Source of the DNA: an uncultured bacterium
GTDB taxonomy: Bacteria > Eisenbacteria > RBG-16-71-46 > CAIMUX01 > WJJG01
Direction of reading: 5' to 3'
Assembly: GCA_964573295.1 (NCBI GenBank)
Contig: CAZNJE010000022.1
Span: forward strand, 5,761-69,760
DNA: 64,000 nt
In this document: piece after piece, positions 1 through 64,000 of the stretch
How positions within the stretch are numbered: the stretch's first letter is position 1
Layout of the letters: the number at the start of each line of letters is the position of its first letter
Made by a program: the position numbers and the translations under genes
Notes under the pieces: generated by a model
What the model was told of the DNA's origin: nothing
The model's database searches: none
Seen by the model: the letters and a program-made list of their open reading frames with translations, nothing else

Positions 1-243
1 CTCGACCTCGATCGCGAGATACAGCTCCAGCAGAGCCTGCGCGTTCTCTTCCCCGGATTCGACCGGCCATTCGATGTGGCTCAGCACCTCATCGGGGGAC
101 CAGCTCAAGACCGCCGTACCGGTCATCTCGGCCGGGGCCGGCGCGGCAAGAGCCAACCCCACCAGAAGGTCCAGCACGGCCAGCACTGCCAGCACGGCAA
201 GAATGGCCGGCCGCCGGAGTGGCCGGAGCATCGAGTGCAGCAT
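1..243 (-). CDS. Hypothetical secreted protein, partial; N-terminal signal-peptide-like segment; extends beyond the window start
   Basis: The reverse complement of 1-243 translates as MLHSMLRPLRRPAILAVLAVLAVLDLLVGLALAAPAPAEMTG... The ATG (rc of 241-243) overlaps the pheT TAA stop as TAATG, a coupling arrangement. No stop codon is reached before the window edge. Confidence 0.4.
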   Translation of the reverse strand, partial: MLHSMLRPLRRPAILAVLAVLAVLDLLVGLALAAPAPAEMTGTAVLSWSPDEVLSHIEWPVESGEENAQALLELYLAIEVE

Positions 244-2099
244 TACAGTTTCTCCCTTTCGGCTGAAAACATCTCGAGATCGCCCTCGAGCAGAACCGCG
301 GGATTCTGCAGGTGGAAGCGAGTGAGCACCTCTGGATGAATCTCACCAAATGTAAGGATGCTGGTTCCCTGGGGAACGCTGGCGGATCCGGTCCAGACCG
401 CTTCGGCTACCCGGCCCGCCAGGAAAGGAGGCGCCTGCACCGGCCGCAGCTCCCAGGTTGCACCCAGCTCCCTCAAGATCGCCTCGGCCACCGCCTTGAT
501 GTCTTCGAACCCGCATCGCGTGGCAATCATGCCGCACGCGAACCGGCGGCGCTCTCGGGCTCCGGTCTCGGCGGCGTCGTCCAGCAACGTGACGTCACCT
601 ACCTCGAAGATCCGTTGCGGCAGCGGCTGGGTTACGTTGTGCTCCAGCGTGGCCAGCAAGCCAGGCAGGAGAGAGGCGCGAAGCATCGTCTGCTCGCTGC
701 TGATCGGATGGGCCACCTCCACCACGCCCTGATCTCGCGCCCGCCCCAGAGCATCGTCATGCATCTCGTGGTTGGTGAGCACGAGTGTCATGACCTCCAG
801 GAAACCCAGCCCCTGGAAGGCCACCCGCAGGCGGTTCGAGAGCTCCTCGATCGGATGAGCCCGGCCCACGGTGAAGGTGGGCACAAGAGATTGCGGGATA
901 TTGTGATAGCCGTAGGCGATCGCCAGGTCCTCGATCAGATCGATCTGATGGAGGATGTCATTGCGGTAGGCGGGTACGCCCACGGTCACCTCGTCCTCGC
1001 CGGTTACCTCGGCGTCGTGGCGCATTCGGCGTAGCAGCCCGGCCGCCCGCTCCGGATCGAGCCCGACGCCGATCACTCGCGTCGCCCTCGCCGGGGAAAC
1101 CTTCATGGTTTGCAGCTCAAAATCCGGCGTCACCCGGCGCTGGTCCTCTCCCGGTCCCACGATCTCGACCGCGTGGGCGGTGGCTCCCGGCAGGTTCTCC
1201 AGAAGGCTGCTCACCATGATGTTCAGGGTACGCTCGACGACCCGCTGCCCCAATCCGGTAACATCGATGAAGAGCCGGGTGGATGCGACCGTCACCTTCG
1301 TGCCCTCCGAATTGATGATCGGCGGCATCGAAAGCACCTGTCCGCGCGCATCCTTGAGGACCGGGTAGCGCGCCAGGCCCTTGAGCAGCTGGGCGTAGGC
1401 GGTGCCCTTGGGGTGATCTTCGAGGATCGCTTGCATCGTCACGGCGTGCTCGGCGCCAGGACCGGGCGCACCCAAGGGCGTGAAGCGGAAGCTGGCCGGA
1501 TCCTCGGCCGTGTAGGTGATCTCGCCTTCCAGGGTACTGAGATCGTAGACCCCGATCGAGGCGTGCTTGCGATTACGCCCCACGGCCCAGTGCAGGTTCT
1601 CCTGCAGCTTCATGATGATCTTCAGGCTGTCGAGATCGAGATGCGCGTTCTCGATCACGGCGCACGCGATCCAGGGCCGGTAGGAGTCGGCTTCCCGCAC
1701 GATCGGATCCACCGTGAGCCGCAGCGCAGGCGGCCCGATTTCGTAGCGCGGGGCGCCCGTTTCGGTTCCGCTATAGCCGCGTAGCACGCGTGCCAATCCA
1801 CCCGGATCGAACATGTCCGGACGAACGGCCAGCAGTTCCATTCGGATCACATCCAGGGGGGGCAGTTCCGAGTGGTGTTCCCTGAGGTTGCCGCCGCAGT
1901 TCTCGCACAGCGGAGGCACATCCTCGGTCTCGGTCATCTCGATCGCGCTGCCGCAGGTCTCGCAGCGAACACGCTTGAGCGTGGTGAACCCCTCCACGTC
2001 GCATCCCAGGTGACCCAGCTGAGCCAAGAGGTCGTCCGGACTGGGCTCGGCGCGCATGAGCGTCTGCAATCGTTCGAGCGGGATGCCGATCACCGGCAT
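243..2099 (-). CDS. pheT: Phenylalanine--tRNA ligase beta subunit, archaeal/eukaryal type (~618 aa), with a C4 zinc-ribbon-like insert
   Basis: The 243..2624 ORF is trimmed to the ATG at 2099 (MPVIGIPLERLQTLM), which overlaps the pheS 3' end by ~10 nt. The N-terminus resembles archaeal/eukaryal beta subunits (MPTVSV...-like), not bacterial PheT (MKFSELWL..., ~800 aa). It lies directly downstream of pheS. Confidence 0.8.
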   Translation of the reverse strand: MPVIGIPLERLQTLMRAEPSPDDLLAQLGHLGCDVEGFTTLKRVRCETCGSAIEMTETEDVPPLCENCGGNLREHHSELPPLDVIRMELLAVRPDMFDPGGLARVLRGYSGTETGAPRYEIGPPALRLTVDPIVREADSYRPWIACAVIENAHLDLDSLKIIMKLQENLHWAVGRNRKHASIGVYDLSTLEGEITYTAEDPASFRFTPLGAPGPGAEHAVTMQAILEDHPKGTAYAQLLKGLARYPVLKDARGQVLSMPPIINSEGTKVTVASTRLFIDVTGLGQRVVERTLNIMVSSLLENLPGATAHAVEIVGPGEDQRRVTPDFELQTMKVSPARATRVIGVGLDPERAAGLLRRMRHDAEVTGEDEVTVGVPAYRNDILHQIDLIEDLAIAYGYHNIPQSLVPTFTVGRAHPIEELSNRLRVAFQGLGFLEVMTLVLTNHEMHDDALGRARDQGVVEVAHPISSEQTMLRASLLPGLLATLEHNVTQPLPQRIFEVGDVTLLDDAAETGARERRRFACGMIATRCGFEDIKAVAEAILRELGATWELRPVQAPPFLAGRVAEAVWTGSASVPQGTSILTFGEIHPEVLTRFHLQNPAVLLEGDLEMFSAEREKL

Positions 2100-3628
2100 A
2101 CGGGCACCTCCTTCAACCACTCCAGGTCCGTCAGATACAGCGAGCGCATATCCAGGATGTTGTACTGCAGCATGGCCAATCGTTCGAGGCCTAGTCCCCA
2201 GGCCAGCACGGGACTCGTGCAGCCCAGGGGTTCGGTGACCTCCGGACGGAAGATTCCGGCGCCACCCATCTCGAACCAGTCCTGCTTCTCCGGAAGCCAG
2301 ATGAAGACCTCCACGCTGGGCTCGGTGTAGGGAAAGAAGCCGGGCCGGAACTCGAACTTCTCGAAGCCCATCTTGGTGTAGAAGGCGCCCAGGGTGCCGA
2401 GCAGATGCGCGAAGCTCGCCTGTTGGTCGATGATGATGCCGTCGACCTGTTGAAAGACGGGCAGGTGCTTGTAGTCGATCGCTTCGCGCCGGAAGACCCG
2501 GCCCATGCAGAAGACCTTGCGCGGAGAGGCCGGATTGGCGGCCACCGACCGAGCGCTGGCTGCCGTGTTGTGCGTGCGCAGCACCGCCGTCATCGCCCGC
2601 TTTGGATCCCAGCGGTACTGCCAACCCTGCGAGCCGGTCGCGCCCCCATCCTCGTGGGTGGCCGCCACCCGCTCGACGAGCCCCGTGTCATCCGGCAAGG
2701 GGACTTCGGAGGGCCTCTTCAGATAGAAGGTGTCCTGCATCTCGCGCGCCGGGTGATCCTGCGGTTGGAACAGGGCGTCGAAGTTCCAGAAGGCCGACTC
2801 GACCCAGGGCGTACGCACTTCCTCGAAGCCCATCTCGACGAAGATGCGCCGGGTGGTGTCGAGCACCCGCTGCATCGGATGGGGCTTGCCCGGCGCGATG
2901 GCCGATACGCCCAGATCGATGTCGTAGTTCTTGTAGGTGACCTCGCGCCACTCCCCCGTGGCGATCAGTTCGGGGGTGAGTTGCGCGACCTCGCGTGCTT
3001 CCTCGATTCCTTCCGCGACCGTCTCGCCGCCCGCCGGCGAGAGACGCACGTACCGCCGGCGCTTCTGCTTCACCTCGATCAGCTCCCGGCGGCCCTTGAG
3101 CAGCTCGAGGGCGGCGGCGACGTCGAGTCCTTCTGCGGCCAGATCAGGGGTGCCGGCACGTTGCCCCGGCCGCCGGCTGAGCGCCTCGAGCAGGGCCTCG
3201 TCGGGCCCCGCGCCCGCCAGACCCTCACCGGCCTTCTCTCCCAGAACGAGTTCGGGACCCTTCTTGATGGCCCATCCCTTGGCGGTCAAGAGTTTGAGCG
3301 AGGCGCCCACCTGCCGGGTCTCCAGCCCCGATCGCTCGGGCAACTCCTGCATCGTGAGACCTCGCCCTGCCACGCTCAGGGCCTCGAGAACGCGCCGCTC
3401 GGGCAACTTGCCCTGCACGGCGGCCTCCCCGCCCTCCTTGAGCACGATCTCCTCGAAGGGCGACTCTTCGATCTCGACCAGACCTTGATTCGCCAGGAGC
3501 TGGGCCCCGGCCGCGACCAGCGCCTGGTCGACCTGCAACGTGCCGGCCAAGGCCGGGATCTCGACTGGCTCATCGAGGCCTTCGAGTCCCTTCAGGATCA
3601 AGAACTGCTCGCGAGAAAAAAGGCGCAT
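2090..3628 (-). CDS. pheS: Phenylalanine--tRNA ligase alpha subunit, archaeal/eukaryal type (512 aa) with N-terminal winged-helix extension
   Basis: The C-terminal class II aaRS core reads FRPGFFPYTEPSVEVFIWLPE...GLGLERLAMLQYNILDMRSLY. The SD TGAGGAGGA lies 5 nt upstream of the ATG at 3628. Its length fits the archaeal type, not bacterial PheS (~340 aa). Confidence 0.85.
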   Translation of the reverse strand: MRLFSREQFLILKGLEGLDEPVEIPALAGTLQVDQALVAAGAQLLANQGLVEIEESPFEEIVLKEGGEAAVQGKLPERRVLEALSVAGRGLTMQELPERSGLETRQVGASLKLLTAKGWAIKKGPELVLGEKAGEGLAGAGPDEALLEALSRRPGQRAGTPDLAAEGLDVAAALELLKGRRELIEVKQKRRRYVRLSPAGGETVAEGIEEAREVAQLTPELIATGEWREVTYKNYDIDLGVSAIAPGKPHPMQRVLDTTRRIFVEMGFEEVRTPWVESAFWNFDALFQPQDHPAREMQDTFYLKRPSEVPLPDDTGLVERVAATHEDGGATGSQGWQYRWDPKRAMTAVLRTHNTAASARSVAANPASPRKVFCMGRVFRREAIDYKHLPVFQQVDGIIIDQQASFAHLLGTLGAFYTKMGFEKFEFRPGFFPYTEPSVEVFIWLPEKQDWFEMGGAGIFRPEVTEPLGCTSPVLAWGLGLERLAMLQYNILDMRSLYLTDLEWLKEVPVCR

Positions 3629-3637
3629 GGATCCTCC

Positions 3638-4423
3638 TCACCCCGATTGCGAATGTGTGCTCGCGCGGACCCGCGCGGCCTCACCACAGAGCAGCGCCGC
3701 GGCCGTTTCGGCCCGCAGGCGCCGGGGACCAAGGGTAACACAGGTGGCCCCCGCCTGATGCAGCCGCGTACGCTCGCCATCCGACCAGCCCCCTTCGGGA
3801 CCCACGAGAAGAAGCGTCTCCGCCGGCGCGAAGCCGGCCAGCGTACGGGCCGTCAGCGTCTCACCCGCCGGATCGGCACAGATCAGCCGTGCGCCCTCGC
3901 GCGCAGCCTGCAATTCTATCAAGTCTCCGTGAAGGGCCACCGGCGGGCACAGGGCCCGGCCGGCCTGCTTCATGGCGGCCCTCGCCACCCGGCTCCACCG
4001 ATCGCACTTGCCCTCTGCGCGGGCCAGGCTCCATCCCACCGAACGCTCGGCGCCGAACAGGTCGATCCCCACAACACCCAGCTCGACCGCCTTCTCGATC
4101 GCCCATTCGAGCCGTACCGATGTCCGGATCCAGGCCAGGCCCAGTCGGCCGGCCTGCGCCCGTTCACCGCAGGCCGTCTCGAGCCGGCCCAACCGCACGT
4201 CCATGTGGCTTCCGGTGACCTGCTCCACTACGGCCCGGCACTGGCGGCCCTCGCCGTCGACCAGCACCACCTCGGCGCCCCGCGTGACGCGCAAGACCCG
4301 GGCGGCATGATGGCCTTCCTCTTCCGGCAGGCGTACGACCGCGCCGGGATCCGGCCAGGGCGAGGGCAGGTAGAACCACCGGTGTGACGCCGCGTGGGCG
4401 CCGTTGTCAGCTACGGAAGGCAT
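3638..4423 (-). CDS. rsmE: 16S rRNA (uracil1498-N3)-methyltransferase RsmE
   Basis: The ORF is trimmed to the ATG at 4423 (MPSVADNG...HRWFYLPS, an RsmE-like N-terminus). The glycine-rich SAM site LLVGPEGGWSDGE is typical. It overlaps the dnaJ 3' end by 17 nt. Confidence 0.8.
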   Translation of the reverse strand: MPSVADNGAHAASHRWFYLPSPWPDPGAVVRLPEEEGHHAARVLRVTRGAEVVLVDGEGRQCRAVVEQVTGSHMDVRLGRLETACGERAQAGRLGLAWIRTSVRLEWAIEKAVELGVVGIDLFGAERSVGWSLARAEGKCDRWSRVARAAMKQAGRALCPPVALHGDLIELQAAREGARLICADPAGETLTARTLAGFAPAETLLLVGPEGGWSDGERTRLHQAGATCVTLGPRRLRAETAAALLCGEAARVRASTHSQSG

Positions 4424-5573
4424 CCTTGATCTTCTCGAAGAATCCCTTGCCCGGTTTCGGAGGGCGGACACCGGGCATCCCGGCCAGCTTCTCGAGCAGC
4501 TTCTTCTCCGCCGCGCTCAACTTCTGCGGTGTCCAGACGGTGACCTCCACGTAGAGGTCACCCTGCGCCCGCCCGCGGCCGACCCCGCGCCCGCGCAAGC
4601 GCAAGATCTTTCCCGACTGGATGCCGGCAGGCACCTTGATCTCGACCGGCCCCTCCAGCGTGGGGATCTGCATCTTGTCGCCCAGTGCCGCCTGCGCAAT
4701 GCTGATCGGCAGCCGCAACAGCAAGTCATCGCCCTGGCGCTCGAAGAGCTCGTGAGGCGTCTCATGGATCGCGATCACGAGATCTCCAGCCGGGCTGCCG
4801 CGCCGCCCCACGTTGCCGCCCCCGCGCTTGACCAGTCGCTGCCCGTCAGCGATCCCCGGGGGCACCTGAATCTTGAGTTCTTCGCTGGTTTCGACTCGGC
4901 CTTCTCCCCCACACGATGGGCAGGGATCCTCGACCATGCTGCCCTCACCGCCGCAACGCGTGCAGGCCACCGTGTGCACCACCTGTCCCCACAGGGCCCT
5001 TTGCACCACGCGCACCTGGCCCGTGCCGTTGCACTGCGAGCAGGTCGCTGCCCGCGACCCCGGACGCGCGCCGTTGCCGCCGCAGGTTTCACACATCACC
5101 TTGCGCTTGAGGCGGACGGTTTTCTCGACTCCCTTGGCGATCTCCTCGAGCGAAAGTGATAGCGACAGCCCCAGATCCTCGCCGTGGCGACCCCGGCTGC
5201 TGCGCCGGCCGCCGCCTTCGAACCCGCCACCCATGAAGCTGCTGAACAGGTCCTCGAAGCCGAAGCCCCCGCCGGAATGACGCCGGGCGAACTCGCGAAA
5301 GATCTCCATCGGATCGAAATCCGGTGCCGCGCCGCCGAACCCTCCCCCGGAAACGCCTTCGTGGCCGAAGCGGTCGTACTGCGCCTTCTTCTGCACATCA
5401 CTGAGGACCTGATAGGCCTCCGACACTTCCTTGAAGCGATCTTCGGCCTCCTCGTCCCCCGGATTCTTGTCCGGGTGATACTTGACGGCCAGCCCGTGGT
5501 AGGCCTTCTTGATGACCTCCGGGCTCGCGTCACGCTCGATGCCGAGAACCTCGTAGTAATCTCTCTTGCCCAT
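4407..5573 (-). CDS. dnaJ: Molecular chaperone DnaJ
   Basis: The J-domain MGKRDYYEVLGIERDASPEVIKKAYHGLAVKYHPDKN is present. The G/F region follows. There are four CxxCxGxG zinc-finger repeats: CETCGGNG, CSQCNGTG, CTRCGGEG and CPSCGGEG. The ATG is at 5573. Confidence 0.9.
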   Translation of the reverse strand: MGKRDYYEVLGIERDASPEVIKKAYHGLAVKYHPDKNPGDEEAEDRFKEVSEAYQVLSDVQKKAQYDRFGHEGVSGGGFGGAAPDFDPMEIFREFARRHSGGGFGFEDLFSSFMGGGFEGGGRRSSRGRHGEDLGLSLSLSLEEIAKGVEKTVRLKRKVMCETCGGNGARPGSRAATCSQCNGTGQVRVVQRALWGQVVHTVACTRCGGEGSMVEDPCPSCGGEGRVETSEELKIQVPPGIADGQRLVKRGGGNVGRRGSPAGDLVIAIHETPHELFERQGDDLLLRLPISIAQAALGDKMQIPTLEGPVEIKVPAGIQSGKILRLRGRGVGRGRAQGDLYVEVTVWTPQKLSAAEKKLLEKLAGMPGVRPPKPGKGFFEKIKDAFRS

Positions 5574-5684
5574 ACCCCCCTCTCGGGCTCCTCCGTTTCT
5601 TGCCCGCATCCGCTGCCGCCAGCATTGCCGCATCCTCTGCGGCTACAACTGCCCGCGTTTGCTGCGTGCGTTTGGTTCTGGCCG

Positions 5685-7103
5685 CTATTGTCCGCGCTGC
5701 GCCACGATCGAGCGCAGCGTCAGAAGCAAGATCCGCAGATCGAATCCCAGCGACCAGTTCTCAATATAGTACAGATCATACCGCGTCCGTTCCTCGATCG
5801 GGACGTTGCCCCGCAGGCCGTTGACCTGAGCCCAGCCGGTGATGCCGCTCTTGACGCGGTGGCGGTCGAAATAGCCCGGCACCACCTCCTCGAAGCGATC
5901 CACGAAGAACGGCCGCTCCGGACGCGGCCCCACCAGGCTCATCTCTCCCCTGAGCACATTGAAGAGCTGCGGCAACTCGTCCAGGCTCCACGTGCGCAGA
6001 AACGTCCCCACGCGCGTCCGGCGCGGATCGGCGTTCTCCGCCCAAACCGGACCGGTCCCATCTTCGGCATCGACTCGCATCGAGCGGAACTTGATCATGT
6101 GAAAGACGCGCCGGTCGCGCCCAACCCGCTGTTGGTAGTAGAAGACCGGACCTCGCGATTCCAGCCTGACCGCCAGAGCGATCACGGTCAGCAAGGGCGC
6201 GAGCACGATCAGCAGCGGCACCGTAATGAACAGATCCAGCGTCCGTTTCAGCACCCCGTTCCAACCTGCCAGCGGGATCTCGCACAAGCCCGCGATGGGG
6301 ATGCCGTCGATCTCCTCGAAATGCATCTCGTGCGAGATCAGCGAGAACAGGTCGGGCACGAACTCGACGTCGACCTGATGCGGATTGCATTGGCGCAGGA
6401 TCTCGATGATCCCTTCCTGGCCGGTGAAGGGCAATGCCACGATCACCCGGTCGATCTCACCTTCGGCGACCAGACGGCCGACCTCATCGTAGCGCCCGAG
6501 GACCGGCAAGGGGTCATCGTCGTGCGGCTCGGTGTCCTCACCGGGGCCAGCCAGCAGGCCGACCGGCTGGTGGAGCCCCAAGCCGTCGCGAACCAGCGCA
6601 CGAGCGATCCGCCGGCCCTGCGGTGTCCGTCCCACGACGACGAACTTCAGCGGGCGGTCGCGCTGGATCCAAGCGGCCAGGTGCAGCATGGCCGTGCGTC
6701 CGAGGTAGAGCAGGGGGATCGCCAGCATCCAGATGAGCGGGACCGCGATGCGCGAGTAGGTGAAGTCGCGGTAGAAGAAGGCGACCGCCGCGGTGAGCAC
6801 CATGCCCAGCAACGATGCTTGCAGCATGCGCGGCGCCTGCGCGCTGCCCCACTGCAACCGCCGGCGATAGAGGCCGAAGGCGTGGAAGACGACGATCCAC
6901 ACGCCGGCCGTAACGACCGCGGCGACCGCATAGTTGGCCAGGTCCGGGATGCCCTTTGAAACGTCCCACAGCCGGCCGACCAGCAGCGAGTGAAAACGGA
7001 GCCAATAACCGATCAGAAAGGCGAGCCCGATCGCGAGCAGGTCGCTGACGTGCCAGAGAAACTGGAGCAGCGTCTCTCTCTTTCTACGTTCGACGTGTCC
7101 CAT
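5685..7103 (-). CDS. Polyprenyl-phosphate sugar-1-phosphate transferase (bacterial sugar transferase family, WbaP/PssY-like)
   Basis: The N-terminal half has multiple TM segments. The C-terminal domain reads ...[27 protein letters not shown]...[27 protein letters not shown]..., which is typical of PF02397. Confidence 0.75.
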
Positions 7104-7119
7104 CAGCTACCTCTGGCGG

Positions 7120-8211
7120 CTATTCGAGCGCCATGGCCACTTCCTCTTCCATGCGCACGCGGAAGCCCGCGCGCGAGAAGTTCTCCGCGCGGCGGCGCGC
7201 GTCGGCCGGAGCCAGGCCCACCTGTTCGAGCTTCTCGATCGCCTCGGCCATCGCCTCGACCGTCTGCTCCTGGAAGAAGATGCCCGTGCGCCCCGGTTGA
7301 ACGGTCTCGAGCACGCCGCCGGTTCCGTACGCCACCACCGGCGTTCCGCAGGCCATGGCCTCGAGCGGCACGATACCGAAATCCTCCTCACCCGGGAAGA
7401 GCAGCGCCTGCGCGCCCTGGAGCAACCCGTGCAACTGCTCGAATTCCACCCATCCGAGGAATTCGGTGTTTGCCCCGGCTCGCCTCTCGAGTCGCCTACG
7501 TTCGACGCCGCTGCCCACGACCACCAGGCGCTTGCCGAGCTGACGAGCGGCGTCGATGGCCAGATCCACCCGTTTGTAGGGCACCAGCGCGGAGATGACC
7601 AGCAAGTAGTCGCCCCGCGGCCGCTGTGGGTCGAACCGAAACGCCTCGAGATCCACCCAGGGATGGACCACGCTGGCCTCCCGGGCGTAGTAGCGCAGGA
7701 TCCGCGCGGCTACGTTGTGCGAGTTTGCAACGAAGTGATCCACCCGCAGGGAGGTCACCACGTCCCAGTTACGCAACCAGGTCGCCATTGGAGGCAGGAG
7801 CCATGAGAAGGGGAAGCCGTAGCGCTTCCCGCCGAAGTAGTGCTCGTAGAGGAGCCAGACGTAGCGCATGGGTGTGTGGCAGTAACACACGTGGACCGTG
7901 CCAGGGTGGATAACCACCCCCTTGGCGGCCGCATGGCTGCTCGAGAGCACCAGGTCGTAGCCGCGCAAGTCGAAGCGCTCGATCGCCGCCGGGTAGAGCG
8001 GAAGGTAGTGCTGATACTTCTTCGGGCCCCAGGGAGCCCGCTGCAAGAAGGAGGTGTGGATCGGGTGGCTCGCGATGGCGCCGCTGACCGAACCGGGACG
8101 GTGGACGAGCGTGTAGATCGGCGCCTCGGGAAACATCTCGCAGAAGACCTCGAGGCACTTCTCGCCGCCCCGCATGCCGGTCAGCCAGTCGTGGACCAGC
8201 GCTACCCTCAC
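7120..8211 (-). CDS. Glycosyltransferase family 4 (group 1)
   Basis: The N-terminus MRVALVHDWLTGMRGGEKCLE is a GT4 N-domain. The C-terminus GEEDFGIVPLEAMACGTPVVAYGTGGVLETV carries the E-x7-E-like motif. Confidence 0.75.
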   Translation of the reverse strand: MRVALVHDWLTGMRGGEKCLEVFCEMFPEAPIYTLVHRPGSVSGAIASHPIHTSFLQRAPWGPKKYQHYLPLYPAAIERFDLRGYDLVLSSSHAAAKGVVIHPGTVHVCYCHTPMRYVWLLYEHYFGGKRYGFPFSWLLPPMATWLRNWDVVTSLRVDHFVANSHNVAARILRYYAREASVVHPWVDLEAFRFDPQRPRGDYLLVISALVPYKRVDLAIDAARQLGKRLVVVGSGVERRRLERRAGANTEFLGWVEFEQLHGLLQGAQALLFPGEEDFGIVPLEAMACGTPVVAYGTGGVLETVQPGRTGIFFQEQTVEAMAEAIEKLEQVGLAPADARRRAENFSRAGFRVRMEEEVAMALE

Positions 8212-9410
8212 GAGATCCCCTCCTCCAGCGCGCGGATCACCTCCACGAAAACGCTGTTCGAGACGAAGTAGGCCTCCGGCGAGAGCTTCAGGCCCTCGCG
8301 GTCGGCCTCGAGGAAACCGCTGTTCGTCAGGAAACGCACCCGTTGCTTGAACCGATCGGGCAAGGGCTGTCCCAGGGCGGCCTCGAGCGCATCCCAGGTG
8401 ATGCCCTCGGCCAAGCGCAGCCCCAGGTAGATCATCTCCTTGGCTGCATCCAGCTTCGTCAGCCGCAGACGTTCCTCGACCGGCCGCCGGCCGCGCTCGA
8501 GCAGGCAGGTCAGGTACTCATCCAGATCGGCGCTGTTGCGCCAGCGGACCTCGCCGTCGAACGAGTGTGCGGCCGGACCCAGACCCTGGTACGGCTTGCG
8601 ACCCCAGGTGGCCACGTTGTGGCGAGCCCGCTTACCGGGACGGGCGAAGTTGGAAATCTCGTACTGCTCGTAGCCCGCGCCGAGCAGCAACTCCCGGGTC
8701 CGCTGGTACTGCAGCAGGAGCGTCTCCTCCAGCGGCGATTCGGCGTAGCCGCCGCGCAAGAGATCCTCGAGGACCGTGTTGACTTCCGGGGTAAGCAAGT
8801 AGCAGGAAATGTGGTCGGGCCCGAAACGGAGGGTCTCCTCCACGTTGGCGATCCAGCGCTCCAGCGACTGCCCCGGCAATCCATAGATCAGATCGATGCT
8901 GATGTTCTGACAGCCGAACTCACGCAGCTCGGTGAGGGCCAGCCGCACCCGGTCGGCCGTCGCGCGCCGCCCGAGGAACGTCAATTCGCCATCGTGGAAT
9001 GATTGCACCCCCACGCTGATCCGGGTGACACCGTGTTGGAGCGAGCTTTCGACGAACGCGCCGTCCACATCCTCGGGATTGACCTCCGTGGTGACCTCGC
9101 AGTCGGGCGTCCACGGCGCGATCCCCGCCAGCACCGCCAGCAAGCGACCGAGTCTCTCCGCACCCAGGAGCGAAGGGGTGCCTCCCCCCACGTAGACGGT
9201 CTCGATCGAGGGCAGTGTCGCGGCCTTCTCCAGATCCTCGCGCAGCACGACGGCTTCGGCTTGCATGGCGCGTAGGAAGGGATCCTGCTCGCTCAGACGG
9301 TCGCACAGGCTGTAGAATCCGCAATAGTGGCACTTGCTGCGGCAAAACGGCACATGGGCATACAGGGACAGCCCCTCGCGCGATTCGCCTTCGCCCCCCT
9401 TGCTCATCAC
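8208..9410 (-). CDS. hemW: Radical SAM heme chaperone HemW (oxygen-independent coproporphyrinogen-III oxidase-like)
   Basis: The radical-SAM motif CRSKCHYCGF lies near the N-terminus (LYAHVPFCRSKCHYCGFY). HemN/HemW-like downstream motifs are present. The position downstream of lepA/lepB is common in bacteria. Confidence 0.8.
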   Translation of the reverse strand: MMSKGGEGESREGLSLYAHVPFCRSKCHYCGFYSLCDRLSEQDPFLRAMQAEAVVLREDLEKAATLPSIETVYVGGGTPSLLGAERLGRLLAVLAGIAPWTPDCEVTTEVNPEDVDGAFVESSLQHGVTRISVGVQSFHDGELTFLGRRATADRVRLALTELREFGCQNISIDLIYGLPGQSLERWIANVEETLRFGPDHISCYLLTPEVNTVLEDLLRGGYAESPLEETLLLQYQRTRELLLGAGYEQYEISNFARPGKRARHNVATWGRKPYQGLGPAAHSFDGEVRWRNSADLDEYLTCLLERGRRPVEERLRLTKLDAAKEMIYLGLRLAEGITWDALEAALGQPLPDRFKQRVRFLTNSGFLEADREGLKLSPEAYFVSNSVFVEVIRALEEGIS

Positions 9411-9420
9411 CTGCTCCCGT

Positions 9421-10175
9421 TCATCGAACGATGGTCAAGATCCGTTCCCATCGCGGCGTGCTCCGATCGGCGTCCCAGGAGAAGTACCGCAGGAACGCCC
9501 GGCCGAGCACACGCTCGACCGGCACCGTTCCCCAGAACCGGCTGTCACGGCTGTTGTCGCGATTGTCACCCATGACGAAGACCTCTCCCCGCGGCACCTC
9601 GACCGGTCCGAAATTGTCGCGTACCGCCAGGCGTCCCGCGTCCGTATGCTGCACGAAAGCCTCCTCGACCGCAACGCCGTCGACGAGCAGGGCCTTGTCG
9701 CGCACCTCCACTGTCTGGCCGCCCACCGCGACGACCCGCTTGATGTAATCGATCATCGCGCCGTCCTCACCCTCCGGGCCGGAGGAGCGTTCGAAGACGA
9801 TGACGTCTCCCGGTGCGATCTCGCGCAGGCCCGGCAACCGGCCGCCCACGATCGGCACCAGGGCCCCGTACTCGAACTTCGTGATGAACAGGTAGTCGCC
9901 CACCAGAAGCGTTTGCTCCATCGACGGCGAGGGGATCCGAAAGGCCTGCACCACGAATGCTCTCAAGAAACCGAAGAGCAGCAGCGCGATCAATAGACTC
10001 TCGGCAACTTCCCGCAGCGGATGGAGGCGACGGATCCCCCGGCCCGACGGTTCGATCATCGGGCCGGAGCCTTCGCCGGCGTCTCCGTGGACTTCGGCGC
10101 GCGCCCCACGTTTGCCGGGTGCGCCGGGGGCAGACTTCGGGCTCTGGTTCGGAAGCGTCTGGCCATCGGCCGGTG

Positions 10176-10179
<4 letters not shown>
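9421..10179 (-). CDS. lepB: Signal peptidase I
   Basis: Catalytic boxes are RIPSPSMEQTL (Ser box), GDYLFITKF, GDNRDNSRDSRFWG and VLGRAF. The ATG at 10179 overlaps the lepA stop as ATGA. Confidence 0.85.
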
Positions 10180-12005
<1,826 letters not shown>

Positions 12006-12029
12006 ATACTCCTCGGTTGCCCCTCCCGA

Positions 12030-12653
12030 CTACCAGCGCCACCCTACACCCAGGCGCATGGACAGTCCCTGTGCGTGCGTGTCGGCGCCTTCGACCGGCG
12101 CGGGGATCCCGTCCAGTGTCACGTCGAAGCTCTGCAGGTGCGCGTCGACGAAGGCATCCCCCATCGAGAGCAGGACGAAGAGGCTCGTCCACCAGATGAA
12201 GTCGCGTCGGTGGCCCTTGTGCCGGTCTTCTTTGCGCTCGTAAAAGTCGGCCTGCTCCGGGTAGTCCCGCTGCTTGTCGCGATACTCGTGCACCATGCGG
12301 TCCTCGAAGTGGAGCCGCTCGATCATCGCTCCCTCGATGCCCGCAACCAGAATCGCTTTCCACCACATGCCGTTCTTGGCCTGCCCCCAGCCCGGAATCA
12401 CCAAAGAGCGCAACGCCACCCACGTAGGCGCATCAAATGTCCCCTGGGACGAGGCGTCAGGGTGGGGCTCTGCTGCCTCTTCGCCCGCAGGGGACCGCGG
12501 CCCCGGCTGCTGGGTCTGCGCATCAGGGCCGGGGTCGGTCTGTTCCGGGCGCATGACCGGTTCTGGGTCTGCTTGATCCTCCTGGCCATGCACCGACCCG
12601 GCGCCTACGAGCAGTAGCGCCGGCAGGAACAGGATGGTGATCCACCTGGGCAA
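12030..12653 (-). CDS. Hypothetical exported or membrane protein
   Basis: A TTG start at 12653 is proposed, with GAGGG 7 nt upstream. A hydrophobic N-terminus (ITILFLPALLLVGAGSVHG) is followed by an acidic or Pro-rich segment. The C-terminus has W-rich TM-like segments (IPGWGQAKNGMWWKAILVAG). I do not recognise a family with confidence. Confidence 0.4.
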   Translation of the reverse strand: MPRWITILFLPALLLVGAGSVHGQEDQADPEPVMRPEQTDPGPDAQTQQPGPRSPAGEEAAEPHPDASSQGTFDAPTWVALRSLVIPGWGQAKNGMWWKAILVAGIEGAMIERLHFEDRMVHEYRDKQRDYPEQADFYERKEDRHKGHRRDFIWWTSLFVLLSMGDAFVDAHLQSFDVTLDGIPAPVEGADTHAQGLSMRLGVGWRW

Positions 12654-12671
12654 ATCTTCGCCCTCAATCGT

Positions 12672-12717
12672 GAGGGGTGACTCGGCGCCAATCCGGGCGT
12701 CACGCGAGTCACCCCTC
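12672..12717 (-). terminator. Stem-loop (13-bp perfect inverted repeat GAGGGGTGACTCG/CGAGTCACCCCTC, 20-nt loop) immediately 3' of the tRNA-Sec
   Basis: The inverted repeat is seen directly in the sequence. No U-tract follows, so it may be a processing or termination structure and not a classic intrinsic terminator. Confidence 0.35.
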
Positions 12718-12725
12718 GATAAGCT

Positions 12726-12822
12726 GGCGGGAACGTGTGGGAATCGAACCCACCCTGGACGTGCACGACGCCCAACACAGGCTTTGAAGGCCCGGGAGCC
12801 CACCAGGACCCATTCGCTCCCT
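12726..12822 (-). tRNA. selC: tRNA-Sec (anticodon UCA), selC-like, 97 nt including encoded CCA
   Basis: The reverse complement folds exactly like E. coli selC. It has an 8-nt acceptor GGGAGCGA/ACGTTCCC. A 2-nt linker and a 6-bp D-stem GGGTCC/GGGCTC with 4-nt loop TGGT follow. The anticodon stem CGGGC/GCCTG has loop CUUCAAA, identical to the selC loop, giving anticodon UCA. A 24-nt variable stem-loop GGGCGT/ACGTCC follows. The T-arm is GTGGG-TTCGATT-CCCAC. G73 and CCA end the molecule. Confidence 0.7.
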
Positions 12823-12902
12823 GATTCGTAACTCGAATACGCGCAACAGCATAAGGAATTCGGCCCTGGGTGTCAACGCGCCCGCGCGATGAACCTGCAC
12901 GA

Positions 12903-14582
12903 TCAGGGCGTTTCCGATCTCTCCGGCTCGGCCAGGGCACGCTGGGCCCGCAGGCGAACTTCCGGATGGGCATCAGCGTCCTCGATCACCGACTCGTATA
13001 GGGTGCGGGCGTCCGCCTGCTTGCCGCCCACAGCCAGCGTGGCGGCAACGTTGCAGCGCAGCATCGGATGAGATCCCTGAAATCGCTTCCATCCCCCGGC
13101 CCAGGCGATCAGCTTACCGATCTCATCGTGAAGGCCCTGGCGACCCATGCGGCCGGTGAGCTCGATCAAGAGGTCGTCGGCCGCCCCCAGGGAGGCGGCT
13201 TCCACCGCCAGGGCGGCTCCCTTCTGCCAGTCGCCTTGCGCCATCGCAAGCGTCGCGGTAATCCCCTTTACGGCCCAGGATTGCGGGTACGTCTTCGCAA
13301 GGGACTTGAGCTCGTCGACCCGGGTGACCCCCTGTCTCGGGAAGTCACCGTCCAGGAACAGATTCAGGTTCTCCATCCGGTTCGGGTTCGCCGCGATGGC
13401 CGCGCGGATCACCTCCCCGGCCTTTTCATGGTGCCCGGTGAACCACAGCAGCTGTCCGCGGCAGGCCAGCGTGGCCTCGCCCTCTGGATCGAGCTTCTCG
13501 AGGCGGGAGAGCGCCGCCTCGGCATCGGCGAACCGTTCGAGCGCGATGAGGGCGCGGCACCGGGCGGCCCGGACCTCGGCCTCGGCCGCACGGCCCTCCC
13601 CTGCCCGAGCCGGCGCGTCATTCTCGCCTTCCGCAGCCGCATCCGGCGCGACCTCCCCGCCTTCCGCAACCCGAGCCGGCTCGTCCTCCCCGGCTTCCGT
13701 AGTCCGAGTCCCAGTCTCTGCCTCTCGTTCTGCGGCCTCCCTCCCCTCCGCGGCGTCGCCACCGGGCCGGTTCGCCATCTTCTCCAGAGCGCGATCGGCC
13801 GCTTCCAGAGCCAGGCTGGGCTGTCCGTTGCGCAAATGGAACTCGGAGCGCTCGAGGTAGAAGTCCAGATCGCGCGGCTCGCTCTTCCAGGAATCGACGA
13901 TGACCTTCTCGTAGGCTTCCCGCGGGACGAAGGCCTTCTGCAGGTCATCCAGATCGCCCAGGAAGATTTCGACCATCTCCCCCAGGAAAGCCATGCGCTC
14001 GAGCACGACGGGGTGGTCATCCTGGATGGCCAGCGCATCTCGGTAACAAGCCTTGGCTCGCTCGAGTTCTCCCTTCCGCTCGGCCAGCCGGCCGCGCAAC
14101 AGATGCAGGTCCGCCTCCTCGCGAAGCGACGTCTCGAGTTCGGCCAGGACGGCCTCGGCCTTCTCCACCTGCCCGCGCTCGAGCAGGCACAGCCCGGTCA
14201 GCAGACGGGCCCGCTGGTCGGTCGGATCGATGTCGTGGACTTCGTGCAGGAGCGTCTCGGCATCCTCCCAAGCCTTGAGCGCGAGCGCTTCCTCCACCTT
14301 CGCTGCCAGTGGGGCCTTCTTCACGAGCGTGGCCAGCTCACCAGCCAGCGGATGGTCGGCATGTTCGGTAACGAACTGCCGCGCGTAGGCCGCCACCTGG
14401 GCGTGGGTGAGCCGATCGGGCCGGTGCCTGCGCCCCCATTGCTTCCACGCCTGCTTCGGCACCGGAATCCTCTCGGGTAGGCTACCGCCGCGGCGCCGCG
14501 CGGGATCGAGGCGATAGATTCGCCACGGTCCGACCGGCTCATAGCCGACGATCCGCTCGACCTGCTGACTGATCCAGCTCAT
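12903..14582 (-). CDS. TPR repeat-containing protein
   Basis: It has multiple TPR-like helical repeats. A central acidic, Ala/Glu-rich low-complexity segment is present. No catalytic motifs were recognised. Confidence 0.6.
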   Translation of the reverse strand: MSWISQQVERIVGYEPVGPWRIYRLDPARRRGGSLPERIPVPKQAWKQWGRRHRPDRLTHAQVAAYARQFVTEHADHPLAGELATLVKKAPLAAKVEEALALKAWEDAETLLHEVHDIDPTDQRARLLTGLCLLERGQVEKAEAVLAELETSLREEADLHLLRGRLAERKGELERAKACYRDALAIQDDHPVVLERMAFLGEMVEIFLGDLDDLQKAFVPREAYEKVIVDSWKSEPRDLDFYLERSEFHLRNGQPSLALEAADRALEKMANRPGGDAAEGREAAEREAETGTRTTEAGEDEPARVAEGGEVAPDAAAEGENDAPARAGEGRAAEAEVRAARCRALIALERFADAEAALSRLEKLDPEGEATLACRGQLLWFTGHHEKAGEVIRAAIAANPNRMENLNLFLDGDFPRQGVTRVDELKSLAKTYPQSWAVKGITATLAMAQGDWQKGAALAVEAASLGAADDLLIELTGRMGRQGLHDEIGKLIAWAGGWKRFQGSHPMLRCNVAATLAVGGKQADARTLYESVIEDADAHPEVRLRAQRALAEPERSETP

Positions 14583-14621
14583 GACACTCCCTGTGGTTCC
14601 AGGGCCTTCTAGCCCACGACG

Positions 14622-15017
14622 CTAGCCCACGACCGAAATGGCTTCGATCTCGACACGGCCGCCCTTGGGCAGCTGAGCGACCTGGAACGCGCTCCGTGCC
14701 GGATAGGGCGATTGAAAATAGCTCTGGTAGATCTCATTCATCGCCGCGAACTCTTCCATCGAAGCCAAGAAGACCGTGACTTTGAGGACCTGATCCATAC
14801 TCGAACCGCCGGCTTCCAGCACGTTCCTGAGGTTCTGTAAGGCGCGTTCGCACTCGGGCCCGATGCCGCCGGGCACGAGGGCACCGGTGGCCGGATCCAT
14901 GCCGAGCTGACCGGCGGTGAATAGTAGCTTGCCCACTTCGGCCGTCACGCCCTGGCTGTAGGGACCGATGGCCGCGGGTGCCTTGTCCGTCGAGATGGCC
15001 TGTTTCATCGCATTCAT
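14622..15017 (-). CDS. ridA: RidA family reactive-intermediate deaminase (YjgF/TdcF)
   Basis: The RidA fold is clear: ISTDKAPAAIGPYSQGV...FTAGQLGMDPATGALV...FLASMEEFAAMNEIYQSYF...PARSAFQVAQLPKGGRVEIEAI. Confidence 0.8.
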   Translation of the reverse strand: MNAMKQAISTDKAPAAIGPYSQGVTAEVGKLLFTAGQLGMDPATGALVPGGIGPECERALQNLRNVLEAGGSSMDQVLKVTVFLASMEEFAAMNEIYQSYFQSPYPARSAFQVAQLPKGGRVEIEAISVVG

Positions 15018-15272
15018 CCTCCATGTTGTCCGTGTCGCCTTGCGCTATCCGTGCACCTCACCGATTCGAGAACCGACGCGACGCCATTCCCGAAACCGAA
15101 CTACCCTACCACCCTTCGCGCCCCGGCGCACCTCCCCGAACGGTCTGGGCGCCGTCAGGAATCACCCGTGGCTGTGCCTCGGGTCGGTCCTGGCGGCGTC
15201 TCGGATCCGGCCCGGCTGCGGTCTCGGATCGGCCCTCGCCATGTCTCGAAGCAGGCTCGATTCCCCCTCGCT

Positions 15273-16856
15273 TCAGCCTCCCGGATGTTCCAGGAGATCG
15301 GCGACCTTGCGCACCCGCGCGCGCGCCCGTTGCGCTGTCGTGGCTTCGGCGATCAGGCGTACAATGGGTTCGGTGCCCGACGGGCGAATGTGGATCCACT
15401 CGTCCTCCCACGACCAGCGCAAACCGTCTTCGGTATTCTCAGGGACTCCGAAGGCGCCGAGCAGTTCCTCCCACAGATGCTCGCGTTCGGCGTCGCCGAG
15501 GGTGAGCTTCTCCTTCACCATGGCCCGTGCCGGGAGCGTCTTCCAGGCATCTCGCAGTCCACCGCGGCCCTTCCGGCCGGCCGAACCGTAGCTGGTCTCG
15601 AGCTGCAGCAGCAGCGCGGCCGCGACACCGGCATCCCGTCCCAGGTGTACGGCCGGGTCGATCACGCCACCGTTGCCTTCGCCTCCGAAACGCGCCTCCT
15701 CGACCAGCATGCACGAGACGACATTGGCTTCTCCCACCGGAGCACGGCGTACCGTGCAGTCGTAGCGGGAGGCGACGATCTCGAGCCACGCCGAGGTCGA
15801 GAGATTCGTCACTAGCGTGCCACGCATACCGCCCTCGAGCCGCGCCATCGCGCACAGCGGCAGCGTGCCCTCTTCGCCAACCGTGTCCTCCGGAAGGACG
15901 AAAGCGCAACGATCGCCATCGGGGTCCGATGCGAATCCAAAGTCGGCGCCTTCGGCCCGTACGCGCTCGCGCAGCGGCTCGAGCATCTCCCGCCGTGGTT
16001 CCGGATGGGCGGGCAGCGCCCCATTCGGTTCACCGTGGATCCAAATGCTTTGGACTCCCAGTTCCTCGAGCAGGGGCGCGATCAACACCTGCCCGGCACC
16101 GTGGACCATGTCGGCGACCACCTTCAGCTTCGATGCGCGGATGCGCTCGGTGTCGATCGTGGCGGTGATCAGATCGATATGGCGCGCGATGGCTTCGGCG
16201 CCCGCGGGCGTGGTTGGAGCCGATTCATCGGATGGGGTCGCCGTACCTGACGAAGCCGAAGTGTTCACCGCCGCGGCACTCGCGGTCGAGACATTCACCG
16301 CCGCGGCACTCGCCGCTGAGGCATTCGACTCTGAGGCATTCGACTCTGAGGCATTCGCCTCTGCGGTGTCGCCGGCAAGGAAATGGTCCAGCAGGGGCCG
16401 CATCCGTGTCCGGTCCAGAAAGCGCCCATCGGGCCCCACGAACTTGAGCGCGTTCCAGGCCGGGGGATTGTGGCTGGCGGTGATGATGATGCCGCCGACC
16501 GCGTCTCCGTGTTCAACGGCCACCTGGACGGTCGGGGTCGGCACGATCCCCAGGTCCGTCACCTGACAGCCCCGCTCTTCGAGAACTCTTCGGGCAGCCG
16601 TCGCGAAAAGGGGCCCGCTGGGCCGGGAGTCGCGGCCCAGCACGACCGTCCCGCAACCGACCACGCTCGCAAACGCCGCGGCCAAGCGCCGCGCCACCGA
16701 TTCATCCAGCCCGTCCCCCACGATCCCACGAGCGCCCGAGACGCTCAGCACCAGCGTTGGCACGATGTCAGCCTCCTCATCACGCAGAACCGGTTTCTCT
16801 CCGTCCAGATTGCTCTCGGAATCCCCTATCCAATCACGCGCCCTGCCGCAGCGCAA
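15273..16856 (-). CDS. glmM: Phosphoglucosamine mutase / phosphohexomutase (GlmM-like) carrying a ~55-aa Ala/Ser/Asn low-complexity insertion
   Basis: The active-site loop GIIITASHNPPAWNALKF is present. The N-terminus reads SGARGIVG, matching the GTDGIRG motif. The C-terminal domain 4 is present. The start codon is uncertain. The insertion FLAGDTAEANASESNASESNASAASAAAVNVSTASAAAVNTSASS... is encoded by tandem DNA repeats at 16262-16360. Confidence 0.7.
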   Translation of the reverse strand: MRCGRARDWIGDSESNLDGEKPVLRDEEADIVPTLVLSVSGARGIVGDGLDESVARRLAAAFASVVGCGTVVLGRDSRPSGPLFATAARRVLEERGCQVTDLGIVPTPTVQVAVEHGDAVGGIIITASHNPPAWNALKFVGPDGRFLDRTRMRPLLDHFLAGDTAEANASESNASESNASAASAAAVNVSTASAAAVNTSASSGTATPSDESAPTTPAGAEAIARHIDLITATIDTERIRASKLKVVADMVHGAGQVLIAPLLEELGVQSIWIHGEPNGALPAHPEPRREMLEPLRERVRAEGADFGFASDPDGDRCAFVLPEDTVGEEGTLPLCAMARLEGGMRGTLVTNLSTSAWLEIVASRYDCTVRRAPVGEANVVSCMLVEEARFGGEGNGGVIDPAVHLGRDAGVAAALLLQLETSYGSAGRKGRGGLRDAWKTLPARAMVKEKLTLGDAEREHLWEELLGAFGVPENTEDGLRWSWEDEWIHIRPSGTEPIVRLIAEATTAQRARARVRKVADLLEHPGG

Positions 16857-16990
16857 GAAGCAGGGCGCGTGATGGCTGGACCGCCATTCGCCGGTTCCTT
16901 CCTCGCACAGGGGGGGCTAGTCTCGTGTGGGGGGTAAATCTCGTGAGCGGTGCCGATTCTTGCGCTCACATCCGAGCAGGTGAGGAACCC

Positions 16991-17638
16991 ATGCCCAGGA
17001 CGGAATCCTTCGAGCGCCACGTGGATCGCTACGACACATGGTTCGAACGTAACCGAAGCCTCCATCAAGCCGAGCTGGCGGCCGTCCGGGCGCTCATGCC
17101 CACTGCGCCGGGCATGAGCGTGGAAGTCGGTGTCGGGACGGGCCAGTTCGCCGCCCCGCTCTCGATCGGGACGGGCATCGAGCCCTCGGCGGCCATGGCG
17201 GCCCTGGCCCGGGCGCGCGGGATCCGAGTGTGCCGGGGCGTTGCCGAAGGCCTTCCTTTCGCAAACAACAGCTTCGCCCTTGTGCTCATGGTCACGGTCA
17301 TCTGCTTCGTGGATAACCCACTCCAGTCCCTACGGGAAGCCTACCGCACGCTGCGCCCGGGAGGCGATTTGCTCGTGGGATTCATCGATCGCAACAGCGA
17401 GCTGGGACAGGCCTACCAGGCGAGCGCTCGGACCAGCGACTTCTACCGCGACGCGCGCTTCGTCTCGGGAAGAGCTGTTGCGCGGCTGTTCCGAGATGCG
17501 GGATTCGGTGAGGTGCGTTTCAAGCAAACATTGATGCCGCGCCAAGCCCCTCTATCCCTGCGTGATGGCTTCGGGCAGGGAGCATTCGTGGTGGGACGAG
17601 GGACGAAGCTGCCTCAAGAAACCACGCCGGTGGCGTGA
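16991..17638 (+). CDS. Class I SAM-dependent methyltransferase (Methyltransf_11-like)
   Basis: The ATG at 16991 is preceded by GAGGAA. Motif I is SVEVGVGTGQFAAPL. The post-I acidic residue and LRPGGDLLVGF (motif-II-like) are present. Confidence 0.75.
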   Translation: MPRTESFERHVDRYDTWFERNRSLHQAELAAVRALMPTAPGMSVEVGVGTGQFAAPLSIGTGIEPSAAMAALARARGIRVCRGVAEGLPFANNSFALVLMVTVICFVDNPLQSLREAYRTLRPGGDLLVGFIDRNSELGQAYQASARTSDFYRDARFVSGRAVARLFRDAGFGEVRFKQTLMPRQAPLSLRDGFGQGAFVVGRGTKLPQETTPVA

Positions 17639-17679
17639 TACGTGTGAGCAACGTAGCGGCCGGCTCCGGTTGCTACCGC

Positions 17680-17689
17680 TTCTGCTACC
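17680..17689. repeat. Left copy of the 10-bp direct repeat TTCTGCTACC flanking the hicBA islet (an additional TTGCTACC copy at 17670-17677)
   Basis: Identical 10-mers lie at 17680-17689 and 18646-18655. The ~960 bp between them has visibly lower GC than its surroundings. Confidence 0.5.
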
Positions 17690-17824
17690 GTACTATGGTC
17701 AATCGGGTTCACTAGTGTCCACCGGTGTTCATAGGGCAGCCTGGCTCTGGCATCTGGCTCTGGCATAAGGAGAAGCCCGCAACCGAACTCGAGGCGCAGA
17801 GCGAAGCCGACAGGAGCAGAGACG

Positions 17825-18056
17825 TTACAGCACTCCCTTTGGAAGATTGAAGCGGCGGACCAGAGCCGAGATGATGCCAACAGAGATTACTGCCTTGCGC
17901 CCATGGACTGGAATGGGAATCGACGCGGCCCTCCCATGAATGTCTGGGTGGTATACCACCACGTGGCTCCCTTTTCCACGATTAGCCCAAAACTCGAAGC
18001 GTTGATCGTGCTTTGCGAGTTTCTTTTGCAGCTGCCTGAAAGTGTAGCTCTTAGGC
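17825..18056 (-). CDS. hicA: Type II toxin-antitoxin system HicA-family toxin (mRNA interferase)
   Basis: The ATG is at 18056 (MPKSYTFRQLQKKLAKHDQRFEFWANRGKGSHVVVYHPDIHGRAASIPIPVHGRKAVISVGII...). It has the HicA signature G-x-GSH...H-P....IP.HG.K.I..G. It is 77 aa and overlaps the hicB stop by 6 nt. Confidence 0.75.
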
Positions 18057-18398
18057 ATTTGCCTCTGCGAAGTTGAGTTTCCGCGGCTGCGGCACTGGGA
18101 TGTTGGCCAGCTGGAAACCTGCCTCCTGGTGCGTGTGTGGGAATGAAGCAAGGATCTCCCTTGAGATCTGCTCGAATATGGCGAACAACTCGGGTGGAGC
18201 TGGATGGCTCAGCAGCTCCGACTGATCCTGACGATACGCAAAGCTAACCTGAAGAGCAATGGCATCCTTCAGCTCGTCAAGAGCAGCCTCGAAACTCCGT
18301 CCTTCTCCGATTAGATCCATCTCCAGGCAGTGAGCAGTCCATTTGCGACCTTGCTTATACCCAAGCACACGCAAATTGAGGTTCACCTTGTTGGACAT
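18051..18398 (-). CDS. hicB: Type II toxin-antitoxin system HicB-family antitoxin (UPF0150-like N-domain)
   Basis: The ATG is at 18398 (MSNKVNLNLRVLGYKQGRKWTAHCLEMDLIGEGRSFEAALDELKDAIALQVSF...). This is the HicB N-terminal RNase-H-like fold pattern. It lies immediately upstream of and overlapping hicA. Confidence 0.7.
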   Translation of the reverse strand: MSNKVNLNLRVLGYKQGRKWTAHCLEMDLIGEGRSFEAALDELKDAIALQVSFAYRQDQSELLSHPAPPELFAIFEQISREILASFPHTHQEAGFQLANIPVPQPRKLNFAEANA

Positions 18399-18645
18399 TC
18401 GTCCCACTGTGCTGCCCCCTAGCCTTGGACGGCGCAGACGCCCCTTGCTGCTACCAACATCGACATTCTTGTTACGCATAGCTCTCCATCAAAGCGAAGC
18501 ATAGCACAATGGCCTGGACCTGCAGGGGAGCAACCAATATCTTCTTCGGTCGCCCCGCGGCCCCTCCCGATAGAAAATACCTCTGACCGCTGCGCAATGT
18601 TCATAGCCGGAATGCACCGCAGTCCACCTGCTCCACGTGCTGCCA

Positions 18646-18655
18646 TTCTGCTACC
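18646..18655. repeat. Right copy of the 10-bp direct repeat TTCTGCTACC (followed by TTTGCTACC at 18658-18666)
   Basis: See the left copy at 17680-17689. Confidence 0.5.
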
Positions 18656-18819
18656 AGTTTGCTACCAGTTTGCTGACAGAACCAAGGGAAATCACGTTGA
18701 ATCACGAGGAACCAGGGCGACACCGCCGCCTGCTTGCCTGCTCCCTTTGCGCCCGCGCAACTCATTGCAGGTCAGCGCAATAGCAAAGGGCGACGCCACT
18801 TCTGACGCCGCCCTCACGG

Positions 18820-18892
18820 AGCCGATGCGCGGACTCGAACCGCGGACCTGCTCATTACGAATGAGCTGCTCTACCAGCTGAGCTACATCGGC
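18820..18892 (-). tRNA. tRNA-Thr (anticodon CGU)
   Basis: The reverse complement is GCCGATGTAGCTCAGCTGGTAGAGCAGCTCATTCGTAATGAGCAGGTCCGCGGTTCGAGTCCGCGCATCGGCT. It forms a cloverleaf with anticodon loop UUCGUAA. CCA is not encoded. Confidence 0.85.
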
Positions 18893-18937
18893 AGGGAGCC
18901 CCCCGGACTCTCTCGAGCCCGAGGGGCATCCAGATCC

Positions 18938-19010
18938 TGTGGTGCCCCCCAGAGTCGAACTGGGGACCCCCAGATTTTCAGTCTAGTGCTCTACCAACTG
19001 AGCTAGGGCA
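18938..19010 (-). tRNA. tRNA-Phe (anticodon GAA)
   Basis: The reverse complement is GGTGCCCTAGCTCAGTTGGTAGAGCACTAGACTGAAAATCTGGGGGTCCCCAGTTCGACTCTGGGGGGCACCA. The anticodon loop is CUGAAAA. CCA is not encoded. Confidence 0.9.
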
Positions 19011-19055
19011 CCACATAATGCAAGAGCGGAGATTAAGATAACCTCCCTCGCAAGG

Positions 19056-19445
19056 TCAACCCACATTTTCATGCCGGCGTGTCGGTTCGGCGATCACCCG
19101 TTCCACGCAGCGCGCCAGCGCCAAGGGGTCGGATGACTTGGTCAACACCGCCCGCGCACCCCAGCAACCGAAGTCGTCGCAACAGTCCCAGGCCGCGGTG
19201 TGGATCACGACCGGCAGGTCGGCATCCAGCGACAAGATCCGGCCCAGAAGATCGACGCCACGCATGTCCGGCAAGCTCGAATCCAGCACGACCGCCACCG
19301 GCCGCCGGCCCCGCTCCATCGCTCTCAGGGCACCCCGGCCCGTGCCGACCCCGTGCACCGCGTAGCCGGCCCGCTTGAGACCGGCCGCGAAATGCGCCCT
19401 CGACTTCGGATCCCGGTCCACCAGCAGAATCTTGCCCCCAAGCAC
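19056..19445 (-). CDS. Single-domain response regulator (CheY-like receiver)
   Basis: A GTG start at 19445 is proposed, with AGGGAGG 6 nt upstream. The receiver motifs are KILLVDRD...LDSSLPDMRGVDLL...PVVIHTA. The long 5' part of the 249-aa ORF is likely not translated. Confidence 0.65.
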   Translation of the reverse strand: MLGGKILLVDRDPKSRAHFAAGLKRAGYAVHGVGTGRGALRAMERGRRPVAVVLDSSLPDMRGVDLLGRILSLDADLPVVIHTAAWDCCDDFGCWGARAVLTKSSDPLALARCVERVIAEPTRRHENVG

Positions 19446-19518
19446 TGGCTGCCTCCCTCGCTCTCGCGCTCTCGTCGTCGCGGTTCGGTTCGGTTCGGTT
19501 TGCTGCGCCCCCAGGGGC

Positions 19519-21435
19519 TCAGGCCGCGCGTCCCTTGCGCCGGTCCCGGCCGGATCGCCGGGGCGCCGGGATCCGCCGTTCCCGATTCGCCTGGATCGGC
19601 AGGCTGATCGTGTAGATCGAACCCCACTCGCCCTCCGCGCGCACGCTGATCTCTCCCCCGTGTTCCTTGACCGCCTGATTGGCGACTGCCAGCCCGAGCC
19701 CGGCCCCTGCGGGCCGGTCGGTCGAGAAGGGCACGAAGAGACTCTCCAGAATATCGCCCGGCAGGCTGTCGCCCGTGTGGGCAATCTCGAGCAACAGCCG
19801 ATCACCTTCCCGCAGTGTTTCGAGACGAATGGTATCGCCGTCTCGGGTGCGTTCGAGCGCGTTGCGCAGGATGTTGATCAACATGTGCTTGATGCGCGCT
19901 TCGTCCAGCAGCAGATCAGGGAGATGGTCGGCGTAGGTTTCCTCGACGAAGATGCCGCGGCCGGTCATCTCCTCCCGCAGCAGAGTCACCGACTCGTGCA
20001 CGATGCGGTTGATCTGATGAACGCCCATCTTCGGCGTGCTTTCCTTCACGAGTTGGATCTGCTCGACCAGGATGTCCTCGATCCGCGCGGCTTCCTGGGC
20101 CAGGATCCGGGCGTCGTCGCGTGTCGATTCCTCCTCGGGCAGGGTCTTCTCGAGCTGGCGCGCGAATCCAGCCACGGCGCTGATCGGTCCCCGGATGTCC
20201 TCGGCCAGCCGCGCGCTGAGTTCCCCGATCGAAGCGAGCTTCTCGGCGGAGATGAGCATCTTCTGCATCTCCTTGAGGCGCTGCTCGGACGCCTTCCGAT
20301 CATCGGCTTGCCGGGCCACCTTGACGGCTACCGCCCCCTGGTGCACCAGGAGTTTGAAGATTCGTTCGTCGCGCTCGTCGAATGGCTGTTCCTCCCAGCC
20401 CTCGAGACGCGCCACAGACGCGGCCACGCCGAGGGTCTCTCCGAAGGCCTTCATGGGGATGACCGAGACGGGCAGGGCGTCCGGCCAGGCGGCCAGATCC
20501 ATCTCCTGGTCGGCACGCAGATCGGGGTAGAGGAAACCCGCCCCCCCTTGCGCGCACCGCGCGGCCAGGTCTCGCAAGCGCGGCAGCAGCGTGTCCATCG
20601 CCTCCGAACTCACCGCCACGTGCTGGGCCGCCAGGTCCAGTCGCTGGGTGACCTGGTCGAAACTCCAGATGATCGTGCGCTGCGCCCGCAAGGCCCGGGA
20701 GGCTGCACGGGCGAGGATGGAGAAGACGTCGGGAAGACTGCTCGCTCCAATGACCTCCTCGGCGGCTTCCTCCACCACCCGGAAGGCTTCGATCTCTTGC
20801 CGGTCGGCGCCCGCCAGCTCGAGCCGATAGAGTCTCTGTGCCAGGTGGCCGGCGATCGCCAGGGCGGCGCGAAACGCGCCGTCGCCGGGTCGCGCGGCCG
20901 CGTGCGGAAGCTGGAGCACCAAGACCCCGCCCAGATAGGCTTCGGTCGCCACCGGCACGAACGCCAGATCGGAGGCCTGTTCCCGCAGGGTGGGAAGCAA
21001 GTCGCACAATCCCGGCTGGGTTTTCGCGGGCACGACGATGAGGTCCCGCTCGCGGCACACACGCGCCCAGGGATTCGGATCGGCATCGAGGGAGACGACC
21101 ACCCCTTGCACGGCGGTATCGAGCCGGCTGCCCGCCCTGCTCGACCCATCGCCCTCCAGGGCCTGCCAGGCCGCACCGCGGAGCTGGTCGCCAGCCCGTT
21201 CGTACGCCAGGAAGAGTGCGAGTGGACAGGCGATCTGCGGCGCGCTCAGCATGCCGCGCAAGGCCGCAGCGATTGCCTCGCTGGCTTCCGATGCCGTGTG
21301 GATAGCGAGCGCGCACCGATCGGCCGCCGACAAATCGATGTCCTCTCCGGATGCAGCTCTGTTATACTCGCTCCCCACAGGAATCGACAGGTCGCCAGGC
21401 TCGTGACCACGCGGTTCGCCAGGACGAGGTGTCAT
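19519..21435 (-). CDS. Cytoplasmic sensor histidine kinase (GAF domains + HisKA + HATPase_c)
   Basis: The ATG at 21435 is preceded by GGAGG. The C-terminus has the H-box region ISAVAGFARQLE, an N-box ILRNALE, and G-boxes DTIRLE...GAGLGLAVA. No TM segments were seen. Confidence 0.75.
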   Translation of the reverse strand: MTPRPGEPRGHEPGDLSIPVGSEYNRAASGEDIDLSAADRCALAIHTASEASEAIAAALRGMLSAPQIACPLALFLAYERAGDQLRGAAWQALEGDGSSRAGSRLDTAVQGVVVSLDADPNPWARVCRERDLIVVPAKTQPGLCDLLPTLREQASDLAFVPVATEAYLGGVLVLQLPHAAARPGDGAFRAALAIAGHLAQRLYRLELAGADRQEIEAFRVVEEAAEEVIGASSLPDVFSILARAASRALRAQRTIIWSFDQVTQRLDLAAQHVAVSSEAMDTLLPRLRDLAARCAQGGAGFLYPDLRADQEMDLAAWPDALPVSVIPMKAFGETLGVAASVARLEGWEEQPFDERDERIFKLLVHQGAVAVKVARQADDRKASEQRLKEMQKMLISAEKLASIGELSARLAEDIRGPISAVAGFARQLEKTLPEEESTRDDARILAQEAARIEDILVEQIQLVKESTPKMGVHQINRIVHESVTLLREEMTGRGIFVEETYADHLPDLLLDEARIKHMLINILRNALERTRDGDTIRLETLREGDRLLLEIAHTGDSLPGDILESLFVPFSTDRPAGAGLGLAVANQAVKEHGGEISVRAEGEWGSIYTISLPIQANRERRIPAPRRSGRDRRKGRAA

Positions 21436-21524
21436 GCTCGTGATTCCTCCCCTCTCGGCCGTGGGCCCGGCGCCTTGGATCGGACCCGCCCCGCGGCGGT
21501 GTCCGCAGCAAGGAGGAGGATCGT

Positions 21525-21859
21525 CCATGGGAACGAATCCCAGTGAGCCTCACGCCACTAGCCCCGGAGCTGGCCCGCCCAAGCAGGTGCAGGTGCAGCT
21601 CGGTGAGACGGAGGCGGAAGGGGTCTATGCAAATCTCGTGCTGATCACCCATTCGGCCTCCGAGTTCGTCTTCGACTTCGCTCGCATGGTTCCCGGAACC
21701 GCCAAAGCCAAGGTCTATTCTCGCATCATCATGACGCCGCAAAACGCAAAGTCATTGCGTTCGGTGCTCGACCGCAACATCGAGAACTTCGAGAAGCGCC
21801 ATGGCAAGATCCAGGCGTCGTCGACCCAGGAATCATCTAGGGAGATCGGCTTCAAATAG
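21525..21859 (+). CDS. DUF3467 family protein
   Basis: The ATG at 21525 is preceded by AAGGAGGAGGA. GVYANLVLITHSASEFVFDFARMVPGTAKAKVYSRIIMTPQNAKSL matches the DUF3467 core. Confidence 0.7.
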
Positions 21860-21882
21860 GACTTCTTGAGCCCGGAGGAGTG

Positions 21883-23097
21883 ATGGATCTATCGAAACGC
21901 TCTGCGCTTGCCCCTGCCTCACCCATTCGGAAGCTGGTGCCTCTGGCCGACCAGGCCAAGACGCGGGGTCTTCATGTCTACCACCTGAACATCGGTCAGC
22001 CGGATATCCCCACCCCACCCGTCATGTGGGAGGCCATCCCGAAGGCCGACATCAAGGTTCTCGAGTACAGCCCCTCGGGGGGGATGGCACCGTTCCGGAA
22101 GGCCCTGATCGACTACTATGACCGCGCCGGCCTGTCCATCGCTCCCGAGCAATTGCTCGTCACCACCGCCGGGAGCGAGGGGATCCTCTTCGCCATGGGC
22201 GTGCTGTGCGACCCCGGCGACCAGGTCCTGATTTCCGAGCCGTTCTACGCCAATTACAACGGCTACGCGGCCCTCCTCGGCGTGGAGGTCGTGCCCGTAA
22301 CGGCAAGACCGGAGGACGGCTACGCGCTGCCGCCCACCGAGGCGCTCGAGGCGAAGATCACCGAGCGCACCCGGGCGATCATCACCTGCAACCCGAACAA
22401 CCCCACTGGGCGGGTCTATCTGCGCGACGAGATGGACCGTCTGGTAGCCCTGGCGAAACGCCACGGCCTGGCCGTCATCTCCGATGAGGTTTACCGGGAG
22501 TTCTGCTACGCGGACGAAACCCCGATTTCGATCTTGAGCTATCCGGAGATTGCCGATCAGGCTGTCATGGTCGACTCGCTCTCGAAGCGATTCAGCGCCT
22601 GCGGGGCCCGGATTGGCTGCCTGGTGTCCCGCAACACCCAGATCGTGGCGGCCGCCATGAAGTTCGCCCAGGCGCGCCTGTCTCCGCCGACCCTCGGCCA
22701 GGTCATGGGGACCGCCGCCCTCGGCCTGCCGCAGAGCTATTTCGATGAGGCCATTGACGAGTACCGGCGGCGCCGCGATGTCGTCTTCGCCGAACTGCAG
22801 AAGATGCCCGGAGTCGTTTGCCATTTGCCCCAAGGGGCGTTCTACATCATGGCCAAGCTACCGGTCCCCGACGCCGAGGAGTTCGTCAGCTGGCTCTTGA
22901 CAGATTTCTCTGTGGACGGCGCCACGACCATGATGGCCCCCGGCAACGGTTTCTACGCGACTCCGGGTGCGGGCGCAAGTGAGGTCCGGATAGCTTACGT
23001 TTTGAATGACAGCGATTTGCGGGCTGCCATGCATGTGGTTTCTGAGGGCCTGAAGGTCTTCGAGCCTCGTACCACCGCCCCCGTTGCGCGCGGCTAG
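21883..23097 (+). CDS. Pyridoxal-phosphate-dependent aminotransferase, class I (aspartate/aromatic aminotransferase-like)
   Basis: The SD GGAGGAG lies upstream. The PLP-fold landmarks are NIGQPD, the Schiff-base lysine context DSLSKRFSACGARIG and the NPNNPTG-type motif. Confidence 0.85.
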   Translation: MDLSKRSALAPASPIRKLVPLADQAKTRGLHVYHLNIGQPDIPTPPVMWEAIPKADIKVLEYSPSGGMAPFRKALIDYYDRAGLSIAPEQLLVTTAGSEGILFAMGVLCDPGDQVLISEPFYANYNGYAALLGVEVVPVTARPEDGYALPPTEALEAKITERTRAIITCNPNNPTGRVYLRDEMDRLVALAKRHGLAVISDEVYREFCYADETPISILSYPEIADQAVMVDSLSKRFSACGARIGCLVSRNTQIVAAAMKFAQARLSPPTLGQVMGTAALGLPQSYFDEAIDEYRRRRDVVFAELQKMPGVVCHLPQGAFYIMAKLPVPDAEEFVSWLLTDFSVDGATTMMAPGNGFYATPGAGASEVRIAYVLNDSDLRAAMHVVSEGLKVFEPRTTAPVARG

Positions 23098-23138
23098 TCA
23101 CGCCAGCCGGGAGCGTCCGGCGGCCCGGGCTGCCTGGG

Positions 23139-23190
23139 CTCACCCGGCTACCCCGGCTTCCCGGGCTACCCCGGCTTCCCGGGCTTCCCG
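23139..23190. repeat. Tandem 16-bp repeat (CCGGCTTCCCGGGCTA)x~3 in the convergent intergenic region
   Basis: The repeat is seen directly in the sequence, between the aminotransferase stop and the LysR stop. Confidence 0.5.
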
Positions 23191-23203
23191 GGCTCGCAGG
23201 CTG

Positions 23204-24088
23204 CTAGGCCGAACCCTTCGGTAACAGGGCCAGCAGGGCCGCGGCCGCCCGCAGGTCGGGTGCGTCGCGGCGGTGGATCAGACCGCTGCGGCGGAAGATC
23301 CGTAGCCCTGCCACGCGGAAGCTGCCCAGCCGGCCGCTGCGCAAGTCGCCCTGAACCTGCGAGCGTGTAAGCGGCGCGATCCCCAGCCCCAGGGCCACGA
23401 GTTCCCGGATCGCCTCGGGTGAGCTGACCTCCATGGCGACACCCACGACCAGCCCCTCGCGCTGGAGGGCCCCTTCGATCTCCCGGCGGCTCACCGAGTC
23501 GCCTCCGTGTTGGATGACCATCTCCCCTGCGAGGCGGTCCGCGGGTACCCGTCGCCGGCCGGCCAGGGGATGGTCGGGAGCGGTGATCCAGATCATCTCG
23601 TCCCGGTGAAGCTCGCGCACCACGAGGTCGGCGTGTTCCTGCGGCAGGGTGACGAAAGCCAGATCCAAATCGCCCCGCAGTACGCGCTCGCGCAGCCCAC
23701 GGGAGCCTTCGACCTCTACGGCCACCTGAACGCCCGGATAGCGGCGCCGGTAACGCTCGAGCACTCGCGGCAGGAGGTGGATGGCCATCAGGTCAGTCGC
23801 GCCCACGCGGAGCCGTCCCCGCCGCAAGGACCCACCGGCTTGCAGCTCTTCGAGGATATCATCGGCCTCGCGCAGCAGCAGTTGAGCCCGCCGGTAGAGC
23901 AGCTCTCCAGCGGCGGTGGCCCGTACCCCCCGCGCCCCGCGCACGAGCAGCCGGTCGCCGGCTTCCCGCTCGAGCGCCTGGATCTGCACGCTCAGGGCCG
24001 GCTGCGTGCGATAGAGCCGTCGGGCGGCAGCGGTGATGCTGCCCAGTCGCACTGTCCAGACGAAGCTACGCAACTCGTCGAGGTCCAT
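23204..24088 (-). CDS. LysR-family transcriptional regulator
   Basis: The ATG at 24088 is preceded by GAGGAGG. The N-terminal HTH is MDLDELRSFVWTVRLGSITAAARRLYRTQPALSVQIQALE. A C-terminal substrate-binding domain follows. It is divergent from the inositol-phosphate synthase gene. Confidence 0.8.
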   Translation of the reverse strand: MDLDELRSFVWTVRLGSITAAARRLYRTQPALSVQIQALEREAGDRLLVRGARGVRATAAGELLYRRAQLLLREADDILEELQAGGSLRRGRLRVGATDLMAIHLLPRVLERYRRRYPGVQVAVEVEGSRGLRERVLRGDLDLAFVTLPQEHADLVVRELHRDEMIWITAPDHPLAGRRRVPADRLAGEMVIQHGGDSVSRREIEGALQREGLVVGVAMEVSSPEAIRELVALGLGIAPLTRSQVQGDLRSGRLGSFRVAGLRIFRRSGLIHRRDAPDLRAAAALLALLPKGSA

Positions 24089-24232
24089 CCCCTCCTCCTC
24101 GTCATAGTTTTTCTTTATGGAAGCAATAAAGACTATATGGTTTCTCAATCGCTGGCAACCGGCTACGGTACCGGCCGAGGTTGGGGCCGGGAGATCCGGC
24201 CTGCAAAGCAGACCATGGATGCAAGGAGGCAA

Positions 24233-25547
<1,315 letters not shown>

Positions 25548-25602
25548 CCACCGCCGTCGGCGAAGGGAGCCGCGGAGGGAGCCGCGGAGGGAGCCGCGCA
25601 GA

Positions 25603-25641
25603 GAGGCACCGTTTTTGCCCCGGGGCAAAAAACGGTGCCTC
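25603..25641. terminator. Perfect 19-bp palindrome GAGGCACCGTTTTTGCCCC|GGGGCAAAAAACGGTGCCTC (bidirectional terminator candidate), preceded by a tandem GGGAGCCGCGGA x3
   Basis: It is seen directly. It sits between the convergent ino1 and FAH genes, and T/A runs flank the stem on both strands. Confidence 0.5.
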
Positions 25642-25661
25642 ATCGTATCGCGGTGCGGCCG

Positions 25662-26522
25662 CTAACGGGCGACCCGGTTCACCAGGGTGCCCACGTTCTC
25701 GAGGCTCACCTCCACCCGGTCGCCGTCCTGCAGGAAGACGGGCGGGTCCTGGAACACCCCGACCCCCGACGGTGTCCCGGTCGCAATCATATCGCCGGGC
25801 AAGAGGGTCATCTGGGCCGAGACGTAGGCGATGATCTCCCGGCTCGATACCATCATCTCCGCCGTCGAGGCTTGCTGCCAGATCCGGCCGTTCACCTTCA
25901 GCGAGATCGCCAGCCGGTCCGGATCCCCGGCCTCATCCAAGGTCACCGCCCAGGGACCGGCTGGACCGAAGGTGTCGTAGCTCTTCCCCCGCAGCCACAA
26001 TTTGTCTCCAAACTGCGCCTCGCGTCCGCTGACGTCGTTGAACGCGGTGATTCCCGCCACGCAATCAAGCGCGTCCTTGGTCGGAACGTTCTTCGCCCGC
26101 CGGCCGATGATCAGCGCCATCTCGGCCTCGGCATCTGGCTTCGATTCGTGGGGCGGCACCACGATGGTCCCCCCGTGCGGCAGCAGGCAGGTGGGGGCTT
26201 TTGCGAACAGCAATGGACGCTCCGACACCTTGCGGTTCTGTTCGGCGGCGTGGCTCGCGTAGTTGCGCCCAAGGGCGATGATCTTGCTAGGCTCGGGGAT
26301 CGGCGGGGCCAGCGGCATGGCACCGAGACCAATTCGATGGTCCGAGCCATACTCTCCAGCGCCGACGACATGTCTGATCTCGGGCAGGAATCCCTCAGCC
26401 AGCAGTCCGCGCCAGCTTCGCGGCCAGTGCGGGAAGGCCGAGGCCAGATCCAGGACCTCCTCGTCCGGCAACAGGACCCCGGGGCGCTCGGCTCCCGCCG
26501 GCCCGAAGCTCACCAGCTTCAT
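25662..26522 (-). CDS. Fumarylacetoacetate hydrolase (FAH) family protein
   Basis: The whole-length similarity pattern is FAH-like: IIALGRNYASHAAE...LFAKAPTCLLPHGGTIVVP...DAEAEMALIIGRRAKNV...ITAFNDVSGRE...GTPSGVG. Confidence 0.8.
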   Translation of the reverse strand: MKLVSFGPAGAERPGVLLPDEEVLDLASAFPHWPRSWRGLLAEGFLPEIRHVVGAGEYGSDHRIGLGAMPLAPPIPEPSKIIALGRNYASHAAEQNRKVSERPLLFAKAPTCLLPHGGTIVVPPHESKPDAEAEMALIIGRRAKNVPTKDALDCVAGITAFNDVSGREAQFGDKLWLRGKSYDTFGPAGPWAVTLDEAGDPDRLAISLKVNGRIWQQASTAEMMVSSREIIAYVSAQMTLLPGDMIATGTPSGVGVFQDPPVFLQDGDRVEVSLENVGTLVNRVAR

Positions 26523-27634
26523 GCCTTCCCTCCTTCCGTCGTTCCGCGGGAACCACGTGCACGGGGTCCCCCCCCGGAGATCTCGCCTTGGTCGATACCG
26601 TCTTCGATGGCAGCGTTTGCAACGGTGGGATTCCCCTCGGCGGCCTCTGCGTCGGTTGCGCCAGGGTTGCTCTCGCTTCCGCCGGTTTCGTTACCCGCGC
26701 TCTCGGCGGCTACTTCGGGAGGCCTCGTCTTCCAGCGGCGGTGCATCCAGAACCACTCTTCCGGCCGTTCGCGCAAGTAGTCTTCGAGGAGGCGCGCGTA
26801 CTCGAGGAGAATGCGCTTCTCCTCCTCCGCGGCCGGTACGTCGGTGCGGGCCACGATGGGTGGATAGAGGGTTCCGCGGTGGCTGCCGTCGGGGTTCCGT
26901 TGATCGAGGCCCACCACCACGCTCGCGCCAGTGCGCACGGCGAACCGAGCCGGCCCAACCGAGGTCGACGCGAGACGGCCGTAGAACGGGATGAACACGC
27001 CGTCGCGCCCGGCATCCTGATCCGCCACCAGGGCCACTCGACCGTTCTGGCGCAGTACCCGCAGGACGGTCTTCAGAGAGGATCCGATCGGGATTTGCTG
27101 CATGCCGACGCGATCACGCAGCCGCTTGATGAGCCGGTCGACGAAGAGATTCTTCTGGTCGCCCGAGATGACGTGGAGGTCCGTGTCGTGATGCCGAATC
27201 ACGGCCCCAAACTGTTCCCAATTGCCGACGTGTGCGGTGAGATAGACGATCCCTTTGCCTCTCTCCTGCGCCGCGCGCATATGCTCGCGGCCCACGAAAT
27301 CGTAGCGAGCGACCAAATCGGCTAGCGTCTGGCGCTCGAATCGGAGGATTTCGATGAAGGTCATGGCGAAGTTCTGATAACAGCGGTGGGCGATGGCCTC
27401 GTACTCGGCGGCGCTGTAGTGGTCCCCGAAGGCGTCCCGCAGGTTCGCCAGCGTCACGTTGCGCCGGATCCGCAGTCCGGAGAAGGCGAGGTCTCCGAGC
27501 CGGCGGGCGACCCACATGCTCGCTCCCCGCGGCAGCATCTGGAGCAGTATCATGACCGCGCGCAGGAGCCCGTACTCCAAGTAATGCTTCGGCCGCTTGC
27601 GGGCCGCTTGCTGATCGCTTCGGTAATGCGCCAT
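26519..27634 (-). CDS. Lysophospholipid / lipid A biosynthesis acyltransferase (LpxL/HtrB-like)
   Basis: The HX4D acyltransferase context is LTAHVGNWEQFG. The ADQDAGRDGVFIPFYGRLASTSVGPARFAVRTG block is LpxL-like. The start is ambiguous: the ATG at 27634 is used, but the GTG at 27667 is an alternative. Confidence 0.7.
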   Translation of the reverse strand: MAHYRSDQQAARKRPKHYLEYGLLRAVMILLQMLPRGASMWVARRLGDLAFSGLRIRRNVTLANLRDAFGDHYSAAEYEAIAHRCYQNFAMTFIEILRFERQTLADLVARYDFVGREHMRAAQERGKGIVYLTAHVGNWEQFGAVIRHHDTDLHVISGDQKNLFVDRLIKRLRDRVGMQQIPIGSSLKTVLRVLRQNGRVALVADQDAGRDGVFIPFYGRLASTSVGPARFAVRTGASVVVGLDQRNPDGSHRGTLYPPIVARTDVPAAEEEKRILLEYARLLEDYLRERPEEWFWMHRRWKTRPPEVAAESAGNETGGSESNPGATDAEAAEGNPTVANAAIEDGIDQGEISGGGPRARGSRGTTEGGKA

Positions 27635-27645
27635 GGCTACACCGG

Positions 27646-28667
27646 CTACGGATGGTTCCCGCGCCACCTTCCCTTTCCGTCAGACCACACCTCGCCCTCG
27701 ATCTCGAGCTCGATGAGCACGCCCAGCAACTGCGCCGCCGAGACGACCGGAAACGCGGCCGCCATCGCCTCCAGTGTGCCGGAGCGGTGACGGCGCAGGT
27801 AGGTTTGCACACATTCGCGCCGCGAAGGCTCCGCCGATGCGGCGGACCGCGGCTCTCTAGCAGAAGCCTCGAGCGTATGGCCGCCGCCGGCAGCGGCTGC
27901 CTCCGAGCCGCTTCCGGGCATGGGTAGGCTCAACTGGCGTGCCGCCTGGCCGTCGTTCATCAACGCCAGGACGTCACTGGCCGAGGTTACCGTGGGCACG
28001 CCGTCGCGGATGAGCCGCAGGGGCAGAACGCTCCCGGGCAATGCCGGATCCCGGGGGACGGTGAAGACGTCGACGCCCTGGTCAACTGCGAACCGTACGG
28101 TGTGCAACGCGCCGCTGCGGGCGCTTCCCTCGATGACGACCACCGCATCGGCCAGAGCGCTGATCAGCCGATTGCGGCGGGGGAAGCGCCACGGATCCGG
28201 CGGGGTGCCGGCCGGCCACTCCGAGAGGAGTGCCCCGCGCCGCTCGATCCGCGCGGCAAGGCAAGCATGCTCGGCCGGGTAGACCCCGTCGAGGCCCCGT
28301 GCCTGCACGGCGATCGTCTTGCCCCCCCCCAGCAGTGCACCGTCGTGGGCCGCGCTGTCGATCCCCAGCGCCAGTCCGCTCACGACGACGACGCCGCGTC
28401 GCGCCAGCCCCCACGCGATTTCGCGGGCGATGGCTAGACCGGATTCGCTCGCCGCCCGCGCCCCCACGATCGCCACTGCGGGTAGCCTCCACAAAGCCTG
28501 GTGGATCTCCCCGGGTGGATAGACCGACCGAACCCACAACGGATGGGTCTCCAAATGATCGGCCAGCCGCGACGGATAGTCCTCCGTCTTCGGCCGCACG
28601 CGATAGATCGGATCGCTGGGTGCTCCCGGTCGTCCCGCCCGTTCGCGGACGCACGCCCCCACCATGG
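27646..28667 (-). CDS. dprA: DNA-processing protein DprA (Smf)
   Basis: The Rossmann-like DprA core is IVGARAASESGLAIAREIAWGLARRGVVVVSGLALGIDSAAHDGALLGGGKTIAVQARGLDGVYPAEH...VVIEGSARSGALHTVRFAVDQGVDVF. The ATG at 28667 is chosen to avoid a 170-nt overlap with the upstream HEAT gene. Confidence 0.75.
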
Positions 28668-28700
28668 GACCACGGCTACCGCCGGCTCCGCTCGAGACAA

Positions 28701-29393
28701 TCACTCCCCGTCGTCCCCACGCAGGTAGCGGACCAGGTGCTGTTTGGGTGCGGGCAACTCGTCGGTGGGACCGAGCTTCTCCCAGGCGACACCGAACGCC
28801 TCGTCGGCGATCTCCTCTATCACTCGCTCTCGTTCGTCGCTCTCGAGCGCGCCCTCGGGACCCATCCACTCGCTGGACTCGATCAGCCGCCGGAGCCGGT
28901 CGGCGCGGTCGGGCTCGCGCCGCCGGAGCTGCGCCAGCACTTTCTCCCGGAATGCCTCCCCGCGCTCATGCAGAAGCTTGGCCACCGCCAGCGCCCTGCC
29001 CCGCGCGCAGAAGTCGAGGAGTGCCCGCTGGGCGGCCTCGGCAATCGTCTGGTTGGAATCCTCCAGATGGCTGATCACGAGAGCGAGGCCCCGCGGTTGG
29101 CCCAACCGCCCGAGCACCCGCAGCGAGGCCGCCCGCGTGTACCAGAGCCCCGAACGGGCGGCGATCTCCACGGCGGGGGCCGCCTGGGCGCCGAACCCAA
29201 CCAGGGCCTCGCCCGCGCGCTCGCGCAGATACCAGGACTCATCGCCCAGCACCTCGATGAGTTTCGGAACGGCGACCTCGGCCGATTCCCCGCACAAGCG
29301 ATCGACGTAGTTGCGCGCACTTTCGAGCTGGGCGCCCTCGTTCCCGGTGGCGCGACCAGGGGGCTTCAGGGGTAGATCCTTGCGATCGTTCAA
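28701..29393 (-). CDS. HEAT/PBS-lyase-like repeat protein
   Basis: Repeated LxxLxDxxxxVRxxAxxAL-type helical repeats are present (LIEVLGDESWYLRERAGEALV..., ...AASLRVLGRLG..., ...HLEDSNQTIAEAAQRALL...). It overlaps the obg stop by 4 nt. Confidence 0.55.
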   Translation of the reverse strand: MNDRKDLPLKPPGRATGNEGAQLESARNYVDRLCGESAEVAVPKLIEVLGDESWYLRERAGEALVGFGAQAAPAVEIAARSGLWYTRAASLRVLGRLGQPRGLALVISHLEDSNQTIAEAAQRALLDFCARGRALAVAKLLHERGEAFREKVLAQLRRREPDRADRLRRLIESSEWMGPEGALESDERERVIEEIADEAFGVAWEKLGPTDELPAPKQHLVRYLRGDDGE

Positions 29394-30637
29394 GACGCGT
29401 CCTCCTCATCGAGCGTCGCCATCACCCAGGCGCCTTCGCGCCGGGGAATCACCCAGCCGTGGGGCCAGGGGTAGTCAGCACCTATCCGTGGTTCATCATC
29501 AGCATCAGCGCCAGGCGGCCGAACAACGGTCCCACCATCGCCGGAGTCCTCGGCCGGAAACTCGGCGTTCGTTGCCCCGGCTTCGGCCGGGCGCCAAAGG
29601 GAACCGGCCGTGGCGCCGGCACCTTCTGCGGAGCGAACCGGGGCTGGCAGACTCCCATCGCTGGTATCGAGGGCCTGCTCCTCCAACACGTGCAGGAGCC
29701 GCTTGATTCCCTCGCCCGTGTGGGCCGAGAAGGTCAGCGGAGGTTCCTCGCCCAGCTGCGGGAGTGCAGCCCGCGCCTCCTCGCCCAAGAGATCGATTTT
29801 GCTGTAGCAGACCCGGAACGACCGGCGGCCCAGTTCAGGGCTCCACTCGCTCAGTTCCCGGCGCAAGACGGCGTACACGCCGGCTGGATCGGGATCGAGC
29901 GCGTCGATCAGAAGCAGCAGAAACCGGGTGCGCTCGATGTGCCGCAAGAACCGCTGTCCAAGCCCCTTGCCCTCAGACGCCCCTTCGATCAGCCCGGGAA
30001 GATCCGCCATCAGCAGCGTTCGGTAGGCATCGAGTCCCACGATCCCGAGCTTGGGCTCCAGCGTCGTGAACGGATAGTCAGCCACCTTGGGGCGCGCGTT
30101 CGATAGCCGGGCCAACAGCGTGGACTTGCCGGCGTTGGGCAGCCCCACCAGGCCCACATCGGCCAGCAGCCGCAGCGTCAGCCGCAGCGCCCGACTCTCG
30201 CCCCCGGTCCCGCGGCCGGCGATTCGCGGAACCCGGCGGGTGGGTCGCTTGAAGTGTACATTGCCTCGTCCGCCGCGGCCGCCGCTGGCCAGGAGGACCT
30301 CGGCTTCGGGCTCGACGGCATCGGCCAACAGCTCGCCGGACTCGTGATCCACGACCACCGTCCCCGGTGGGACCGCGATCCAGATCGACTCGCCCCGGGC
30401 GCCAAACATCTGTTTTCCCATCCCGGGCTTGCCGTTTCCTGCTCGGAACGTGGGGGTGTGCCGCAGGTGGCTCAGTGTGCGCAGGTTTGGGTTGACCCGC
30501 AGCCAGACCGACCCCCCATCACCTCCATCACCGCCGTCGGGTCCTCCGCGTGGGACGAACTTCTCCCTCCGAAAGGAGACGCAGCCCGCGCCTCCCCGGC
30601 CGGCCACGACCCGAATGGTACACTCGTCAACGAACAT
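29390..30637 (-). CDS. obg: GTPase Obg/CgtA
   Basis: The ATG is at 30637 (MFVDECTIRVVAGRGGAGCVSFRREKFVPRGGPDGGDGGDGGSV, the Obg fold). G-domain motifs are GLPNAGKSTLL and DLPGLIEGAS. A C-terminal acidic extension follows. Confidence 0.9.
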   Translation of the reverse strand: MFVDECTIRVVAGRGGAGCVSFRREKFVPRGGPDGGDGGDGGSVWLRVNPNLRTLSHLRHTPTFRAGNGKPGMGKQMFGARGESIWIAVPPGTVVVDHESGELLADAVEPEAEVLLASGGRGGRGNVHFKRPTRRVPRIAGRGTGGESRALRLTLRLLADVGLVGLPNAGKSTLLARLSNARPKVADYPFTTLEPKLGIVGLDAYRTLLMADLPGLIEGASEGKGLGQRFLRHIERTRFLLLLIDALDPDPAGVYAVLRRELSEWSPELGRRSFRVCYSKIDLLGEEARAALPQLGEEPPLTFSAHTGEGIKRLLHVLEEQALDTSDGSLPAPVRSAEGAGATAGSLWRPAEAGATNAEFPAEDSGDGGTVVRPPGADADDEPRIGADYPWPHGWVIPRREGAWVMATLDEEDAS

Positions 30638-30716
30638 GGTTGGGAGCCTTTCGCGTCCTCTCGCAGCCAAGGGGGCCGGCGGCGGGACCTATCCGGGGTG
30701 GCTATCCCCCACTCCG

Positions 30717-31159
30717 CTAGGCCTTGCCTTCCCCGGAAGCCTTGCCTTCCCCGGAAGCCTTGCCTTCCCCGGAAGCCTTGCCTCCGCCCCGAGCGGAATC
30801 CTTGCCTCCACCCAGACCGGAGTCCTTGCCCGAGCCTTCGCCCGAGGATTTGCCGGAGCTCTCGCCGGAGCCCTTCCCCGAGCCTTTGCCCGAGCCGCTC
30901 TCGCTACTTTTCGCTCTCTCACCGGCGTCAGCGCGCGCGCTTCCCCGCTGGGCGGCCGTCTTTGCCGCATCTTCCTTGCGCTTGTAGTCGGTGATGTAGA
31001 ACCCACTGCCGCGGAAGATCAGTCCTCCCCCGGGCATGACGACCCGGCGCACCGCACCGCGGCACTTCGGGCAACGCTTGCGCGGTGGATCCGTAATGCT
31101 CTGCAGCACTTCGAATCGATGCTGACAGCGCTGGCACTCGTAGACGTAGGTCGGCATCC
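30717..31159 (-). CDS. FmdB-family zinc-ribbon protein with C-terminal Gly/Ser/Lys-rich repeat tail
   Basis: The ATG is at 31159 (MPTYVYECQRCQHRFEVLQSITDPPRKRCPKCRGAVRRV, a CxxC...CxxC zinc ribbon). The tail (GKASGEGKASGEGKASGEGKA...) is encoded by 18-bp tandem repeats at 30721-30790. Confidence 0.65.
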
Positions 31160-31278
31160 AGGTAGATCTCCTCTCTGCTTCTCTCCGGGCGTCGTGCCCG
31201 CCGGCTGCTTGCCGGTTCCGATGCCCACCCCTAGCGACCGATAGCATTCTGCATGCCGGTGCTCCGGGGACACCTCCC

Positions 31279-31788
31279 TCACTGCGCCCCGTCGAAGTGG
31301 TCCTCGAGCGCGGCAGCGACGTTGGGAGTCACGAAATCCTCGACCTGGCCGTTGCATCGGGCCACTTCCTTCACCAGCGTCGAGTTCAGGTAGATGAACT
31401 CTTCACCCGGCATCAGGAACACCGTCTCGATATTGGGCCAGAGGCGTTTGTTCATGAGGGCCATCTGAAACTCGTACTCGAAGTCCGAGATCACCCGTAG
31501 ACCCCGCACCACCAGCCGAACGCGTTCCTGCTTCGCGAAGTCCACGAGCAGCCCCGTGAACGGCTTGACGATCACCCGCTCCCGCAGGTGCGCCGGCAGC
31601 GCTTCTTCGATCAGGCGAACCCGGTCATCGATGCCGAAGAGCGTTTGCTTGTGATGGCGATCCGCCACAGCGATCAACAGCCGGTCGCACAACAGGAGAG
31701 CGCGCCGGGCGATATCCAGGTGTCCCCGCGTCACCGGATCAAACGTGCCCGGAAAGAGGCCGACGTTACAATGCGCCTCGGAGGCCAT
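31279..31788 (-). CDS. coaD: Phosphopantetheine adenylyltransferase
   Basis: GLFPGTFDPVTRGHLDIARRA (T/HxGH motif)...ISDFEYEFQMALMNKRL is present. It is 169 aa. Confidence 0.9.
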   Translation of the reverse strand: MASEAHCNVGLFPGTFDPVTRGHLDIARRALLLCDRLLIAVADRHHKQTLFGIDDRVRLIEEALPAHLRERVIVKPFTGLLVDFAKQERVRLVVRGLRVISDFEYEFQMALMNKRLWPNIETVFLMPGEEFIYLNSTLVKEVARCNGQVEDFVTPNVAAALEDHFDGAQ

Positions 31789-31791
31789 GGC

Positions 31792-32388
31792 TCACTCCTT
31801 CTCTTCAAGACAACGCTGTTCCACAACCAGGCGTGTTTTCCCGTAGGACCGCTCCGGGAAACGGCGCCATCGGGCCGAGACCGTCCAATCCGGGTCGGTC
31901 GTACGGCACTCGATCGCGCGGATCGCTTCCTGGGACCACTCGATCCCGGCCGCATGGTCGAGCGCACCCGCCAACTCCACCGCCAACCCCCCGTAGGGCG
32001 GGTCCGCCAGCACGAGGTCGGCCCCGGCCGCCGCTCCCAGCTCACCACGAAGAAAGGCGAACACGTCCCCGGCGATCACCCGGCAGCGGGCCTCCACGCC
32101 GAGGGCGGCGATGTTGGCCCGCAACGCCTGCAGCGCCTCACCGTCGCGCTCGACGAACACGGCCGCGACGGCACCCCGGCTGAGTGCTTCCAGGCCCAGT
32201 CCGCCGCTACCGGCGAAGAGATCGGTCACCCGGGCCTCCGGAATCCATGCCTGCAGCCGGCTGAAGAGTGCCTCACGCACCTTGCCCTGTGTGGGGCGCA
32301 AATGCAGACCGGGCGGCACGTGCAACCGCTTCCCGCGCCACGTGCCCCCCGTGATCCGCAACCGCGGTTCTGTGACCTTGCCGGACAT
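31792..32388 (-). CDS. rsmD: 16S rRNA (guanine966-N2)-methyltransferase RsmD
   Basis: The ATG is at 32388. LRITGGTWRGKRLHVPPGLHLRPTQGKVREALF...DLFAGSGGLGLEALSRGA...LVLADPPYG (DPPY motif) is present. It lies immediately upstream of coaD, which is a conserved pairing. Confidence 0.8.
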   Translation of the reverse strand: MSGKVTEPRLRITGGTWRGKRLHVPPGLHLRPTQGKVREALFSRLQAWIPEARVTDLFAGSGGLGLEALSRGAVAAVFVERDGEALQALRANIAALGVEARCRVIAGDVFAFLRGELGAAAGADLVLADPPYGGLAVELAGALDHAAGIEWSQEAIRAIECRTTDPDWTVSARWRRFPERSYGKTRLVVEQRCLEEKE

Positions 32389-32399
32389 GCCGCCTCGAC

Positions 32400-32698
32400 C
32401 TACCGTTCGTCCGGCCCACCGGCCGGCTCGTCTCGTCTGGGTTGCTTCTCGCATGCCTCCGGCGCATCGGGCGTACCCGGTACATCCGGCGGCTCGGATC
32501 GGCGGCGCTGGTCGTCTGCGGACACCGAGTCTTTCAGCATTTCGAGATCGACCTCGCGCTGGACTTCGTTGATCGCGCGGCGAACATCACCCATCGCCTT
32601 GCCCAGGGAACGGGCGATCTCCGGAATTCTCTTCCCACCGAAGAGCAGGAGTGCCACCAGCAAGATGACCAGCAGTTCCTGGGTGCCCACCCCGAACA
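32400..32698 (-). CDS. tatA: Twin-arginine translocase subunit TatA/E
   Basis: The ATG at 32698 is preceded by GGGAGG. The TatA signature MFGVGTQELLVILLVALLLFGGKRIPEIARSLGKAMGDVRRAI is present. Confidence 0.8.
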
Positions 32699-32866
32699 TC
32701 GAGTCCTCCCTACCCCTATCCGCAACCGAACCGTACGAATCTAGCAGATCGAGTCGCGCGCGCCAATTCTCCCGCCCGTCCCGGTCCGCAACCGGGCGCA
32801 TCCTTCGGCCCCAGCGCCCCCCCGCCTGGCGAGCCGGCACTGGCCGGTTTCGGCCACCTCGCCCGT

Positions 32867-32898
32867 GGGCAGTCTGCACTCGCCAGCGTGCAGACTGC
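32867..32898. promoter_or_regulatory. Inverted repeat GCAGTCTGCAC-N8-GTGCAGACTGC in the tatA / minor-pilin divergent intergenic region; candidate regulator-binding site
   Basis: It is an 11-bp perfect inverted repeat. The same core TGCAGTCTGCA occurs twice upstream of pilA (49020-49030 and 49089-49099). Confidence 0.4.
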
Positions 32899-33141
32899 GT
32901 GTCGCTCACCCTCCTCCGGCCGTCCGGCGGCCGCGGCATCACGGGAATCCTATCTGTAGTCAGCACCGCATGCCACTGCCTTTCCACAAGTTATCGCACT
33001 GGCTCGAGCCAACCAACCACCGGGCCGAGGGGAATGCGATGTGCAGGCAATAGAAGTGATGAACCATGCCACTTTGGCTGGGCGGCCCCGCGAGGGCGCA
33101 TCCGGCCGGCGGGGCAACAGCTACCAGCGGGGACCGAAGCC

Positions 33142-33615
33142 ATGAACCCAGTACCGATCACCCGGCGGCGCCTGCGCTCCTGCGCCGGATTCACGATGAC
33201 CGAGATGCTGATCGCACTGACGATTCTGTCGGTCGGCATTCTCTCGGTCGGCCGCCTGTTCATCTTCTCGCAGCGTCACGCCTACTACGGGCGCGCCGAG
33301 ACCACGGCGGTGTCCCTGGCCGAGGAGATTCGGGAGAAGATCATGAGCGATAACTACGACGACCTCATCACGATCTTCCACGGCGTCGATACCGACAACC
33401 CCGGCTCCATCACCCTTCCCTGCCAGCTATGGGCCGATCACCTCACCCAGCAACTCGGGTCCAGCGGTCGCGGCGAGGTCAGTATTCTCGACCACACCCA
33501 AGACGCAGACATCACCGAAGGCATGGTGACCGTCCTGATCACGATCTCCTGGGAAGAGAACGGGGAAACCCGGTGGATCGACATGCGTTTCGCGGTCTCC
33601 AAGGTGGGCATCTGA
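33142..33615 (+). CDS. Type IV minor pilin / pseudopilin, PilV-like (prepilin-type N-terminal cleavage/methylation domain)
   Basis: The ATG is at 33142. The class III signal is ...CAG^FTMTEMLIALTILSVGILSV, with Glu at +5 after the cleavage Gly. Confidence 0.7.
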   Translation: MNPVPITRRRLRSCAGFTMTEMLIALTILSVGILSVGRLFIFSQRHAYYGRAETTAVSLAEEIREKIMSDNYDDLITIFHGVDTDNPGSITLPCQLWADHLTQQLGSSGRGEVSILDHTQDADITEGMVTVLITISWEENGETRWIDMRFAVSKVGI

Positions 33616-33626
33616 CGGGGGATATC

Positions 33627-35246
33627 ATGAGCATTCGGGAGCTGAACCAGAGAACCCGCCCGCGGCGCCCTCGGGCTGCGCAGGGCAGTAACGGGCAGAA
33701 GGGATCGGCGCTCTTGATGGCGCTTCTGATCCTGGGATCGCTGTCGATGATCGGCACCACGATGGTGCTCACCTCGGTCGCCGAACGCCGAACCTCGGGC
33801 TACTACCGTGACAGCCTGCGCGCCCTGGCCGCGGCCGAAACGGGTCTGGCCTTCGGAAAGCGCACCGTCCAGGACATGACCGCCCAGATCGAGGACAGCG
33901 ACGGCGATGGACGGCCCGACTTCGCGCTGGCCGACACGCTGTCCTGGGGCGGCACCTACGAGGTCAAGGCGGAGGCGAGCGACATCGCCGGCTTTGGCAT
34001 TGCCGCCTACCGGGCCAACGGCTACACCATCGTGGCGGAAGGTCGGTACAACGGCACCGTCCGCCGGGTCAAGGCGGAGATCGTCCACGACAGCTTCCTG
34101 AAGTACGCTCGCTTCGTCGCCGCGGCGGGGACCAACTACAGCTGCGGAGCGGTCCTCACCGGCGAGGTCTACGTCGGCGGCGACCTGGGCGTGCCGACCG
34201 GATGCGGCGCCGGCGCCGTGCAGTTCCTCGAGTTCGTCGCGGCCGTGGGCAACATTCCCAACGCCAACAGCGGCATCTTCTATCGCGGCTATGTCACCGG
34301 CGCCGAGCAGATCGACTTGCAGAACTCGGCCGACTTCGCGTTGACCCGCAACATGGCCAAGGGACTCGCTGCCGAATGCGACTGCGAAGACACCGGCGAG
34401 GTGGGCATCTACTTCAACATTGGCGGCGGCGTGGATCCCTTGGGAATCGGATCGGGCGCGCTCGACTTCGGCCAGTTCGACTTCTGCAACACCACGCTGG
34501 CGCCCGGCGACACGGTGATCACCTACGACCAGGTGGCCGTCGATCACGGCGTCACCGGCGCCATGCTGCGTGCCTCGGAGTTCAATGGCATCATTTTCTT
34601 CGACGGCGACGCCCCCATCGAGGGCGCCCTCGACGGCAAGAGTGCCCGCAGTCTGTCGGTGTTTGCCAGCGACGATATCCTGGTCACCAACAACATCCGC
34701 ACCGGCCACACGGGATTCGACCCGGTGACCGAGCAGCCCGACGGATCCGGCGACCCCGTCAACGTCGGGCTGATCGCCTACGACTACGTCTATCTCGATC
34801 GCTACACGCCCCGGGTACTGCAGATCGACGCGGCGCTCATGTCCTGCAACAAGAACTGGCGATGCACATCCACATCCGAGAGCTACCATCCGACCGGCGG
34901 TCCCGGGCCGCTCGACCTCGATCTGGATGGGATCAGCGGCGAGACGCCCTACAACAACGACCCGACTCCGGGCGCGGGCTGGGACGAGCTCAACATCACC
35001 TCCGACACCTGGGTGCTGAACATCAACGGTCCCATCATTACTTACAACGGCGGCAACGCCGCACCGTGGAACAACTCCGGCGTCTTGGCCAATGCCGATG
35101 GCCCGACGCGGCGCTACAACTACGACCTCGATGTCACCGAGTTCCCGCCGCCCTGCTTCCCGGTGCCACTGAACTTGTGGAAGGACGTGAGCTGGACCGA
35201 GATCTTCGAAACCGAACACGCCTTGGCCTACTACCTGCCCAACTAA
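33627..35246 (+). CDS. PilX-like large minor pilin / pilus assembly protein (539 aa)
   Basis: The ATG is at 33627. The PilX N-terminal-type hydrophobic segment is GSALLMALLILGSLSMIGTTMVLTSVAERRTSGYYRDSL. It lies inside a pseudopilin operon. The large C-terminal region is uncharacterised. Confidence 0.65.
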   Translation: MSIRELNQRTRPRRPRAAQGSNGQKGSALLMALLILGSLSMIGTTMVLTSVAERRTSGYYRDSLRALAAAETGLAFGKRTVQDMTAQIEDSDGDGRPDFALADTLSWGGTYEVKAEASDIAGFGIAAYRANGYTIVAEGRYNGTVRRVKAEIVHDSFLKYARFVAAAGTNYSCGAVLTGEVYVGGDLGVPTGCGAGAVQFLEFVAAVGNIPNANSGIFYRGYVTGAEQIDLQNSADFALTRNMAKGLAAECDCEDTGEVGIYFNIGGGVDPLGIGSGALDFGQFDFCNTTLAPGDTVITYDQVAVDHGVTGAMLRASEFNGIIFFDGDAPIEGALDGKSARSLSVFASDDILVTNNIRTGHTGFDPVTEQPDGSGDPVNVGLIAYDYVYLDRYTPRVLQIDAALMSCNKNWRCTSTSESYHPTGGPGPLDLDLDGISGETPYNNDPTPGAGWDELNITSDTWVLNINGPIITYNGGNAAPWNNSGVLANADGPTRRYNYDLDVTEFPPPCFPVPLNLWKDVSWTEIFETEHALAYYLPN

Positions 35247-35263
35247 CTGTAGAGGAGCCACCC

Positions 35264-35791
35264 ATGCAGCCCATGCTCGACACGCGACACGTTCCTCAGG
35301 TAACCCGAAGGCTGAGAGCACGCCCGGTCGGCGCGCGCGGCTTCAGCCTGACCGAGCTCATGATCGTTCTGGTCGTCATGGGCATCATGATGACGATCGC
35401 CGTGCCGAACTTCACGCGTATGGGCCGGCGCGACAAGGTCGAGTCGGTGGCCTACGACTTCCACCGCGCCTTTGCCCTGGCGCGTCAGAAGGCGCTGGCG
35501 AAGCGGACCCAGTACAAGGTGACGCTGAACCCGTCCGGTCACAGCTTCGTGGTACAGCGGCGCGATTCGGGAAGCTGGGTCAATGACCCAGCCGACCCGA
35601 AGACCTGGGACGCCGCCGTGAACCTCGTCTCCGAGTGTGGCGGCAACGCGTCGAACGTGGACATCGTGCTCGAGCCGCAGGGCACCGTGGCCGCCGCGGA
35701 TTCGCCCGTTCGACTGACCTTTACCAACGCCCACGGCGATACCGCCCGGGTGAGCCTGGTGCGCACCGGGCGGATACGAGTTTTGCTCTAG
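35264..35791 (+). CDS. FimT/GspH-like pseudopilin (prepilin-type N-terminal methylation domain)
   Basis: The ATG is at 35264. ...ARG^FSLTELMIVLVVMGIMMTIAVPNFTRM + ESVAYDFHRAFALARQKAL (GspH/FimT domain) is present. Confidence 0.7.
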   Translation: MQPMLDTRHVPQVTRRLRARPVGARGFSLTELMIVLVVMGIMMTIAVPNFTRMGRRDKVESVAYDFHRAFALARQKALAKRTQYKVTLNPSGHSFVVQRRDSGSWVNDPADPKTWDAAVNLVSECGGNASNVDIVLEPQGTVAAADSPVRLTFTNAHGDTARVSLVRTGRIRVLL

Positions 35792-35863
35792 CGGTGCCGC
35801 GCGCCCGGTCACCGACCGCGTGCGCGCCGCCGCCCTGGGGGAACCAGCAGAAGGGGGATACTA

Positions 35864-38724
35864 TGATGCGGGCCAGGCCACTAGATTCGTGCCGACGGGG
35901 GTTTACCCTCGTCGAGATGATGGTCGTGCTCGTGATCCTGGGGATGGTCACGATCGGCCTTGTTCAGGTGCTCATTACGAGCCGCGAGTCGTACGATCAG
36001 CAGAAGATTACGATCGAAATGCAGCAGAATGCCCGTGCCGCGCTCGAGAAGCTGTCCGACGATTTCCGGCATGTGAGCTACGGCAAGGACCCCACCCAGC
36101 CGTCGATCCAACAGGCTTGTGAGGATTCGATCACCTTCGTCGCCGACGTGGACCCGGATACCCCCGGGGCGGAGATGATCAAGTACTTCCTGAGCTCCGA
36201 CGGCGACCCCGATACGCCCAATCCCAACGACACGGTGTTGATGAAGACCGTCTCGGACTCCGGAGGCGTTCTGCTCTGGTCCGAACCGCAATCCTACGGC
36301 ATCAGAGCCCCGGATGGCCTGAATCTGCGCTACTTCAACGGCGCGGGGGTGGAAATGGCCAACAACCCGGTTGCCCAACCCGAACTCGTCGGTGAGGTGA
36401 TGATCGAGGTGGTGGCCGTGGAACCGCGCGCCCACCGGCGCACGGGCGAGTACATGGAGCAGACGCTCTCGACCACGATCTACCCCCGGAACCTGCCCCT
36501 GACCCCGGCGCGCAGCCGGCCTTCGACCCCCGCGGTGGGGCCGTTGAGTTTGCCCGACTGCCAGAGCGTGACGGTGCCGTGGAGTACGCCCACGACCAAT
36601 ACCGATGGGACTCCGCTGGAGCTCAGTGACATCAGCCACTTCACCATCTACTTCGGCACCCACGTCGACTCGATGTCGCTCTACTCGCGCGTGGCGCGAA
36701 CGATCAACGAGTGGACGGTCTCGAACCTGATCGGCGGCCACACCTACTACCTGGGGGTGACCTGCACCAGCCGATCGGGTGTCGAGAGCCATATGGGCAT
36801 GGACAACATCGACCTGAACAGTCCCCTGGCGCCCAAGGCCCCCGAAGGCTTCACCGGCGGAGCCAATCCCTACGGCGCCGGCGCGCGGCTCGAGTGGAAC
36901 TCGGTCACCGAATTCACCGGCGGCGAGCTCATAACGACTCCGGTCTTCTACCACCTCTACCGCGACACGAGCCCCGGCGTCACACCGGATCCGGCCCTGC
37001 GCGTGGGCACCGTGCAGGCGCAAACCTGGTTCGCCGACTCCTCGATGGCCGACTGCACGACCTACTACTTCGTGATCACGGCCACGGTCTGCTCGAACGA
37101 GGGTGCGCCGAGCGCCGAGATCTCCCTCACCAGCCCGGCCGCTCCGGCCTGCATCGGGGGCTTGATGGCCTACCCCACCGAAAACAACGGAGAACTCCAC
37201 GTCATGTGGATGCAGCCCACCACTCGCCAGGACGGAAGCGCCTTGCCGACCGATGAGATCAGCGGCTACCGCATCTACTACAGCACCGAGCCTTATGGGA
37301 CCGGCACCTACATCGACTATGGCGGCGACATGACCGAGTACTACCTCACGGAACTGGCGACCTGCACCACCTACTACATCAATGTGGCCGCCTTTGATCT
37401 GTGTCCCCAACTCGGCGAGCTTTGCGCCTACAATCAGGTCACCGTCGATACGGCCGAACCCTGCGATCCCGAACCTCCGATGATGCCCCCGTCGGTCAGC
37501 GCCATCGGCATGGATGAGCGGGTCGACATCGCCTGGCCGACCAATACCGTCGACTGCGACCTCTACGGTTACCGGCTCTACTACGGCACGACACCCGGCG
37601 GGCCCTACAATGGCACCGCCGCCGTGGAGGGCACGAGCCCGATCGAGTTCAGCGCAGCCGAGGTGACCCAGGGGGACTCCTGCCGTGTCTCCTTGACCGG
37701 GCTCTCCGCCTGCCAGGGGTATGCGGTGAAGGTATCGGCCATCGACACCTGCGCGCCCTTCAACGAAAGCGACCTGTCACCCGAGGATGTGGCCACGACC
37801 GAGTGCATGGCCTGCGACGTCGAAGTGGCCTGCCCGGCGGTGATGAACACACCGGCCTACAATTCAGACGTCCGCCTGGAACTCTACACCTTGAGCGGCG
37901 GTGGCGAGACGGTCCAGAGCATGATTCCCAATTGGAGCGATGACGGCTGGCTCAGTCAGATCTGGGCCGGTCGTCCCTTGGTCTGTGTCTGGCACTCCGA
38001 CGGTTCCTGTGGCGGTGGTCCGGCCGGGGAACAGCCCAGCGGGATCGAAATCGACGTCAGCGACTTCGACATCCCCACCAGTGCCGATGAAGAAGATGGC
38101 TTACCGATCGCCTTCCGCTTTGACGGCTCGATGGTGGGCACGTCACTCACCCTCGACGTGCGGGGCAGCACGGGCGGCATCTGCAGCACCGACCCGCGGA
38201 CGGTTCAGAACGGTCTCGGCTTCGACGACTTCGACGACGGCAGCATCAGCGACTGGAACATTGTCAGCGGAAGCTGGTGGGTTGACGGTGGGGAGCTGTA
38301 CCAGAGTTCGACGAGCTCGTCTTGTATCATCCTGTCTCCGGGCACCTATACGGACTTCGTCTTCGAAACCAAGGTCAAGTGCGTCTACAGCCAGACGCCG
38401 TACATCCTCTTCCGCGGCGATGTCGGCTCGGGCGACTGGTACATGCTCGGCCTCAAAACCAGCAACAATATCGTTCGTCTCGGCCGCTTCACCAACGGAT
38501 ACTACACCACCACGGCCGAGACCAGCGTCTCGCTCTCGAACAACGTCTGGTACCATCTGAAGGTGGAGGTTTCCGGGCAGACGATCGATGCCTACCTGGA
38601 CTGCCAGCACGTCCTGAGCATCACCGATCAGAACATGGAGCCCAGCGGACAGATCGGCTTCCGGACATACGCGACGAAGGCCTACTACGACGACTTCCGA
38701 GTCCACGCATTTCCACAGCTGTAG
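35864..38724 (+). CDS. PilW-like pseudopilin fused to FN3-like repeats and a C-terminal lectin/LamG (DUF1080-like) domain; candidate pilus-tip adhesin (953 aa)
   Basis: The ATG at 35864 is preceded by GAAGGGGGA. The N-terminus RRG^FTLVEMMVVLVILGMVTIGLVQVL...QQNARAALEKLSDDFRHVSYG is PilW-like. The middle has repeated YRIYYSTEP / YRLYYGTTPGGPYNG beta-sandwich-like modules. The C-terminus (DFDDGSISDWNIVSGSWWVDGGELYQSS...WYHLKVEVSGQTIDAYLD...IGFRTYATKAYYDDFRVHAF) looks like a concanavalin/LamG jelly-roll. Confidence 0.7.
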
Positions 38725-38794
38725 ACCCGCAGCTGTAGATAGGCAGCAGTAGACAGGCAGCTGTAGACAGGCAGTTGACGGAGGAGACGCGCAA

Positions 38795-38832
38795 CGGCCG
38801 TGGGCCCGGGAACACTCCCCGGCCCACGGCCG
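38795..38832. terminator. GC-rich hairpin CGGCCGTGGGCC-loop-GGCCCACGGCCG between the convergent pilW-like and pilQ genes; preceded by tandem CAGCTGTAGAC-like repeats (38725-38775)
   Basis: The inverted repeat is seen directly. It sits between two convergent stop codons. Confidence 0.45.
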
Positions 38833-38858
38833 TTCGCTTGCCGGTCTCTGCCCGGCTC

Positions 38859-41426
38859 CTAGTGCTTCTCAGCGGCGACGATGCGCGGTGTCACGAAGAT
38901 CAAGAGCTCTCGTTTGTCGTCTTGTTCATCAGTGGACCGGAAGAGGTATCCCAGCACCGGCACACTCTTCAGTATCGGCACCCCGCGCTGAAATTTCGTC
39001 TTGCGCGTGTTGAGCAATCCGCCGATCACGGCTGTCTGGCCATTGCTGACCATGACCCGCGTGTCGGCTTCGGTTGTGTTGAAGACCACGCCGCCCTGAA
39101 CGGTGGCTTCCTGCGATAGGTCACTGATTTCCGGATGGATGTCCAGCGTGATCTCGTTGTCGGAGTTGACATGCGGCGTCACCTCCAAGGCGATCCCGAC
39201 CTGCTTGTACTCGGTGATGGCGTTGCCGGCCTCGTCCATGGTGATGACCGGTACCTCTTTGCCCACCAGAATCCGCGCCATACGGTTATTGACCGTGGTG
39301 ATCCGCGGCGTGGAGATGATATCGGCCTTGTTGTCGGTAGCCAGAGCTTGAATGCGCGCTTGCACTTCACCGAAGGACCGCAGAACGCCGACCTGGACGT
39401 TCCCGGCCGTGCCGACGACGTCGTCGGCCGTCATACTCACCGATCCGGACGCGTTCGAGTCGACCGAGTGGAGGTTGCTGAGCCCCCAGGCTATGCCCAG
39501 CTGTCGGGACATGGTGGCATCGACATCAACCAGCTCGGCCGTGATCTCGATCTGCAGCGTTTCTGTATCAAGGTCCTCCAGGGTGTACTTCAATTCCTCG
39601 AGTCGGGGCGCGATATCGGTGACGATGAGCGAGTTGGTGCGCTCATCGATCTCCACCGACCCACGGCCCGTTCGCATTGCGTCGACGACCGTCTTGAGCT
39701 CGTCGGCGTTGGCGTAGCGCAACGTCACGATCGCCGTCTCCAGGGGCATCAGATCTTCCTGCTTCCGAGCCGCGGATTCCCGGGCCAAGGCCTCTTCCTG
39801 AGCGGTGCGTTCGGTGGCCACGCGAATCACCGAGCCGTGGTCCATGGCGACCAGGCCCAGGGATCGGCTGACGGCGTCGAGCATCTCGTACCAGGGCAGG
39901 TCCACGGCGCGCAGGGTAATGGCACCTTTGACGTTGGCGTCGGCCACGATGTTCACGCCGGCGTACTCGGCGATCGAGCGCAGCACGGTGTGCACGTTGG
40001 CCCCCTGCACGTCCAGCGACATCACCGGCGCGGAACTGGCTGCTTGGCCGAAGCCCCCGCCGCCACCGGTTCCGAAATCGGGGGCGTCGTCGTGGCGGGG
40101 GCGCTTGTCGAGCCAGGTCTCATGGGCGCGCTTCACCGCGCCGGGGCGGTGGCGGGCAATCAGCTTCTCGTAGGGGTCGTAGTGCGCCGCTTCATCGGTT
40201 AGATCGACCTCGCCGGGGACGGCCGCAGCCGCGGGGCCCCCTGCCGTTGGGGCGGATCCCGCCGGGACCTCCGCCGGCGGAGCCGGCGTCGGCGCGACCT
40301 GGTCGAAGGGCGCGCTCCATGCGGCGTCCGCGGTGCGGGTGGCCACCCTGTGGTCGCCGTCGGTCCAGTCTTCCTCGGGAAGCGCTTCGGCCTGCCGGCC
40401 TCCGACGAAATTGGTCAGCGGGTCTGGGGCGCTCGCAGCCAGGATGAGTTCATCGCCCCATACCTCGGGACAGCCCTCGTCCGACCAGTTTCCCTCGTCC
40501 AACCCGTTCTCCTCGTCGGACCAGTTCGCCTCGTCGGACCAGTTCTCCTCGTCCGGCCTATCTCCCTCGCCGGAGCTTTCGTTGAACCCGCTGAGATCCT
40601 CGCCGCGTTGATCCGGCGAGACCGCATCATCCACAGGGCTGGGTTCTGGCCAGACCTCGTCAACCCCAGTGCCGGGTTCTGACCAGGCCAGCTCCGCGAC
40701 ACCCGGGTTTGACCAGATCGACGCGCCTGGATTCGTATCGGAGTCCGCCGGATCCTCCCCGGTGTCCCGGCCAGACTCGATCTCCGCGAACCATTCGGGC
40801 GGAGCCTCGATCTCCTTGCCGGTCCCCTCCTCGGGAGGGCTGTCACCGACCATGGCGGGTTCAGCAGTGGGTTCCGCGGGAGGGCCGAAGGGCACGAGCA
40901 TCGGGCCCCATGACTCCATGTCCCCACCTGGCGCCGGTGATGTGGAGGTTTCCTGGGCGTCAGCCGAATCCGCCGTCCCAGCATCTTGCGGTCCCGGTGC
41001 CCCGTCGTCCGGCACTTCGCTCCACACGACCAGTGCCAGGCCGTCCCCGCTGCGCTCGACCGTGAACTCGACCTCTGCCCGTGTCTCGAGGACATAGCGC
41101 ACGATCGATTCGGTCGGCGTGTCCTTCCACAGCGAGCAGCGCAGATCCGCCACCAGCGGGTCATCGTCCGGAGCCGTCACCTTCCAGGGTGCCTTCACGC
41201 CCACCAGATCCAAGACAACGCGGTACGGATCCCGCATCGCGAACACGTCGAAGGTCAGATCGCTTTCGGCTTGCAGGCGGAGTGTGCCCACCTCGCTCTC
41301 GCAGGCGTAGTGGGCGCCCGCCAATTCCACCGGTTCTCCACCGCTCTGGGCGCCGGCCGCCGCGATCAGCAGCCCCGCGAGCACCAAGCAGGTCAAGCCG
41401 CTGCAGATCCCTGTCCTAGCGTTCAT
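38859..41426 (-). CDS. pilQ: Type IV pilus secretin PilQ, with a ~250-aa acidic low-complexity N-terminal insertion
   Basis: The C-terminal secretin domain is ...GQTAVIGGLLNTRKTKFQRGVPILKSVPVLGYLFRSTDEQDDKRELLIFVTPRIV. N0-like domains and a signal peptide MNARTGICSGLTCLVLAGLLIAAAGAQS are present. The acidic repeats (DEENWSDEANWSDEENGLDEGNWSDEG...) are encoded by tandem DNA repeats at ~40480-40570. Confidence 0.9.
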   Translation of the reverse strand: MNARTGICSGLTCLVLAGLLIAAAGAQSGGEPVELAGAHYACESEVGTLRLQAESDLTFDVFAMRDPYRVVLDLVGVKAPWKVTAPDDDPLVADLRCSLWKDTPTESIVRYVLETRAEVEFTVERSGDGLALVVWSEVPDDGAPGPQDAGTADSADAQETSTSPAPGGDMESWGPMLVPFGPPAEPTAEPAMVGDSPPEEGTGKEIEAPPEWFAEIESGRDTGEDPADSDTNPGASIWSNPGVAELAWSEPGTGVDEVWPEPSPVDDAVSPDQRGEDLSGFNESSGEGDRPDEENWSDEANWSDEENGLDEGNWSDEGCPEVWGDELILAASAPDPLTNFVGGRQAEALPEEDWTDGDHRVATRTADAAWSAPFDQVAPTPAPPAEVPAGSAPTAGGPAAAAVPGEVDLTDEAAHYDPYEKLIARHRPGAVKRAHETWLDKRPRHDDAPDFGTGGGGGFGQAASSAPVMSLDVQGANVHTVLRSIAEYAGVNIVADANVKGAITLRAVDLPWYEMLDAVSRSLGLVAMDHGSVIRVATERTAQEEALARESAARKQEDLMPLETAIVTLRYANADELKTVVDAMRTGRGSVEIDERTNSLIVTDIAPRLEELKYTLEDLDTETLQIEITAELVDVDATMSRQLGIAWGLSNLHSVDSNASGSVSMTADDVVGTAGNVQVGVLRSFGEVQARIQALATDNKADIISTPRITTVNNRMARILVGKEVPVITMDEAGNAITEYKQVGIALEVTPHVNSDNEITLDIHPEISDLSQEATVQGGVVFNTTEADTRVMVSNGQTAVIGGLLNTRKTKFQRGVPILKSVPVLGYLFRSTDEQDDKRELLIFVTPRIVAAEKH

Positions 41427-41892
41427 CTTTGTCCTCCACCCCCGAGGTAACCGGAAGGGTCACCGTCTTGGCCACTCCGTAGTGGCTCACCCTCACGGTG
41501 ATACCGTCCAGGCTCACCGCCACGACCCGACCGTTGCTGATCCGGTCGCCCTGTCTCAGGATCATGTTCTTGCCGCCCACCGTCTGCACGAGGGCAAATC
41601 GGTCATTCGCACCCCACAAGATACCGACGACGATCAGATCGTCGACCTCCAGCGGGCCATCGGCGACCTCTTCTCCGCCAGCGACCAGCAACGCCGCAAA
41701 CGGATCGCGCAGCGCGCTGCTTTGGTAGAAGTACGGTTCAGGGGACAGGAAATCGTCGAGCACCTCGCCCACATCCAGAAGCAGTGAGTCCCCCGCCGCG
41801 CCACCTTCGTCCATCGCCTTCGTTCGGGCCTCTTGCGCCCCCGCGAGTCCCGTCAACAGGATCAGGAGGCCCATCGCGTACGCCAGTCTCAT
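41416..41892 (-). CDS. pilP: Type IV pilus assembly lipoprotein PilP-like
   Basis: It sits between pilO and pilQ. It is small, with a signal peptide (MRLAYAMGLLILLTGLAGAQ) and a C-terminal beta domain (NGRVVAVSLDGITVRV). Confidence 0.7.
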   Translation of the reverse strand: MRLAYAMGLLILLTGLAGAQEARTKAMDEGGAAGDSLLLDVGEVLDDFLSPEPYFYQSSALRDPFAALLVAGGEEVADGPLEVDDLIVVGILWGANDRFALVQTVGGKNMILRQGDRISNGRVVAVSLDGITVRVSHYGVAKTVTLPVTSGVEDKDER

Positions 41893-42563
41893 TCTTCGCT
41901 ACCTCCCTGTCCGCCCGAGTTACTCTGGCGTCCCCGGACCTTGGCCGCCACGCCCCGCGAGGTCGGGGCATCGTCGGGCGGCGCTTCGCCCGCGGGAGCG
42001 GCGCCCAGTGTGTAGGCCACTGCCGTGAAGCTCGCGCGGGCCGGGAAGTTCGGGTTGTCGCGCGGCGGCAACTGTTCGATCACCAGGTCGCGCACGTTGA
42101 TGATGCGGGTCATCGCCGCGACCTCGTTCAGGAACGAGGCGATCTGGTGATACCCCCCGTCGACTTTGATGTTCAGCAGGTTCTCGCGGTAGAAGTCACC
42201 GCTCACCGTCCCCGCCGGCTGAAACAAGACGAAGTCGACACCGCAGCTCTGGCCCCGGAAGGAAACCTCCCGGAACAGGCTGATGATCTGCTTGTCACCG
42301 GGCAGGAGCTGATTGGCCTCCTCCCACTTGCTCTGCAGGGCCTCGAACTCGGCCTCCAGGTGCGGCAGGTGCTTCATCGACTGCCGCGCCCGGTTCACTT
42401 CCAGACTCACCTTCTCGTACTGGCCGCGCAGCTCGCCGAGCTCCGCCGCCTGGGCTTTGTAGGAGAAGGGAACCAGGGCGGTGAAGAAGTTCAGGTACAG
42501 AATCGCCGCCCCGCCGATGCCCAGGAAGAGCAGCTTGGCTGTCTTGGGATCGTTGATGTCCAT
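41889..42563 (-). CDS. pilO: Type IV pilus assembly protein PilO
   Basis: It has a single N-terminal TM (LLFLGIGGAAILYLNFF), a coiled coil, and a ferredoxin-like periplasmic domain. It lies in pilMNOPQ order. Confidence 0.8.
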   Translation of the reverse strand: MDINDPKTAKLLFLGIGGAAILYLNFFTALVPFSYKAQAAELGELRGQYEKVSLEVNRARQSMKHLPHLEAEFEALQSKWEEANQLLPGDKQIISLFREVSFRGQSCGVDFVLFQPAGTVSGDFYRENLLNIKVDGGYHQIASFLNEVAAMTRIINVRDLVIEQLPPRDNPNFPARASFTAVAYTLGAAPAGEAPPDDAPTSRGVAAKVRGRQSNSGGQGGSEE

Positions 42564-42594
42564 CCGTTGCTCCCTCCTGCTCCCGGACGGTCGC

Positions 42595-43149
42595 CTACCT
42601 GGTGACCCGGGTGGTCAGGGTGAAGGTCATGACCGGCTCGCCATCGATCTGCTTACGTTCGGCTACCGACAGGTCCACCTGGCCGTAGAGGTCGGTTGCC
42701 TCCAGCCTGCTCATCAGGTCCGCCACCACGAGGTTCGAGAAGGTCACTCCCTCGAGGACGTAGGACGCTGGAGAGGTCTGCTGCAGCTTGGTCAGCCAAA
42801 GATGCTCCGGAATCTGCATGGACAGCTCGTCGAGCAGCTGCACTTGCATCGTACGCTCGCGATTCAAATCTCGGACCAGATTCAGTCGCAGGTTCAGTTC
42901 CTCGCGTTTCTGCATGAGCTGATTGATGCGCTCGATCTGCGGCTTCAGCCGCTGGCTCTCCTGCTGGGCCACCATGACATCGTTGCGCAGGCTCTGAATC
43001 TTGCTGGCCTGTATCAGGTACAGCGCGGTCAGAGGCACCACCAGCGCGACGATCGCCGCCAACGGCAACAAGAAGTTCTTCCGGGGAGCCTGGACGAGCT
43101 GTCGTTCCTCGGTCCGCTCCTCCTTCGGCAGGAGGTTGACGCTAATCAC
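42595..43149 (-). CDS. pilN: Type IV pilus assembly protein PilN
   Basis: A GTG start at 43149 gives MISVNLLPKEERTEE..., the canonical PilN N-terminus (INLLP). It has a TM and a coiled coil. The ORF's annotated upstream M is probably not used. Confidence 0.8.
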   Translation of the reverse strand: MISVNLLPKEERTEERQLVQAPRKNFLLPLAAIVALVVPLTALYLIQASKIQSLRNDVMVAQQESQRLKPQIERINQLMQKREELNLRLNLVRDLNRERTMQVQLLDELSMQIPEHLWLTKLQQTSPASYVLEGVTFSNLVVADLMSRLEATDLYGQVDLSVAERKQIDGEPVMTFTLTTRVTR

Positions 43150-43150
43150 C

Positions 43151-44188
43151 TCAAGCCCCCTTTCTGAGCGCCAGCCCAACCCCAACAGCCAGCTGCGGGG
43201 CGATGTCCTGGGGATCCGATCCTTGGAAGATGTCCGGTAGGTAGCGCAGCCGTCGCAGCGGATTGATCATCTCGACCGGCAGGGGCTGCACCTGAGTCAG
43301 GGCTTCCACGAAGCCTGGGATGCGCGCGCCGCCGCCCGAGAGGAAGATCCGGTCCAGGTGCTCGGCTTCCCCGGACGTCCGCAGGTAGGTAGCCGACTTC
43401 TCCAGGCTCTGGGCGATGTCCTTGCAGAAGCTCTCTATCATGGGGGCGACCTCGAGCTTACCGCCTGTGGCCTGCAGCGCCTGCACCGCTTCCTCGCGGC
43501 TCACCTGGAACCGCTTCTGAATCGTTCGCACCACCGTGTTGATCCCAACCGACAGATCCTGCGTGTAGAGCGGCACCCCGTCGCGGATGATGTTCACGTT
43601 CGTGATCTCCGCGCCCAGATCGAGCAACACCGCCAGCTCCTCGGGCCGCAGGTCGTGCGCCGTCTCCACCACGTTCTGAATCGCGAAGGAGTTGACGTCG
43701 ATCACCTCCGGGGCCAGTCCGGCCTCGCGGATGATGTCGGCCAGATTCAGAATCAGGTCGCGCTTCGCCGCCACGAGCAGGACCTGCATCTGGTTCGGGC
43801 CGATGTCGGCGGGAAGGATTTCGTAGTCGATCGAAACGTCGTTGATGTCGTAGGGAATGTGCTGCTCGGCTTCCCAGTAGATCGCTTCGGCAGCGGCCTC
43901 TTCCGGAAGACGCTCCATGACGATCTTCTTGACGATCACCCCGCGGCCGTGAATGCCGGCAATCACCCGGCGGCGCCGGATGCCGCGTGACTCGAACAGG
44001 TTCTGAATCATCTCGACGACCATCTGGCGATCCATGATCTCGCCGTCGACGATCGTCTCCGGATCCAGCGGGGCCACCCCGTAGTTCAGCAGGTGGTACT
44101 CGTTGCCCTGGCGCTCGATTTCGACGACCTTGATGGCACTGGCGCCGATATCGAGCCCGACGGTTGTCTTCTTGCGTTTGTTGAACAC
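43151..44188 (-). CDS. pilM: Type IV pilus assembly ATPase-fold protein PilM
   Basis: MFNKRKKTTVGLDIGASAIKVVEI... has an actin-like fold. It shows PilM-family similarity throughout. Confidence 0.9.
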   Translation of the reverse strand: MFNKRKKTTVGLDIGASAIKVVEIERQGNEYHLLNYGVAPLDPETIVDGEIMDRQMVVEMIQNLFESRGIRRRRVIAGIHGRGVIVKKIVMERLPEEAAAEAIYWEAEQHIPYDINDVSIDYEILPADIGPNQMQVLLVAAKRDLILNLADIIREAGLAPEVIDVNSFAIQNVVETAHDLRPEELAVLLDLGAEITNVNIIRDGVPLYTQDLSVGINTVVRTIQKRFQVSREEAVQALQATGGKLEVAPMIESFCKDIAQSLEKSATYLRTSGEAEHLDRIFLSGGGARIPGFVEALTQVQPLPVEMINPLRRLRYLPDIFQGSDPQDIAPQLAVGVGLALRKGA

Positions 44189-44328
44189 CTGGTCTGCCTC
44201 CTCGCGCCCAGGTTATGGGGGATGCGGCTCACGGCTGAGCCACGGGATCGCGATCTAAGGTTGATATCGACCCCCAAAACCGGCTTCCTGAGCGCATAGG
44301 AGGTTGGTGAAAGGAATCTGTCGAGAAA

Positions 44329-45135
44329 TCAGGAGAGCGGAAAGAGCCGCAAGTAGATGTTCCACAGAGTGTTCCCGGCAAACAGCACAATCCACGCCGC
44401 CGGCGCGAGAAAGGTCCCAAATGGCAGCGCCGTCTGGCGGTTCCCACGGCCGCCCAGCATGAGGCCCACGCCCACGATCGAGCCCACGAAGGAACCGCAG
44501 AGGATGGTCCCCAGTGCTCCTTGCCAGCCCAGGAACGCACCCACCATGGCCATGAGCTTGACGTCACCCATGCCCAGGCCCTCCCGACCGGTCGCCAGCT
44601 GGTAGCCGTAGGCCACGGCCAAGAGCCCCCCCCCGCCGGCCAGCACACCCAGGAGCGCATCGCCTATCGAAGGCGGCCCCAGGAGCGCCCAGGTCAAGCC
44701 CAGGACGGTGCCCGGAATCGTGATGCTGTCGGGGATGATGCGGTGGTCGTAGTCGATGAAGACGACGGCCAAGAGAGCCAGCACGAAGACCATCCACAGC
44801 AGCGCCGCCCAAACGGTGCCCCCATGCGCGAAGGCCAGCACGGTCAGCAGGGCACCGGCGGCTTCCACCACCGGATAGCGCCACGGAATCCGCGCCCCGC
44901 ACCCACGGCACCGGCCGCGCAGGAAAAGGAAGCTCACCAGGGGAACATTCTCCCATGGACGCACGCGCCTCGCACAGGCCGGACAGTGCGATGGTGGATG
45001 AACCAGGGAGAGTCCGCGCGGGAGCCGGTAGATCACGACGTTGAGAAAGCTGCCCAGGGCAGCGCCCAGCCAGGCCACCAGCGCCCAGCCCCACCACTGC
45101 CCCTGGAGTGCTTGGTAGATCCACTCGGCATTCAT
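44329..45135 (-). CDS. pilD: Prepilin peptidase / N-methyltransferase PilD (A24 family)
   Basis: The ATG is at 45135. The tetracysteine motif is CPACARRVRPWENVPLVSFLFLRGRCRGCGARI. The catalytic Asp-containing loops are DYDHRIIPD and GMGDVKLMAMVGAFLG. Confidence 0.9.
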   Translation of the reverse strand: MNAEWIYQALQGQWWGWALVAWLGAALGSFLNVVIYRLPRGLSLVHPPSHCPACARRVRPWENVPLVSFLFLRGRCRGCGARIPWRYPVVEAAGALLTVLAFAHGGTVWAALLWMVFVLALLAVVFIDYDHRIIPDSITIPGTVLGLTWALLGPPSIGDALLGVLAGGGGLLAVAYGYQLATGREGLGMGDVKLMAMVGAFLGWQGALGTILCGSFVGSIVGVGLMLGGRGNRQTALPFGTFLAPAAWIVLFAGNTLWNIYLRLFPLS

Positions 45136-45178
45136 GCGACCGTCCTTTCCCGGCGGCTGCCCGCAGGCCACCAGGCGG

Positions 45179-45880
45179 CTAGCGCGTCTCGCCCGGTTCC
45201 AGATCCGCAAGGCGCTCGGACGCCATGCGCCTGATCTCCTCGTTGTCGCTGGTCTCGGCCAGCAAGCTCCACAGCACCTTGGCCGTCTCCGGGTCGCCGG
45301 CCTTCTCGTAGGCCGCCGCCGCGAATCGGTGGGCGTAGGGCGCGGCGCCCTCGAGGTGAGCGGCGTTGTAGAAATTCCCCGCCGCCGACCGGTAGTCCTT
45401 CAGGGCCACGTACTGGAAGAAGCCGAGCTCGAAGCGCAGCTTCCATGAGCCCGGATTGCGATCGACTCCGCGCTGCAACAGCTCTTCGGCCTGCTCCAGA
45501 TACCCGCCCTCGGACATGACCAGAGCGGCGAACAGGTAGGCGTTCTCGAACTGCGGATCGGCATCGGTGAGCGTGAAGAACAGGTGCGGCGACAGCTGGT
45601 AACGCCGGTCGGTCTGCCGGTGCTTGCCGTAGTACTGAATCGCCTCCAACCACGCCAGGTCGGCCAGCAGCTGCGGGTGGCCGAGGCTCAGTTCCCGCAG
45701 CCATTCTCCGGAGGGGAAGAGCGCCAGCTCGCTCTGGTCGCGGATCGGAGGACGCGCGCCCGCCAACGCTTCACGCAGTGGAATCGATGCGGTCAACAAG
45801 ACGATGGCCAGCGCGAGGTAGGCGAGGGCGTGTAGGTGCGCTCTTCTGCGCGGCTGCTTGTGTAGCGGGCTCCGCATCAT
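45179..45880 (-). CDS. Membrane-anchored TPR-like protein, T4P-associated by position (possible PilG-like accessory protein or PilF/Tgl-like pilotin)
   Basis: It has an N-terminal signal anchor (HLHALAYLALAIVLLTASIP) and helical repeat content. It sits between the ABC transporter genes and pilD, where the M. xanthus cluster also carries an accessory gene. The function is inferred from synteny only. Confidence 0.45.
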   Translation of the reverse strand: MMRSPLHKQPRRRAHLHALAYLALAIVLLTASIPLREALAGARPPIRDQSELALFPSGEWLRELSLGHPQLLADLAWLEAIQYYGKHRQTDRRYQLSPHLFFTLTDADPQFENAYLFAALVMSEGGYLEQAEELLQRGVDRNPGSWKLRFELGFFQYVALKDYRSAAGNFYNAAHLEGAAPYAHRFAAAAYEKAGDPETAKVLWSLLAETSDNEEIRRMASERLADLEPGETR

Positions 45881-45925
45881 CCCTACCTTCTGCGCTACCC
45901 GGCCGCGCGGCCGGAGCGTTGGTGC

Positions 45926-46694
45926 CTACGAAAACTCACGCCGCCGAAACACGAGACTGGCCACCGCCAAAACGGCCGCGCTGTAGACCAGCGCATAGAG
46001 GGTGGCCCACATCAAAGGCTCAGGCGCCACCGCTTGGCGGTGGATGACCTCGAGGGTGTAGCTGAAGAGGTCAAGACGGGGGACGACCAAGAACACCCCT
46101 TCCAACACCCCGGCCGCTGCCGCCCCGGGCAGCATCTCGGCGAACTCGAGGAGGCTGCCGGCGAGGTGACCGGTGACGAACAAGCCCAGCAGAAAAAAGG
46201 TTGCCAGCACCGGGCTCGTGAAGCAGGTCAAGAGCATCGTCAGCGCGGCCATGACCACGAGCTCGAGCCAGGCATAATACCCGGCCGCCAGAAGCGCCAC
46301 GGTCAGGGGGTACCCAGAGACGGCCATGACCGCGGCCAGCAGGAGCACCATGACCGCCACGCTGAGACCGACCACCCCGGCCAGGCCCAGAAACTTCCCC
46401 ACGACGAACGCCTCGCGCCGGAGCGGCTTGGCAAGCAGGATCAGAATCGTCTTGCGATCGATCTCGCGGTGCACCATGCGGGTGCCCAGCACGACCAGGA
46501 GCAGGAAGCCGATCAAGGCGATGCCGCCCAGTCCGAGATCTACGGTGAGGCGATAGCCTTCCCCCAGAGCCAGCGGCGCCAGGAGCCGCGAGGCACCCAG
46601 GAGCAGGATCGCGAAGCCCACCAACGCCAGGAAAGCCTTCTCACGCATCGCGTCCAGAACGGTGTGCCGGGCCAACGACCAGATGGCAGTCATC
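45926..46694 (-). CDS. ABC-2 type transporter permease (PilI-like)
   Basis: The ATG at 46694 is preceded by GGAGG. It has six predicted TM helices. It lies downstream of the ABC ATPase gene. Confidence 0.7.
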
Positions 46695-46703
46695 ACCAAC
46701 CTC

Positions 46704-47676
46704 CTACGCCGCGCGCCGCGCGCCTTTGCCGTCCTGGTTCTCGCGGATGACCCGTTCGAAAAAGCGCTCGAGGCCCTCGCGTTCCGGGGAGACGGCCACG
46801 ATGGGCGCGCCCTCCCCCAGCAGCCGGCCCAGCGCGGCCGACACATCCGCCTTCGCCTGCGCGGGTACCTCCCAGGCCTCTTCCCCGTGACGAAGCGTTC
46901 GCGCGAGAACCCCGGGCGGGGCCGCGACGCGCCGGCCCCGATAGATGATCCTCACCCGGCCCTGATCCTCGCGCAACAGCTCGTCCAGGCTGCCATGCGC
47001 TAGAATCCGGCCGTCGGCCAGCAGCGCCACCCGATCGGCCAGCGATTCCACGTCAGGAAGCACGTGCGAGTTCAGCCAGACGGTCTTCCCTTCCGCCCGA
47101 AGACGCCGGATGAGATCCTTCGTCGCCGCCCGCGCCTCGGGATCGAGGCCGCCGAGGGGTTCATCGAGCAAGAGCAGCTGCGGGTCCGCCAGGAGCGCGG
47201 CGGCCAGGGTCACTCGCTGCAGCCATCCGCGCGAGAGCTTGCGGACTCTCTGCCGGCGACGGCCTTCGAGACCGCATAGCTCGATGACCTCCATCCGGCG
47301 GGCACGGCGCTGGGCCGCCGGCAGCTCGCACAAGCCGGCCATGAAGTCCAACGTCTCGTCCACGGTGAGCGCGGGGTACAGGTACGGTTGCTCGGGCTGG
47401 TAGCCAACGCGTGCCCGGGCCCGGCGGTCGCCGAGCGGGTAGCCGAGCACGCTGCCCCGTCCGCTGTCGGGCCGCACCAGACCCAGGAGTAGCTTCATCA
47501 GCGTGGTCTTGCCCGCGCCATTGGGCCCCAGCAGGGCAAACACCTCCCCCGGCGCCACGCGGAGCGAGACATCCCGCAGCACGGGTACCGGCCTCCGGCG
47601 CAGCCCGGTTCGGAAGGTCTTGGCGAGGCCTTCGAAGCGAACCACATCCTGCTCGATCGTTGTCATGCGCATTCCT
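46704..47676 (-). CDS. ABC transporter ATP-binding protein (PilH-like)
   Basis: Walker A is GPNGAGKTTL, the signature is LSRGWLQRVTLAAAL, and Walker B is LLLLDEP. The ATG at 47676 is preceded by GAGGAA. Confidence 0.8.
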
Positions 47677-47685
47677 CGCGTCCCC

Positions 47686-48075
47686 TCACCCGTTGGTGAG
47701 GGTGATGACAATACGGTCAGCCCCATAGCCCTCCACCGTGTAGATGCGACCGTCGGTGCTGTAGCCGATGTTGCCGGGGCGCAGCTCCGGCGGTCCGATC
47801 ACCGACGGTTCGCCCGTGAATGGATTGGGCGGATAGACCCCGCGGGGAAAGAGCCCCGGGGCCAGGTCGCCCAGCTCCGGCATGGCGCCGTCATGCGCGG
47901 CGGCCCAGTCCTCGACCACCCGTTGCACCGTGCGCGCGTTCTGTCGCACCTGGAACTCGCGCTCCCGGTCTCGCCGGTTCACGAGTTGCGGAATCGCCAG
48001 CGACAGCAGGATAGCCGTCACCAGGATCACCACCCCGAGCTCGAGCAGGGTGTATCCGCGCGAAGCGCCTCGCAT
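47686..48075 (-). CDS. pilA: Type IVa major pilin paralog 2 (129 aa)
   Basis: The ATG at 48075 is preceded by GGGGGAG. The class III signal is MRGASRG^YTLLELGVVILVTAILLSLAIPQL. The C-terminus ...VITLTNG is shared with paralog 1. Confidence 0.75.
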   Translation of the reverse strand: MRGASRGYTLLELGVVILVTAILLSLAIPQLVNRRDREREFQVRQNARTVQRVVEDWAAAHDGAMPELGDLAPGLFPRGVYPPNPFTGEPSVIGPPELRPGNIGYSTDGRIYTVEGYGADRIVITLTNG

Positions 48076-48097
48076 GAACTCGTCTCCCCCCAAGTGG

Positions 48098-48140
48098 AGT
48101 ACGCCTGAGCAGAAGTACGCCTGAGTAGAAGCACGCCTGG
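48098..48140. repeat. Tandem ~16-bp repeat AGTACGCCTGAGCAGA x ~2.7 upstream of pilin paralog 2
   Basis: It is seen directly in the inter-pilin spacer. Confidence 0.5.
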
Positions 48141-48340
48141 CCGGGGTTGCCCGGCAGGCCCCCTTGGATCACTCCCGTATCCCTGATCTCACACCCGACT
48201 GGATCACCGGCCGTGCATCTCCGCCTCATGCCCGAGTCTATCGACTGGCCGCCCCGACCCCGGCCTCATGCCCGAACGGACCGGCGAGCCGCTGCCCTCT
48301 ATGATCGGCCGCCGAGGGGGGGGGCTTGAATCTGGGGCAC

Positions 48341-48378
48341 GAAAAAGGGGCCAGACCCCTCGGAAGGGGCCTGGCCCG
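48341..48378 (-). terminator. Rho-independent terminator after pilin paralog 1 (hairpin GGGCCAGGCCCCTT-CCGA-GGGGTCTGGCCC followed by UUUUU on the minus strand)
   Basis: The stem-loop is followed by a T-tract on the coding (minus) strand. It lies 24 nt downstream of the pilA1 stop. Confidence 0.6.
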
Positions 48379-48401
48379 TCAGACCAACGAGTGCGGGGGG
48401 A

Positions 48402-48791
48402 CTAGCCGTTGCTCAGGGTGATCACCACTGCGGTCTCACCGTAGCCTTCGACATCGTAGACGCCCGCCGCCAGCGCATACCCAAGGTCGCCCTGGCTGAA
48501 ACCAGGAGCCGCAATACCGCAGGGATTGCCGGTGAACGGATTGGTCGGGAAGACGCCTCCCGGGAACAGAGCGGCCACGATGTCGGCCAGCGCCGGATAG
48601 GTCGCGCCGTTGCGTACACTGAAGTCCTCGACCACCAGCTGCAGGGAGTGCGCATTGGCCTTGACGCTACCTTCCTTGGCCCGATTGGTCATGGAGATGT
48701 AGTTGGGAATCGCGATCGCTGCCAGAATGCCAATGATGACCACAACGATCATGAGCTCGATGAGGGTGAAACCCTTGTTACTGCGGAACAT
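48402..48791 (-). CDS. pilA: Type IVa major pilin paralog 1 (129 aa)
   Basis: The ATG at 48791 is preceded by GAGGAGG 8 nt upstream. The class III signal is MFRSNKG^FTLIELMIVVVIIGILAAIAIPNY. The C-terminus is ...VITLSNG. Confidence 0.8.
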   Translation of the reverse strand: MFRSNKGFTLIELMIVVVIIGILAAIAIPNYISMTNRAKEGSVKANAHSLQLVVEDFSVRNGATYPALADIVAALFPGGVFPTNPFTGNPCGIAAPGFSQGDLGYALAAGVYDVEGYGETAVVITLSNG

Positions 48792-48892
48792 CTCAAACAC
48801 CTCCTCTTCGTGGTACCTCACACGTGGCCGTCTGGCGGCATCGTGTGAGGTCGACCACACTCCGCTCAGACAACCGTTCTTGTCCCTTTGTA

Positions 48893-48908
48893 TGCAGTCC
48901 CCGTGCCA
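48893..48908 (-). promoter_or_regulatory. Sigma-54 (-24/-12) promoter candidate TGGCACGGGGACTGCA upstream of pilA paralog 1
   Basis: The minus-strand reading is TGGCAC-N5-CTGCA, which matches the GG-N10-GC spacing. It lies ~100 nt upstream of the pilA1 ATG and downstream of pilR, which encodes a sigma-54 activator. Confidence 0.5.
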
Positions 48909-49019
48909 GCAAAGGCTGACGCGGAGGACAATTTCTAACTGCTTCACTTTCAGAGAGTTGGAACGTTTGGACCCCCCCGGCGATCCCGCTCTCGTCCCCT
49001 CCGTTCGGCGCGCCGGCGA

Positions 49020-49099
49020 TGCAGTCTGCAAGCGGGGTGTTCAAGTTGCGAACGCTCGCTGCAATCTGCGAACGCAGGCGTCCGGACGTGCAGTCTGCA
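49020..49099. promoter_or_regulatory. Two copies of the palindromic motif TGCAGTCTGCA (49020-49030 and 49089-49099; centres ~69 bp apart) plus TGCGAACGC repeats in the pilR-pilA intergenic region; candidate PilR upstream activating sequences
   Basis: The motifs are seen directly. They lie 110-190 bp upstream of the sigma-54 element. The same core occurs at 32869-32898. Confidence 0.45.
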
Positions 49100-49103
49100 T
49101 GCA

Positions 49104-50501
49104 TCAGGCCGCCTCGGCCTCGGCCTGCGGCCCGTTGTCGGATTGCTTGTCGGTCATGTCGTAGCCGACCAGCTTCCGGTAGAGGGTCGAGGCATTGATG
49201 CCCAGGATCTCGGCTGCACGCTTCTTCTGCCAGCCGGTGTGGTTGAGTACCTTGAGGATGTACTCCTTCTCGAGCTCCTCGAGGCTCATCGTCGGGCTGT
49301 CGACGATGAAGCTGCCCTTGCGCGTCGGCCCTTGCACCACCTGTTCGGGCAAATCTTCCATGCCGATCTGATCGTGCTCACTCAGAATGACCGCCCGTTC
49401 GATGACGTTCTCGAGCTCGCGGACATTGCCCGGCCAGTCGTAGCGCATGAGGCAATCCATGACCTCGCGCGAGAGGGTCTTGAGACCGTTGGGGCCGGGG
49501 AAGCGCGCCAGAAAGTGATCGGCCAGAAGCGCGATGTCGTCCCGGCGCTGGCGCAAGGGCGGCAACCGCACCGGAATCACGTTGAGCCGGTAGAAGAGGT
49601 CGTGGCGGAAACGGCCCTCGCTGACCTCCTTCTCCAGGTCGCTGTTCGTGGCGGCCACCAGGCGGACGTCGATCTTGAGCGCTTCGTTGGCCCCGATCGG
49701 GATGATTTCCCGTTCTTGCAGGGCCCGCAGCAGCTTCACCTGGGTGGCCGGCGCCATCTCGCCCACCTCGTCGAGAAAGAAGGTGCCGCCTTCGCAGACG
49801 ACGAAGTGCCCGGGCTGGTCCTTGACCGCTCCGGTGAACGAGCCCTTCTTGTGGCCGAAGAGCGTACTCTCGAGCAGATCCTTGTGCAGCGCTCCGCAGT
49901 TGATCGACAGGAAGGGGCCCTTCGCCCGCTGGCTACGGTAGTGAATCTCGCGCGCGATCAGCTCCTTGCCCGTGCCGCTCTCGCCGAAGATCAGCACGGT
50001 CGCGTTGGTGACGGCCACCTTCTCGACCATCTTGTAGACCTTGAGCATCTCTTCGGAGCGGCCGATCAGCCGCCGATCCTCGTGACGCTTCTTGAGCTGC
50101 CACTTGAGAACCTCGTTCTCCGACCGCACCCGGCTCATGGCGAGCGCGTTGCCCACCGCCAGCAGGATCTCCTCGTTGCGGGCGCTCTTCTCGACGAGCT
50201 GGAAGGCACCTCGCCGGATCGCCTCGGCCGCCACCTTCTCGGTACCGTAGGCGGTCAAGATCACCACCGGCAGGTCGGGGTACTTGGCGTGCATCCCATC
50301 GAGGACGCTCAACCCATCGACCCCCGGCATCTTCAGGTCGGTGATGACCAGATCGAAGCTGTCGCGATCGAGCCGGCTGATGCCGTCGGCTCCATTCTCG
50401 AGCGCGGTGACCTCGTACCCTTCGCTGACCAGGAGCATGCTCAGGAAGCGGCGCATGCTATCTTCGTCATCGATGACCAGTATGCGGTGCTTACGATCCA
50501 T
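49104..50501 (-). CDS. pilR: Sigma-54-dependent response regulator PilR (NtrC family)
   Basis: The ATG is at 50501 (MDRKHRILVIDDED, the receiver). The AAA+ sigma54-interaction domain has GESGTGKE and the GAFTGA loop variant GSFTGA. The C-terminal Fis-type HTH is AAEILGINASTLYRKL. Confidence 0.9.
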   Translation of the reverse strand: MDRKHRILVIDDEDSMRRFLSMLLVSEGYEVTALENGADGISRLDRDSFDLVITDLKMPGVDGLSVLDGMHAKYPDLPVVILTAYGTEKVAAEAIRRGAFQLVEKSARNEEILLAVGNALAMSRVRSENEVLKWQLKKRHEDRRLIGRSEEMLKVYKMVEKVAVTNATVLIFGESGTGKELIAREIHYRSQRAKGPFLSINCGALHKDLLESTLFGHKKGSFTGAVKDQPGHFVVCEGGTFFLDEVGEMAPATQVKLLRALQEREIIPIGANEALKIDVRLVAATNSDLEKEVSEGRFRHDLFYRLNVIPVRLPPLRQRRDDIALLADHFLARFPGPNGLKTLSREVMDCLMRYDWPGNVRELENVIERAVILSEHDQIGMEDLPEQVVQGPTRKGSFIVDSPTMSLEELEKEYILKVLNHTGWQKKRAAEILGINASTLYRKLVGYDMTDKQSDNGPQAEAEAA

Positions 50502-50577
50502 GCCCCATCCGTCATGTGCCACAGCTGTGCCACGGTGTCGGTTGTGAATTCATGCGGTTCTTCGGGGACGATGCGCG

Positions 50578-52305
50578 TCAGGCCGCCGCGGGATCCTGTT
50601 CCCGTGGGGTAGGACCGTCGACCGGCAAGTCGACGAAGACTCCTCCGCCCGCGGCCGGTCTCTCCCCGAACCCGATCCGGCCCTCGTGCTCATGAACGCC
50701 GCGCTGGGCGATCGCCAGGCCGAGCCCGCTCCCGGCCGGCTTGGTGGTGCAGAAGGGCCGGAAGGCCTCCTCTTCGCTCACTCCCTGAAGCCCCGGTCCC
50801 TCGTCGCACACCCACACCCGGACCCACGCCCGGCCTTCCTGCGCCAGGCTTTCCAGCCAGACGCGCACGGTGCCACCGGGAACCGCCTCGAATGCGTTGA
50901 GCAGAAGATTCCGAAAGACTTGCCGTAACCACTCCCGATCCCCGTAGATCCCGAGCCCGGTAGCCCCCACCACCTCCAACCCCGCGGAATCCAACGTCTT
51001 CCCCACGGCCAGCGCCCGCGCCTCCTGCCTGATAAAATCTTCGAGATCGATCCATTCCAACTTCAACGTTTTGTCCCGGGACAGGGTCAGGAACTGGCTG
51101 AGGAACGCCTCGAGCGAGTCGGCCTCGCGCTCGATCAACTCGAAGACCGCCTGGGTCTGTTCGCCGATCGCGCCCATCCGTTGGAGCAGGTCCACTGAAC
51201 CGCTGATCGGTTTGAGCGAGTTGCGCATCTCGTGCGCCAGCCCCGCCGAGAGCTCACCGATCATGGCCATGCGCTCGCGTTCACCGGCCTTACGTTCGAG
51301 GGCCTTGCGCGCGGACATGTCCCAGAAGAGCCCGACCGCCCCACGGGTTCGCCCCTGCGGGTCGATGACCGGAGTCACCTTGACCCAGGCGGGAAAGTCG
51401 CCTCCGTCCGAACGGGTGAGCACGCACTCGGTGTCGCACGCTTCGCGGCCCGGTCCGAGCGAGGCCCGCAGGTGGCTGAACAGCGCCTGGTTCGCGCCGA
51501 CCAACCTCGCCGGCAGCACGGTCGCCGACTCGGGGAGTCTAAGCAGGTGCCTCGCCTCCGGGTTCAGCGAGCGCAGCAGGCCGTCGGCATCCACCGCCAC
51601 TAAGCCGCAGCCCATGCTCTCGACGATCCGGTCGGTGCTCAGGCGGATTTCCTCGAGCGCGACGCGGGTTTCCGCCGCCTCCCGGAGGGTGTTCGCCATG
51701 CGCTGGGCAAGCCATCCGGCGGCCGCACCCATGGATCCGAAGAAGAGGCCGTGGAATCCAACGCGCATCCACAGCCCGGCGACGGTTACGCTCGCGGGCC
51801 GGTCGGCGAACGCCATCAATCCATAGAGCCCGGCGGTCAGAATGCCGCTGAAGAATCCGAAGCGGGCATGGGCCACCAGTCCAGCGGCCAGAACGGGCAG
51901 CGCAAGAAGCAGAAGGGTGGGGCTGTGGATCGAGCCGCTGGCATGGACGGCCAGCGCGGCGGCGAGGGCGTCGCCCAGTAGTGTGGCGCGCAGGAGAATC
52001 CCTTGGCCGGCACCTTCACGCTGACGATGCAGCCACCAGCTGCTCGCAACGGTCCAGAGCATGATGGCGAAGGCCGGCAGCCGGGAACCGTCCTCCCCGA
52101 TCCAGACGCTCTCGAGTGCCGCGAGCAAGACGATGAAGGCCCCGATCACGGCGCGAACGAGGATGATCCGCCGGGGCACTCGCGCTGGCCCGTGCGGTCC
52201 CCCCGGGTGCGCCCCCCCCGGGTTCGCCTCCCCCCTGTGCGGGGGCGGCGGCCCGGGGCCGGGCTCCGGCGAACGGGCGGCCGATGCCCGGTCCGGCACG
52301 ATCAA
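50578..52305 (-). CDS. pilS: Sensor histidine kinase PilS-like (polytopic membrane N-terminus, PAS, HisKA, HATPase_c)
   Basis: It has ~6 TM helices. The H-box is MIGELSAGLAHEMRNSL, the N-box is FRNLLLNAFEA, and the G-boxes are DEGPGL...GSGLGLAIAQR. It lies immediately upstream of pilR. Confidence 0.8.
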   Translation of the reverse strand: MIVPDRASAARSPEPGPGPPPPHRGEANPGGAHPGGPHGPARVPRRIILVRAVIGAFIVLLAALESVWIGEDGSRLPAFAIMLWTVASSWWLHRQREGAGQGILLRATLLGDALAAALAVHASGSIHSPTLLLLALPVLAAGLVAHARFGFFSGILTAGLYGLMAFADRPASVTVAGLWMRVGFHGLFFGSMGAAAGWLAQRMANTLREAAETRVALEEIRLSTDRIVESMGCGLVAVDADGLLRSLNPEARHLLRLPESATVLPARLVGANQALFSHLRASLGPGREACDTECVLTRSDGGDFPAWVKVTPVIDPQGRTRGAVGLFWDMSARKALERKAGERERMAMIGELSAGLAHEMRNSLKPISGSVDLLQRMGAIGEQTQAVFELIEREADSLEAFLSQFLTLSRDKTLKLEWIDLEDFIRQEARALAVGKTLDSAGLEVVGATGLGIYGDREWLRQVFRNLLLNAFEAVPGGTVRVWLESLAQEGRAWVRVWVCDEGPGLQGVSEEEAFRPFCTTKPAGSGLGLAIAQRGVHEHEGRIGFGERPAAGGGVFVDLPVDGPTPREQDPAAA

Positions 52306-53525
52306 TGCCCTCCGCTGCCCGCCACCACGTTGATCAGCTTGAACATGGGCAGGTACATCGCCACGACCATGCCGCCGACCGCTACGCCCATGACCACGAT
52401 CATGACCGGCTCGATGATCGAGGTCAGCGTCTCGACGGCCGTATTGACCTCTTCGTCGTAGAAGTTGGCGATTTTCTCGAGCATCTTGTCCAGCGCGCCC
52501 GTCTCCTCCCCGACCGAGATCATCTGCACCACCATCGGCGGAAACACCCCGGCTTCTTTCAACGGCTGGGCGATGGTTTCACCCTCGCGGATGCTGGTCT
52601 TGGTGGCCATGATCGCCTCTTCGATGATCTTGTTGCCAGCGGTGCGGGCGGTGATATCGAGCCCGGAGAGAATGGCCACCCCGCTACTGATCATCGTACC
52701 CAGCGTGCGCGTGAAGCGGGCGATCGAGCCCTTGCGCAGCAGGTCGCCGATCACCGGCGACTTGAGCAGGAGCTGGTCGATCTGGCGCCCACCTCGCTCG
52801 GTCTTGCGGTAGCGCTTCAGCGCGACGACGAGGACGACGATAGCACCCACGATGACATACCACGTCTGCTTCAAGAAATCGCTCGCGTTCACCACGAGCT
52901 GCGTGGGCAAGGGCAACTCGCCGCCGAAATCGTCGAAGACGTCCGCGAAGACCGGGATGATGAAGAGCAGCATGAAGAGCATCGCCCCACCGGCGACCGA
53001 CATCACGACCGCCGGATAGGTCATTGCGCTCTTGATCTTGCGCTTCAGGGCCTCGGCCTTCTCGATGTAGGTAGCCAGGCGCTGGAGGATCTTGTCCAGA
53101 ATACCGCCGGCCTCGCCCGCGTCGACCATGTTGACGTAGAGCGAATCGAAGGCATGGGGATGCTTCGCCATCGCTTCGGCCAGCGTGGTACCGGCTTCCA
53201 CATCGTGCATGACGTCCTGGATGATCGAGCGGAAGTTACCATCGTCGGTTTGCTTCGAGAGGATGTCCAGACACTGCACCAGCGGAAGTCCGGAGTCGAT
53301 CATGGTCGAGAACTGCCGGGTGAAGATCGCCAGGTCACGCCCGCGCACACCGCGCTTGCCCTTGCCGAAGCTGAAGGAGACGCCCTTCGCCTTCGGGCGC
53401 ACCTGCGTGACGATGATCCGCTTGCGGCGCAGTTGCGCCAGCGCGTCATCGCGGTCCTGGGCCTCCATTTCGCCGGAGCGGACCTCGCCTGCGGCGGTCC
53501 GTCCTTTCCAGGTAAAGACGCTCAT
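52302..53525 (-). CDS. pilC: Type IV pilus inner-membrane platform protein PilC (GspF family)
   Basis: It has two tandem GspF domains (…FTRQFSTMIDSGLPLVQCLDIL… and …FTRTLGTMISSGVAILSGLDI…). It is 407 aa. Confidence 0.9.
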   Translation of the reverse strand: MSVFTWKGRTAAGEVRSGEMEAQDRDDALAQLRRKRIIVTQVRPKAKGVSFSFGKGKRGVRGRDLAIFTRQFSTMIDSGLPLVQCLDILSKQTDDGNFRSIIQDVMHDVEAGTTLAEAMAKHPHAFDSLYVNMVDAGEAGGILDKILQRLATYIEKAEALKRKIKSAMTYPAVVMSVAGGAMLFMLLFIIPVFADVFDDFGGELPLPTQLVVNASDFLKQTWYVIVGAIVVLVVALKRYRKTERGGRQIDQLLLKSPVIGDLLRKGSIARFTRTLGTMISSGVAILSGLDITARTAGNKIIEEAIMATKTSIREGETIAQPLKEAGVFPPMVVQMISVGEETGALDKMLEKIANFYDEEVNTAVETLTSIIEPVMIVVMGVAVGGMVVAMYLPMFKLINVVAGSGGH

Positions 53526-54655
53526 GATGCCTTCCTTCTGGCCTCAGTGCCGACCCCGCGTCCGAAAACCTGGTGCCGGGGACGGTAGGTCGCATCGGCC
53601 TTCATGAGAATGGACTCGAGCTCCTGCACATCCGAGCTGCGCGAGAGCGCCTCGTCCAGCGTGATCTTCCGGCTCTGGAAGGCCTGGAAGAGCGCTTGGT
53701 TCATCGTCATCATTCCGTACTTGGCGCCGGCCTGCATGAGGCTGTAGATCTGGTGTGACTTCCCTTCCCGGATCAGGGCGCTCATCGCCGGCGTGCACAC
53801 CAGGACCTCGGAGATGTTGATCCGCCCGTGACCGCCGCGGCGCGGCACGAGCTGCTGCGTCACGATGCCGCGCAGGACGAAGGCCAGCTGGGAGAAGACT
53901 TGCTTCTGCTGGTTGGTGGGAAAGACATCCACGATGCGGTTGATCGCCTCGTAGGTCGAGTTCGTGTGCAGGGTCGCGAATACCAAGTGTCCGGTTTCAG
54001 CAATCGTCAGGGCGGCCTGAATGGTCTCGAGGTCGCGCATCTCACCGATCAGGATGACGTCGGGGTCCTGGCGCAAGACGTATTTGAGCGCCTGCGGGAA
54101 ACTGTTCGTATCGGAACCGATCTCGCGCTGGTTGACGATCGCGCGCTTGTGTTGGTGCACATACTCGATGGGGTCTTCGATCGTGATGATGTGGCAGGAA
54201 CGTTCTTCGTTGATCTTATCGATCAGACCCGCCAGCGTGGTCGACTTGCCGCTCCCGGTCGGGCCGGTGACGAGCACGAGCCCGTTGGGAGAATCGGCGA
54301 ACTCGCGGACCGCCTTCGGCAGCCCGAGTTCCTCGACCGTCATGATGCCGAACGGAATCATCCGGATGGCCCCGGTGGTGACGCCCCGCTGGGAAAATAC
54401 GTTGGCACGGAACCGCGCCAGGCTCTTGATGCCGAAAGAGAGGTCGAGTTCGTGCTCGTTTTCGAAACGCTTCTTCTGGTCGTCGCGCAGAATCGAGTAG
54501 ACCAGCTTCTCGCAGGTCTCCGGATCCAGCGGATCGTGCCCGCTGGCATCGAGCACCCCATCGACTCGGAATTGCGGCGGGACGCCGGCGGTCAGATGCA
54601 AGTCCGACGCGCCCCGTTCCACCATCTCGGCCAGCAAGTCCCGCAGGGATACCAT
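53522..54655 (-). CDS. pilT: Twitching motility retraction ATPase PilT
   Basis: Walker A is GPTGSGKSTTL. The Asp box, Walker B and His box are present. The PilT-specific C-terminal AIRNLIRE-like sequence is ALIREGKSHQIYS. Confidence 0.95.
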   Translation of the reverse strand: MVSLRDLLAEMVERGASDLHLTAGVPPQFRVDGVLDASGHDPLDPETCEKLVYSILRDDQKKRFENEHELDLSFGIKSLARFRANVFSQRGVTTGAIRMIPFGIMTVEELGLPKAVREFADSPNGLVLVTGPTGSGKSTTLAGLIDKINEERSCHIITIEDPIEYVHQHKRAIVNQREIGSDTNSFPQALKYVLRQDPDVILIGEMRDLETIQAALTIAETGHLVFATLHTNSTYEAINRIVDVFPTNQQKQVFSQLAFVLRGIVTQQLVPRRGGHGRINISEVLVCTPAMSALIREGKSHQIYSLMQAGAKYGMMTMNQALFQAFQSRKITLDEALSRSSDVQELESILMKADATYRPRHQVFGRGVGTEARRKAS

Positions 54656-54832
54656 CCGGTTCCCTCCCCTGGTGTGGTTGGGTCAATAGCGACAAGGCGC
54701 CGGGGAACCCTCGCGGGCTTTCCTACCCGGCCGACCGCACCGGCTCCGCGGGCAGCCTTCCGCGATGAAGAGCGGGGGCCGCTGCGCCGCGCGGCCTTCC
54801 TCGATCAAGAACGGGCCGCTGTGCCGGGCGGC

Positions 54833-56545
54833 CTAGATCTCTTCGTCGGATGCGGTTTCCTTCAATACTTCTTCGGCGGAAGTGATGCCCTGCTTGAGTT
54901 TCAGCAGCGCATCCATACGCAGGGTGAGCATCCCGTCGGCGACCGCCTGCCGCTTGATCTCGGGGGTCGCGGCGCCCCGGATGATCATCTCCCGAATCTC
55001 GGCACTGATCGGCATGACCTCGTAGAACCCGGTTCGGCCCTTGTAGCCGGTCTGGTGGCACAGATCGCAGCCCACCGGCTCGTAGAACTCATCACCGTCG
55101 GTGGCGCCGCCGACGTTCTTGATCTGCAGGCGCTCGAGCAGTTGTGGCGAGAAGTCCGCCTTTTTCCGGCAGTTCTGGCACAGCCGACGGCCCAGCCGCT
55201 GTGCGAGAATCAGATTCGTGGAGGAGGCGACCAGGAAGGGCTCCATCCCCATGTCGATCATGCGGTTCAGGGTGCTGGGCGCGTCGTTGGTGTGCAGCGT
55301 GGAGAGCACGAGATGGCCGGTGAGGGCGGCCTTGGTGGCGATCGATCCGGTCTCCATGTCGCGGATCTCACCCACCATGACGATGTTCGGGTCCTGGCGC
55401 AGAAAGGACTTGAGGGCGGCGGCGAAGCTCAATCCGACCGAATCGTGCACGTGAACCTGGTTGATCCCGTCGAGGTTGTACTCGACCGGATCCTCGGCCG
55501 TCATGATGTTCACATCCGGAGTGTTCAGCCGCGAGAGGACCGAGTAGAGCGTGGTCGTCTTGCCGCTTCCGGTCGGGCCGGTCACGAGAACCATGCCATA
55601 AGGGCTTTCGACCGCCCTCAGGAAGTTCTCGAGCGCCTGCGGATGGAACCCGGCCTGCGTGAGGTCGAGTTGCAGATTGGTCTTGTCCAGGATCCGGAGC
55701 ACGACCTTCTCGCCGTAGATGCACGGGAGGGTGGATACACGCAGGTCGATCATCTTCTTGCCGATGCGGATCTTGATGCGGCCGTCCTGGGGCAGGCGGC
55801 GCTCGGAGATGTCCAGATCGGACATGATCTTCAAGCGCGAGATAATCGCCCGGCGCAGCTTGAGCGGCGGCGTCATGCGTTCATAGAGCGTGCCGTCGAT
55901 GCGGAACCGGACCCGCAGAGATCTCTCGTAGCACTCCACGTGGATGTCGCTGGCGCCCTCGTTGACGGCCTGGGCGATCATTGAATTGACGAACTTGACC
56001 ACCGGGGCCTGCTCGGCGGCGTCCGGATCGGTCTCGCTCTCGCTCTCGCTTTCGTCCTCCTTCTCGACGACCTCGAGATCATCTTCCATCGACTTCATCA
56101 CCTCGGCCATCGAGAGGACCGAGTCGTAGGCTCGATCGATGGCGCGTTTGATCTGGTCTTCGGTCGAGACGAACGGCTCGACCTCCAGGTTGGTGATGAA
56201 CTTCACGTCGTCGATGGCGAAGAAGTTGGCGGGATTCGACATGGCCACCATGAGCTGGCGGCCCAGGCGCCGGAACGGCAGGAGGGTGAACTTCGTGGCC
56301 ACGTCGGCAGGGATCAGACGGGCTACCTCGGGGTCGACCTCGGTCTCATCGAGATTCACGCTGGCGGTGCCGAAGTGATCGCCGAGGAAGCCCAGGAGCT
56401 GCCCTTGGTCGATCGCCCCGATCTTGACCAGGTGCGTCAGGACGTCGCCGCCCTGCGACTTCTCGATCTTCTGGGCCTCCTTGAGGTGGTTCTCAACCAC
56501 CAGCCCGGCTTCCAGCAGCCGTGCGCCCAGATCAGCCTTGGTCAC
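54833..56545 (-). CDS. pilB: Type IV pilus extension ATPase PilB
   Basis: It has an N-terminal GSPII-like domain. Walker A is GPTGSGKTTTL. The tetracysteine motif is CQNCRKK...CDLCHQTGYKGR. It is 570 aa. Confidence 0.95.
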   Translation of the reverse strand: MTKADLGARLLEAGLVVENHLKEAQKIEKSQGGDVLTHLVKIGAIDQGQLLGFLGDHFGTASVNLDETEVDPEVARLIPADVATKFTLLPFRRLGRQLMVAMSNPANFFAIDDVKFITNLEVEPFVSTEDQIKRAIDRAYDSVLSMAEVMKSMEDDLEVVEKEDESESESETDPDAAEQAPVVKFVNSMIAQAVNEGASDIHVECYERSLRVRFRIDGTLYERMTPPLKLRRAIISRLKIMSDLDISERRLPQDGRIKIRIGKKMIDLRVSTLPCIYGEKVVLRILDKTNLQLDLTQAGFHPQALENFLRAVESPYGMVLVTGPTGSGKTTTLYSVLSRLNTPDVNIMTAEDPVEYNLDGINQVHVHDSVGLSFAAALKSFLRQDPNIVMVGEIRDMETGSIATKAALTGHLVLSTLHTNDAPSTLNRMIDMGMEPFLVASSTNLILAQRLGRRLCQNCRKKADFSPQLLERLQIKNVGGATDGDEFYEPVGCDLCHQTGYKGRTGFYEVMPISAEIREMIIRGAATPEIKRQAVADGMLTLRMDALLKLKQGITSAEEVLKETASDEEI

Positions 56546-56797
56546 CGTGCGGACTCCTCATTGATTCTCCGCCGCATACTCCTCCCCATCGCACGGTCGG
56601 CATCCCTGAAAGCGGCGGGAAGCGAACCACATCAGCGTTCGGCGGGAGTCGATCTGCGTTGGATACCACGCCCTGTATCCCTCTGCGCCGAGGGAGACAA
56701 CTCGCGTGCCACCGGGGGAGGTGTGAGAAATGGTATGAGGAACTCTTCGGAATGCATTGATATTCGGATCGTTACGTACGCCAATCCGATAAAGGGT

Positions 56798-57247
56798 CTA
56801 GGGCCGTACGGCCGAATCGGCCATGCATTGCGAGAATCGCAATCCGGTCGCGTGCAAGCTGCACGGCTGGGCCACCGTGACGAGCCCGGCCAGATCGCTC
56901 AGCCGTCCGGGCCCGATTCCCCGGACCTGCCGCAGCTCGGCCACACTGCCGAAACGGCCCACCCTACGCCGGTAGGCCAGGATTCGCCCGGCCAGCGTCG
57001 GCCCGATCCCCGGCAACGCCTCCAGATCCAGGCTGTCGGCGAGGTTCAGGTCGAGGAACCCGTCCCGAAAGACCGTTTCCGGCCGGCCCCGGATTGGCGC
57101 GAACGAGCCATCTCTCGTGCTGTCGGGCAACGCCGCAGCCGGATCGGGCTCACGCCAGAGGAGTTCGGCGGCGCTCACCAGGTACCCGCCGGCCAGCAGG
57201 ACCACCAGTGCTCCCAGAAGGCGGCGCTCGGCCGCGGTGAAGGTCAT
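56798..57247 (-). CDS. comEA: ComEA-like helix-hairpin-helix DNA-binding protein
   Basis: It has an N-terminal signal anchor. The tandem HhH motifs are LDLNLADSLDLEALPGIGPTLAGRILAYRRRVGRFGSVAELRQVRGIGPGRL. Confidence 0.7.
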   Translation of the reverse strand: MTFTAAERRLLGALVVLLAGGYLVSAAELLWREPDPAAALPDSTRDGSFAPIRGRPETVFRDGFLDLNLADSLDLEALPGIGPTLAGRILAYRRRVGRFGSVAELRQVRGIGPGRLSDLAGLVTVAQPCSLHATGLRFSQCMADSAVRP

Positions 57248-57289
57248 GGGTTCAGATCCTCACGCCCCATCCCTACGTGGGCCGGGCAC

Positions 57290-59326
57290 CTAGTCGAGGA
57301 AGTGCCACTCGATGCCCATGCGGTATCCGCGTCCGGGAAGGGGCATCCATCCATCATCGTAGGTAGCCGACTCGCCCCAATCGCCCGGCGCGCTCGGGTC
57401 GCCCAGCGCGTTGTGGAGCGCCATGAAGAAGGAGGCATCCCGAATTCGTCCCCGCCCCTCCAGATCCAGCCGGGCATGCTCGGGTAGCTCTCCATAGGGA
57501 CTCGTCCGGGACCCGGTGTAGACCACGGTCGCCACACCCTGCCAGAGCAGGTCGCCCCTGAAAACGCTCCCCTCGGCCACCAGTGACACCTGCCCTCGCT
57601 CGCCCGGCTGAAAGACCGGCAGCTCCGCGAACGTTCGCGGCGTCAGCATGACCCGGCCCGATCCCTCCAGCGCAAAGCCGTAGAGGAGGTCGATACGGCC
57701 GCTCCCTTGCCAGGCCCAGAGATCGGCATCGCTCAGCAGTTGATCGCTCTGGAGCGATTCCCGGTCAGCCGGCACCAGGCGGGCGGCCTGATCGCCGCGC
57801 AATCCAATCCCGTTCTCGATGCGTCGCCACTCGGGCCCGGTCTCCAGCCGCAGCGGCCCGGCTCGCAAGCGCATACCCACGACGAGTTCGGTCACCCGCC
57901 GCAGTCCGCCCGTCGAAGCGTCCTCTCCGCCGGGGAAGAACAGGCCCCGTTCGAGCGCGGCTACCCCGTCCGGTTCGGCCCGCGGCACGAACTGCTGCGT
58001 GCCGCCGGACCATGCGCGGGCGAAGCCCCCCCACACGGTGCCCGGCTCGTAGGCTACGTCCAGATGCGCCCGCAGGTGTCCGGACTGCCACCAGGGATCG
58101 CTGTACCCAACGGCGGCTCGGTACGACCAGGGACCCGTCGCATGGACCCAGCCCATAGCGAGTCCCATGCCAGTGCGTGACCAGTTCTGCTCGCGGACGT
58201 GCCGGCGTCCGTAGCTCATTTGGGTGTGCTCGATCCCGATCGAGGCAAGGGCCTCTCCGGTGCCCAGGAAGATGCGGCGGCCGATCAGCGTCGCGCCCGT
58301 GGAGGTGCTCCGCCGCCGGATGTTTTCGTCGACCGACCACCAGCGGGTCAGATCATTCCGTCGCTCGATCACAAGCTCCGCATCGTAGGTCGTGCTCGAT
58401 AGCCATTGCCCACCCACGCTCAACTGCTCGGCTTCCCACAGAAGCTTGCGATGATTCTCGATGTTCACTTGGCCATGGCGTCCCGCGGCAACCGCCCGCA
58501 GGCCGCCCCAAGATTCGGCGCGATCGACCGCGAGGTAGAGGTTCTGGAATTTGGTCACATCGTACAGATAGCGGCCCGCGGCATTCGCGTGCGCGTAGCT
58601 GCCCTGGACGCCCCACGCACCCACGCGGCGGGCCAGGATCAGGTCTTCGGTGCCGGATCCGGATGGCCCTTCCGTGAGACGGAATGCGCTGGGCGTCCGC
58701 TGCGGCACGTGGTCCGGCAGGCTGGCGTAGATAGCACCGTCGCTACCCTGTCCCAGTGGATCGAACACCGGATCTGGATGGACGATGAAGACCGCCTCCG
58801 AGAGCAGCGGCGATAATGTGTGCGAGAGGCCTTCGGGCACTCCCGCTCCCGCCGTCGCCTGACCGGCCAAGCAGAAGGAGAACCGGTCGGTTCCCGGCCC
58901 CCAGGCATAGGGAGTGTCGTAGGCCCCCGGACTGCCCGCCGCGAAGAGACCCAGAGGGGACTCGGCCTCGATCAGTTCCGAGAAGTACATCGCCGAGGAG
59001 CGGGTCAGCTCGGCTCGCGTGGCAGCGGGTCTGGGCGTTCCGGCGGTCGTGCGCGCCAGCCGATAGTCGGCGCGCCACCAGAGCCCGGCCCGCGGGGCCT
59101 CAAGCGCGGCGGCCGAGTCGCCGAAGGCGATCGCAGCCAGCGAATCCGGCAACCCTCCCAGCGAGTCGGCGGAGACGGTCAGCGAGTCTGCCGAAACGCG
59201 CAGGGAGTCGGCTGGGGGGGGTGTCACCGGCGAGGTGGAGGGCGTCTTCAGAGGCCGGGATGGATCGGCGGCGAAGGCGCCCACGGCCGCCGGCAGGCCG
59301 GCGATGATGGCCAGGAGCGCCGCCAC
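57290..59326 (-). CDS. Uncharacterised large exported/outer-membrane-type protein
   Basis: It is a long ORF with a hydrophobic signal-like segment (AALLAIIAGLPAAVGAFA). The sequence is rich in Gly/Ser/Trp/Tyr with alternating patterns, suggestive of beta-strands. It ends ...YRMGIEWHFLD; the terminal F-x-D is not a classic OMP C-terminus. The start is uncertain: the GTG at 59326 is used, and in-frame upstream ATGs would encode an Arg/Thr-rich repeat from the 9-bp tandem array. Confidence 0.45.
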   Translation of the reverse strand: MAALLAIIAGLPAAVGAFAADPSRPLKTPSTSPVTPPPADSLRVSADSLTVSADSLGGLPDSLAAIAFGDSAAALEAPRAGLWWRADYRLARTTAGTPRPAATRAELTRSSAMYFSELIEAESPLGLFAAGSPGAYDTPYAWGPGTDRFSFCLAGQATAGAGVPEGLSHTLSPLLSEAVFIVHPDPVFDPLGQGSDGAIYASLPDHVPQRTPSAFRLTEGPSGSGTEDLILARRVGAWGVQGSYAHANAAGRYLYDVTKFQNLYLAVDRAESWGGLRAVAAGRHGQVNIENHRKLLWEAEQLSVGGQWLSSTTYDAELVIERRNDLTRWWSVDENIRRRSTSTGATLIGRRIFLGTGEALASIGIEHTQMSYGRRHVREQNWSRTGMGLAMGWVHATGPWSYRAAVGYSDPWWQSGHLRAHLDVAYEPGTVWGGFARAWSGGTQQFVPRAEPDGVAALERGLFFPGGEDASTGGLRRVTELVVGMRLRAGPLRLETGPEWRRIENGIGLRGDQAARLVPADRESLQSDQLLSDADLWAWQGSGRIDLLYGFALEGSGRVMLTPRTFAELPVFQPGERGQVSLVAEGSVFRGDLLWQGVATVVYTGSRTSPYGELPEHARLDLEGRGRIRDASFFMALHNALGDPSAPGDWGESATYDDGWMPLPGRGYRMGIEWHFLD

Positions 59327-59336
59327 GGCGACCGTA

Positions 59337-59399
59337 CGGACCCTGCGGACCCTGCGGATCGTGCGGGTCGTGCGGGTCGTGCGGATCGTGCGGGTCGTG
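59337..59399. repeat. Seven tandem 9-bp units (GGACCCTGC/GGATCGTGC/GGGTCGTGC) immediately 3' of the TPR gene stop and 5' of the downstream gene
   Basis: It is seen directly. On the coding strand it reads (CGCACGACC/CGCACGATC)n. Confidence 0.55.
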
Positions 59400-61949
59400 C
59401 TAGGCCGCGCGTCCCTCGATTTCGGCAAGGAGCGCCGACGCCTCCCGATCTTCGGGCTGCTCTTCAAGCAGGCTGCGCAGACTCTCCTTGGCCGCATCGA
59501 TCTCTCCCACCGCCTGGTACTCACGGGCCAGCAGATACCGCAGACCGTTGCGCTCGGCGGAGGATCCTTCACCGCCTTCCAGACTCTGGCGGAACTCGTG
59601 AATCGCCTCCCGGTGGCGGTCGAGTCGGCTCAGGCACGTGCCGCGCAGCTCGCACAACCGCCGCGCAAAGTCGCCCGCGGCTTCCTCTCCGGCCAGCGCC
59701 TGCTCGAACTCCGCAAGAGCTTCTTCGTAGAGCTCCATTTCCATGTGCGAGACGCCCAGATCGTAGTGAGCCTGCGCATCGTCTTCACCGACCTGCTGCT
59801 TGATCCCCTCCTGGAACTCCTCGAGCAGGGCGCCGAGTTCCATCCACTCCTGGTGCGCGCTGTCGCCTGGTGTGCTCTCCCCCGCCCGCACGTCCACCAA
59901 GGCTTCCTTCGAAGAAAGGACCTCTTCGATCGTGCCCGGATTGCTCACATCGGCCGGCGCGCTCGCCTCGGCTCCATCGCTCATCTCCGCCGGCGCGCTC
60001 GCCTCGGCTCCATCGCTCATCTCCGCCGGCGCGCTCGCCTCGTCCGTATCCGGCGTCGTCTCGACGTCCATGCCGAGTTCGGCGAATCGCACCAGGCGCC
60101 GCTGCACCGTTTCATTCGCGGAATCGAGCGTCAGGGCACGCCGGAAATGGGGCACGGCCGCCGGCAGATCCCCTTCCTGAATGCATAGATCTCCCAGCAG
60201 AATCAGACCGCGCACAATGCCGGCATTGTCCTGAAGCGCCTCGGAGATCTCAATGAGTTTCTCGGCTGCTTCCTGCGACTGGGTCTCCAGACGAATCCAC
60301 TCTTCGACCCGCTTCGCCGCCACGGTGTATTGCTCGGCCTCGATGGCCAGCCGCGTCGCAGTAGCCGGATTCGCCAGGTGTCCGGCATCGAGGAAGCCCT
60401 CATCCGCGTCGATCTCGATTACGCCCGGCATCGGGGCATCGGCATCATCCTCGTCCAGGACCTCGCCGCCGCCACTGCCTCCCCCTGAAGGGCTGGTGTC
60501 CGCGGACCCGGCCAAATCGCCAGCATCCGTGGACTCCGTGGCATCGCCGGTGCCACCGGGCCCCACTGCAGGACCAGCGCCGGTGACCCCGGTCGCGGCG
60601 CCCGCTTCGGCGGATGGGCCGGCAGGGGTCTCGTCAGCGTCGAGGTCGATCTCCCGGAAGGAGATCGATCGCCGCGCACCGGTCTCCCCGTCTTTCACCC
60701 CGGAACAGGTCATCGTGTCCCGATGCGGTTTTGAATCCGTGTCGGATTCCTCGCTCTGCGAGGATCCGTCCTCCGCATCAGACGAGGACGCGGTGGGCGC
60801 GGCGGAAATCTCGAACGCTTCGGATACATTCTGCAGCGCCCGCGCCGGGGATGATCCGTCGGACGCCACCGCTCCAGATGCTCCGCCGTCCGACGGCTCG
60901 CCGGCTTCCGTGGGTGTCTGGCTCTGATCGGAGGAAAGGTCGTCCAGGTCGAACACGGCCGGTCCGCCCGGGGAATCGGCATCTTCTAGCGCGGCCGGTC
61001 CGCCCGGGAGATCGGCATCCTCGAGCGCGGCCGGTGGGCCCGGGGCATGGGCATCCTCGAGCGCGGCCGGTCTCTCCGGCGGATCGGCGTCGCCGGCACC
61101 GATGCTCTCGAACGTGGTCTGGATCTCGGCGAGAACCTCCTCGCGCGTGTCATCATCGGTCGAGTTCCCCGAACCACCAGCCTCATGCGGGGACGGTCCC
61201 TCAGCGTCGTCCTCAGTATCACGCGTCGCCAGCATCTGCCCCACCCGTTCGGTCACGCCGGGATCGAGTTCGGCCGCCTTCGCCAGCAGCTCGGACGCCA
61301 GGTCGCGCTCACCCGATTCGTGAGCAACCTCGGCCGATCGTAACAGGACATCGGCGGCGTCATCGGTGCGGTTCAAACCGATCAGCACCTGGCTGAGGTG
61401 CAAGGCCAGCGTAGCGCGGCGCGGGGCGAGTTCACAGGCATGGGCCACGCCGTCGCGGAAGGTCTGCTGCTCGCGTTCTTCGGGAGAAGCGCTGGCCAAG
61501 TAGATCGCGTAGGACTCGAGGGCATCCCCGACCAAGTCATCGGCGGCATAGAGCGTCCCGAGGAGGCGGTGAACGTCGTGGCGCGAGCTATCGATCCTCA
61601 AAATCTTGCGACACAGGGCAATGGCATTGCGATGGAAGCCCAGTTTGCGATAGTGCGCGATGGCAGACTGGTAGTGTCCGACGGCTCCCTCGAGATCGCC
61701 GGCCTTCACGCACAGATCGCCCACGTAGAGGTAGTCATACGGATCCGCATCCGACTCCAAGATGGGAAGGTATGTCTGGATCGCCTTGGCGACCTGCCCT
61801 GCTTTGGCGAGCTTCTGGGCATTGCGTCTGATCGAGATGTTTTTCTGCAAGCCTCTGCACCCCCGAGCGGTCTTGACCGGGATACACGAATGCGACCAGA
61901 ACATTGCCGTGTCACTTCTGTGTATCGTCCGCGCGGGGGGGCATCTCAA
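59400..61949 (-). CDS. Large TPR-repeat protein with two long acidic low-complexity linkers containing tandem peptide repeats
   Basis: It has N-terminal, central and C-terminal TPR-like blocks (e.g. LILLGDLCIQEGDLPAAVPHFRRALTLD). Acidic repeats (AALEDA... x3 and ASAPAEMSDGAE x2.5) are encoded by DNA tandem repeats at ~59930-60020 and ~60960-61090. No signal peptide was seen. The start is ambiguous (ORF start 61949; ATG at 61904; or TTG at 61850 giving MQKNISIRR...). Confidence 0.55.
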   Translation of the reverse strand: MRCPPARTIHRSDTAMFWSHSCIPVKTARGCRGLQKNISIRRNAQKLAKAGQVAKAIQTYLPILESDADPYDYLYVGDLCVKAGDLEGAVGHYQSAIAHYRKLGFHRNAIALCRKILRIDSSRHDVHRLLGTLYAADDLVGDALESYAIYLASASPEEREQQTFRDGVAHACELAPRRATLALHLSQVLIGLNRTDDAADVLLRSAEVAHESGERDLASELLAKAAELDPGVTERVGQMLATRDTEDDAEGPSPHEAGGSGNSTDDDTREEVLAEIQTTFESIGAGDADPPERPAALEDAHAPGPPAALEDADLPGGPAALEDADSPGGPAVFDLDDLSSDQSQTPTEAGEPSDGGASGAVASDGSSPARALQNVSEAFEISAAPTASSSDAEDGSSQSEESDTDSKPHRDTMTCSGVKDGETGARRSISFREIDLDADETPAGPSAEAGAATGVTGAGPAVGPGGTGDATESTDAGDLAGSADTSPSGGGSGGGEVLDEDDADAPMPGVIEIDADEGFLDAGHLANPATATRLAIEAEQYTVAAKRVEEWIRLETQSQEAAEKLIEISEALQDNAGIVRGLILLGDLCIQEGDLPAAVPHFRRALTLDSANETVQRRLVRFAELGMDVETTPDTDEASAPAEMSDGAEASAPAEMSDGAEASAPADVSNPGTIEEVLSSKEALVDVRAGESTPGDSAHQEWMELGALLEEFQEGIKQQVGEDDAQAHYDLGVSHMEMELYEEALAEFEQALAGEEAAGDFARRLCELRGTCLSRLDRHREAIHEFRQSLEGGEGSSAERNGLRYLLAREYQAVGEIDAAKESLRSLLEEQPEDREASALLAEIEGRAA

Positions 61950-61952
61950 CCG

Positions 61953-63245
61953 TCAGCTTGAGGAAAGCCGCGGCATCTGCCTGCGCACGACACTGCGCCC
62001 GGCGATGAACAGGTCGCGCAGATCAGGGTAGCCGACGTGGTAGGGCAGACGCGCGTAGGAGGGCGCATCCAGGATCTGGACATCGGCCCGGTAGCCGGGC
62101 AGCAGGGCCCCACGGTCGCTCGCCAGTCCCAGAGCGGCGGCAGCGTTGTAAGTGGCGGCCACGACGGCTTCAGCCGGGGTCAGGTCCATCTGGAGACAGG
62201 ACAGGGCGATGATCCAGGGCATCGACTCGGTCATCGAGCTGCCCGGGTTGCAGTCGGTGGCGATCGCCACCGGCACCCCGGCTCGAATCAGCTTGCGAGC
62301 CGGTGCGTATTCTCTTGTCTTCAAGGAAAATAGCGTCCCCGGCAACAGCACGGCCACCGTCCCGGCTTCGGCCAGGGCGGCCATACCGGCCTCCGAGATC
62401 CGGCCCAGATGGTCGGCCGAAATCGCCCCGACCTCGGCTGCCAGTTCGGCTCCACCCATCGGCTCGATCTCGTCGGCATGCAGTTTCGGCGTCATGCCGG
62501 CCGCGCGCGCCGCCCGGAGGATTCGGCGGGATTGCGCCACATCGAAAACGCCCTTCTCGCAGAACACGTCGCAGAAGCGTGCAATGCCCAGACGGCCCGC
62601 CGCCGGAATCATCTCCTCGACCAGCAGGTCGACGTACTCATCGGTACGCGGGCGGTACTCGGCGGGCACCTCGTGCGCCCCGAGGTAGGTGGCCACGACC
62701 TCCAGCGGGTGGCGCCGGTCCAACTCGGCGATCAACCGCAGCGCTCTTTGCTCCTGTTCGGGATCGAGCGCATACCCGGTCTTGATCTCGACCGTGCCCG
62801 TGCCGAACGCGGCCATTTGATCCATCCGCCGGAGCGACTCGGCCAGAAGCGCCTCGTCGATTGCGGCCCGGAACATCGAAACGCTCGAGAGGATACCGCC
62901 TCCGGCCGAGGCGATCTCCATGTAGGACTTGCCCTCGAGCCGCTGTTCGAACTCCCACTCCCGCGTGCCGGCGAAGAGCACGTGCGTGTGAGGATCGACG
63001 AAGGCCGGCAGGATTACCCCGCCGCGCGCATCCACCTCTTCCCCGGCCTCGGCCAGCACGTACTCCCGTAGCAGGTGATCACTGGGGCCCACCGCGATGA
63101 TCCGTCCTTCACGGGCCACCAGACCAGCGTTCGTCATGAGTCCGAGTTCGGCCATCTCGGCCCCGACCTTAGGATGCCCCGGTACCGCCGGCGCCATGGT
63201 CAACACCTGGGCCGCTCCGGTGATGCGCAGATCGATCGCCGTCAT
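61953..63245 (-). CDS. hutI: Imidazolonepropionase
   Basis: The ATG at 63245 is preceded by GGGAGGGG. The amidohydrolase metal-binding residues are FVDPHTHVLF...HADE...ATDCNPGSS. It is 431 aa. Confidence 0.85.
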   Translation of the reverse strand: MTAIDLRITGAAQVLTMAPAVPGHPKVGAEMAELGLMTNAGLVAREGRIIAVGPSDHLLREYVLAEAGEEVDARGGVILPAFVDPHTHVLFAGTREWEFEQRLEGKSYMEIASAGGGILSSVSMFRAAIDEALLAESLRRMDQMAAFGTGTVEIKTGYALDPEQEQRALRLIAELDRRHPLEVVATYLGAHEVPAEYRPRTDEYVDLLVEEMIPAAGRLGIARFCDVFCEKGVFDVAQSRRILRAARAAGMTPKLHADEIEPMGGAELAAEVGAISADHLGRISEAGMAALAEAGTVAVLLPGTLFSLKTREYAPARKLIRAGVPVAIATDCNPGSSMTESMPWIIALSCLQMDLTPAEAVVAATYNAAAALGLASDRGALLPGYRADVQILDAPSYARLPYHVGYPDLRDLFIAGRSVVRRQMPRLSSS

Positions 63246-64000
63246 GCGCTTCCCCTCCCGGTCTCGTCGCGCGCCCATTCGGCCACGACACGCATCAGCT
63301 CTTCCTCGTTCTCCACCGTCTCGACCGGCACCGGCAGCGCGCCGCGGAAGCGGCTCCCGTATCGGGCCCGCACGATGCGCGCATCCAGAATCACACACAG
63401 GCCCCGGTCGTCGGCTCGGCGGATGAGGCGTCCCACGCCCTGCCGCAACTTCAGGATCGCCTCGGGCAGCGCGTACTCGAAGAAGCCGGATCGTCCCTCA
63501 CGCTCCAACTCCTCGCCGATGGCCTCGGCGCGTGGATCGCTGGGCACCGGAAACGGGAGGCGGGTCACGATCAAGATCTCGAGCTCCTCGCCCGGGAAAT
63601 CCACCCCCTGCCAGAAACTGGCCGTGCCGAGCAGGACGCCGGCCTTCGCCGCGCGGAACTGCTCGATCAAGCGCGAGCGCGAAGTCTCACGGGTCTGCGC
63701 CAGGATCGCGACTCCATCGAGCGCACGTTCGCTGTGCAGAAGCGTCTCCACCTCCCGCAGGGTCTGATAGGCCGTGAACAGCACCAGCGCCTTCCGGCGC
63801 GCTTTGCCAAGAAGCCGGGCGATCGCCGAGGCCAGGAACCGGGCGTAGTCGCCCTCGCGCGGATCCGGCGCGTAGGTGGGCACCACCAGGCGCAATTGCC
63901 GCTTCAGGTCGAATGGGCTCGTCAGCTCCAGTGCCACCACTTCGGGCGCTTCGACGCCGACTTGCCGGCAGAAATAGCCGAACTCATCGTCCGCGCCCAA
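63242..64000 (-). CDS. DinG/Rad3-family ATP-dependent DNA helicase, C-terminal part (5' end beyond the window)
   Basis: The Helicase_C_2 region is ...LVLFTAYQTLREV...GVLLGTASFWQGVDFPGEELEILIVTRLPFPVPSDP...LRQGVGRLIRRADDRGLCVILDAR. The stop overlaps the hutI start. Confidence 0.6.
   Translation of the reverse strand: MGADDEFGYFCRQVGVEAPEVVALELTSPFDLKRQLRLVVPTYAPDPREGDYARFLASAIARLLGKARRKALVLFTAYQTLREVETLLHSERALDGVAILAQTRETSRSRLIEQFRAAKAGVLLGTASFWQGVDFPGEELEILIVTRLPFPVPSDPRAEAIGEELEREGRSGFFEYALPEAILKLRQGVGRLIRRADDRGLCVILDARIVRARYGSRFRGALPVPVETVENEEELMRVVAEWARDETGRGSA

Follow-up and report, generated by a model that had tools for sequence, protein, structure and literature searches.

A predicted selC gene for tRNA-Sec(UCA) in an uncultured relative of Candidatus Eisenbacteria

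Background

In the structure of Aquifex aeolicus tRNA-Sec the acceptor/T branch has an 8+5 layout and the D arm a 6-bp stem with a 4-nt loop, and the variable-arm stem of bacterial tRNA-Sec is 6-9 bp long (PMC3711452). Bona fide tRNA-Sec that depart from a perfect 8+5 are documented as well, among them variants with a 12-bp acceptor/T branch, of the Cloacimonetes type and others (PMC5330540). The same work regards G73 as essential in tRNA-Sec and tRNA-Sec itself as specific to selenoprotein-containing genomes, and finds that tRNA-Sec co-occurs with the Sec trait in the genomes surveyed (PMC5330540). Two groups of tRNAs come close to this form: allo-tRNAs and selC* tRNA-Cys combine a D arm like that of tRNA-Sec with a long variable arm, some of them also have a UCA anticodon, and such tRNAs obtain good scores with the covariance model for tRNA-Sec (PMC5389517).

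Here we describe a tRNA-Sec gene in a 64-kb stretch of DNA from an uncultured bacterium; "the window" below means that whole stretch. The gene is very probably a functional selC, predicted to specify tRNA-Sec(UCA) in a relative of Candidatus Eisenbacteria. As a selC it is ordinary: a further member of a known family, from a poorly studied candidate phylum, and within reach of standard annotation tools.

Results

Detection of the gene

ARAGORN called three tRNA genes in the window, one of which is a tRNA-SeC with anticodon TCA on the minus strand (Table 1). The Rfam tRNA-Sec model RF01852 matched positions 12729-12821 at 69.3 bits (gathering score 47; E = 4e-12) over its full length, model positions 1-91, and in Rfam clan competition it beat the general tRNA model RF00005. 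With the same model the tRNA-Sec of two related loci, L001 and L002, scored 68.8 and 69.7 bits. The initial annotation had placed a 97-nt tRNA-Sec gene at 12726-12822 and had named ARAGORN and the RF01852 model as ways to check it. Both recover the gene at that length; the interval was off by one base, and the strand, which had been left out, is minus. Two independent detectors, the fold, and covariation in 15 distinct homologues identify the element as a genuine tRNA-Sec gene.

Table 1. Coordinates of the tRNA-Sec gene, its internal landmarks, its flanking signals and its neighbouring genes, in positions of the window
Feature	Position	Strand	Basis and remarks
tRNA-Sec(UCA) gene (selC)	12725-12821	minus	97 nt; ARAGORN, Rfam RF01852, MFE cloverleaf, covariation
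Anticodon UCA	12785-12787	minus	tRNA nt 35-37, inside the 7-nt loop CUUCAAA
G73	12728	minus	MFE fold, alignment
Encoded CCA	12725-12727	minus	3' end of the tRNA gene
8th acceptor position A·A	12814 and 12736	minus	tRNA nt 8 and 86, Sec numbering 7 and 66
Sigma-70-like promoter, TTGACA-17 nt-TATGCT	12848-12876	minus	10/12 matches; conserved hexamers
13-bp perfect inverted repeat	12672-12717	minus	arms 12672-12684 and 12705-12717, 20 nt between them
TPR-repeat protein gene	12903-14582	minus	Pfam; upstream neighbour of tRNA-Sec
DUF5683 protein gene	12030-12653	minus	Pfam; likely TTG start; downstream neighbour of tRNA-Sec
lepA	10176-12005	minus	after the DUF5683 gene; synteny conserved in relatives
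lepB	9421-10179	minus	after lepA

Related loci

A scan of reference genomes with the TPR-repeat protein encoded upstream of the tRNA gave two metagenome-assembled genomes (MAGs), with 91% and 58% protein identity, and tRNA-Sec lies at the same place in both. More contigs were reached through LepA homologues from the protein collection, in all of which tRNA-Sec stands directly 5' of the DUF5683 gene and lepA. A degenerate DNA pattern spanning the D and anticodon arms retrieved 13 further copies from JGI metagenome contigs. Close relatives of the source organism are represented by CAZZIF01, CAZTDY01, GCA_964585945.1 and GCA_041890195.1.

The same tRNA-Sec gene is present in 19 related loci besides the window, and wherever these have enough flank the DUF5683 gene and lepA lie downstream of it. 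Relatives that share the locus reach down to 62% identity in LepA or 58% in the TPR protein. By LepA, the best relatives that have a name belong to Candidatus Eisenbacteria (75% and 62% identity). The synteny is shared by an NCBI MAG with the name Candidatus Eisenbacteria bacterium and a LepA 62% identical to that of the window. The window forms part of an NCBI contig of 71,974 bp, and its LepB is also found on a 2.3-kb Logan contig of the SRA run SRR7048224.

Structure and covariation

Folded without constraint, the 97-nt RNA takes the Sec cloverleaf with all Sec hallmarks as its minimum free energy (MFE) structure. The acceptor stem has seven standard pairs, GGGAGCG with CGUUCCC, and is followed by a 2-nt linker; the D arm, GGGUCC-UGGU-GGGCUC, is a 6-bp stem with the 4-nt loop UGGU; the anticodon arm is a 5-bp stem with the 7-nt loop CUUCAAA. 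An 8-bp stem with a 5-nt loop forms the variable arm, and a single linker G separates it from the T arm, a 5-bp stem with the loop UUCGAUU. The D stem and loop, the long variable arm and G73 are therefore as the initial annotation had described them, with an encoded CCA after G73, and direct comparison bears out its statement that E. coli selC has the identical CUUCAAA loop.

We aligned 20 sequences, 15 of them distinct. Across the distinct sequences standard pairs fill 95.8% of cells, against 32-61% when the partners are slid, six stem pairs have changes on both sides, and none of 500 shuffles reached the observed values. The D helix and the stem of the variable arm are 100% paired across the clade, the latter with four pairs changed on both sides, and every one of the 15 distinct sequences has a T stem of 5 bp. 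The CUUCAAA loop is invariant in the 20 sequences and so is the discriminator G73 in the alignment. Pair 32:40, which closes the anticodon loop, changes from C-G to A-U in five sequences, and this covariation fixes UCA at positions 34-36. The high level of pairing and the compensatory changes across 15 distinct sequences speak for purifying selection on the structure.

The exception is the 8th acceptor position. All helices other than 7:66 are 93-100% paired in the 15 distinct sequences, whereas 7:66 is A·A, C·A or A·G and in none of them a standard pair, with both of its sides varying. Of the 8/5 arrangement proposed at the outset, the 8 nt on each acceptor strand and the 5-bp T stem stand, but the 8th pair is A·A and the standard pairs number only seven. 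SelB reads a 13-bp length signal in the acceptor/T branch, and the branch could still stack 13 layers if the A·A mismatch is accommodated. Position 7:66 belongs to the region defined in E. coli as the EF-Tu antideterminant, and the mismatch may have been selected. The non-standard position, kept across the clade, is the sole feature of this gene that might interest a specialist in tRNA-Sec.

Gene neighbourhood

Genes were predicted from codon usage, and about 56 proteins of the window were scanned against Pfam. On the minus strand the order is pheT, pheS, rsmE, dnaJ, a sugar transferase gene, a GT4 glycosyltransferase gene, hemW, lepB, lepA, the DUF5683 gene, tRNA-Sec, the TPR-protein gene, ridA and a phosphoglucomutase gene. 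Orthologues of the TPR protein, with 58% and 91% identity, occupy the same position in L001 and L002. The initial annotation had set the tRNA between lepA and a TPR-protein gene: the TPR side is correct, but on the lepA side the DUF5683 gene intervenes. The window contains no second copy of the tRNA 3' end, with up to 3 mismatches allowed, and hence gives no indication of a genomic island integrated at selC.

The start of the DUF5683 gene is easily misplaced. Gene callers have drawn this ORF across tRNA-Sec, to a length of 254 aa, in L004 (9214-9978) and L005 (3113-3877), and its counterpart in the window would be 12030-12803. The likely true start is a conserved TTG, at 12653 in the window, about 70 nt downstream of the tRNA. 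Annotators should keep the DUF5683 ORF from running over tRNA-Sec.

Several other features of the window deserve mention in their own right. The phenylalanyl-tRNA synthetase genes, pheT (243-2120) and pheS (2090-3628), both on the minus strand, encode an enzyme of archaeal type. PheT scores 468 bits with TIGR00471 (pheT_arch; cut-off 283) but does not reach the threshold of the bacterial model, and PheS, of 512 aa, matches NF003210 at 543 bits. The relatives have pheT and pheS genes of the same sizes. A pair of tRNA genes, tRNA-Thr(CGT) at 18818-18892 and tRNA-Phe(GAA) at 18939-19012 on the minus strand, adjoins a pair of genes for a response regulator and a GAF histidine kinase; this arrangement is kept in L004, L006, L007, L008, L009, L016 and L023. 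Between 33142 and 56545 lies a large type IV pilus cluster, with minor pilins and a PilX-like protein, a 935-aa protein with fn3 and lectin domains, a secretin, pilO/N/M, a prepilin peptidase, a pilin, a sigma-54 two-component pair, pilC, pilT and pilB. A 760-aa ORF at 57290-59572 on the minus strand has gene-like GC3 (0.81) but matches nothing in Pfam or NCBIfam; gene prediction had dropped it on account of its overlap with the start assigned to the next TPR gene. A gap of about 1.2 kb at 17639-18817 holds only an ORF with weak likeness to HicA toxin (17828-18151; 23.7 bits, below the Pfam cut-off) and an unassigned ORF of 142 aa.

Flanking transcription signals

The promoter-like site upstream of the tRNA ends, with its -10 hexamer, 26 nt 5' of the tRNA start, and 0.1 such sites are expected in shuffles. 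Both hexamers are kept in L001, L002 and L004 despite diverged spacer and flanks, and most other loci have TTGAC(A/C) and TAnnnT boxes at similar spacing. On the downstream side the 13-bp perfect inverted repeat reported by the initial annotation is present and begins 7 nt past the tRNA 3' end. Folded as RNA, the 70 nt downstream of the tRNA reach -35.3 kcal/mol (z = -3.6). Compensatory changes keep the 13-bp stem in L001, L004 and L006, and most of the other, more distant loci have a different and equally strong GC-rich hairpin at that place. The hairpin is followed by a short T-run in several relatives; that of the window has no U-run, and a consensus scan for terminators called no intrinsic terminator on the minus strand after the tRNA.

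One position of this hairpin favours a role as RNA: it forms a U·G wobble in the sense transcript, where the opposite strand would have a C·A mismatch. We regard the hairpin as a probable terminator, without a U-run, or 3'-processing element of the selC unit. With a promoter-like site about 26 nt upstream and the hairpin 7 nt downstream, selC looks, as far as sequence signals can tell, like a small monocistronic transcription unit of its own.

Search for Sec machinery and selenoproteins

The initial annotation had seen neither selA, selB nor selD in the window and no obvious selenoprotein gene, and our searches came to the same result. Domains of SelA, SelB (SelB-wing) and SelD are absent from the roughly 56 predicted proteins of the window by Pfam. 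With E. coli SelA and SelD as queries, checked against the PDB entries 8UZW and 3U0O, tblastn gave no match in the 64-kb window or in any fetched related locus; E. coli SelB matched only the GTPase domain of LepA, in the window and in every locus.

In-frame TGA and read-through scans of the 64-kb window left no credible selenoprotein candidate. The single hit for an in-frame TGA flanked on either side by coding potential lies at plus-strand position 43988 and is the antisense shadow of pilM. Three cases of apparent read-through (rsmE/pheS, rsmD-like/coaD and amidohydrolase/TPR) are adjacent complete genes by Pfam that share a frame. Such frame-sharing pairs, here at 3629-3640, 31789-31791 and 61905-61955 with only a TGA stop and a few codons between the genes, look like UGA read-through to automated scans for selenoproteins.

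Of the 54 predicted genes of the window 27 end in TGA, and UGA therefore serves as an ordinary stop codon. In E. coli, too, the 40 kb that surround selC (20 kb on each side) contain no selA, selB, selD or selenoprotein gene. Because E. coli selC is equally isolated, the lack of sel genes near selC is not unusual and is uninformative.

Discussion

The view that tRNA-Sec is confined to genomes with selenoproteins (PMC5330540) makes it reasonable to suppose, from the presence of tRNA-Sec, that the source organism decodes UGA as Sec. Given this specificity and the need for G73 (PMC5330540), the source genome in all likelihood encodes a full Sec machinery. If the established bacterial pathway applies, SerRS would charge tRNA-Sec with serine by way of G73 and the long variable arm, SelA would turn the serine into Sec with selenophosphate made by SelD, and SelB would bring the tRNA to UGA codons that have a SECIS hairpin after them, UGA elsewhere staying a stop codon.

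The alternative that survives best, although we consider it improbable, is that this selC is an orphan or has been repurposed. The lineage would have lost SelA, SelB and SelD or never had them, and the RNA would be a Ser-inserting opal suppressor, a regulatory RNA or a slowly decaying relic. This reading would fit the finding that no Sec machinery or selenoprotein gene was seen in the window or in the fetched related loci, and our literature search found no paper that joins Eisenbacteria and selenocysteine. The non-standard 8th pair could, moreover, weaken the 13-bp length signal for SelB. However, missing linkage says little when E. coli selC is just as isolated, and the Sec identity features (G73, UCA, the 6-bp D stem and the long variable arm) are intact. 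The co-occurrence of tRNA-Sec with the Sec trait in surveyed genomes (PMC5330540) also speaks against an orphan.

A relic is excluded by the strong conservation of the structure, with compensatory changes, in relatives with as little as 62% LepA identity, and by that of the promoter. There would then be left a selC under purifying selection in an Eisenbacteria-like lineage without SelA, SelB and SelD, in some other role, and to this we give slightly less credence than to the orphan reading as a whole. In such an orphan the clade-wide mismatch at 7:66 might leave the effective acceptor/T helix so short that EF-Tu could use the tRNA to read UGA and insert Ser. In a milder version of the idea the Sec system would be a normal one, and the 7:66 mismatch would be an anti-EF-Tu element particular to the lineage.

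It is still less likely that the gene is a tRNA-Sec look-alike: an allo-tRNA, a selC* tRNA-Cys(UCA), or a type-2 tRNA-Leu(CAA) or tRNA-Ser read in another register. ARAGORN can over-call tRNA-Sec (PMC5330540), and a good score on the covariance model is, as noted above, within the reach of the first two. Allo-tRNAs, however, are marked by branches of 8/4 or 9/3 and selC* tRNA-Cys by U73 (PMC5389517), whereas here the 5-bp T stem in 15 of 15 distinct sequences and the invariant G at position 73 exclude both. A type-2 tRNA-Leu(CAA) or tRNA-Ser would be recognised by a 7+5 branch, a D stem of 3-4 bp with a D loop of 7-12 nt, and a CAA or Ser anticodon at positions 34-36. We found instead a D arm of 6 bp with a 4-nt loop, unlike that of tRNA-Leu or tRNA-Ser, and a fixed UCA, and we reject this reading. 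The initial annotation had allowed that covariance-model scoring might favour tRNA-Leu(CAA) in the alternative register of the anticodon loop. That register needs another closure of the loop, yet it is 32:40 that covaries, and RF01852, not RF00005, wins the clan.

The last alternative, a chance cloverleaf in GC-rich intergenic DNA, could appeal to a single-sequence fold only modestly better than shuffles (z = -1.46), but it is refuted by the Rfam match and by the covariation, with 19 further homologues that show compensatory changes and a conserved promoter and synteny, and we give it next to no weight.

With tRNA-Sec as the preferred reading, selC marks an uncultured, Eisenbacteria-like lineage as a probable user of selenocysteine and gives annotators of these MAGs a reason to look for UGA-containing selenoprotein genes.

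Comparison with known tRNA-Sec genes

The E. coli selC sequence used for comparison matched 5,425 of 5,426 E. coli genomes, with 100% identity in the listed records annotated as tRNA-Sec. The two genes have in common the CUUCAAA loop, the 6-bp D stem with its 4-nt loop, the long variable arm, the 5-bp T stem, G73, the encoded CCA and 8 nt on each acceptor strand, and both stand alone. They differ in sequence, with 58 of 97 aligned columns identical, in length (95 nt in E. coli, 97 nt here), and in the 8th acceptor pair, which is a Watson-Crick C-G in E. coli and A·A here.

The likeness to Aquifex tRNA-Sec extends from the 8+5 layout, the 6-bp D stem with 4-nt loop and a variable-arm stem within the 6-9 bp range to the loops UGGU of the D arm and UUCGAUU of the T arm and to the linker G48 that precedes the T stem (PMC3711452). 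On the other hand, the gene described here has no bulges of the C11a or U43a type, its equivalent of 26:44 is a C·U mismatch, and its 7:66 is not a standard pair. With the 8th pair as the one caveat, it has all the structural features by which bacterial tRNA-Sec is defined (PMC3711452).

The 8th pair invites comparison with the variants that have a 12-bp acceptor/T branch, which likewise have only seven standard acceptor pairs and retain G73 (PMC5330540). Those variants lie mostly in selABC operons (PMC5330540), and this selC does not. Because it has 8 residues on both acceptor strands, it falls outside the 12-bp-branch class.

Follow-up and report, generated by a model that had tools for sequence, protein, structure and literature searches.

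A compact hicBA module, probably acquired horizontally, beside two tRNA genes in a Candidatus Eisenbacteria lineage

Known HicA systems and the gene pair in the window

Classes 1 and 2 are the most prevalent of the HicA systems, and class 2 consists of hicBA modules with a small HicB (63-103 codons) that lacks a DNA-binding domain (PMC10865869, Gerdes 2024, mBio 15:e03293-23). In this class the antitoxin comes first, the genes overlap or are closely linked, HicB has only its partial RNase H domain, and association with phages and variable regions is frequent. In the classical HicAB systems, such as those of E. coli K-12, Burkholderia pseudomallei (6g26), Yersinia pestis (HicA3B3, 4p78) and S. 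pneumoniae (5yrz), hicA comes first (Gerdes classes 3/4), HicB carries a C-terminal HTH or RHH domain, and an RNase toxin is neutralised by direct binding.

The gene pair considered here lies in a 64-kb stretch of DNA (the window) and resembles class 2 in its gene order, its overlap and its HicB without a DNA-binding domain. The original prediction had called the order hicB-hicA the less common arrangement. This does not hold, hicBA being the order of class 2, which is one of the two most prevalent classes (PMC10865869). Its outline of the locus, as a low-GC islet holding only a HicB-family antitoxin followed by a HicA-family toxin with overlapping stop and start, was borne out, and all of the elements that it placed there are present. 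In GC windows, the 976 bp from 17680 to 18655 have a GC of 0.556, which is the minimum of all 976-bp windows in the 64 kb (mean 0.657, sd 0.027), and by codon position the GC3 of both islet genes is 0.60, against 0.76-0.81 in the neighbours. The content of the islet is a hicB-like gene and then hicA, both on the minus strand.

The hicA gene (17825..18058, minus strand) encodes 77 residues, predicted to form a HicA RNase toxin. There is a GKGSH motif (His32), and the histidine of the G-S-H sequence is catalytic according to studies on the HicA proteins of E. coli and B. pseudomallei. The protein matches the Pfam HicA_toxin model (PF07927) with an E value of 2.4e-5 and 24.8 bits, below the gathering score of 27, and an identical protein (P0002) has a precomputed PF07927 match marked 'faint'. 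It also matches PHROG 353 'toxin' (E 2.1e-5), and one homologue is named 'YcfA (HicA-like mRNA interferase)' by a JGI source. NCBIfam gave no HicA match, and searches of PDB by sequence and by family profile gave nothing significant. The AF2 model (pLDDT 85.5) has an α-β-β-β-α fold (H7-17, E22-26, E32-40, E43-50, H60-70), which superimposes well on a 'HICA protein' in BFVD (E 5e-6, TM 0.82/0.87, rmsd 1.5 A, 40% identity). Foldseek found nothing significant for it in PDB, where the only match was to a dsRBD (E 0.55). This protein shares with classical HicA both the GSH histidine and a dsRBD-like fold, and the same mechanism is to be expected here, in which HicA would act as an RNase and be neutralised by its partner. 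The closest relatives of this HicA, however, mostly have GKGSE rather than the canonical GKGSH, which sets them apart from class 2.

The upstream gene (18051..18479, minus strand) encodes a protein of 142 residues from an ATG at 18479, with a GGAGAG Shine-Dalgarno sequence; alternative starts are a GTG at 18407 (118 residues, the NCBI call) and an ATG at 18398 (115 residues). Here it is only the fold predicted by AF2 that points to HicB, and no sequence model recognises the protein. There was no match to it in Pfam (including HicB, HicB_lk_antitox and UPF0150) or NCBIfam, and PDB sequence searches with the protein and with its family profile found nothing significant, the best for the profile being 2yzt/TTHA1756 at E 0.37. 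The AF2 model (pLDDT 85.5) has a basic disordered N-terminal tail (residues 1-33) and a β-β-β-α-α-α-β core (residues 35-128; E35-43, E46-51, E56-60, H63-83, H87-90 and H96-111, E122-128). Strand β4 is followed by only 14 residues and no further folded domain. The first ten Foldseek matches in PDB are all HicB or HicB-like chains (probability 0.93-1.0, with weak E values of 7e-3 to 0.13, and TM by target 0.43-0.70), the best being HicB 3kwr, 6g1c, 6g1n, 6g26, 4p78 and 5yrz (probability 0.97-1.0, E 7e-3 to 0.1). The solved HicB structures share only 10-14% of their sequence with it. On the strength of the model, the protein is probably an antitoxin of the HicB N-terminal type.

A full phmmer search found 643 homologues of the HicB-like protein, mostly of 110-145 residues. 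DUF7387 is matched weakly by 7 of 73 relatives, with isolated sub-threshold matches resembling UPF0150 and DUF1902, and tblastn against the PLSDB plasmids and INPHARED phages gave no match. A sizeable HicB-like family thus escapes sequence models and is recognisable only by its predicted fold, which matters for the annotation of toxin-antitoxin and defence genes in metagenomes.

The likeness to class 2 has its limits. At 142 residues (or 115-118 from the later starts) the antitoxin is longer than the 63-103 codons of class 2 HicB, and it has the basic N-tail and an extra helical insert between α1 and β4, as well as matching none of the HicB models. It shares the predicted fold of the N-terminal domain with the classical HicB proteins, but not their C-terminal HTH or RHH domain, and so has no evident means of operator binding or conditional cooperativity.

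The hicB stop and hicA start overlap by 8 nt (ATGCCTAA, 18051..18058, minus strand), which implies translational coupling, and the same overlap is found in a homologous pair (L005). A candidate extended -10 element, TGCTATGCT, was noted by eye about 20 nt 5' of the hicB ATG (18498..18506, minus strand), and reads TGCTATACT in the sister strain L033. A consensus scan called no full sigma-70 promoter at this position, and the scan for promoters and terminators gave nothing useful for hicBA. For 17400-19100, Rfam identified only the two tRNAs, with a spurious antisense match to 'Plastid-ycf2'.

The site, its relatives and its sister strains

The islet was also said to lie 170 bp from two tRNA genes, and it does stand beside them. 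A gap of 162 bp separates the right-hand end of the islet from the 3' end of tRNA-Thr(CGT) (18818..18892, minus strand), and tRNA-Phe(GAA) (18939..19012, minus strand) lies beyond that gene. Directly after tRNA-Thr is a hairpin resembling an intrinsic terminator (18786..18815, minus strand; -25.3 kcal/mol, z -3.1), followed by UUUGCUAUUG. Relatives have analogous hairpins, and this one marks where the tRNA operon natively ends. On the other side of the islet is a class I SAM-dependent methyltransferase of 215 residues (16991..17638, plus strand), convergent with hicA and host-like in composition (GC3 0.76).

In nine family-level relatives, tRNA-Phe and tRNA-Thr stand directly upstream of the phosphoglucomutase (PGM) gene, with synteny conserved on both sides. 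The tRNA genes are 68-300 bp from PGM in these genomes. In the window this spacer is replaced by a lineage-specific block of about 2.05 kb (16764..18815), which runs from the start of PGM to the terminator of tRNA-Thr. The block reaches about 920 bp past the left-hand end of the islet and takes in the methyltransferase, which is missing from the spacer between tRNA and PGM genes in the family-level relatives. It follows that the decamers at the two ends of the islet do not delimit the lineage-specific DNA, which includes a gene of host-like GC. A close-range empty site, with the methyltransferase and tRNA-Thr but without hicBA, was not found in the nine relatives or in three sister lineages, and none emerged from the methyltransferase homologues, of which the sole close match is an identical protein, the next ones belonging to other phyla with no more than 56% identity. 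The contig of L010, the closest genome in GTDB, breaks off within a tandem repeat 45 nt short of where the methyltransferase begins, and so is uninformative here. The proposal of a horizontally acquired cassette therefore stands in part. The composition is foreign and the site is empty in nine relatives, but the missing block is larger than the islet and takes in the methyltransferase as well.

The nearest homologues of HicA (56% identity) and of the HicB-like protein (42-50%) are in unrelated mobile contexts. A hicB-then-hicA pair has an rve_3 transposase and the reverse transcriptase of a group II intron as neighbours in L004-L009 (the pairing being seen in L005, L006 and L009), lies between a terminase gene and RadC in L035, and is found on a 63-kb viral contig in L036.

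Islands and integrative elements linked to tRNA genes offer a partial parallel. They too have a foreign composition, lie just past the 3' end of a tRNA and are missing in relatives, and a toxin-antitoxin module is a typical persistent remnant of them. The DNA beside tRNA-Thr differs in having no integrase in the block or its flanks and no repeat of the tRNA 3' end, in being only about 1-2 kb long, and in being separated from the tRNA by the tRNA terminator. The longest exact match to tRNA-Thr in 16700-18817 is 8 nt, which is less than the shuffled mean of 8.9.

At strain level the segment is conserved. It occupies the same place in L033/L034 and L001/L002, with a divergence like that of the flanks, so that relatives with the segment in place do exist among the sister strains and not among the nine family-level genomes. 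At this level, the outcome is the one that the original prediction had named as its own refutation. The gene order is unchanged in L033, a strain of about 95% identity, and nucleotide identity to it is 94.2% for hicB and 91.2% for hicA, compared with 92.1% (methyltransferase), 91.8% (PGM) and 96% (histidine kinase). Both genes are under purifying selection (dN/dS against L033 of 0.18 for hicB and 0.09 for hicA).

The toxin gene is damaged in L033, L034, L001 and L002, while hicB is intact in each. The lesions are Q9* in L033 and H52L at an invariant histidine in L034, both on contigs of about 4x coverage and therefore possibly assembly errors, and a deletion of 127 bp in L001 and L002 that was recovered in two runs. 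The deletion (17821..17948, minus strand) removes the C-terminal two-thirds of hicA and its stop codon. These strains are population snapshots of a toxin gene destroyed in three independent ways while the antitoxin survives, which is indirect evidence of a toxicity that the partner neutralises. Downstream of hicA, at 17788..17793, L033, L001 and L002 have an additional 291 bp of non-coding DNA, flanked by CTCGAG/CTCGCG. An inversion had been considered for the tail of L001, but there is no similarity on either strand, and the difference is this 291-bp indel, shared with L033.

Repeats at the borders and the origin of the islet

The window has exactly two copies of the decamer TTCTGCTACC, at 17680-17689 and 18646-18655, and likewise only two of TTGCTACC, at 17670-17677 and 18659-18666, one beside each decamer. 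The original prediction was thus right that identical decamers mark both edges, each with an extra copy. The left-hand repeats (17670..17689, plus strand) consist of TTGCTACC, the dinucleotide GC and TTCTGCTACC, and begin 32 nt past the stop codon of the methyltransferase gene (17636-17638); their counterpart in L033 is TTGCTGCC..TTCTGCTACG. A 10-bp hairpin, GUAGCGGCCG/CGGUUGCUAC (17653..17676, plus strand), starts 15 nt 3' of that stop codon. Its 3' arm is the left-hand TTGCTACC, and L033 keeps the hairpin through a change from U-A to U-G. This may be a 3' end or terminator element of the methyltransferase. On the right, the decamer and TTGCTACC both belong to an array (18638..18680, plus strand) with 3.4 copies of an 11-nt tandem repeat (18638-18674; consensus TGCTACCAGTT). 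This array is shorter by one unit in L033 and L001 and shows T>C changes there. An indel of 11 nt would shift any reading frame, so the array is non-coding, and this rules out the minus-strand ORFs of 54 and 75 residues that run over it.

The decamers had been proposed as a target-site duplication or att-like repeats. On this model the 976 bp would be a discrete mobile cassette that entered a pre-existing array of 11-12-nt repeats at TTCTGCTACC, which now appears unlikely. The proposal has in its favour the exact match of the decamers at both low-GC edges, the nearby tRNA genes, and the core heptamer TGCTACC, of which 5 of the 6 copies in the 64 kb fall within 17671-18660, in the two border clusters; such clustering in two small arrays is unexplained by chance alone. 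Removal of the segment with one decamer would, as we read it, leave a continuous array of about five units with a period of 11-12 nt. However, exact 10-mer pairs spaced by 300-2000 bp are common in the window (324, or about 5 per kb), and an out-of-register 8-mer accompanies 6% of them. We estimate the chance that such a pair brackets the gene pair within its non-coding flanks at 8-19%. The right-hand copy belongs to a tandem array that differs in its number of units from strain to strain, the left-hand TTGCTACC is tied to the methyltransferase 3' end as a hairpin arm, and the two decamers of L033 are mismatched at 2 positions (GGCAGCAGAA and CGTAGCAGAA). The segment has no terminal inverted repeats (a trivial score of 8 over the 60-nt ends), and no recombinase, transposase or integrase was found in the segment, the block or the conserved flanks. 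The breakpoints of the indels between strains (11 nt, 127 bp and 291 bp) are not at the decamers, and the extent of the missing block and the failure to find an empty site count against the proposal as well. An IS or MITE with its target-site duplication would likewise be bordered on each side by a short exact direct repeat, but the segment is single-copy in the window and lacks the terminal inverted repeats and transposase of such elements, and its repeats are units of tandem arrays that are not conserved in the sister strain. We conclude that the decamers belong, as units, to short tandem arrays prone to slippage, that they are no demonstrable insertion scar, and that they are poor evidence on how the islet arrived. 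With this, the interesting part of the original prediction is not supported, and no new mechanistic question is opened.

That the islet is a native segment, whose low GC comes from small, weakly expressed genes and intergenic DNA near tRNAs, is largely refuted and has very little probability left. Its presence in the sister strains with flank-like divergence would suit such an origin, and intergenic DNA across the window is generally lower in GC, but the GC3 of both genes is below that of every neighbour, the segment is missing in nine relatives across the family at an otherwise perfectly syntenic site, and the nearest homologues of its proteins are in unrelated mobile contexts. Rather better placed, though still doubtful, is the view that the pair is not an addiction module of the classical kind but an anti-phage (abortive infection) unit in a hotspot of defence or variable genes, whose maintenance and loss track phage pressure. 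Gerdes has proposed this function for HicA systems (PMC10865869), viral contigs carry homologues, and polymorphic loss of the toxin in sister strains is what would be expected of costly defence genes. Against this, neither protein matches a PADLOC model, no other defence genes are adjacent, and the same data fit plain addiction or selfish persistence. It is improbable, more so than insertion at the decamers, that the 142-residue protein represents an undescribed HicB class and that the border arrays, GGTAGCA(G)AA with a spacing of 11-12 nt, are real recombination or protein-binding sites. Such a class may have hundreds of members at 50% clustering, found so far in uncultivated bacteria and viral contigs and missed by Pfam and NCBIfam. 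It may combine an extra helical insert in a partial RNase H core with a basic N-tail, perhaps in place of the DNA-binding domain, and its partner may be a HicA clade in which Glu mostly replaces the catalytic GSH histidine. If the arrays were true sites, minimal cassettes might move without a recombinase of their own.

The reading that we consider probable is that the islet is a compact, antitoxin-first type II HicBA module, with a HicB lacking a DNA-binding domain, that was acquired horizontally; the evidence supports an ordinary selfish toxin-antitoxin module. In this module the HicB-like protein, which amounts in essence to the partial RNase H domain at the N-terminus of HicB, would bind HicA directly and so neutralise it, and the overlap would couple the translation of the two genes. 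Operator autoregulation of the classical type would not be expected, because the antitoxin has no folded DNA-binding domain, unless the basic N-tail contributes. The module would have been taken up by the ancestor of a species-level Candidatus Eisenbacteria lineage, between the tRNA-Thr terminator and the PGM gene, and the methyltransferase of different composition at the same spot suggests that there were probably at least two events. No donor was found, and arrival was most likely within larger mobile DNA, associated with phages or IS elements and later whittled down, because homologous pairs sit in viral contigs and beside transposases. Since then the module would have been inherited vertically under purifying selection on both genes, with hicA knocked out repeatedly in sister strains and the antitoxin persisting. 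The locus is a clean if ordinary example of a compact hicBA at a variable spot past a tRNA gene, in the poorly studied candidate phylum Eisenbacteria.

It is worth adding a few smaller observations on the repeats. The array unit CTGGTAGCAG resembles the tRNA D-arm CTGGTAGAGCAG to a degree judged to be within chance, and neither the repeat arrays nor the 3' region of hicA fold better as RNA than shuffled sequence. The non-coding 3' region of hicA also contains a perfect 13-nt tandem duplication, with two copies of CTGGCTCTGGCAT at 17741..17766 (plus strand).

The gene pair and its two proteins

The original prediction described a low-GC islet of two overlapping genes, antitoxin then toxin, between identical decamers that are each accompanied by a further short copy, close to two tRNA genes. 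This observation is confirmed. The decamer TTCTGCTACC has just two copies in the 64 kb, at 17680-17689 and 18646-18655, and TTGCTACC likewise has only two, at 17670-17677 and 18659-18666. The islet (976 bp, decamers included) has a GC content of 0.556. No other segment of that size in the 64 kb has a lower value (mean 0.657, sd 0.027), and a sliding profile shows the dip as well. On the minus strand, a hicB-like ORF of 142 aa (18051-18479) is followed by a hicA ORF of 77 aa (17825-18058), the two overlapping by 8 nt (ATGCCTAA). Between the right decamer and the 3' end of tRNA-Thr(CGT) (18818-18892, minus) are 162 bp, and tRNA-Phe(GAA) lies beyond it (18939-19012, minus). An Rfam match to 'Plastid-ycf2 5'UTR' on the plus strand at 18939-19012, antisense to tRNA-Phe, scores 31.8 bits, below the gathering score of 65.7, and is spurious. 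Downstream of hicA, a 13-nt sequence, CTGGCTCTGGCAT, is perfectly duplicated in tandem (two copies, 17741-17766); the duplication has diverged in the sister-strain contig L033.

The 142-aa protein has no match in Pfam, NCBIfam, PADLOC, PHROG or, by sequence, the PDB. A word-indexed search found one cluster only, at 95% identity. Exhaustive phmmer found 643 relatives at 50% clustering, mostly of 110-145 aa, with the common motifs AHCLEMDL..G.G.TF..A and PAP. Seven of 73 relatives match a Pfam model, this being DUF7387 alone, and weakly; others have isolated sub-threshold UPF0150-like or DUF1902 matches. AlphaFold was run on an alignment of the phmmer relatives, and the model (pLDDT 85.5) has a basic disordered tail at residues 1-33, followed at residues 35-128 by three β-strands, a long helix, two more helices and a last strand, with just 14 residues beyond it. 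HicB antitoxins or HicB-like proteins make up the whole top 10 of a PDB fold search (probability 0.93-1.0, with weak E-values of 7e-3 to 0.13), including 3kwr, 6g1c, 6g1n and 6g26 (B. pseudomallei), 4p78 (Y. pestis HicB3) and 5yrz (S. pneumoniae). From the model and these matches, the protein is HicB-like by fold only, and is predicted to be a HicB N-terminal domain with neither an HTH nor an RHH DNA-binding domain.

The 77-aa protein is HicA. It matches Pfam HicA_toxin with E 2.4e-5 (24.8 bits, below the curated cut-off of 27 bits) and PHROG 353 'toxin' with E 2.1e-5, and its predicted structure matches a phage 'HICA protein' in BFVD (E 5e-6, TM 0.82/0.87, rmsd 1.5 Å, 40% identity). It has no significant match in the PDB by sequence or by fold. 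Alignment of the family shows H37 and H52 to be invariant. The protein carries the motif GKGSH, which is replaced by GKGSE in its closest relatives (53-57% identity). Column 32 of HicA alignment A2 reads GKGS-E in 10/10 close homologues, and GKGS-H in the window protein and in the homologue on phage contig L035. Judging from the alignment, the GKGS-E clade may have a different catalytic arrangement or consist of inactive toxins.

The closest described type is class 2 of Gerdes (PMC10865869), defined by hicBA order, a small HicB without a DNA-binding domain and overlapping genes, and with no experimental study so far. The window pair has the same order, overlapping genes and a HicB-like protein predicted to lack a DNA-binding domain. 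It differs in its antitoxin, which is longer (142 aa against 63-103 codons), has a helical insert as well as a basic tail and goes unrecognised by curated profiles; in addition, most of the partner HicA clade carries Glu at the position of the catalytic His. Because of these four differences, the module is a divergent member of class 2-like hicBA rather than a new kind. Antitoxin-first had been taken as the rarer order, which fails, since classes 1 and 2 are the most prevalent in the ranking of Gerdes (PMC10865869).

The pair is a conserved, travelling module. In the saline-sediment-type metagenome contigs L004-L009, homologous pairs have as neighbours an rve_3 transposase and a group II intron reverse transcriptase; the overlap is again ATGCCTAA, and the first protein likewise has a basic N-terminal tail. 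In IMG/VR contig L035 the pair sits between the terminase large subunit and a RadC-like gene, and in the 63.5-kb viral contig L036 it adjoins a tail-fibre-like gene. No homologue was found among PLSDB plasmids or INPHARED phages.

Acquisition and subsequent history

By its phosphoglucomutase (PGM) protein, the window belongs to Candidatus Eisenbacteria. The comparison covered nine relatives (PGM identity 31-66%), five of them GTDB genomes and four JGI metagenome contigs. In 9/9, tRNA-Phe and tRNA-Thr lie directly upstream of PGM, 68-300 bp away, and synteny is kept on both sides of the interval. In the window, the same interval (16764-18815) measures 2.05 kb and holds hicBA and a convergent class I SAM methyltransferase gene (16991-17638), so that the lineage-specific DNA is larger than the islet originally proposed. 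GC3 is 0.60 in both islet genes, against 0.76-0.81 in the surrounding methyltransferase, PGM, histidine kinase and response regulator; the methyltransferase, at 0.76, is host-like. The sole close homologue of the methyltransferase is an identical protein, the next best having at most 56% identity and coming from other phyla. The block is a mosaic in composition, suggesting that two or more events took place at a single hotspot.

Downstream of PGM, tRNA-SeC is present in 6/9 relatives, these being every one whose locus reaches far enough. In the window tRNA-SeC(TCA) is at 12725-12821, and in these six its position is conserved at about 3.5-4 kb beyond PGM, so that tRNA-Phe/tRNA-Thr-PGM-tRNA-SeC forms a stable syntenic frame for Eisenbacteria. 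The PGM gene (15273-16763, minus) contains 15- and 30-nt tandem repeats (16264-16363) that encode a low-complexity insert rich in Ala and Ser (ASESNASESNAS...AAAVNVSTASAAAVNTSASS) and make the protein about 33 aa longer than its relatives. The divergent PGM/methyltransferase promoter region has an 18-20-nt tandem repeat, CACGAGA(C/T)...CCCC, at 16911-16945; the contig of the closest GTDB genome, L010, ends inside a three-copy version (L010:1-60).

Contig L003 is 100% identical to the window and is the same strain. L033 (7.7 kb) and L034 share about 94-95% identity with the window, and also its gene order of kinase, regulator, tRNA-Phe, tRNA-Thr, hicB, hicA, methyltransferase and PGM; L001 and L002 have 98-99% identity to L033. 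Between the window and L033, hicB is 94.2% and hicA 91.2% identical, and the flanking methyltransferase, PGM and kinase 92.1%, 91.8% and 96.0%. Since these identities are flank-like, the islet was present in the common ancestor and co-diverged with its flanks. This weighs against a recent insertion; relatives with the same segment at the same place are what the original prediction had itself set against its reading. The dN/dS ratios are 0.18 for hicB and 0.09 for hicA (0.30 for the methyltransferase), and therefore both genes have been kept by selection.

In the L033-type population hicA (window 17825-18058; L033:5499-5732, L034:2203-2376, L001:769-939) is damaged by three different lesions, while every one of these contigs has an intact hicB of 142 aa. 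L033 has a Q9* nonsense change, CAG to TAG, and L034 has H52L at the family-invariant His, both provisional because the contigs have about 4x coverage. L001/L002 have a 127-bp deletion that removes the C-terminal two-thirds, seen in two sequencing runs. This looks like the usual decay, at population level, of a real toxin whose antitoxin is retained. A 291-bp segment is present in L033 (5764-6060), L001 and L002 and absent from the window at 17788-17793, with flanks CTCGAG/CTCGCG. It is non-coding, since L001 and L033 differ by an internal 1-nt indel, and represents a deletion or an insertion, possibly MITE-like.

The decamers as a proposed insertion scar

The reading of the decamers as an insertion scar is not supported: the evidence either speaks against it or, at most, says nothing. 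The window has 324 distinct direct pairs of exact 10-mers at spacings of 300-2000 bp, about 5 per kb; in 13 of them the left copy falls within 16.5-19.5 kb, and 19 of the 324 have a shared 8-mer out of register in addition. From pair densities, the chance of such a pair bracketing both genes within non-coding flanks is estimated at 8-19%. The right decamer is a repeat unit in a tandem array of 11-nt period (18638-18674, 3.4 copies); the array is one unit shorter in the sister strains. At the left, a 10-bp hairpin lies 15 nt past the methyltransferase stop codon and has TTGCTACC as its 3' arm; L033 keeps the hairpin through a U-A to U-G change. Identity of the decamers is lost in L033, where on the minus strand the right copy reads GGCAGCAGAA and the left CGTAGCAGAA (AGCAGAA alone is common to both); drift following an old duplication could account for the difference, but any sign of constraint is gone. 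Inverted repeats are missing from the islet ends, and a copy of the tRNA-Thr 3' end from the island interval (longest match 8 nt, less than the shuffle mean); there is no integrase or transposase gene, and no empty site was found. The breakpoints of all three between-strain indels (the 11-nt array unit, the 127-bp hicA deletion and the 291-bp segment) are not at the decamers.

Against this, five of the six TGCTACC heptamers in the 64 kb sit in the two small border clusters, which chance does not explain, and removal of the segment with one decamer would rebuild a continuous array of 11-12-nt periodicity. Because of these two features, a real recombination footprint retains a low probability. 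The original interpretation is partly supported: an acquired TA module, absent at this site in nine relatives and foreign in GC3, stands, while its bounding by a target-site duplication or att repeats, with no mobility signatures and no empty site, is not supported, and an unusual gene order does not hold. A resemblance between the array unit CTGGTAGCAG (minus, 18638-18680) and the tRNA-Thr D-arm CTGGTAGAGCAG (18860-18885) was informally judged to be within chance.

Proposed working and regulation

By analogy with established HicAB biology and the survey of Gerdes (PMC10865869), HicA would cleave RNA independently of the ribosome through the histidine of GSH, and would be blocked by the HicB core, whose helix α1 would pack on the HicA β-sheet. 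The overlap ATGCCTAA could couple translation, so that antitoxin would be made first and in excess. The module may be an addiction element, may act as an anti-phage abortive-infection unit, as Gerdes proposes for HicA systems (PMC10865869), or may simply persist; it is covered by no PADLOC model. Operator-based autoregulation is not expected, because the predicted fold has no DNA-binding domain, and the basic N-tail of the HicB-like protein is the sole candidate nucleic-acid-binding element. About 20 nt before the hicB-like ATG there is a candidate extended -10 element, TGCTATGCT (TGCTATACT in L033).

What the first reader, a model, noticed from the sequence alone, without database searches (positions are those of the whole stretch)
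35864..38724. Giant PilW-like pseudopilin fused to FN3-like repeats and a C-terminal lectin-like jelly-roll: candidate type IV pilus tip adhesin
Ordinary PilW minor pilins are about 250-350 aa. This ORF keeps the PilW-type class III signal and N-terminal domain, then continues for ~700 more residues. That extension contains several Tyr-rich beta-sandwich modules (YRIYYSTEPYGTGTY, YRLYYGTTPGGPYNG) and a C-terminal concanavalin/LamG-like domain. It is the last gene of a four-gene minor-pilin operon (PilV-like, PilX-like, FimT/GspH-like, PilW-like). No separate PilY1 is present in this operon, so this protein may combine the priming-complex pilin and the tip adhesin in one polypeptide. A carbohydrate-binding C-terminal domain would suggest surface or polysaccharide recognition.
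Basis: partly seen in the sequence, partly recalled or inferred. Interest (0 to 1): 0.75.

Follow-up and report, generated by a model that had tools for sequence, protein, structure and literature searches.

The report
Stalked sugar-binding pilus-tip minor pilin
This is a real 953-residue pilus subunit from an uncultured Eisenbacteria genome: its front end is an ordinary PilW/GspJ-type minor pilin, and a stalk of fibronectin-like domains then carries a carbohydrate-binding module, so it most likely puts a sugar-binding adhesin on the pilus tip, a design already known in outline from "modular pilins".

Summary

It is not a fusion artefact: 106 relatives, nearly all 930-980 aa, reach down to 35% identity, and every named one is Candidatus Eisenbacteria. 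It closes a four-gene operon (PilV-like, PilX-like, GspH/FimT-like, this gene) inside a complete Myxococcus-like type IVa pilus locus.

No PilY1 lies in the 64-kb window. A local PilY1 profile hit 0 of 37 loci with giant PilW-like genes and 19 of 23 loci with short ones. Whole genomes could not be searched.

The kind is known. Modular pilins include S. sanguinis PilC with a lectin module, and pilin+DUF1080 is listed in a 2021 dataset. What differs is the PilW carrier in a secretin-containing (diderm-type) system and the apparent absence of PilY1. Moderate interest.

The parts
35863..38724 (+). Whole gene: modular PilW/GspJ-class minor pilin of 953 aa plus stop codon
   Evidence: ORF and Shine-Dalgarno sequence. 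106 relatives, nearly all full-length at 930-980 aa. AF2 mean pLDDT 87.7.
35863..36078 (+). Residues 1-72: 13-residue prepilin leader (ends at G13), mature F+1...E+5 (FTLVE), hydrophobic alpha1 helix
   Evidence: Pfam N_methyl at 10-33, 33.9 bits. TIGR02532. G13 and E18 invariant in 61 sequences. Helix 16-72 in the model.
36079..36483 (+). Residues 73-207: globular pilin beta-sheet domain of the GspJ/PilW fold class
36484..36546 (+). Residues 208-228: strongly conserved linker PRNLPLxPARSRP, the most conserved segment and disordered in the monomer model
   Evidence: Invariant P208 R209 N210 L211 P212 R219 P220 P223. Identity 0.71. pLDDT below 50 at 210-216. A role as a partner-binding segment is inference.
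36547..37806 (+). Residues 229-648: four tandem FN3-type beta-sandwich modules (about 229-320, 321-428, 429-535, 536-648) with conserved cysteines
   Evidence: Pfam fn3 32.4 bits. PDB profile hits to titin, a Fn3-like protein and PTPRD. Foldseek hits to LAR FN1-4 (E 9e-18) and fibronectin FN7-10. 11 of the 15 Cys in this stretch are invariant and 4 more are 77-92% conserved.
37807..38196 (+). Residues 649-778: fifth beta-sandwich domain, family unassigned
   Evidence: All-beta and pLDDT about 90 in the model. No Pfam or PDB sequence match. C651, C657 and C774 invariant.
38197..38721 (+). Residues 779-953: CBM66 / PF06439 (DUF1080) ConA-like jelly-roll, the proposed carbohydrate-binding head
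33142..33615 (+). PilV/GspI-like minor pilin (157 aa), first gene of the operon
   Evidence: N_methyl 27.5 bits. TIGR02523 PilV 31.9 bits, below its cutoff. G/FTMTE processing motif.
33627..35246 (+). PilX/GspK-like minor pilin (539 aa) without Glu5, with a long unannotated C-terminal region
   Evidence: Pfam PilX_N 35.5 bits against cutoff 25.5. No Glu5 in the sequence. No PDB sequence match. Conserved in L001, L013 and L032.
35264..35791 (+). GspH/FimT/FimU-like minor pilin (175 aa)
   Evidence: Pfam GspH 23 bits against cutoff 21. TIGR01708 E 1.9e-14.
38859..45210 (-). Convergent pilQ-pilP-pilO-pilN-pilM genes and the prepilin peptidase gene (machine and processing enzyme)
   Evidence: ORFs. 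The same genes carry Secretin, PilO, PilN, PilM_2 and Peptidase_A24 Pfam annotations in the syntenic locus L002. tblastn synteny.
48402..56557 (-). pilA (major pilin), pilR, pilS, pilC, pilT, pilB: the rest of the type IVa pilus locus
   Evidence: Pfam: N_methyl; Sigma54_activat with Response_reg; HisKA/HATPase with 6TM_PilS; T2SSF; T2SSE; T2SSE with MshEN.

Best explanation
The gene encodes a modular core minor pilin of a type IVa pilus. The steps below are marked as shown or inferred.

1. Processing. The prepilin peptidase encoded in the same locus cleaves the protein after G13. This is shown by sequence motifs and inferred as an event.

2. Role in the priming complex. The GspJ/PilW-class pilin domain takes the 'J' position in the four-pilin complex, together with the PilV-like (I), GspH-like (H) and Glu5-less PilX-like (K) products of the same operon. 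The fold and the operon are shown. The assembly is inferred from what is established for GspIJK and for the M. xanthus and P. aeruginosa minor pilins.

3. Tip location. Pili grow from the base, so the priming complex ends up at the pilus tip.

4. Stalk and head. From the tip, the conserved linker and a stalk of five beta-sandwich domains hold a CBM66-type module away from the fibre. I estimate the stalk at roughly 15-20 nm. The domains are shown. The geometry is inferred, since the model's pTM is only 0.42.

5. Binding and function. The CBM66 head binds a polysaccharide, probably at chain ends as in characterised CBM66 modules. This would let the retractile pilus (pilT is present) attach to and pull on exopolysaccharide, plant or microbial glycans, or glycan-coated surfaces. 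This step is inferred and the ligand is unknown.

6. Relation to PilY1. The protein plausibly does the adhesin job that the separate protein PilY1 does in Pseudomonas, Neisseria and Myxococcus. This rests on gene-neighbourhood contrast only.
For: Pilin signal and Glu5.

GspJ-class fold.

HIJK-type operon directly beside pilMNOPQ, pilD, pilA and pilBTC.

FN3 stalk.

CBM66 head. No GH16 catalytic motif in 0 of 61 members.

Conserved cysteines, consistent with an exported, disulfide-bonded protein.

Conservation falls from the proximal end (pilin domain 0.60, linker 0.71, FN3-1 0.56) to the distal end (CBM66 0.36). This fits a conserved anchor carrying a diversifying ligand-binding head.

The family is conserved at full length across Eisenbacteria.

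The nearest non-Eisenbacteria relative of the pilin domain examined is a 235-aa protein in Desulforhopalus. It has a weak Pfam PilW match and is followed by a 1863-aa PilY1-type protein.

A local PilY1 profile hits 19 of 23 loci with short PilW-like genes and 0 of 37 loci with giant ones.

Other Eisenbacteria carry a different head (an FG-GAP propeller) on the same kind of pilin, which shows module swapping.

Precedent: S. sanguinis PilC is a pilin with an Ig-like module and a ConA-like lectin module. It binds glycans and is modelled at the tip (PMC9934059). Modular pilins are widespread (PMC8179133).
Against: There is no experimental evidence of any kind, and the phylum has no cultured member that I know of.

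The Pfam PilW model does not match.

The ligand-binding residues of CBM66 could not be checked, because the primary paper is not held.

PF06439 also contains a true enzyme, BT2157, a 3-keto-disaccharide hydrolase (PMC8121099).

In M. xanthus a bulky C-terminal sfGFP on PilW3 blocks pilus function (PMC7541494). Passage of a 730-residue extension through the secretin is therefore assumed, not shown.

The contrast with PilY1 has three weaknesses:
- It covers only about 8 kb on each side of the gene.
- It uses a profile built from Desulfobacterota.
- The loci are not phylogenetically independent.
Confidence: 0.7

Rival explanations
1. Additional adhesin, not a PilY1 substitute. The genome encodes a PilY1 elsewhere. 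The stalked PilW would then add a second, glycan-specific binding function to a tip complex that still needs PilY1.
For: M. xanthus keeps its minor-pilin and PilY1 clusters away from the main pil locus (PMC7541494). Only 64 kb of this genome, and about 8-10 kb of flank in relatives, were examined.
Against: In the relatives that do have PilY1, it lies directly downstream of the short PilW-like gene (19 of 23 loci). None of 37 giant-PilW loci shows it, including three outside Eisenbacteria: L045, L050 and L057. Among the loci returned, each Eisenbacteria genome contributed only one PilW-type locus.
Confidence: 0.3
2. Enzyme display. The C-terminal PF06439 domain is catalytic (a glycoside or 3-keto-glycoside hydrolase), so the pilus carries an enzyme rather than a lectin.
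For: PF06439 is named after a hydrolase, and BT2157 cleaves 3-keto-trehalose (PMC8121099). NCBI labels some family members 'family 16 glycoside hydrolase'. Peptidase-bearing modular pilins exist in databases (PMC8179133).
Confidence: 0.1
3. Not displayed on an extended pilus. The protein stays in the cell envelope as a short pseudopilus or periplasmic stem component, binding peptidoglycan or capsule glycans, or serving secretion.
For: The fold is closest to a type II secretion pseudopilin, GspJ. Bulky PilW fusions jam the M. xanthus machine.
Against: The locus has pilA, pilT and a PilQ secretin, and no separate T2SS genes were seen in the window. PilY1 proteins of 1500-1900 aa pass through such secretins in related systems. 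A chain of small beta-sandwich domains is narrow.
Confidence: 0.08
4. Assembly or frameshift artefact joining a normal pilW to a downstream gene.
For: None found. The length is unusual for PilW.
Against: 106 relatives, nearly all 930-980 aa with the same domain order, come from many independent assemblies, including closed chromosomes, and reach down to 35% identity. The AF2 model is continuous and high-confidence.
Confidence: 0.01

Closest known systems
Streptococcus sanguinis PilC (modular minor pilin: pilin module, Ig-like module, ConA-like lectin module; PMC9934059)
   Same: Both have a class III signal and pilin module followed by Ig-type spacer domain(s) and a C-terminal ConA-like carbohydrate-binding jelly-roll. 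PilC is modelled at the tip as part of a minor-pilin complex that is also needed for assembly.
   Different: PilC is from a monoderm with no secretin and no HIJK set. It has one spacer domain rather than five, and its lectin is galectin-like rather than CBM66. The pilin modules are not the same class: here the module is GspJ/PilW-like and sits in a canonical four-pilin operon of a diderm type IVa system. No sequence homology was detected.
PilW / GspJ (XcpW, EpsJ), the 'J' subunit of the core minor (pseudo)pilin complex
   Different: Ordinary members are about 200-350 aa and have no appended modules. The Pfam PilW model does not match this family. Sequence identity to solved GspJ structures is 10-13%.
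PilY1 / PilC tip adhesin of diderm type IVa pili
   Same: The proposed job is the same: a large, modular adhesin carried on the priming and tip complex. It occupies the gene position just after the minor pilins.
   Different: PilY1 is not a pilin and is defined by a C-terminal beta-propeller (PF05567). No such domain is present here. The resemblance is functional and inferred; this protein is not a family member.
CBM66 of Bacillus subtilis levanase SacC (PDB 4azz/4b1l/4b1m) and the Cohnella xanthanase CsCBM66
   Different: Known CBM66 modules are appended to glycoside hydrolases or lyases, not to pilins. Known ligands are terminal fructose of levan and inulin, and lyase-treated xanthan (PMC8715580, PMC11002231), so specificity cannot be transferred.
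CofB / TcpB minor pilins of type IVb pili (as summarised in PMC8179133)
   Same: A pilin domain is followed by beta-rich domains. They locate at the tip and are required to start assembly.
   Different: They belong to the type IVb system, have different folds for the added domains, and CofB forms a homotrimer rather than joining an HIJK-type heteromer. They were not compared structurally here.

Membership tests
Type IV pilin (class III signal peptide) | Short basic leader ending in Gly, then a hydrophobic N-terminal helix with Glu5 | tested here: met
   Leader is MMRARPLDSCRRG, followed by FTLVE. Pfam N_methyl scores 33.9 bits against 21.2, and TIGR02532 matches. G13 and E18 are invariant. The model has a helix at 16-72.
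Type IV pilin (class III signal peptide) | Cognate prepilin peptidase and assembly machine encoded in the genome | tested here: met
   The ORF at 44329-45210 is syntenic with the Peptidase_A24 gene of L002. pilMNOPQ, pilA, pilB, pilT and pilC are present.
PilW / GspJ (J subunit of the core minor pilins) | GspJ-type globular fold | tested here: met
PilW / GspJ (J subunit of the core minor pilins) | Match to the Pfam PilW (PF16074) or NCBIfam GspJ sequence models | tested here: not met
   0 of 19 members match PF16074 even at E up to 10, and there is no GspJ hit in NCBIfam. A 235-aa relative of the pilin domain in Desulforhopalus matches PF16074 only weakly (E 9e-4, below threshold).
PilW / GspJ (J subunit of the core minor pilins) | Encoded together with H-, I- and K-type minor pilins | tested here: met
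   The GspH family, a PilV-like gene and a PilX_N gene lacking Glu5 lie in the same co-directional cluster. The cluster is conserved in L001, L013 and L032.
PilW / GspJ (J subunit of the core minor pilins) | Physical assembly with I and K subunits; requirement for piliation | not testable with these tools
   No complex prediction or genetics was available.
Modular type IV pilins (Raynaud et al. 2021) | N-terminal pilin module fused to one or more domains not specific to pilus biology | tested here: met
   Pilin module plus FN3 x4, a beta-sandwich and PF06439. The architectures IPR012902-IPR010496 (6 proteins) and IPR012902-IPR003961 (12 proteins) are already listed in that paper's dataset.
CBM66 / PF06439 (DUF1080) | Sequence and fold match to the family | tested here: met
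CBM66 / PF06439 (DUF1080) | Non-catalytic carbohydrate binding; conserved ligand-contact residues | not tested
   The primary structure paper (PMC3529030) is not held, so the binding-site residues could not be mapped. Biochemistry is needed.
Glycoside hydrolase family 16 (the name given by NCBI to some members) | Catalytic ExDx(x)E motif | tested here: not met
   0 of 61 members have the motif in the C-terminal domain.
Fibronectin type III domain | Match to FN3 sequence models and the seven-strand beta-sandwich fold | tested here: met
   Pfam fn3 scores 32.4 bits for the whole protein, with individual repeats weak. PDB profile hits at E 5.6e-7 to 9e-5. Foldseek hits to tandem FN3 arrays at E 9e-18.
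PilY1 / PilC adhesin | C-terminal PilY1 beta-propeller (PF05567) | tested here: not met
   There is no PF05567 hit in this protein or in any large ORF of the window. A local PilY1 profile gives no hit in the window or in any Eisenbacteria locus at E up to 10.

The most novel reading that the evidence does not exclude
Across the phylum Eisenbacteria, and sporadically in Desulfobacterota and Nitrospirota, the separate tip adhesin PilY1 has been lost from type IVa pili. Its role has been taken over by adhesive modules grafted directly onto the PilW core minor pilin through an Ig/FN3 stalk. The heads are exchangeable: CBM66 in this lineage, an FG-GAP beta-propeller in a sister lineage, and others elsewhere. 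That would make PilW a general 'carrier' subunit and these pili PilY1-independent.
Probability: 0.35. Interest if true: 0.6.

Novelty: new variant of a known kind. Interest (0 to 1): 0.42.

Why it matters
In the diderm type IVa pili studied so far, the tip adhesin PilY1 and the four core minor pilins are treated as an obligatory set. A phylum-wide PilW that carries its own stalk and carbohydrate-binding head, with no PilY1 gene beside it, suggests a simpler tip. In that tip the priming pilin and the adhesin would be one polypeptide.

It would also extend the modular-pilin idea, worked out in a Gram-positive bacterium, to the conserved J subunit of a secretin-containing machine.

It gives a concrete, testable hint about the lifestyle of an uncultured soil and sediment phylum: pilus-mediated attachment to polysaccharide.

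Two points limit the significance. The general principle is already published, and giant PilW-like pilins with Ig-type stalks turned out to be fairly common in metagenomes: about 25 of the 150 closest 50%-identity clusters are at least 600 aa.

Tried and rejected
- Pfam and NCBIfam sequence models for PilW and GspJ gave no hit. The class was assigned by fold instead.
- A PDB sequence-profile search with the N-terminal domain matched only the generic alpha1 helix of pilins.
- I tried to read the CBM66 structure paper (PMC3529030) to map ligand-contact residues. It is not held, and secondary papers give ligands but not residues.
- The GH16 reading suggested by some NCBI names is rejected, because the catalytic motif is absent.
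- The frameshift or fusion artefact is rejected.
- The PilX-like 539-aa protein has no PDB sequence match.
- The promoter and terminator scan of the operon was uninformative: 0 promoter-like sites, and terminator-like sites at chance level.
- Fifth beta-sandwich domain (residues 649-778): no family assigned.
- A genome-wide PilY1 search was not possible.
- The 760-aa ORF with no Pfam hit beside pilB was read as a possible PilY1 substitute. By eye it looks like an outer-membrane protein, and it was not pursued.
Full report
**What is there.** The window is about 65% G+C. It contains an ORF open from 35635 to 38724 on the + strand. The credible start is the ATG at 35863, six bases after GGGGGA, which gives 953 aa. 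The finding's start coordinate is one base off. The N-termini of homologues align with this start.

**Domain content by sequence.**
- Pfam finds the prepilin N-methylation motif at 10-33 (33.9 bits) and PF06439 (3keto-disac_hyd, formerly DUF1080, ConA-like) at 790-947 (37.8 bits against a gathering score of 26.8).
- The fn3 signal is summed (32.4 bits for the whole protein). Laminin_G_3 is below threshold.
- NCBIfam matches only generic pilin N-termini.
- The leader is MMRARPLDSCRRG and the mature protein starts FTLVE, so G-1, F+1 and E+5 are canonical. G13 and E18 are invariant in 61 relatives.

**Not an artefact.**
- A search of 5.8 billion proteins found 106 relatives (P0001-P0106), nearly all full-length at 930-980 aa with the same Pfam content, down to 35% identity.
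- Every relative that carries an organism name is Candidatus Eisenbacteria. The product names used are 'DUF1080 domain-containing', 'family 16 glycoside hydrolase' and 'prepilin-type N-terminal cleavage/methylation domain-containing'.
- A scan of one genome per species found full-length copies in about 38 genomes. One of these loci is labelled Gemmatimonadetes, many are unclassified ('uncultured bacterium' or 'bacterium'), and the rest are named Eisenbacteria/Eiseniibacteriota. They include long contigs and a 6.45-Mb chromosome. The closest is CAZZIF010000005.1 at 95% identity.

**Structure.**
- AlphaFold2 on a 61-sequence alignment gave mean pLDDT 87.7. pTM is 0.42, so the relative domain orientation is not defined.
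- The model shows a helix at 16-72, a beta-sheet pilin domain at 82-206, a low-confidence linker at 207-228, five beta-sandwich domains (229-320, 321-428, 429-535, 536-648, 649-778) and a C-terminal jelly-roll at 779-953.
- The same match is found by sequence: profile E 1.7e-20 and single-sequence E 1.5e-12 over the whole module.
- Foldseek aligns the middle region to tandem FN3 arrays: LAR FN1-4 at E 9e-18 and fibronectin FN7-10 at E 4.8e-15.
- The fifth sandwich (649-778) matches no family.
- The pilin domain is therefore J-class (PilW/GspJ) by fold. The Pfam PilW model matches none of 19 members, and a PDB profile search sees only the generic alpha1 helix.

**Context.**
- The gene is the last of four co-directional genes separated by 11, 17 and 71 nt. 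They are a PilV-like pilin (33142-33615), a 539-aa PilX_N protein without Glu5 (33627-35246), a GspH-family pilin (35264-35791) and this gene.
- Downstream and convergent lie pilQ, pilP, pilO, pilN, pilM and the prepilin peptidase gene.
- Further on are an ABC transporter pair, pilA, pilR, pilS, pilC, pilT and pilB. As I recall it, this is the gene order of the Myxococcus xanthus pil locus.
- All other sizeable ORFs of the window were scanned with Pfam and none is a PilY1.
- The same operon (PilV, large PilX, GspH, giant PilW) and its flanks are conserved in distant members.

**Conservation pattern.**
- Mean pairwise identity is 0.60 for the pilin sheet domain, 0.71 for the linker (PRNLPLxPARSRP, largely invariant) and 0.56 for FN3-1.
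- It falls to 0.37-0.49 for the distal modules and to 0.36 for CBM66.
- Of the 24 cysteines, 12 are invariant and 6 more are 77-93% conserved. All but one of these 18 lie in the FN3 and beta-sandwich region (229-778). This fits a disulfide-bonded exported protein.
- I read this as a conserved machine-facing anchor with a faster-evolving ligand-facing head. That reading is inference.

**Relatives of the pilin domain.**
- Outside the family, the pilin domain has relatives at 25-39% identity (best segment), mainly in Desulfobacterota. Most are 195-270 aa when mature.
- The Desulforhopalus singaporensis copy (235 aa) has a weak Pfam PilW match. It is followed, after two small genes, by a 1863-aa protein with a PilY1 propeller match.
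- I built a PilY1 profile from these loci. It hits 19 of 23 loci that have a short PilW-like gene and at least 5 kb of downstream sequence. It hits 0 of 37 loci with a giant PilW-like gene.
- The 37 comprise 27 of the FN3-CBM66 type (including the window), 7 Eisenbacteria of a second type, and L045, L050 and L057 from other phyla.
- The second Eisenbacteria type (L041-L044, L046, L048, L058) is a pilin of about 700 aa whose extension contains FG-GAP propeller repeats (Pfam E 5.7e-13, tested on L046). It is followed by a PilX_N gene.
- The two types occur in different genomes among the loci returned.
- An exhaustive profile search of 1.84 billion representatives shows that about 25 of the 150 closest clusters are at least 600 aa. 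Nine of these were scanned: most carry FN3, Big_1/Invasin_D3 or Big_2 stalk domains, three also carry FG-GAP repeats, and one has no recognisable extra domain.
- Stalked, modular PilW-like pilins are therefore a recurrent design, and this gene is the CBM66-headed version.

**Mechanism proposed.**
- Shown: the pilin signal, the J-class fold, the HIJK-type operon within a pilT-containing type IVa locus, the FN3 stalk and the CBM66 head.
- Inferred from established knowledge: GspIJK structures, the M. xanthus priming and tip complex (PMC7541494) and the S. sanguinis PilABC model (PMC9934059). On that basis the protein joins the priming complex, is carried to the pilus tip, and presents the CBM66 module on a flexible stalk.
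- Characterised CBM66 modules bind terminal fructose of levan and inulin (Cuskin et al. 2012, as cited in PMC8715580 and PMC11002231) or lyase-treated xanthan (PMC11002231). A polysaccharide ligand is therefore likely, but its identity is open.
- Combining the priming pilin and the adhesin in one polypeptide, in place of PilY1, is supported only by the gene-neighbourhood contrast.

**Caveats.**
- PF06439 includes a real hydrolase, BT2157 (PMC8121099). However, the closest match here is the non-catalytic module, and no GH16 motif exists.
- PilW3-sfGFP jams the M. xanthus machine, so export of the extension is assumed.
- PilY1 could be encoded elsewhere.
- The PilY1 profile is taxonomically narrow.
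- The loci compared are not independent.

**Comparison with the known, and novelty.**
- Modular pilins were defined in 2021. More than 1,200 proteins and 264 architectures are listed, including FN3 and PF13385 lectin modules.
- That paper's dataset already lists pilin+IPR010496 (DUF1080) with 6 proteins and pilin+IPR013517 (FG-GAP) with 5.
- S. sanguinis PilC is a characterised pilin-Ig-lectin adhesin. The principle is therefore known.
- To my knowledge three things are not described. The carrier here is the conserved PilW/GspJ subunit of a diderm type IVa system. The architecture is fixed across a phylum, with head swapping between lineages. It also anticorrelates with an adjacent PilY1.
- I rate it a new variant of a known kind, with interest 0.42.

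Noticed in passing
window 33627-35246 (+): The PilX_N minor pilin is 539 aa. About 460 residues after the N-terminal helix have no Pfam or PDB sequence match. The large size is conserved in relatives (L001, L013, L032). It may be a second bulky tip component.
   Followed up: partly
L041-L044, L046, L048, L058 (for example L046 7878-10166): A second Eisenbacteria lineage has a PilW-like pilin of about 700-760 aa whose extension carries FG-GAP propeller repeats instead of FN3-CBM66 (Pfam checked on L046 only). It is followed by a PilX_N gene. It occurs in different genomes from the CBM66 type.
   Followed up: partly
P0118-P0238; L045, L050, L056, L057: Giant (600-1500 aa) PilW-like pilins are common outside Eisenbacteria, in Desulfobacterota and Nitrospira. 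Most of those scanned carry FN3, Big_1/Invasin_D3 or Big_2 stalk domains, and three of nine also carry FG-GAP repeats. None of the fetched loci shows a PilY1 downstream.
   Followed up: partly
L001 12818-13786; L002 12841-13659: Distant family members have an extra gene of 322 or 272 aa, with no Pfam match, directly after the giant pilin. The window has no such gene: only 134 nt separate the stop codon from the end of pilQ.
   Followed up: no
window 45926-47798 (-): An ABC-2 permease and ABC ATPase pair sits between pilA and the prepilin peptidase gene. The whole locus order (pilB-T-C-S-R-A, ABC, pilD, pilM-Q) resembles the Myxococcus xanthus pil locus with pilGHI.
   Followed up: no
window 57290-59572 (-): A 760-aa ORF beside pilB has coding-like codon composition and no Pfam match. 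Its N-terminus has Arg/Thr-rich repeats and a signal-like hydrophobic stretch. It could be an outer-membrane protein.
   Followed up: no
window 12725-12821 (-), 18818-18892 (-), 18939-19012 (-): tRNA-Sec (anticodon TCA), tRNA-Thr (CGT) and tRNA-Phe (GAA). The tRNA-Sec implies selenoprotein synthesis in this organism.
   Followed up: no
window 38859-41426 (-): The PilQ secretin (855 aa) has a long acidic, low-complexity insert with repeated NWSDE-like units between its N-terminal domain and the secretin core. The nearby ORF at 30717-31247 ends in GKASGE repeats.
   Followed up: no

Follow-up and report, generated by a model that had tools for sequence, protein, structure and literature searches.

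A probable sigma-54-dependent pilin promoter with an upstream enhancer between pilR and pilA of an uncultured Eisenbacteria bacterium

That PilR and sigma-54 control the major pilin is textbook biology. To our knowledge, the operators of PilR are defined for just a few Proteobacteria and are not transferable between lineages, and we know of no cultured member of Candidatus Eisenbacteria. At glnAp2, NtrC (NR-I) occupies dyad sites with TGCA(C) halves, which are bound by dimers of its Fis-type helix-turn-helix (HTH) domain, and several such sites promote oligomerization 100 to 150 bp upstream of the sigma-54 promoter. In both P. aeruginosa and M. xanthus, pilA is under the control of PilR and sigma-54 (PMC6058289, PMC6211767). 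In P. aeruginosa, the published PilR site consists of TGT-N11-ACA and GTCT elements (PMC8035640, PMC6058289). Lysobacter PilR is also without a Pseudomonas-type site, and the Pseudomonas-type operator is not universal for PilR (PMC8035640). Finally, E. coli AtoC acts at atoDAEB through two sites, GCTATGCAGAAATTTGCACA and GCTATGCAGAAAATTGCGCA, which have TGCA halves, lie 21 bp apart, and span -184 to -144 of the sigma-54 promoter (PMC3118216).

We analyzed a 64-kb stretch of DNA from an uncultured bacterium of the Eisenbacteria (the window), in which the gene order is pilB-pilT-pilC-pilS-pilR-pilA. The pilR gene (49104 to 50522, minus strand) encodes an NtrC-family sigma-54 enhancer-binding response regulator with the Pfam domains Response_reg, Sigma54_activat, AAA_lid_14, and HTH_8. 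Its translation includes the loop GSFTGA (GAFTGA type) and the Walker A sequence GESGTGKE. The true start of pilR is probably the ATG at 50501; the PilR proteins of two related loci, L161 and L162, begin with MDRKHR. The best NCBIfam match to the window's PilR was AtoC, but with 450 bits versus a cutoff of 714, it was rejected as an AtoC; NtrC and ZraR also scored below their cutoffs. The NCBIfam matches of this protein included no PilR model and none that reached an equivalog cutoff, so the name PilR rests on gene context. Upstream of pilR is a PilS-like kinase with HisKA, HATPase_c, and PAS domains above their cutoffs, and with 6TM_PilS at 21.7 bits versus a cutoff of 27. On the other side of pilR, pilA1 (48402 to 48791, minus strand) encodes a major type IV pilin of 129 amino acids, with the leader MFRSNKG, cleavage before FTLIE, and a Pfam N_methyl domain. 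Among NCBIfam models, the prepilin domain was over its cutoff and the match to Myxococcus-type PilA was weak. An intrinsic terminator with a 13-pair stem and then a T run follows pilA1 (48348 to 48377, minus strand). The neighborhood of PilR, pilin, and pilus assembly genes is syntenic in seven related clusters (L161 to L167), and PilR is the only sigma-54 activator gene that we found in the conserved clusters. Scans for pilR homologs also gave many NtrC-family paralogs without an adjacent pilin gene, which were excluded from the analysis.

The pilR-pilA spacer contains a sigma-54 -24/-12 promoter, TGGCACGGGGACTGCA, at 48893 to 48908 on the minus strand. Its GG and GC are exactly 10 nt apart, and it fits TGGCAC-N5-TTGCW except for C instead of T before TGC. 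No other stretch of the 64 kb matches TGGCAC-N5-YTGCW exactly (0.11 matches expected); by itself, an exact consensus match is only mildly unusual (at least one in 11 of 100 shuffles). We also used a position weight matrix (PWM) from 32 usable pilA-upstream promoters of related loci with adjacent pilR and pilA, excluding the window. The top match in the window was the same element (48891 to 48910, 13.9 bits), although its -12 element is CTGCA versus TTGC in all 32 of the relatives in the matrix. The 3' edge of the promoter is 102 nt upstream of the pilin ATG (48791 to 48789). Across nine close loci, the promoter-to-ATG distance is 117 nt in the window and 118 to 130 nt in the eight relatives. 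An earlier note on this DNA had placed the promoter at these coordinates, about 100 nt upstream of the first major pilin gene, and had described PilR as a sigma-54 enhancer-binding protein encoded immediately upstream; all of this was borne out, with pilR (REC, Sigma54_activat, and HTH_8 domains) ending at 49104. Transcription of pilA is predicted to start near 48882 and would depend on RpoN. The second-best PWM match, TGGCACAGCTGTGGCA at 50517 to 50532, lies over the annotated start of pilR and is absent from L161 to L167; we took it as a chance match. A second pilin-like gene, at 48075, has no upstream sigma-54 promoter.

Further upstream in the spacer is an array of four palindromes of the form TGCA-N3-TGCA. 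The outer two are exact copies of TGCAGTCTGCA, and the inner two include the repeat TGCGAACGC (49048 to 49056 and 49067 to 49075), which corresponds to a conserved half-site, TTCGCA, and its flank. Site 1 (49089 to 49099; TGCAGACTGCA in the minus-strand reading) is an exact palindrome that lies 5 nt past the stop codon of pilR. It is the top match in the window for a PWM built from Eisenbacteria only (17.9 bits), and six relatives have a counterpart at the equivalent position (L001, L161 to L164, and L166). Site 2 (49060 to 49070; CGCAGATTGCA when read on the minus strand from 49070 to 49060) has the conserved left half TTCGCA and is the second-best match for the combined PWM from the relatives (14.7 bits). 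Its distance from site 1 is 29 bp, as it is in L001, L161, and L162; this is not an integral number of helical turns. Site 3 (49040 to 49050; CGCAACTTGAA on the minus strand from 49050 to 49040) is degenerate and is 20 bp from both site 2 and site 4, and the relatives have degenerate equivalents in register (TGCGAGATGAA, CGCAAGATGAG, and CGCAGAACGCG). Site 4 (49020 to 49030, minus-strand reading TGCAGACTGCA) is again an exact palindrome and is the top match for the combined PWM (17.1 bits).

The centers of the four sites are 118, 138, 158, and 187 bp from the GG of the -24 element. Bacterial enhancers have at least two dyad-symmetric sites about 80 to 200 bp upstream of the -24 element, and the spacer has this arrangement. 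With up to one mismatch allowed, TGCAGTCTGCA had six strand-matches versus 0.91 expected, a count that was reached in none of 100 shuffles. Three sites fall within 100 bp in the spacer region; the expected number of windows like this is 0.017. The stretch from the enhancer to the promoter includes an AT-rich patch (48920 to 48959; GC content of 0.45 in a window with 66% GC), and similar patches are found at the matching place in L161, L165, and L166. This patch is possibly a bend or a site for an architectural protein; no IHF consensus was recognized in it by eye. The TGCA halves of each site are 7 bp apart from center to center, which is short for an HTH dimer that contacts successive major grooves. 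Flanking bases (CGTGCA...TGCACG) may be part of the true contact surface, or the protein may bind in a geometry other than the one we propose.

The main evidence for an array beyond chance is its conservation in the sequences of relatives. These are Candidatus Eisenbacteria whose PilR proteins are 63 to 90% identical. The spacing of the array is kept (29 to 30, 20, and 20 bp), and site 4 stands 118 to 120 bp from the -24 element in seven of nine loci. Mismatches across the array total 3 to 5 in six loci and 9 in L164, versus at least 11 in 200 shuffles. The half-sites are conserved while the N3 spacers (GAC, GGC, GAG, TCC, GGG, and others) and the flanks drift. Two more distant relatives, L165 and L167, retain the motif but not the four-site layout.

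Motif discovery by expectation-maximization on the relatives' spacers, with the window left out, gave CGTGCA-N3-TGCA from seven Eisenbacteria loci and TGCA-N3-TGCAAG from 13 Gemmatimonadota loci. The matrices derived from relatives place 49087 to 49099, 49020 to 49032, and 49060 to 49072 at the top in the window. The Eisenbacteria-only matrix, whose CG flank was learned from just seven sequences, missed the sites in L163 and L164, so we used the exact core, TGCANNNTGCA, to count occurrences for specificity. The Gemmatimonadota matrix gives weight to the flank (CTTGCA..) and for this reason performs poorly in the window.

Exact copies of the core are confined to pilus regulatory regions. In 152 kb from the seven related clusters (L161 to L167), all 13 copies lie either in the spacer between pilR and pilA or in the 450 bp upstream of pilB, regions that together make up 3.6% of the sequence (binomial P of about 2e-19). 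For the source genome, the 64 kb of the window were scanned: exact TGCA-N3-TGCA occurs just three times, twice in the pilR-pilA spacer and once upstream of pilB. The earlier note had suggested that the motif may be the PilR operator of this lineage and had asked about its distribution; the recovery of the motif de novo without the window, and its confinement rather than random scatter in both the window and the relatives, support that suggestion. The note was also right that the motif differs from the P. aeruginosa PilR site, as the spacer (48909 to 49103) contains no TGT-N11-ACA. It had correctly located two TGCAGTCTGCA palindromes but not the array of four, of which they are the outer members, and the TGCGAACGC repeats that it reported are present but are parts of the inner sites rather than separate elements. 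That first reading overlooked the same operator at the pilB and minor-pilin promoters.

The third and last exact copy in the window is within CGTGCAGCTTGCACG upstream of pilB (56853 to 56863; PWM score of 17.0 bits). This copy falls inside the 3' end of a ComEA-like gene. All seven of the related clusters have a site of the TGCA-N3-TGCA type before pilB (exact in five and with one mismatch in two). About 150 nt before the start of pilB (56545) is a sigma-54-type promoter, TGGCACGCGAGTTGTC (56697 to 56712, minus strand), which is the third-best match in the window for the sigma-54 PWM, and TGGCAC/TGGCAT-N5-xTGYx promoters are found at the equivalent place in L161 to L167. Another pair of operators, GGCAGTCTGCA and TGCAGACTGCG, each with one mismatch and 21 bp apart, lies at 32868 to 32899 in the divergent spacer between a tatA-like gene and a pilV-like minor-pilin operon. 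L168 and L170 have a pair with the same spacing, and sites of this motif class were found in L169 and L171 with a relaxed pattern. A weak sigma-54-like promoter, GGGAATGCGATGTGCA (33030 to 33045, plus strand), is 98 nt before the pilV-like ATG (33142) and keeps the GG-N10-GC spacing; its equivalents are GGAATGGGATCTGCA in L169, GGTATGTCTTCTGCA in L168 and L170, and GGGCACACCCTCTGCA in L171. Because GGGAATGCGATGTGCA scores low with the pilA-derived PWM, we consider the minor-pilin promoter to be tentative. Overall, the TGCA-N3-TGCA motif seems to mark a small pilus regulon that comprises pilA, pilB, and the minor-pilin operon.

The predicted 5' untranslated region of pilA (48792 to 48882, minus strand) contains a conserved block and a hairpin (48818 to 48852) and is conserved in L001 and L161 to L166. 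In the consensus fold, the 5' block pairs with the Shine-Dalgarno region, with compensatory changes in 6 of 26 pairs; the z-score for the single sequence is -2.3.

We also compared the operators with the recognition helix of PilR. TGCA-N3-TGCA (at most one mismatch) was found for 20 of 28 PilRs with an STLYRK-type helix and for 1 of 14 with an RxxRY-type helix. For TGACA-N5/6-TGTCA (at most two mismatches), the corresponding counts were 0 of 28 and 11 of 14. In both helix classes, the first operator is usually just past the stop codon of pilR. Across phyla, operator type appears to follow the recognition helix. Phylogeny and, in part, base composition confound this relationship: most of the RxxRY group is AT-rich, and L046, L055, L109, and L155 are GC-rich exceptions. 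The link between helix and operator hints at the residues that set specificity.

We lean slightly towards a broader interpretation of these patterns. The PilRs of Eisenbacteria and Gemmatimonadota would be a DNA-binding subclass of their own, with STLYRK helices and TGCA-N3-TGCA operators instead of the TGACA/TGTC-type operators of RxxRY proteins. In Eisenbacteria, rigid enhancers would control a regulon of three promoters: pilA, pilB-pilT-pilC-pilS-pilR with positive autoregulation, and the minor-pilin operon. The pilA enhancer would have four sites, the last of them 118 to 120 bp from the -24 element, and the conserved pilA leader would add translational control. If this is true, then the STLYRK and RxxRY subclasses are a natural specificity-swap pair for studying DNA choice by the Fis-type HTH domains of sigma-54 activators.

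For the locus itself, we are fairly confident that the pilR-pilA spacer is a sigma-54-dependent pilin promoter that is driven by an upstream enhancer. Judging from the sequences, the four palindromes most likely bind PilR. The following account of stoichiometry, looping, start site, and autoregulation is inferred. Sigma-54 RNA polymerase would be held as a closed complex on TGGCAC-N5-CTGCA (48893 to 48908). Once phosphorylated by the PilS-like kinase that is encoded just upstream, PilR dimers would bind the four (C/T)GCA-N3-TGCA sites (49020 to 49099) via their C-terminal Fis-type HTH domains. With three of the sites spaced 20 bp apart, the dimers would face roughly the same side of the helix and could assemble into an active AAA+ ring. 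The DNA would loop over about 118 bp, possibly aided by the AT-rich patch, and ATP hydrolysis would open the promoter, with transcription beginning near 48882. If pilB heads the pilB-pilT-pilC-pilS-pilR run, PilR would also activate its own expression.

Alternatively, the palindromes might be sites for a regulator other than PilR, such as a second enhancer-binding protein (compare NmpR, which acts close to pilR in Myxococcus) or a repressor with joint control of the pilus genes. The pil cluster of M. xanthus does include a second NtrC-like regulator (PMC6211767), TGCA half-sites are common to several NtrC-family proteins such as AtoC (PMC3118216), and the minor-pilin spacer has operators but just a weak sigma-54 promoter. 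However, across phyla, a different helix in the adjacent PilR goes with a different operator type, the first site usually follows the pilR stop codon in both helix classes, and no sigma-54 activator gene besides pilR was found in the conserved clusters. The sites also lie at a fixed distance, 118 to 200 bp upstream of sigma-54 promoters, which is the position of an enhancer and not of a repressor. We therefore consider a different binder to be unlikely. Still more improbable is that most pilA transcription relies on another sigma factor or on read-through from pilR, and that the -24/-12 match is not the working promoter. The only terminator in our scan of 47500 to 49600 is the one after pilA1, and with none between pilR and pilA, read-through is possible; the chance matches in 11 of 100 shuffles and the unusual -12 element of the window could also be cited for this explanation. 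Yet the -24/-12 element is found 117 to 130 nt from the ATG in nine close loci, 32 pilA-upstream promoters were recovered, the distance between enhancer and promoter is fixed, and the scan of 47500 to 49600 found no sigma-70-like promoter.

Least probable of all, and in our view very improbable, is that the repeats act as RNA (as the 3' end or terminator of pilR, or as a structured leader) or that they are functionless sequence that arose by chance or from a repeat element. Two palindromes are automatically inverted repeats, and those at 32869 to 32879 and 32888 to 32898 could form an 11-bp stem; also, site 1 is so close to pilR (5 nt past its stop codon). But a stem of 4 to 5 bp with a loop of 1 to 3 nt would be an unstable hairpin, and no T run follows. 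An Rfam scan of 47500 to 49300 gave only sub-threshold noise, with no match for either the leader or the palindromes, and we rejected a known RNA on this basis. The sites are upstream of the predicted start, so they would be absent from the pilA mRNA. The conservation of half-sites with variable spacers can be explained without base-pair covariation. A repeat element would be dispersed, whereas these copies occur in pil regulatory regions alone.

An enhancer-driven sigma-54 promoter for the pilin is an ordinary type of switch; its DNA recognition motif is particular to an uncultured lineage of bacteria. The result is a useful annotation and a modest comparative finding, and it does not imply a new mechanism. 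It provides a concrete and testable layout of operators and enhancer for two poorly studied phyla, Candidatus Eisenbacteria and Gemmatimonadota, and with the operator, pilus regulons can be predicted straight from metagenome-assembled genomes.

Among known systems, the solved DNA-binding domain that is closest by sequence is that of Aquifex aeolicus NtrC1 (PDB 4l5e and 4l4u; E = 1e-7). Its helix region, ..ILGIPLRTLY(K/R)RL.., resembles ..ILGINASTLYRKL.. in the window's PilR. NtrC1 is from another organism and has another regulon, and the comparison covered the domain sequence. The NtrC site is TGCACC-N5-GGTGCA, versus GTGCA-N3-TGCAC in the window, and the orientation and spacing of the half-sites, the genes, and the sensor kinase also differ. 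The AtoC enhancer shares TGCA half-sites with the window array and matches it in spacing and distance class, but its halves are 6 bp apart instead of 3, it has two sites instead of four, and it controls short-chain fatty acid catabolism. The PilS-PilR systems of P. aeruginosa, M. xanthus, and Geobacter sulfurreducens have the same domain order and the same neighbors, a PilS-like kinase and a pilin gene. As in systems of the P. aeruginosa type, several activator sites stand upstream of a -24/-12 promoter, which is itself about 100 nt from pilA. The genes are arranged as in the Myxococcus cluster: pilB-T-C-S-R-A and then an ABC transporter, a TPR protein, and pilD (PMC6058289, PMC6211767). Unlike P. 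aeruginosa PilR, the PilR of the window has TGCA-N3-TGCA as its predicted operator, not TGT-N11-ACA with GTCT, and its helix is ..STLYRK.. rather than ..FR(S/T)xRY.., and here the operator also precedes pilB and the minor-pilin operon.

The type IV pilus cluster lies on the minus strand of the window: pilB (54833-56545), pilT (53522-54655), pilC (52302-53525), a PilS-like kinase gene (50578-52305), pilR (49104-50522), a pilR-pilA spacer of 312 nt, and a 129-aa pilin gene with its ATG at 48791. A strong terminator follows (48348-48377), and downstream of it on the same strand are a second pilin-like gene, an ABC transporter pair, a TPR protein, a prepilin peptidase, and pilM. This order is similar to that in Myxococcus. 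The intergenic gaps along the pilB-to-pilR run are 178, -4, -4, and 55 nt. According to Pfam, PilR has a receiver, a sigma-54 AAA+ domain, and a Fis-type HTH; the pilin has the N-terminal methylation motif; and the kinase matches HisKA, HATPase, and PAS, with the PilS membrane domain slightly under its cutoff. None of the curated NCBIfam models matched PilR above cutoff (the top matches were AtoC, NtrC, and ZraR), so the name comes from gene context. The leader of the second pilin-like gene (47686-48150, minus strand, 129 aa) is unusual, RG and then YTLLE. Pfam's N_methyl did not match the gene product, and no sigma-54 promoter was found upstream of the gene. Directly before it is a ~15-nt tandem repeat, CAGGCGT(G/A)CTTCT(A/G)CT (~48100-48145).

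We gathered relatives by PilR-based scans of genomes and metagenomes. The PilR locus of L001 is 90% identical to the window's; several loci, including L002, whose genome is labelled Candidatus Eisenbacteria, have PilR at 57-66% identity; many Gemmatimonadota loci are at ~50%; and remoter genes came from Aminicenantes-like, acidobacterial, and deltaproteobacterial bins. In ~40 of the related loci, a pilin gene is immediately downstream of pilR. We also obtained seven complete clusters (L161-L167) via PilB homologs (71-91% identical), all with identical synteny.

The earlier note had placed a sigma-54 promoter upstream of the pilin gene, and this assignment was supported. TGGCACGGGGACTGCA (48893-48908, minus strand) is the sole exact match to TGGCAC-N5-YTGCW in the 64-kb window. 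Taken alone this is only mildly unusual, as 0.11 matches were expected and at least one occurred in 11 of 100 shuffles. When we built a position weight matrix (PWM) for the -24/-12 element from 32 related spacers, leaving the window out, its top match in the window was 48891-48910. In those 32 spacers the element lies 44-128 nt upstream of the pilin ATG, and in the nine closest loci the promoter begins 117-130 nt upstream. A minor weakness is the -12 element, which is CTGCA in the window vs TTGC in 32/32 relatives. Transcription of pilA is predicted to start near 48882. Another sigma-54-like sequence, TGGCACAGCTGTGGCA (50517-50532, minus strand), lies across the GTG annotated as the start of pilR; as relatives do not conserve it, it is probably due to chance. 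Because PilR starts at MDRKHR in L161 and L162, the ATG at 50501 is probably the real start of the window's pilR.

Upstream of the promoter, the note had described two palindromes, TGCAGTCTGCA. Its coordinates were all correct on re-check and both copies are exact (49020-30 and 49089-99), but the array has four sites, not two: read on the minus strand, site 1 is TGCAGACTGCA (49099-89), site 2 is CGCAGATTGCA (49070-60), site 3 is CGCAACTTGAA (49050-40), and site 4 is TGCAGACTGCA again (49030-20). The TGCGAACGC repeats that it reported are present (49048-56 and 49067-75) and correspond to the conserved half-site TTCGCA, with its flank, in sites 2 and 3. With one mismatch allowed, none of 100 shuffles reached the observed count of TGCAGTCTGCA, and 49020-49099 is the densest operator cluster in the window (three sites per 100 bp, vs 0.017 such windows expected). 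Expectation-maximisation on the relatives' spacers (promoter-distal part, window excluded) gave CGTGCA-N3-TGCA from seven Eisenbacteria loci and TGCA-N3-TGCAAG from thirteen Gemmatimonadota loci; the top window matches of the resulting PWMs were 49087-99, 49020-32, and 49060-72.

The spacings between the sites are 29, 20, and 20 bp, and a 29-30/20/20 layout is common to L001, L161, L162, L163, L164, and L166; L165 and L167, which are more distant, have the motif without the complete layout. Across the four sites, mismatches to TGCA-N3-TGCA number 3-5 in six loci (window included) and 9 in L164, vs at least 11 in each of 200 shuffles. The 3-bp spacers of the sites differ (GAC, GGC, GAG, TCC, GGG), as do the flanks, and among loci the array lies 7 to 24 nt from the pilR stop codon. 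In 7 of 9 loci, 118-120 bp separate the centre of site 4 from the -24 GG. An enhancer bound by a protein would be expected to show just this: half-sites that are conserved, spacers that drift freely, and a fixed distance to the promoter. In L005 (4452-5030, Gemmatimonadales), the pilR-pilA spacer has been lengthened to 582 nt by repeated copies of an element rich in GC (CGTCATTGCGAGGAG...GACGAAGCAATCCCGCCGCC), apparently a small dispersed repeat that inserted upstream of the enhancer.

The operator also occurs at other pilus promoters. In the 152 kb of L161-L167 it is confined to pil regulatory regions: the 13 exact copies of TGCANNNTGCA are all either between pilR and pilA or at most 450 bp upstream of pilB, and these regions make up 3.6% of the sequence (binomial P ~2e-19). 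The window has three exact copies (0.72 expected; three were reached in 4 of 100 shuffles). Two are in the spacer, and the third (56853-63) is within the 3' end of a ComEA-like gene, upstream of pilB. This copy is ~140-165 bp upstream of a sigma-54-type promoter, TGGCACGCGAGTTGTC (56697-56712, minus strand; the third-best PWM match in the window), which is ~150 nt upstream of the pilB start. Upstream of pilB, each of the seven related clusters likewise has an operator and then a TGGCAC/TGGCAT-N5-xTGYx promoter. Through this second enhancer-promoter unit (56697-56863, minus strand), PilR may activate its own operon.

Two one-mismatch copies, GGCAGTCTGCA (32868-78) and TGCAGACTGCG (32889-99), are 21 bp apart between a TatA-like gene and a divergent PilV/PilX/FimU-like operon that starts with a PilV-like minor pilin. 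Four related minor-pilin loci (L168-L171), obtained via PilV homologs, all have sites of this motif class in the same spacer, and in L168 and L170 two of these sites are likewise spaced 21 bp apart. Each of the four loci further has, ~100 nt upstream of the minor-pilin ATG, a GG-N10-GC element that ends in CTGCA. We consider its window counterpart, GGGAATGCGATGTGCA (33030-45), a tentative promoter because its -24 half is poor and it scores low under the pilA-derived PWM. A small zinc-ribbon (FmdB-like) gene is preceded by the window's fifth-best sigma-54 PWM match, the sigma-54-like CGGCATGCAGAATGCT (31243-31258, minus strand).

Which protein binds these sites? We infer that it is PilR: pilR is the sole sigma-54 activator gene found in L161-L167, the operators stand in enhancer position, and operator type tracks the recognition helix. 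Among 28 loci whose PilR has the ..G(I)(N/D)xSTLYRK.. helix, 20 have TGCA-N3-TGCA (at most 1 mismatch) and none has TGACA-N5/6-TGTCA (at most 2 mismatches), while for 14 loci with ..(F/Y)R(S/T)xRY.. the counts are 1 and 11, an association that is confounded by phylogeny and base composition. Four GC-rich RxxRY loci follow their own class's operator pattern. In both classes the first operator is usually directly 3' of the pilR stop codon. It is unlikely, but a real alternative, that some other regulator occupies the sites. Expression of pilA from a non-sigma-54 promoter or by read-through from pilR is quite improbable given the conservation, and no sigma-70-like promoter was found in the pilR-pilA region. 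We give still less credence to the palindromes being RNA-level elements or chance: the stems are too short, Rfam has no match, the sites are upstream of the predicted transcription start, and copies are confined to pil regulatory regions.

The centres of the two TGCA halves are only 7 bp apart, a short distance for a helix-turn-helix dimer. Judging from the conserved flanks (CGTGCA...TGCACG, CTTGCA...TGCAAG), each site may extend over 15 bp, with its half-sites spaced by ~9 bp. TGACA-N5/6-TGTCA looks like a second, distinct candidate class of PilR operator. In L030, L037, L055, L068, L103, L106, L113, L134, L148, and L155, an RxxRY pilR is followed by these palindromes, a sigma-54 promoter, and pilA; the bins that contributed RxxRY loci with this operator are Aminicenantes-like, deltaproteobacterial, and acidobacterial.

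In the mechanism we propose, PilS would phosphorylate PilR, whose dimers would occupy the four sites and assemble an AAA+ ring. The ~118 bp of intervening DNA, with its AT-rich patch (48920-59, GC 0.45), would loop, and the ring would remodel the closed sigma-54 complex at 48893-48908, giving a pilin mRNA from near 48882 to the terminator (48348-77). Through the operator at pilB, the pilB-to-pilR run would be self-activating if its genes are co-transcribed. The predicted pilA leader (48792-48882, minus strand) is conserved in L001 and L161-L166 and consists of a block, GAACGGTTGTCYGAGCGGAGAGTGG, a hairpin, CCTCACACG...CGTGTGAGG (48818-48852), and a Shine-Dalgarno sequence, GAGGAGGTGTT. In the consensus fold, the 5' block pairs with the ribosome-binding region, with compensatory changes in 6 of 26 pairs. 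Rfam did not match the leader, which may be a translational control element.

Our literature search found no description of pilus regulation in Eisenbacteria. The P. aeruginosa PilR site is TGT-N11-ACA plus GTCT elements (PMC8035640, PMC6058289); TGT-N11-ACA is absent from the window's spacer, so the motif does differ, as the note had said. PilR recognition sites in Geobacter are the subject of a study cited in PMC6058289. The closest solved DNA-binding domain is that of Aquifex NtrC1, with a similar ..RTLY(K/R)RL.. helix. A direct precedent for the TGCA halves, the 20-21 bp periodicity, and the distance class is AtoC, the best curated match to the window's PilR: the sites that it binds, GCTATGCAGAAATTTGCACA and the inverted twin of that sequence, are 21 bp apart and occupy -184 to -144 relative to a sigma-54 promoter (PMC3118216). 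In M. xanthus, pilA has a PilR-dependent sigma-54 promoter (PMC6211767). As a PilS-PilR/sigma-54 pilin switch, the pilR-pilA unit is of a familiar kind and holds no mechanistic surprise, though it helps with annotation and with the study of activator specificity. The new element is this lineage's operator: it has a four-site layout, is present at three pilus promoters, and is tied to a distinct recognition helix shared with Gemmatimonadota.
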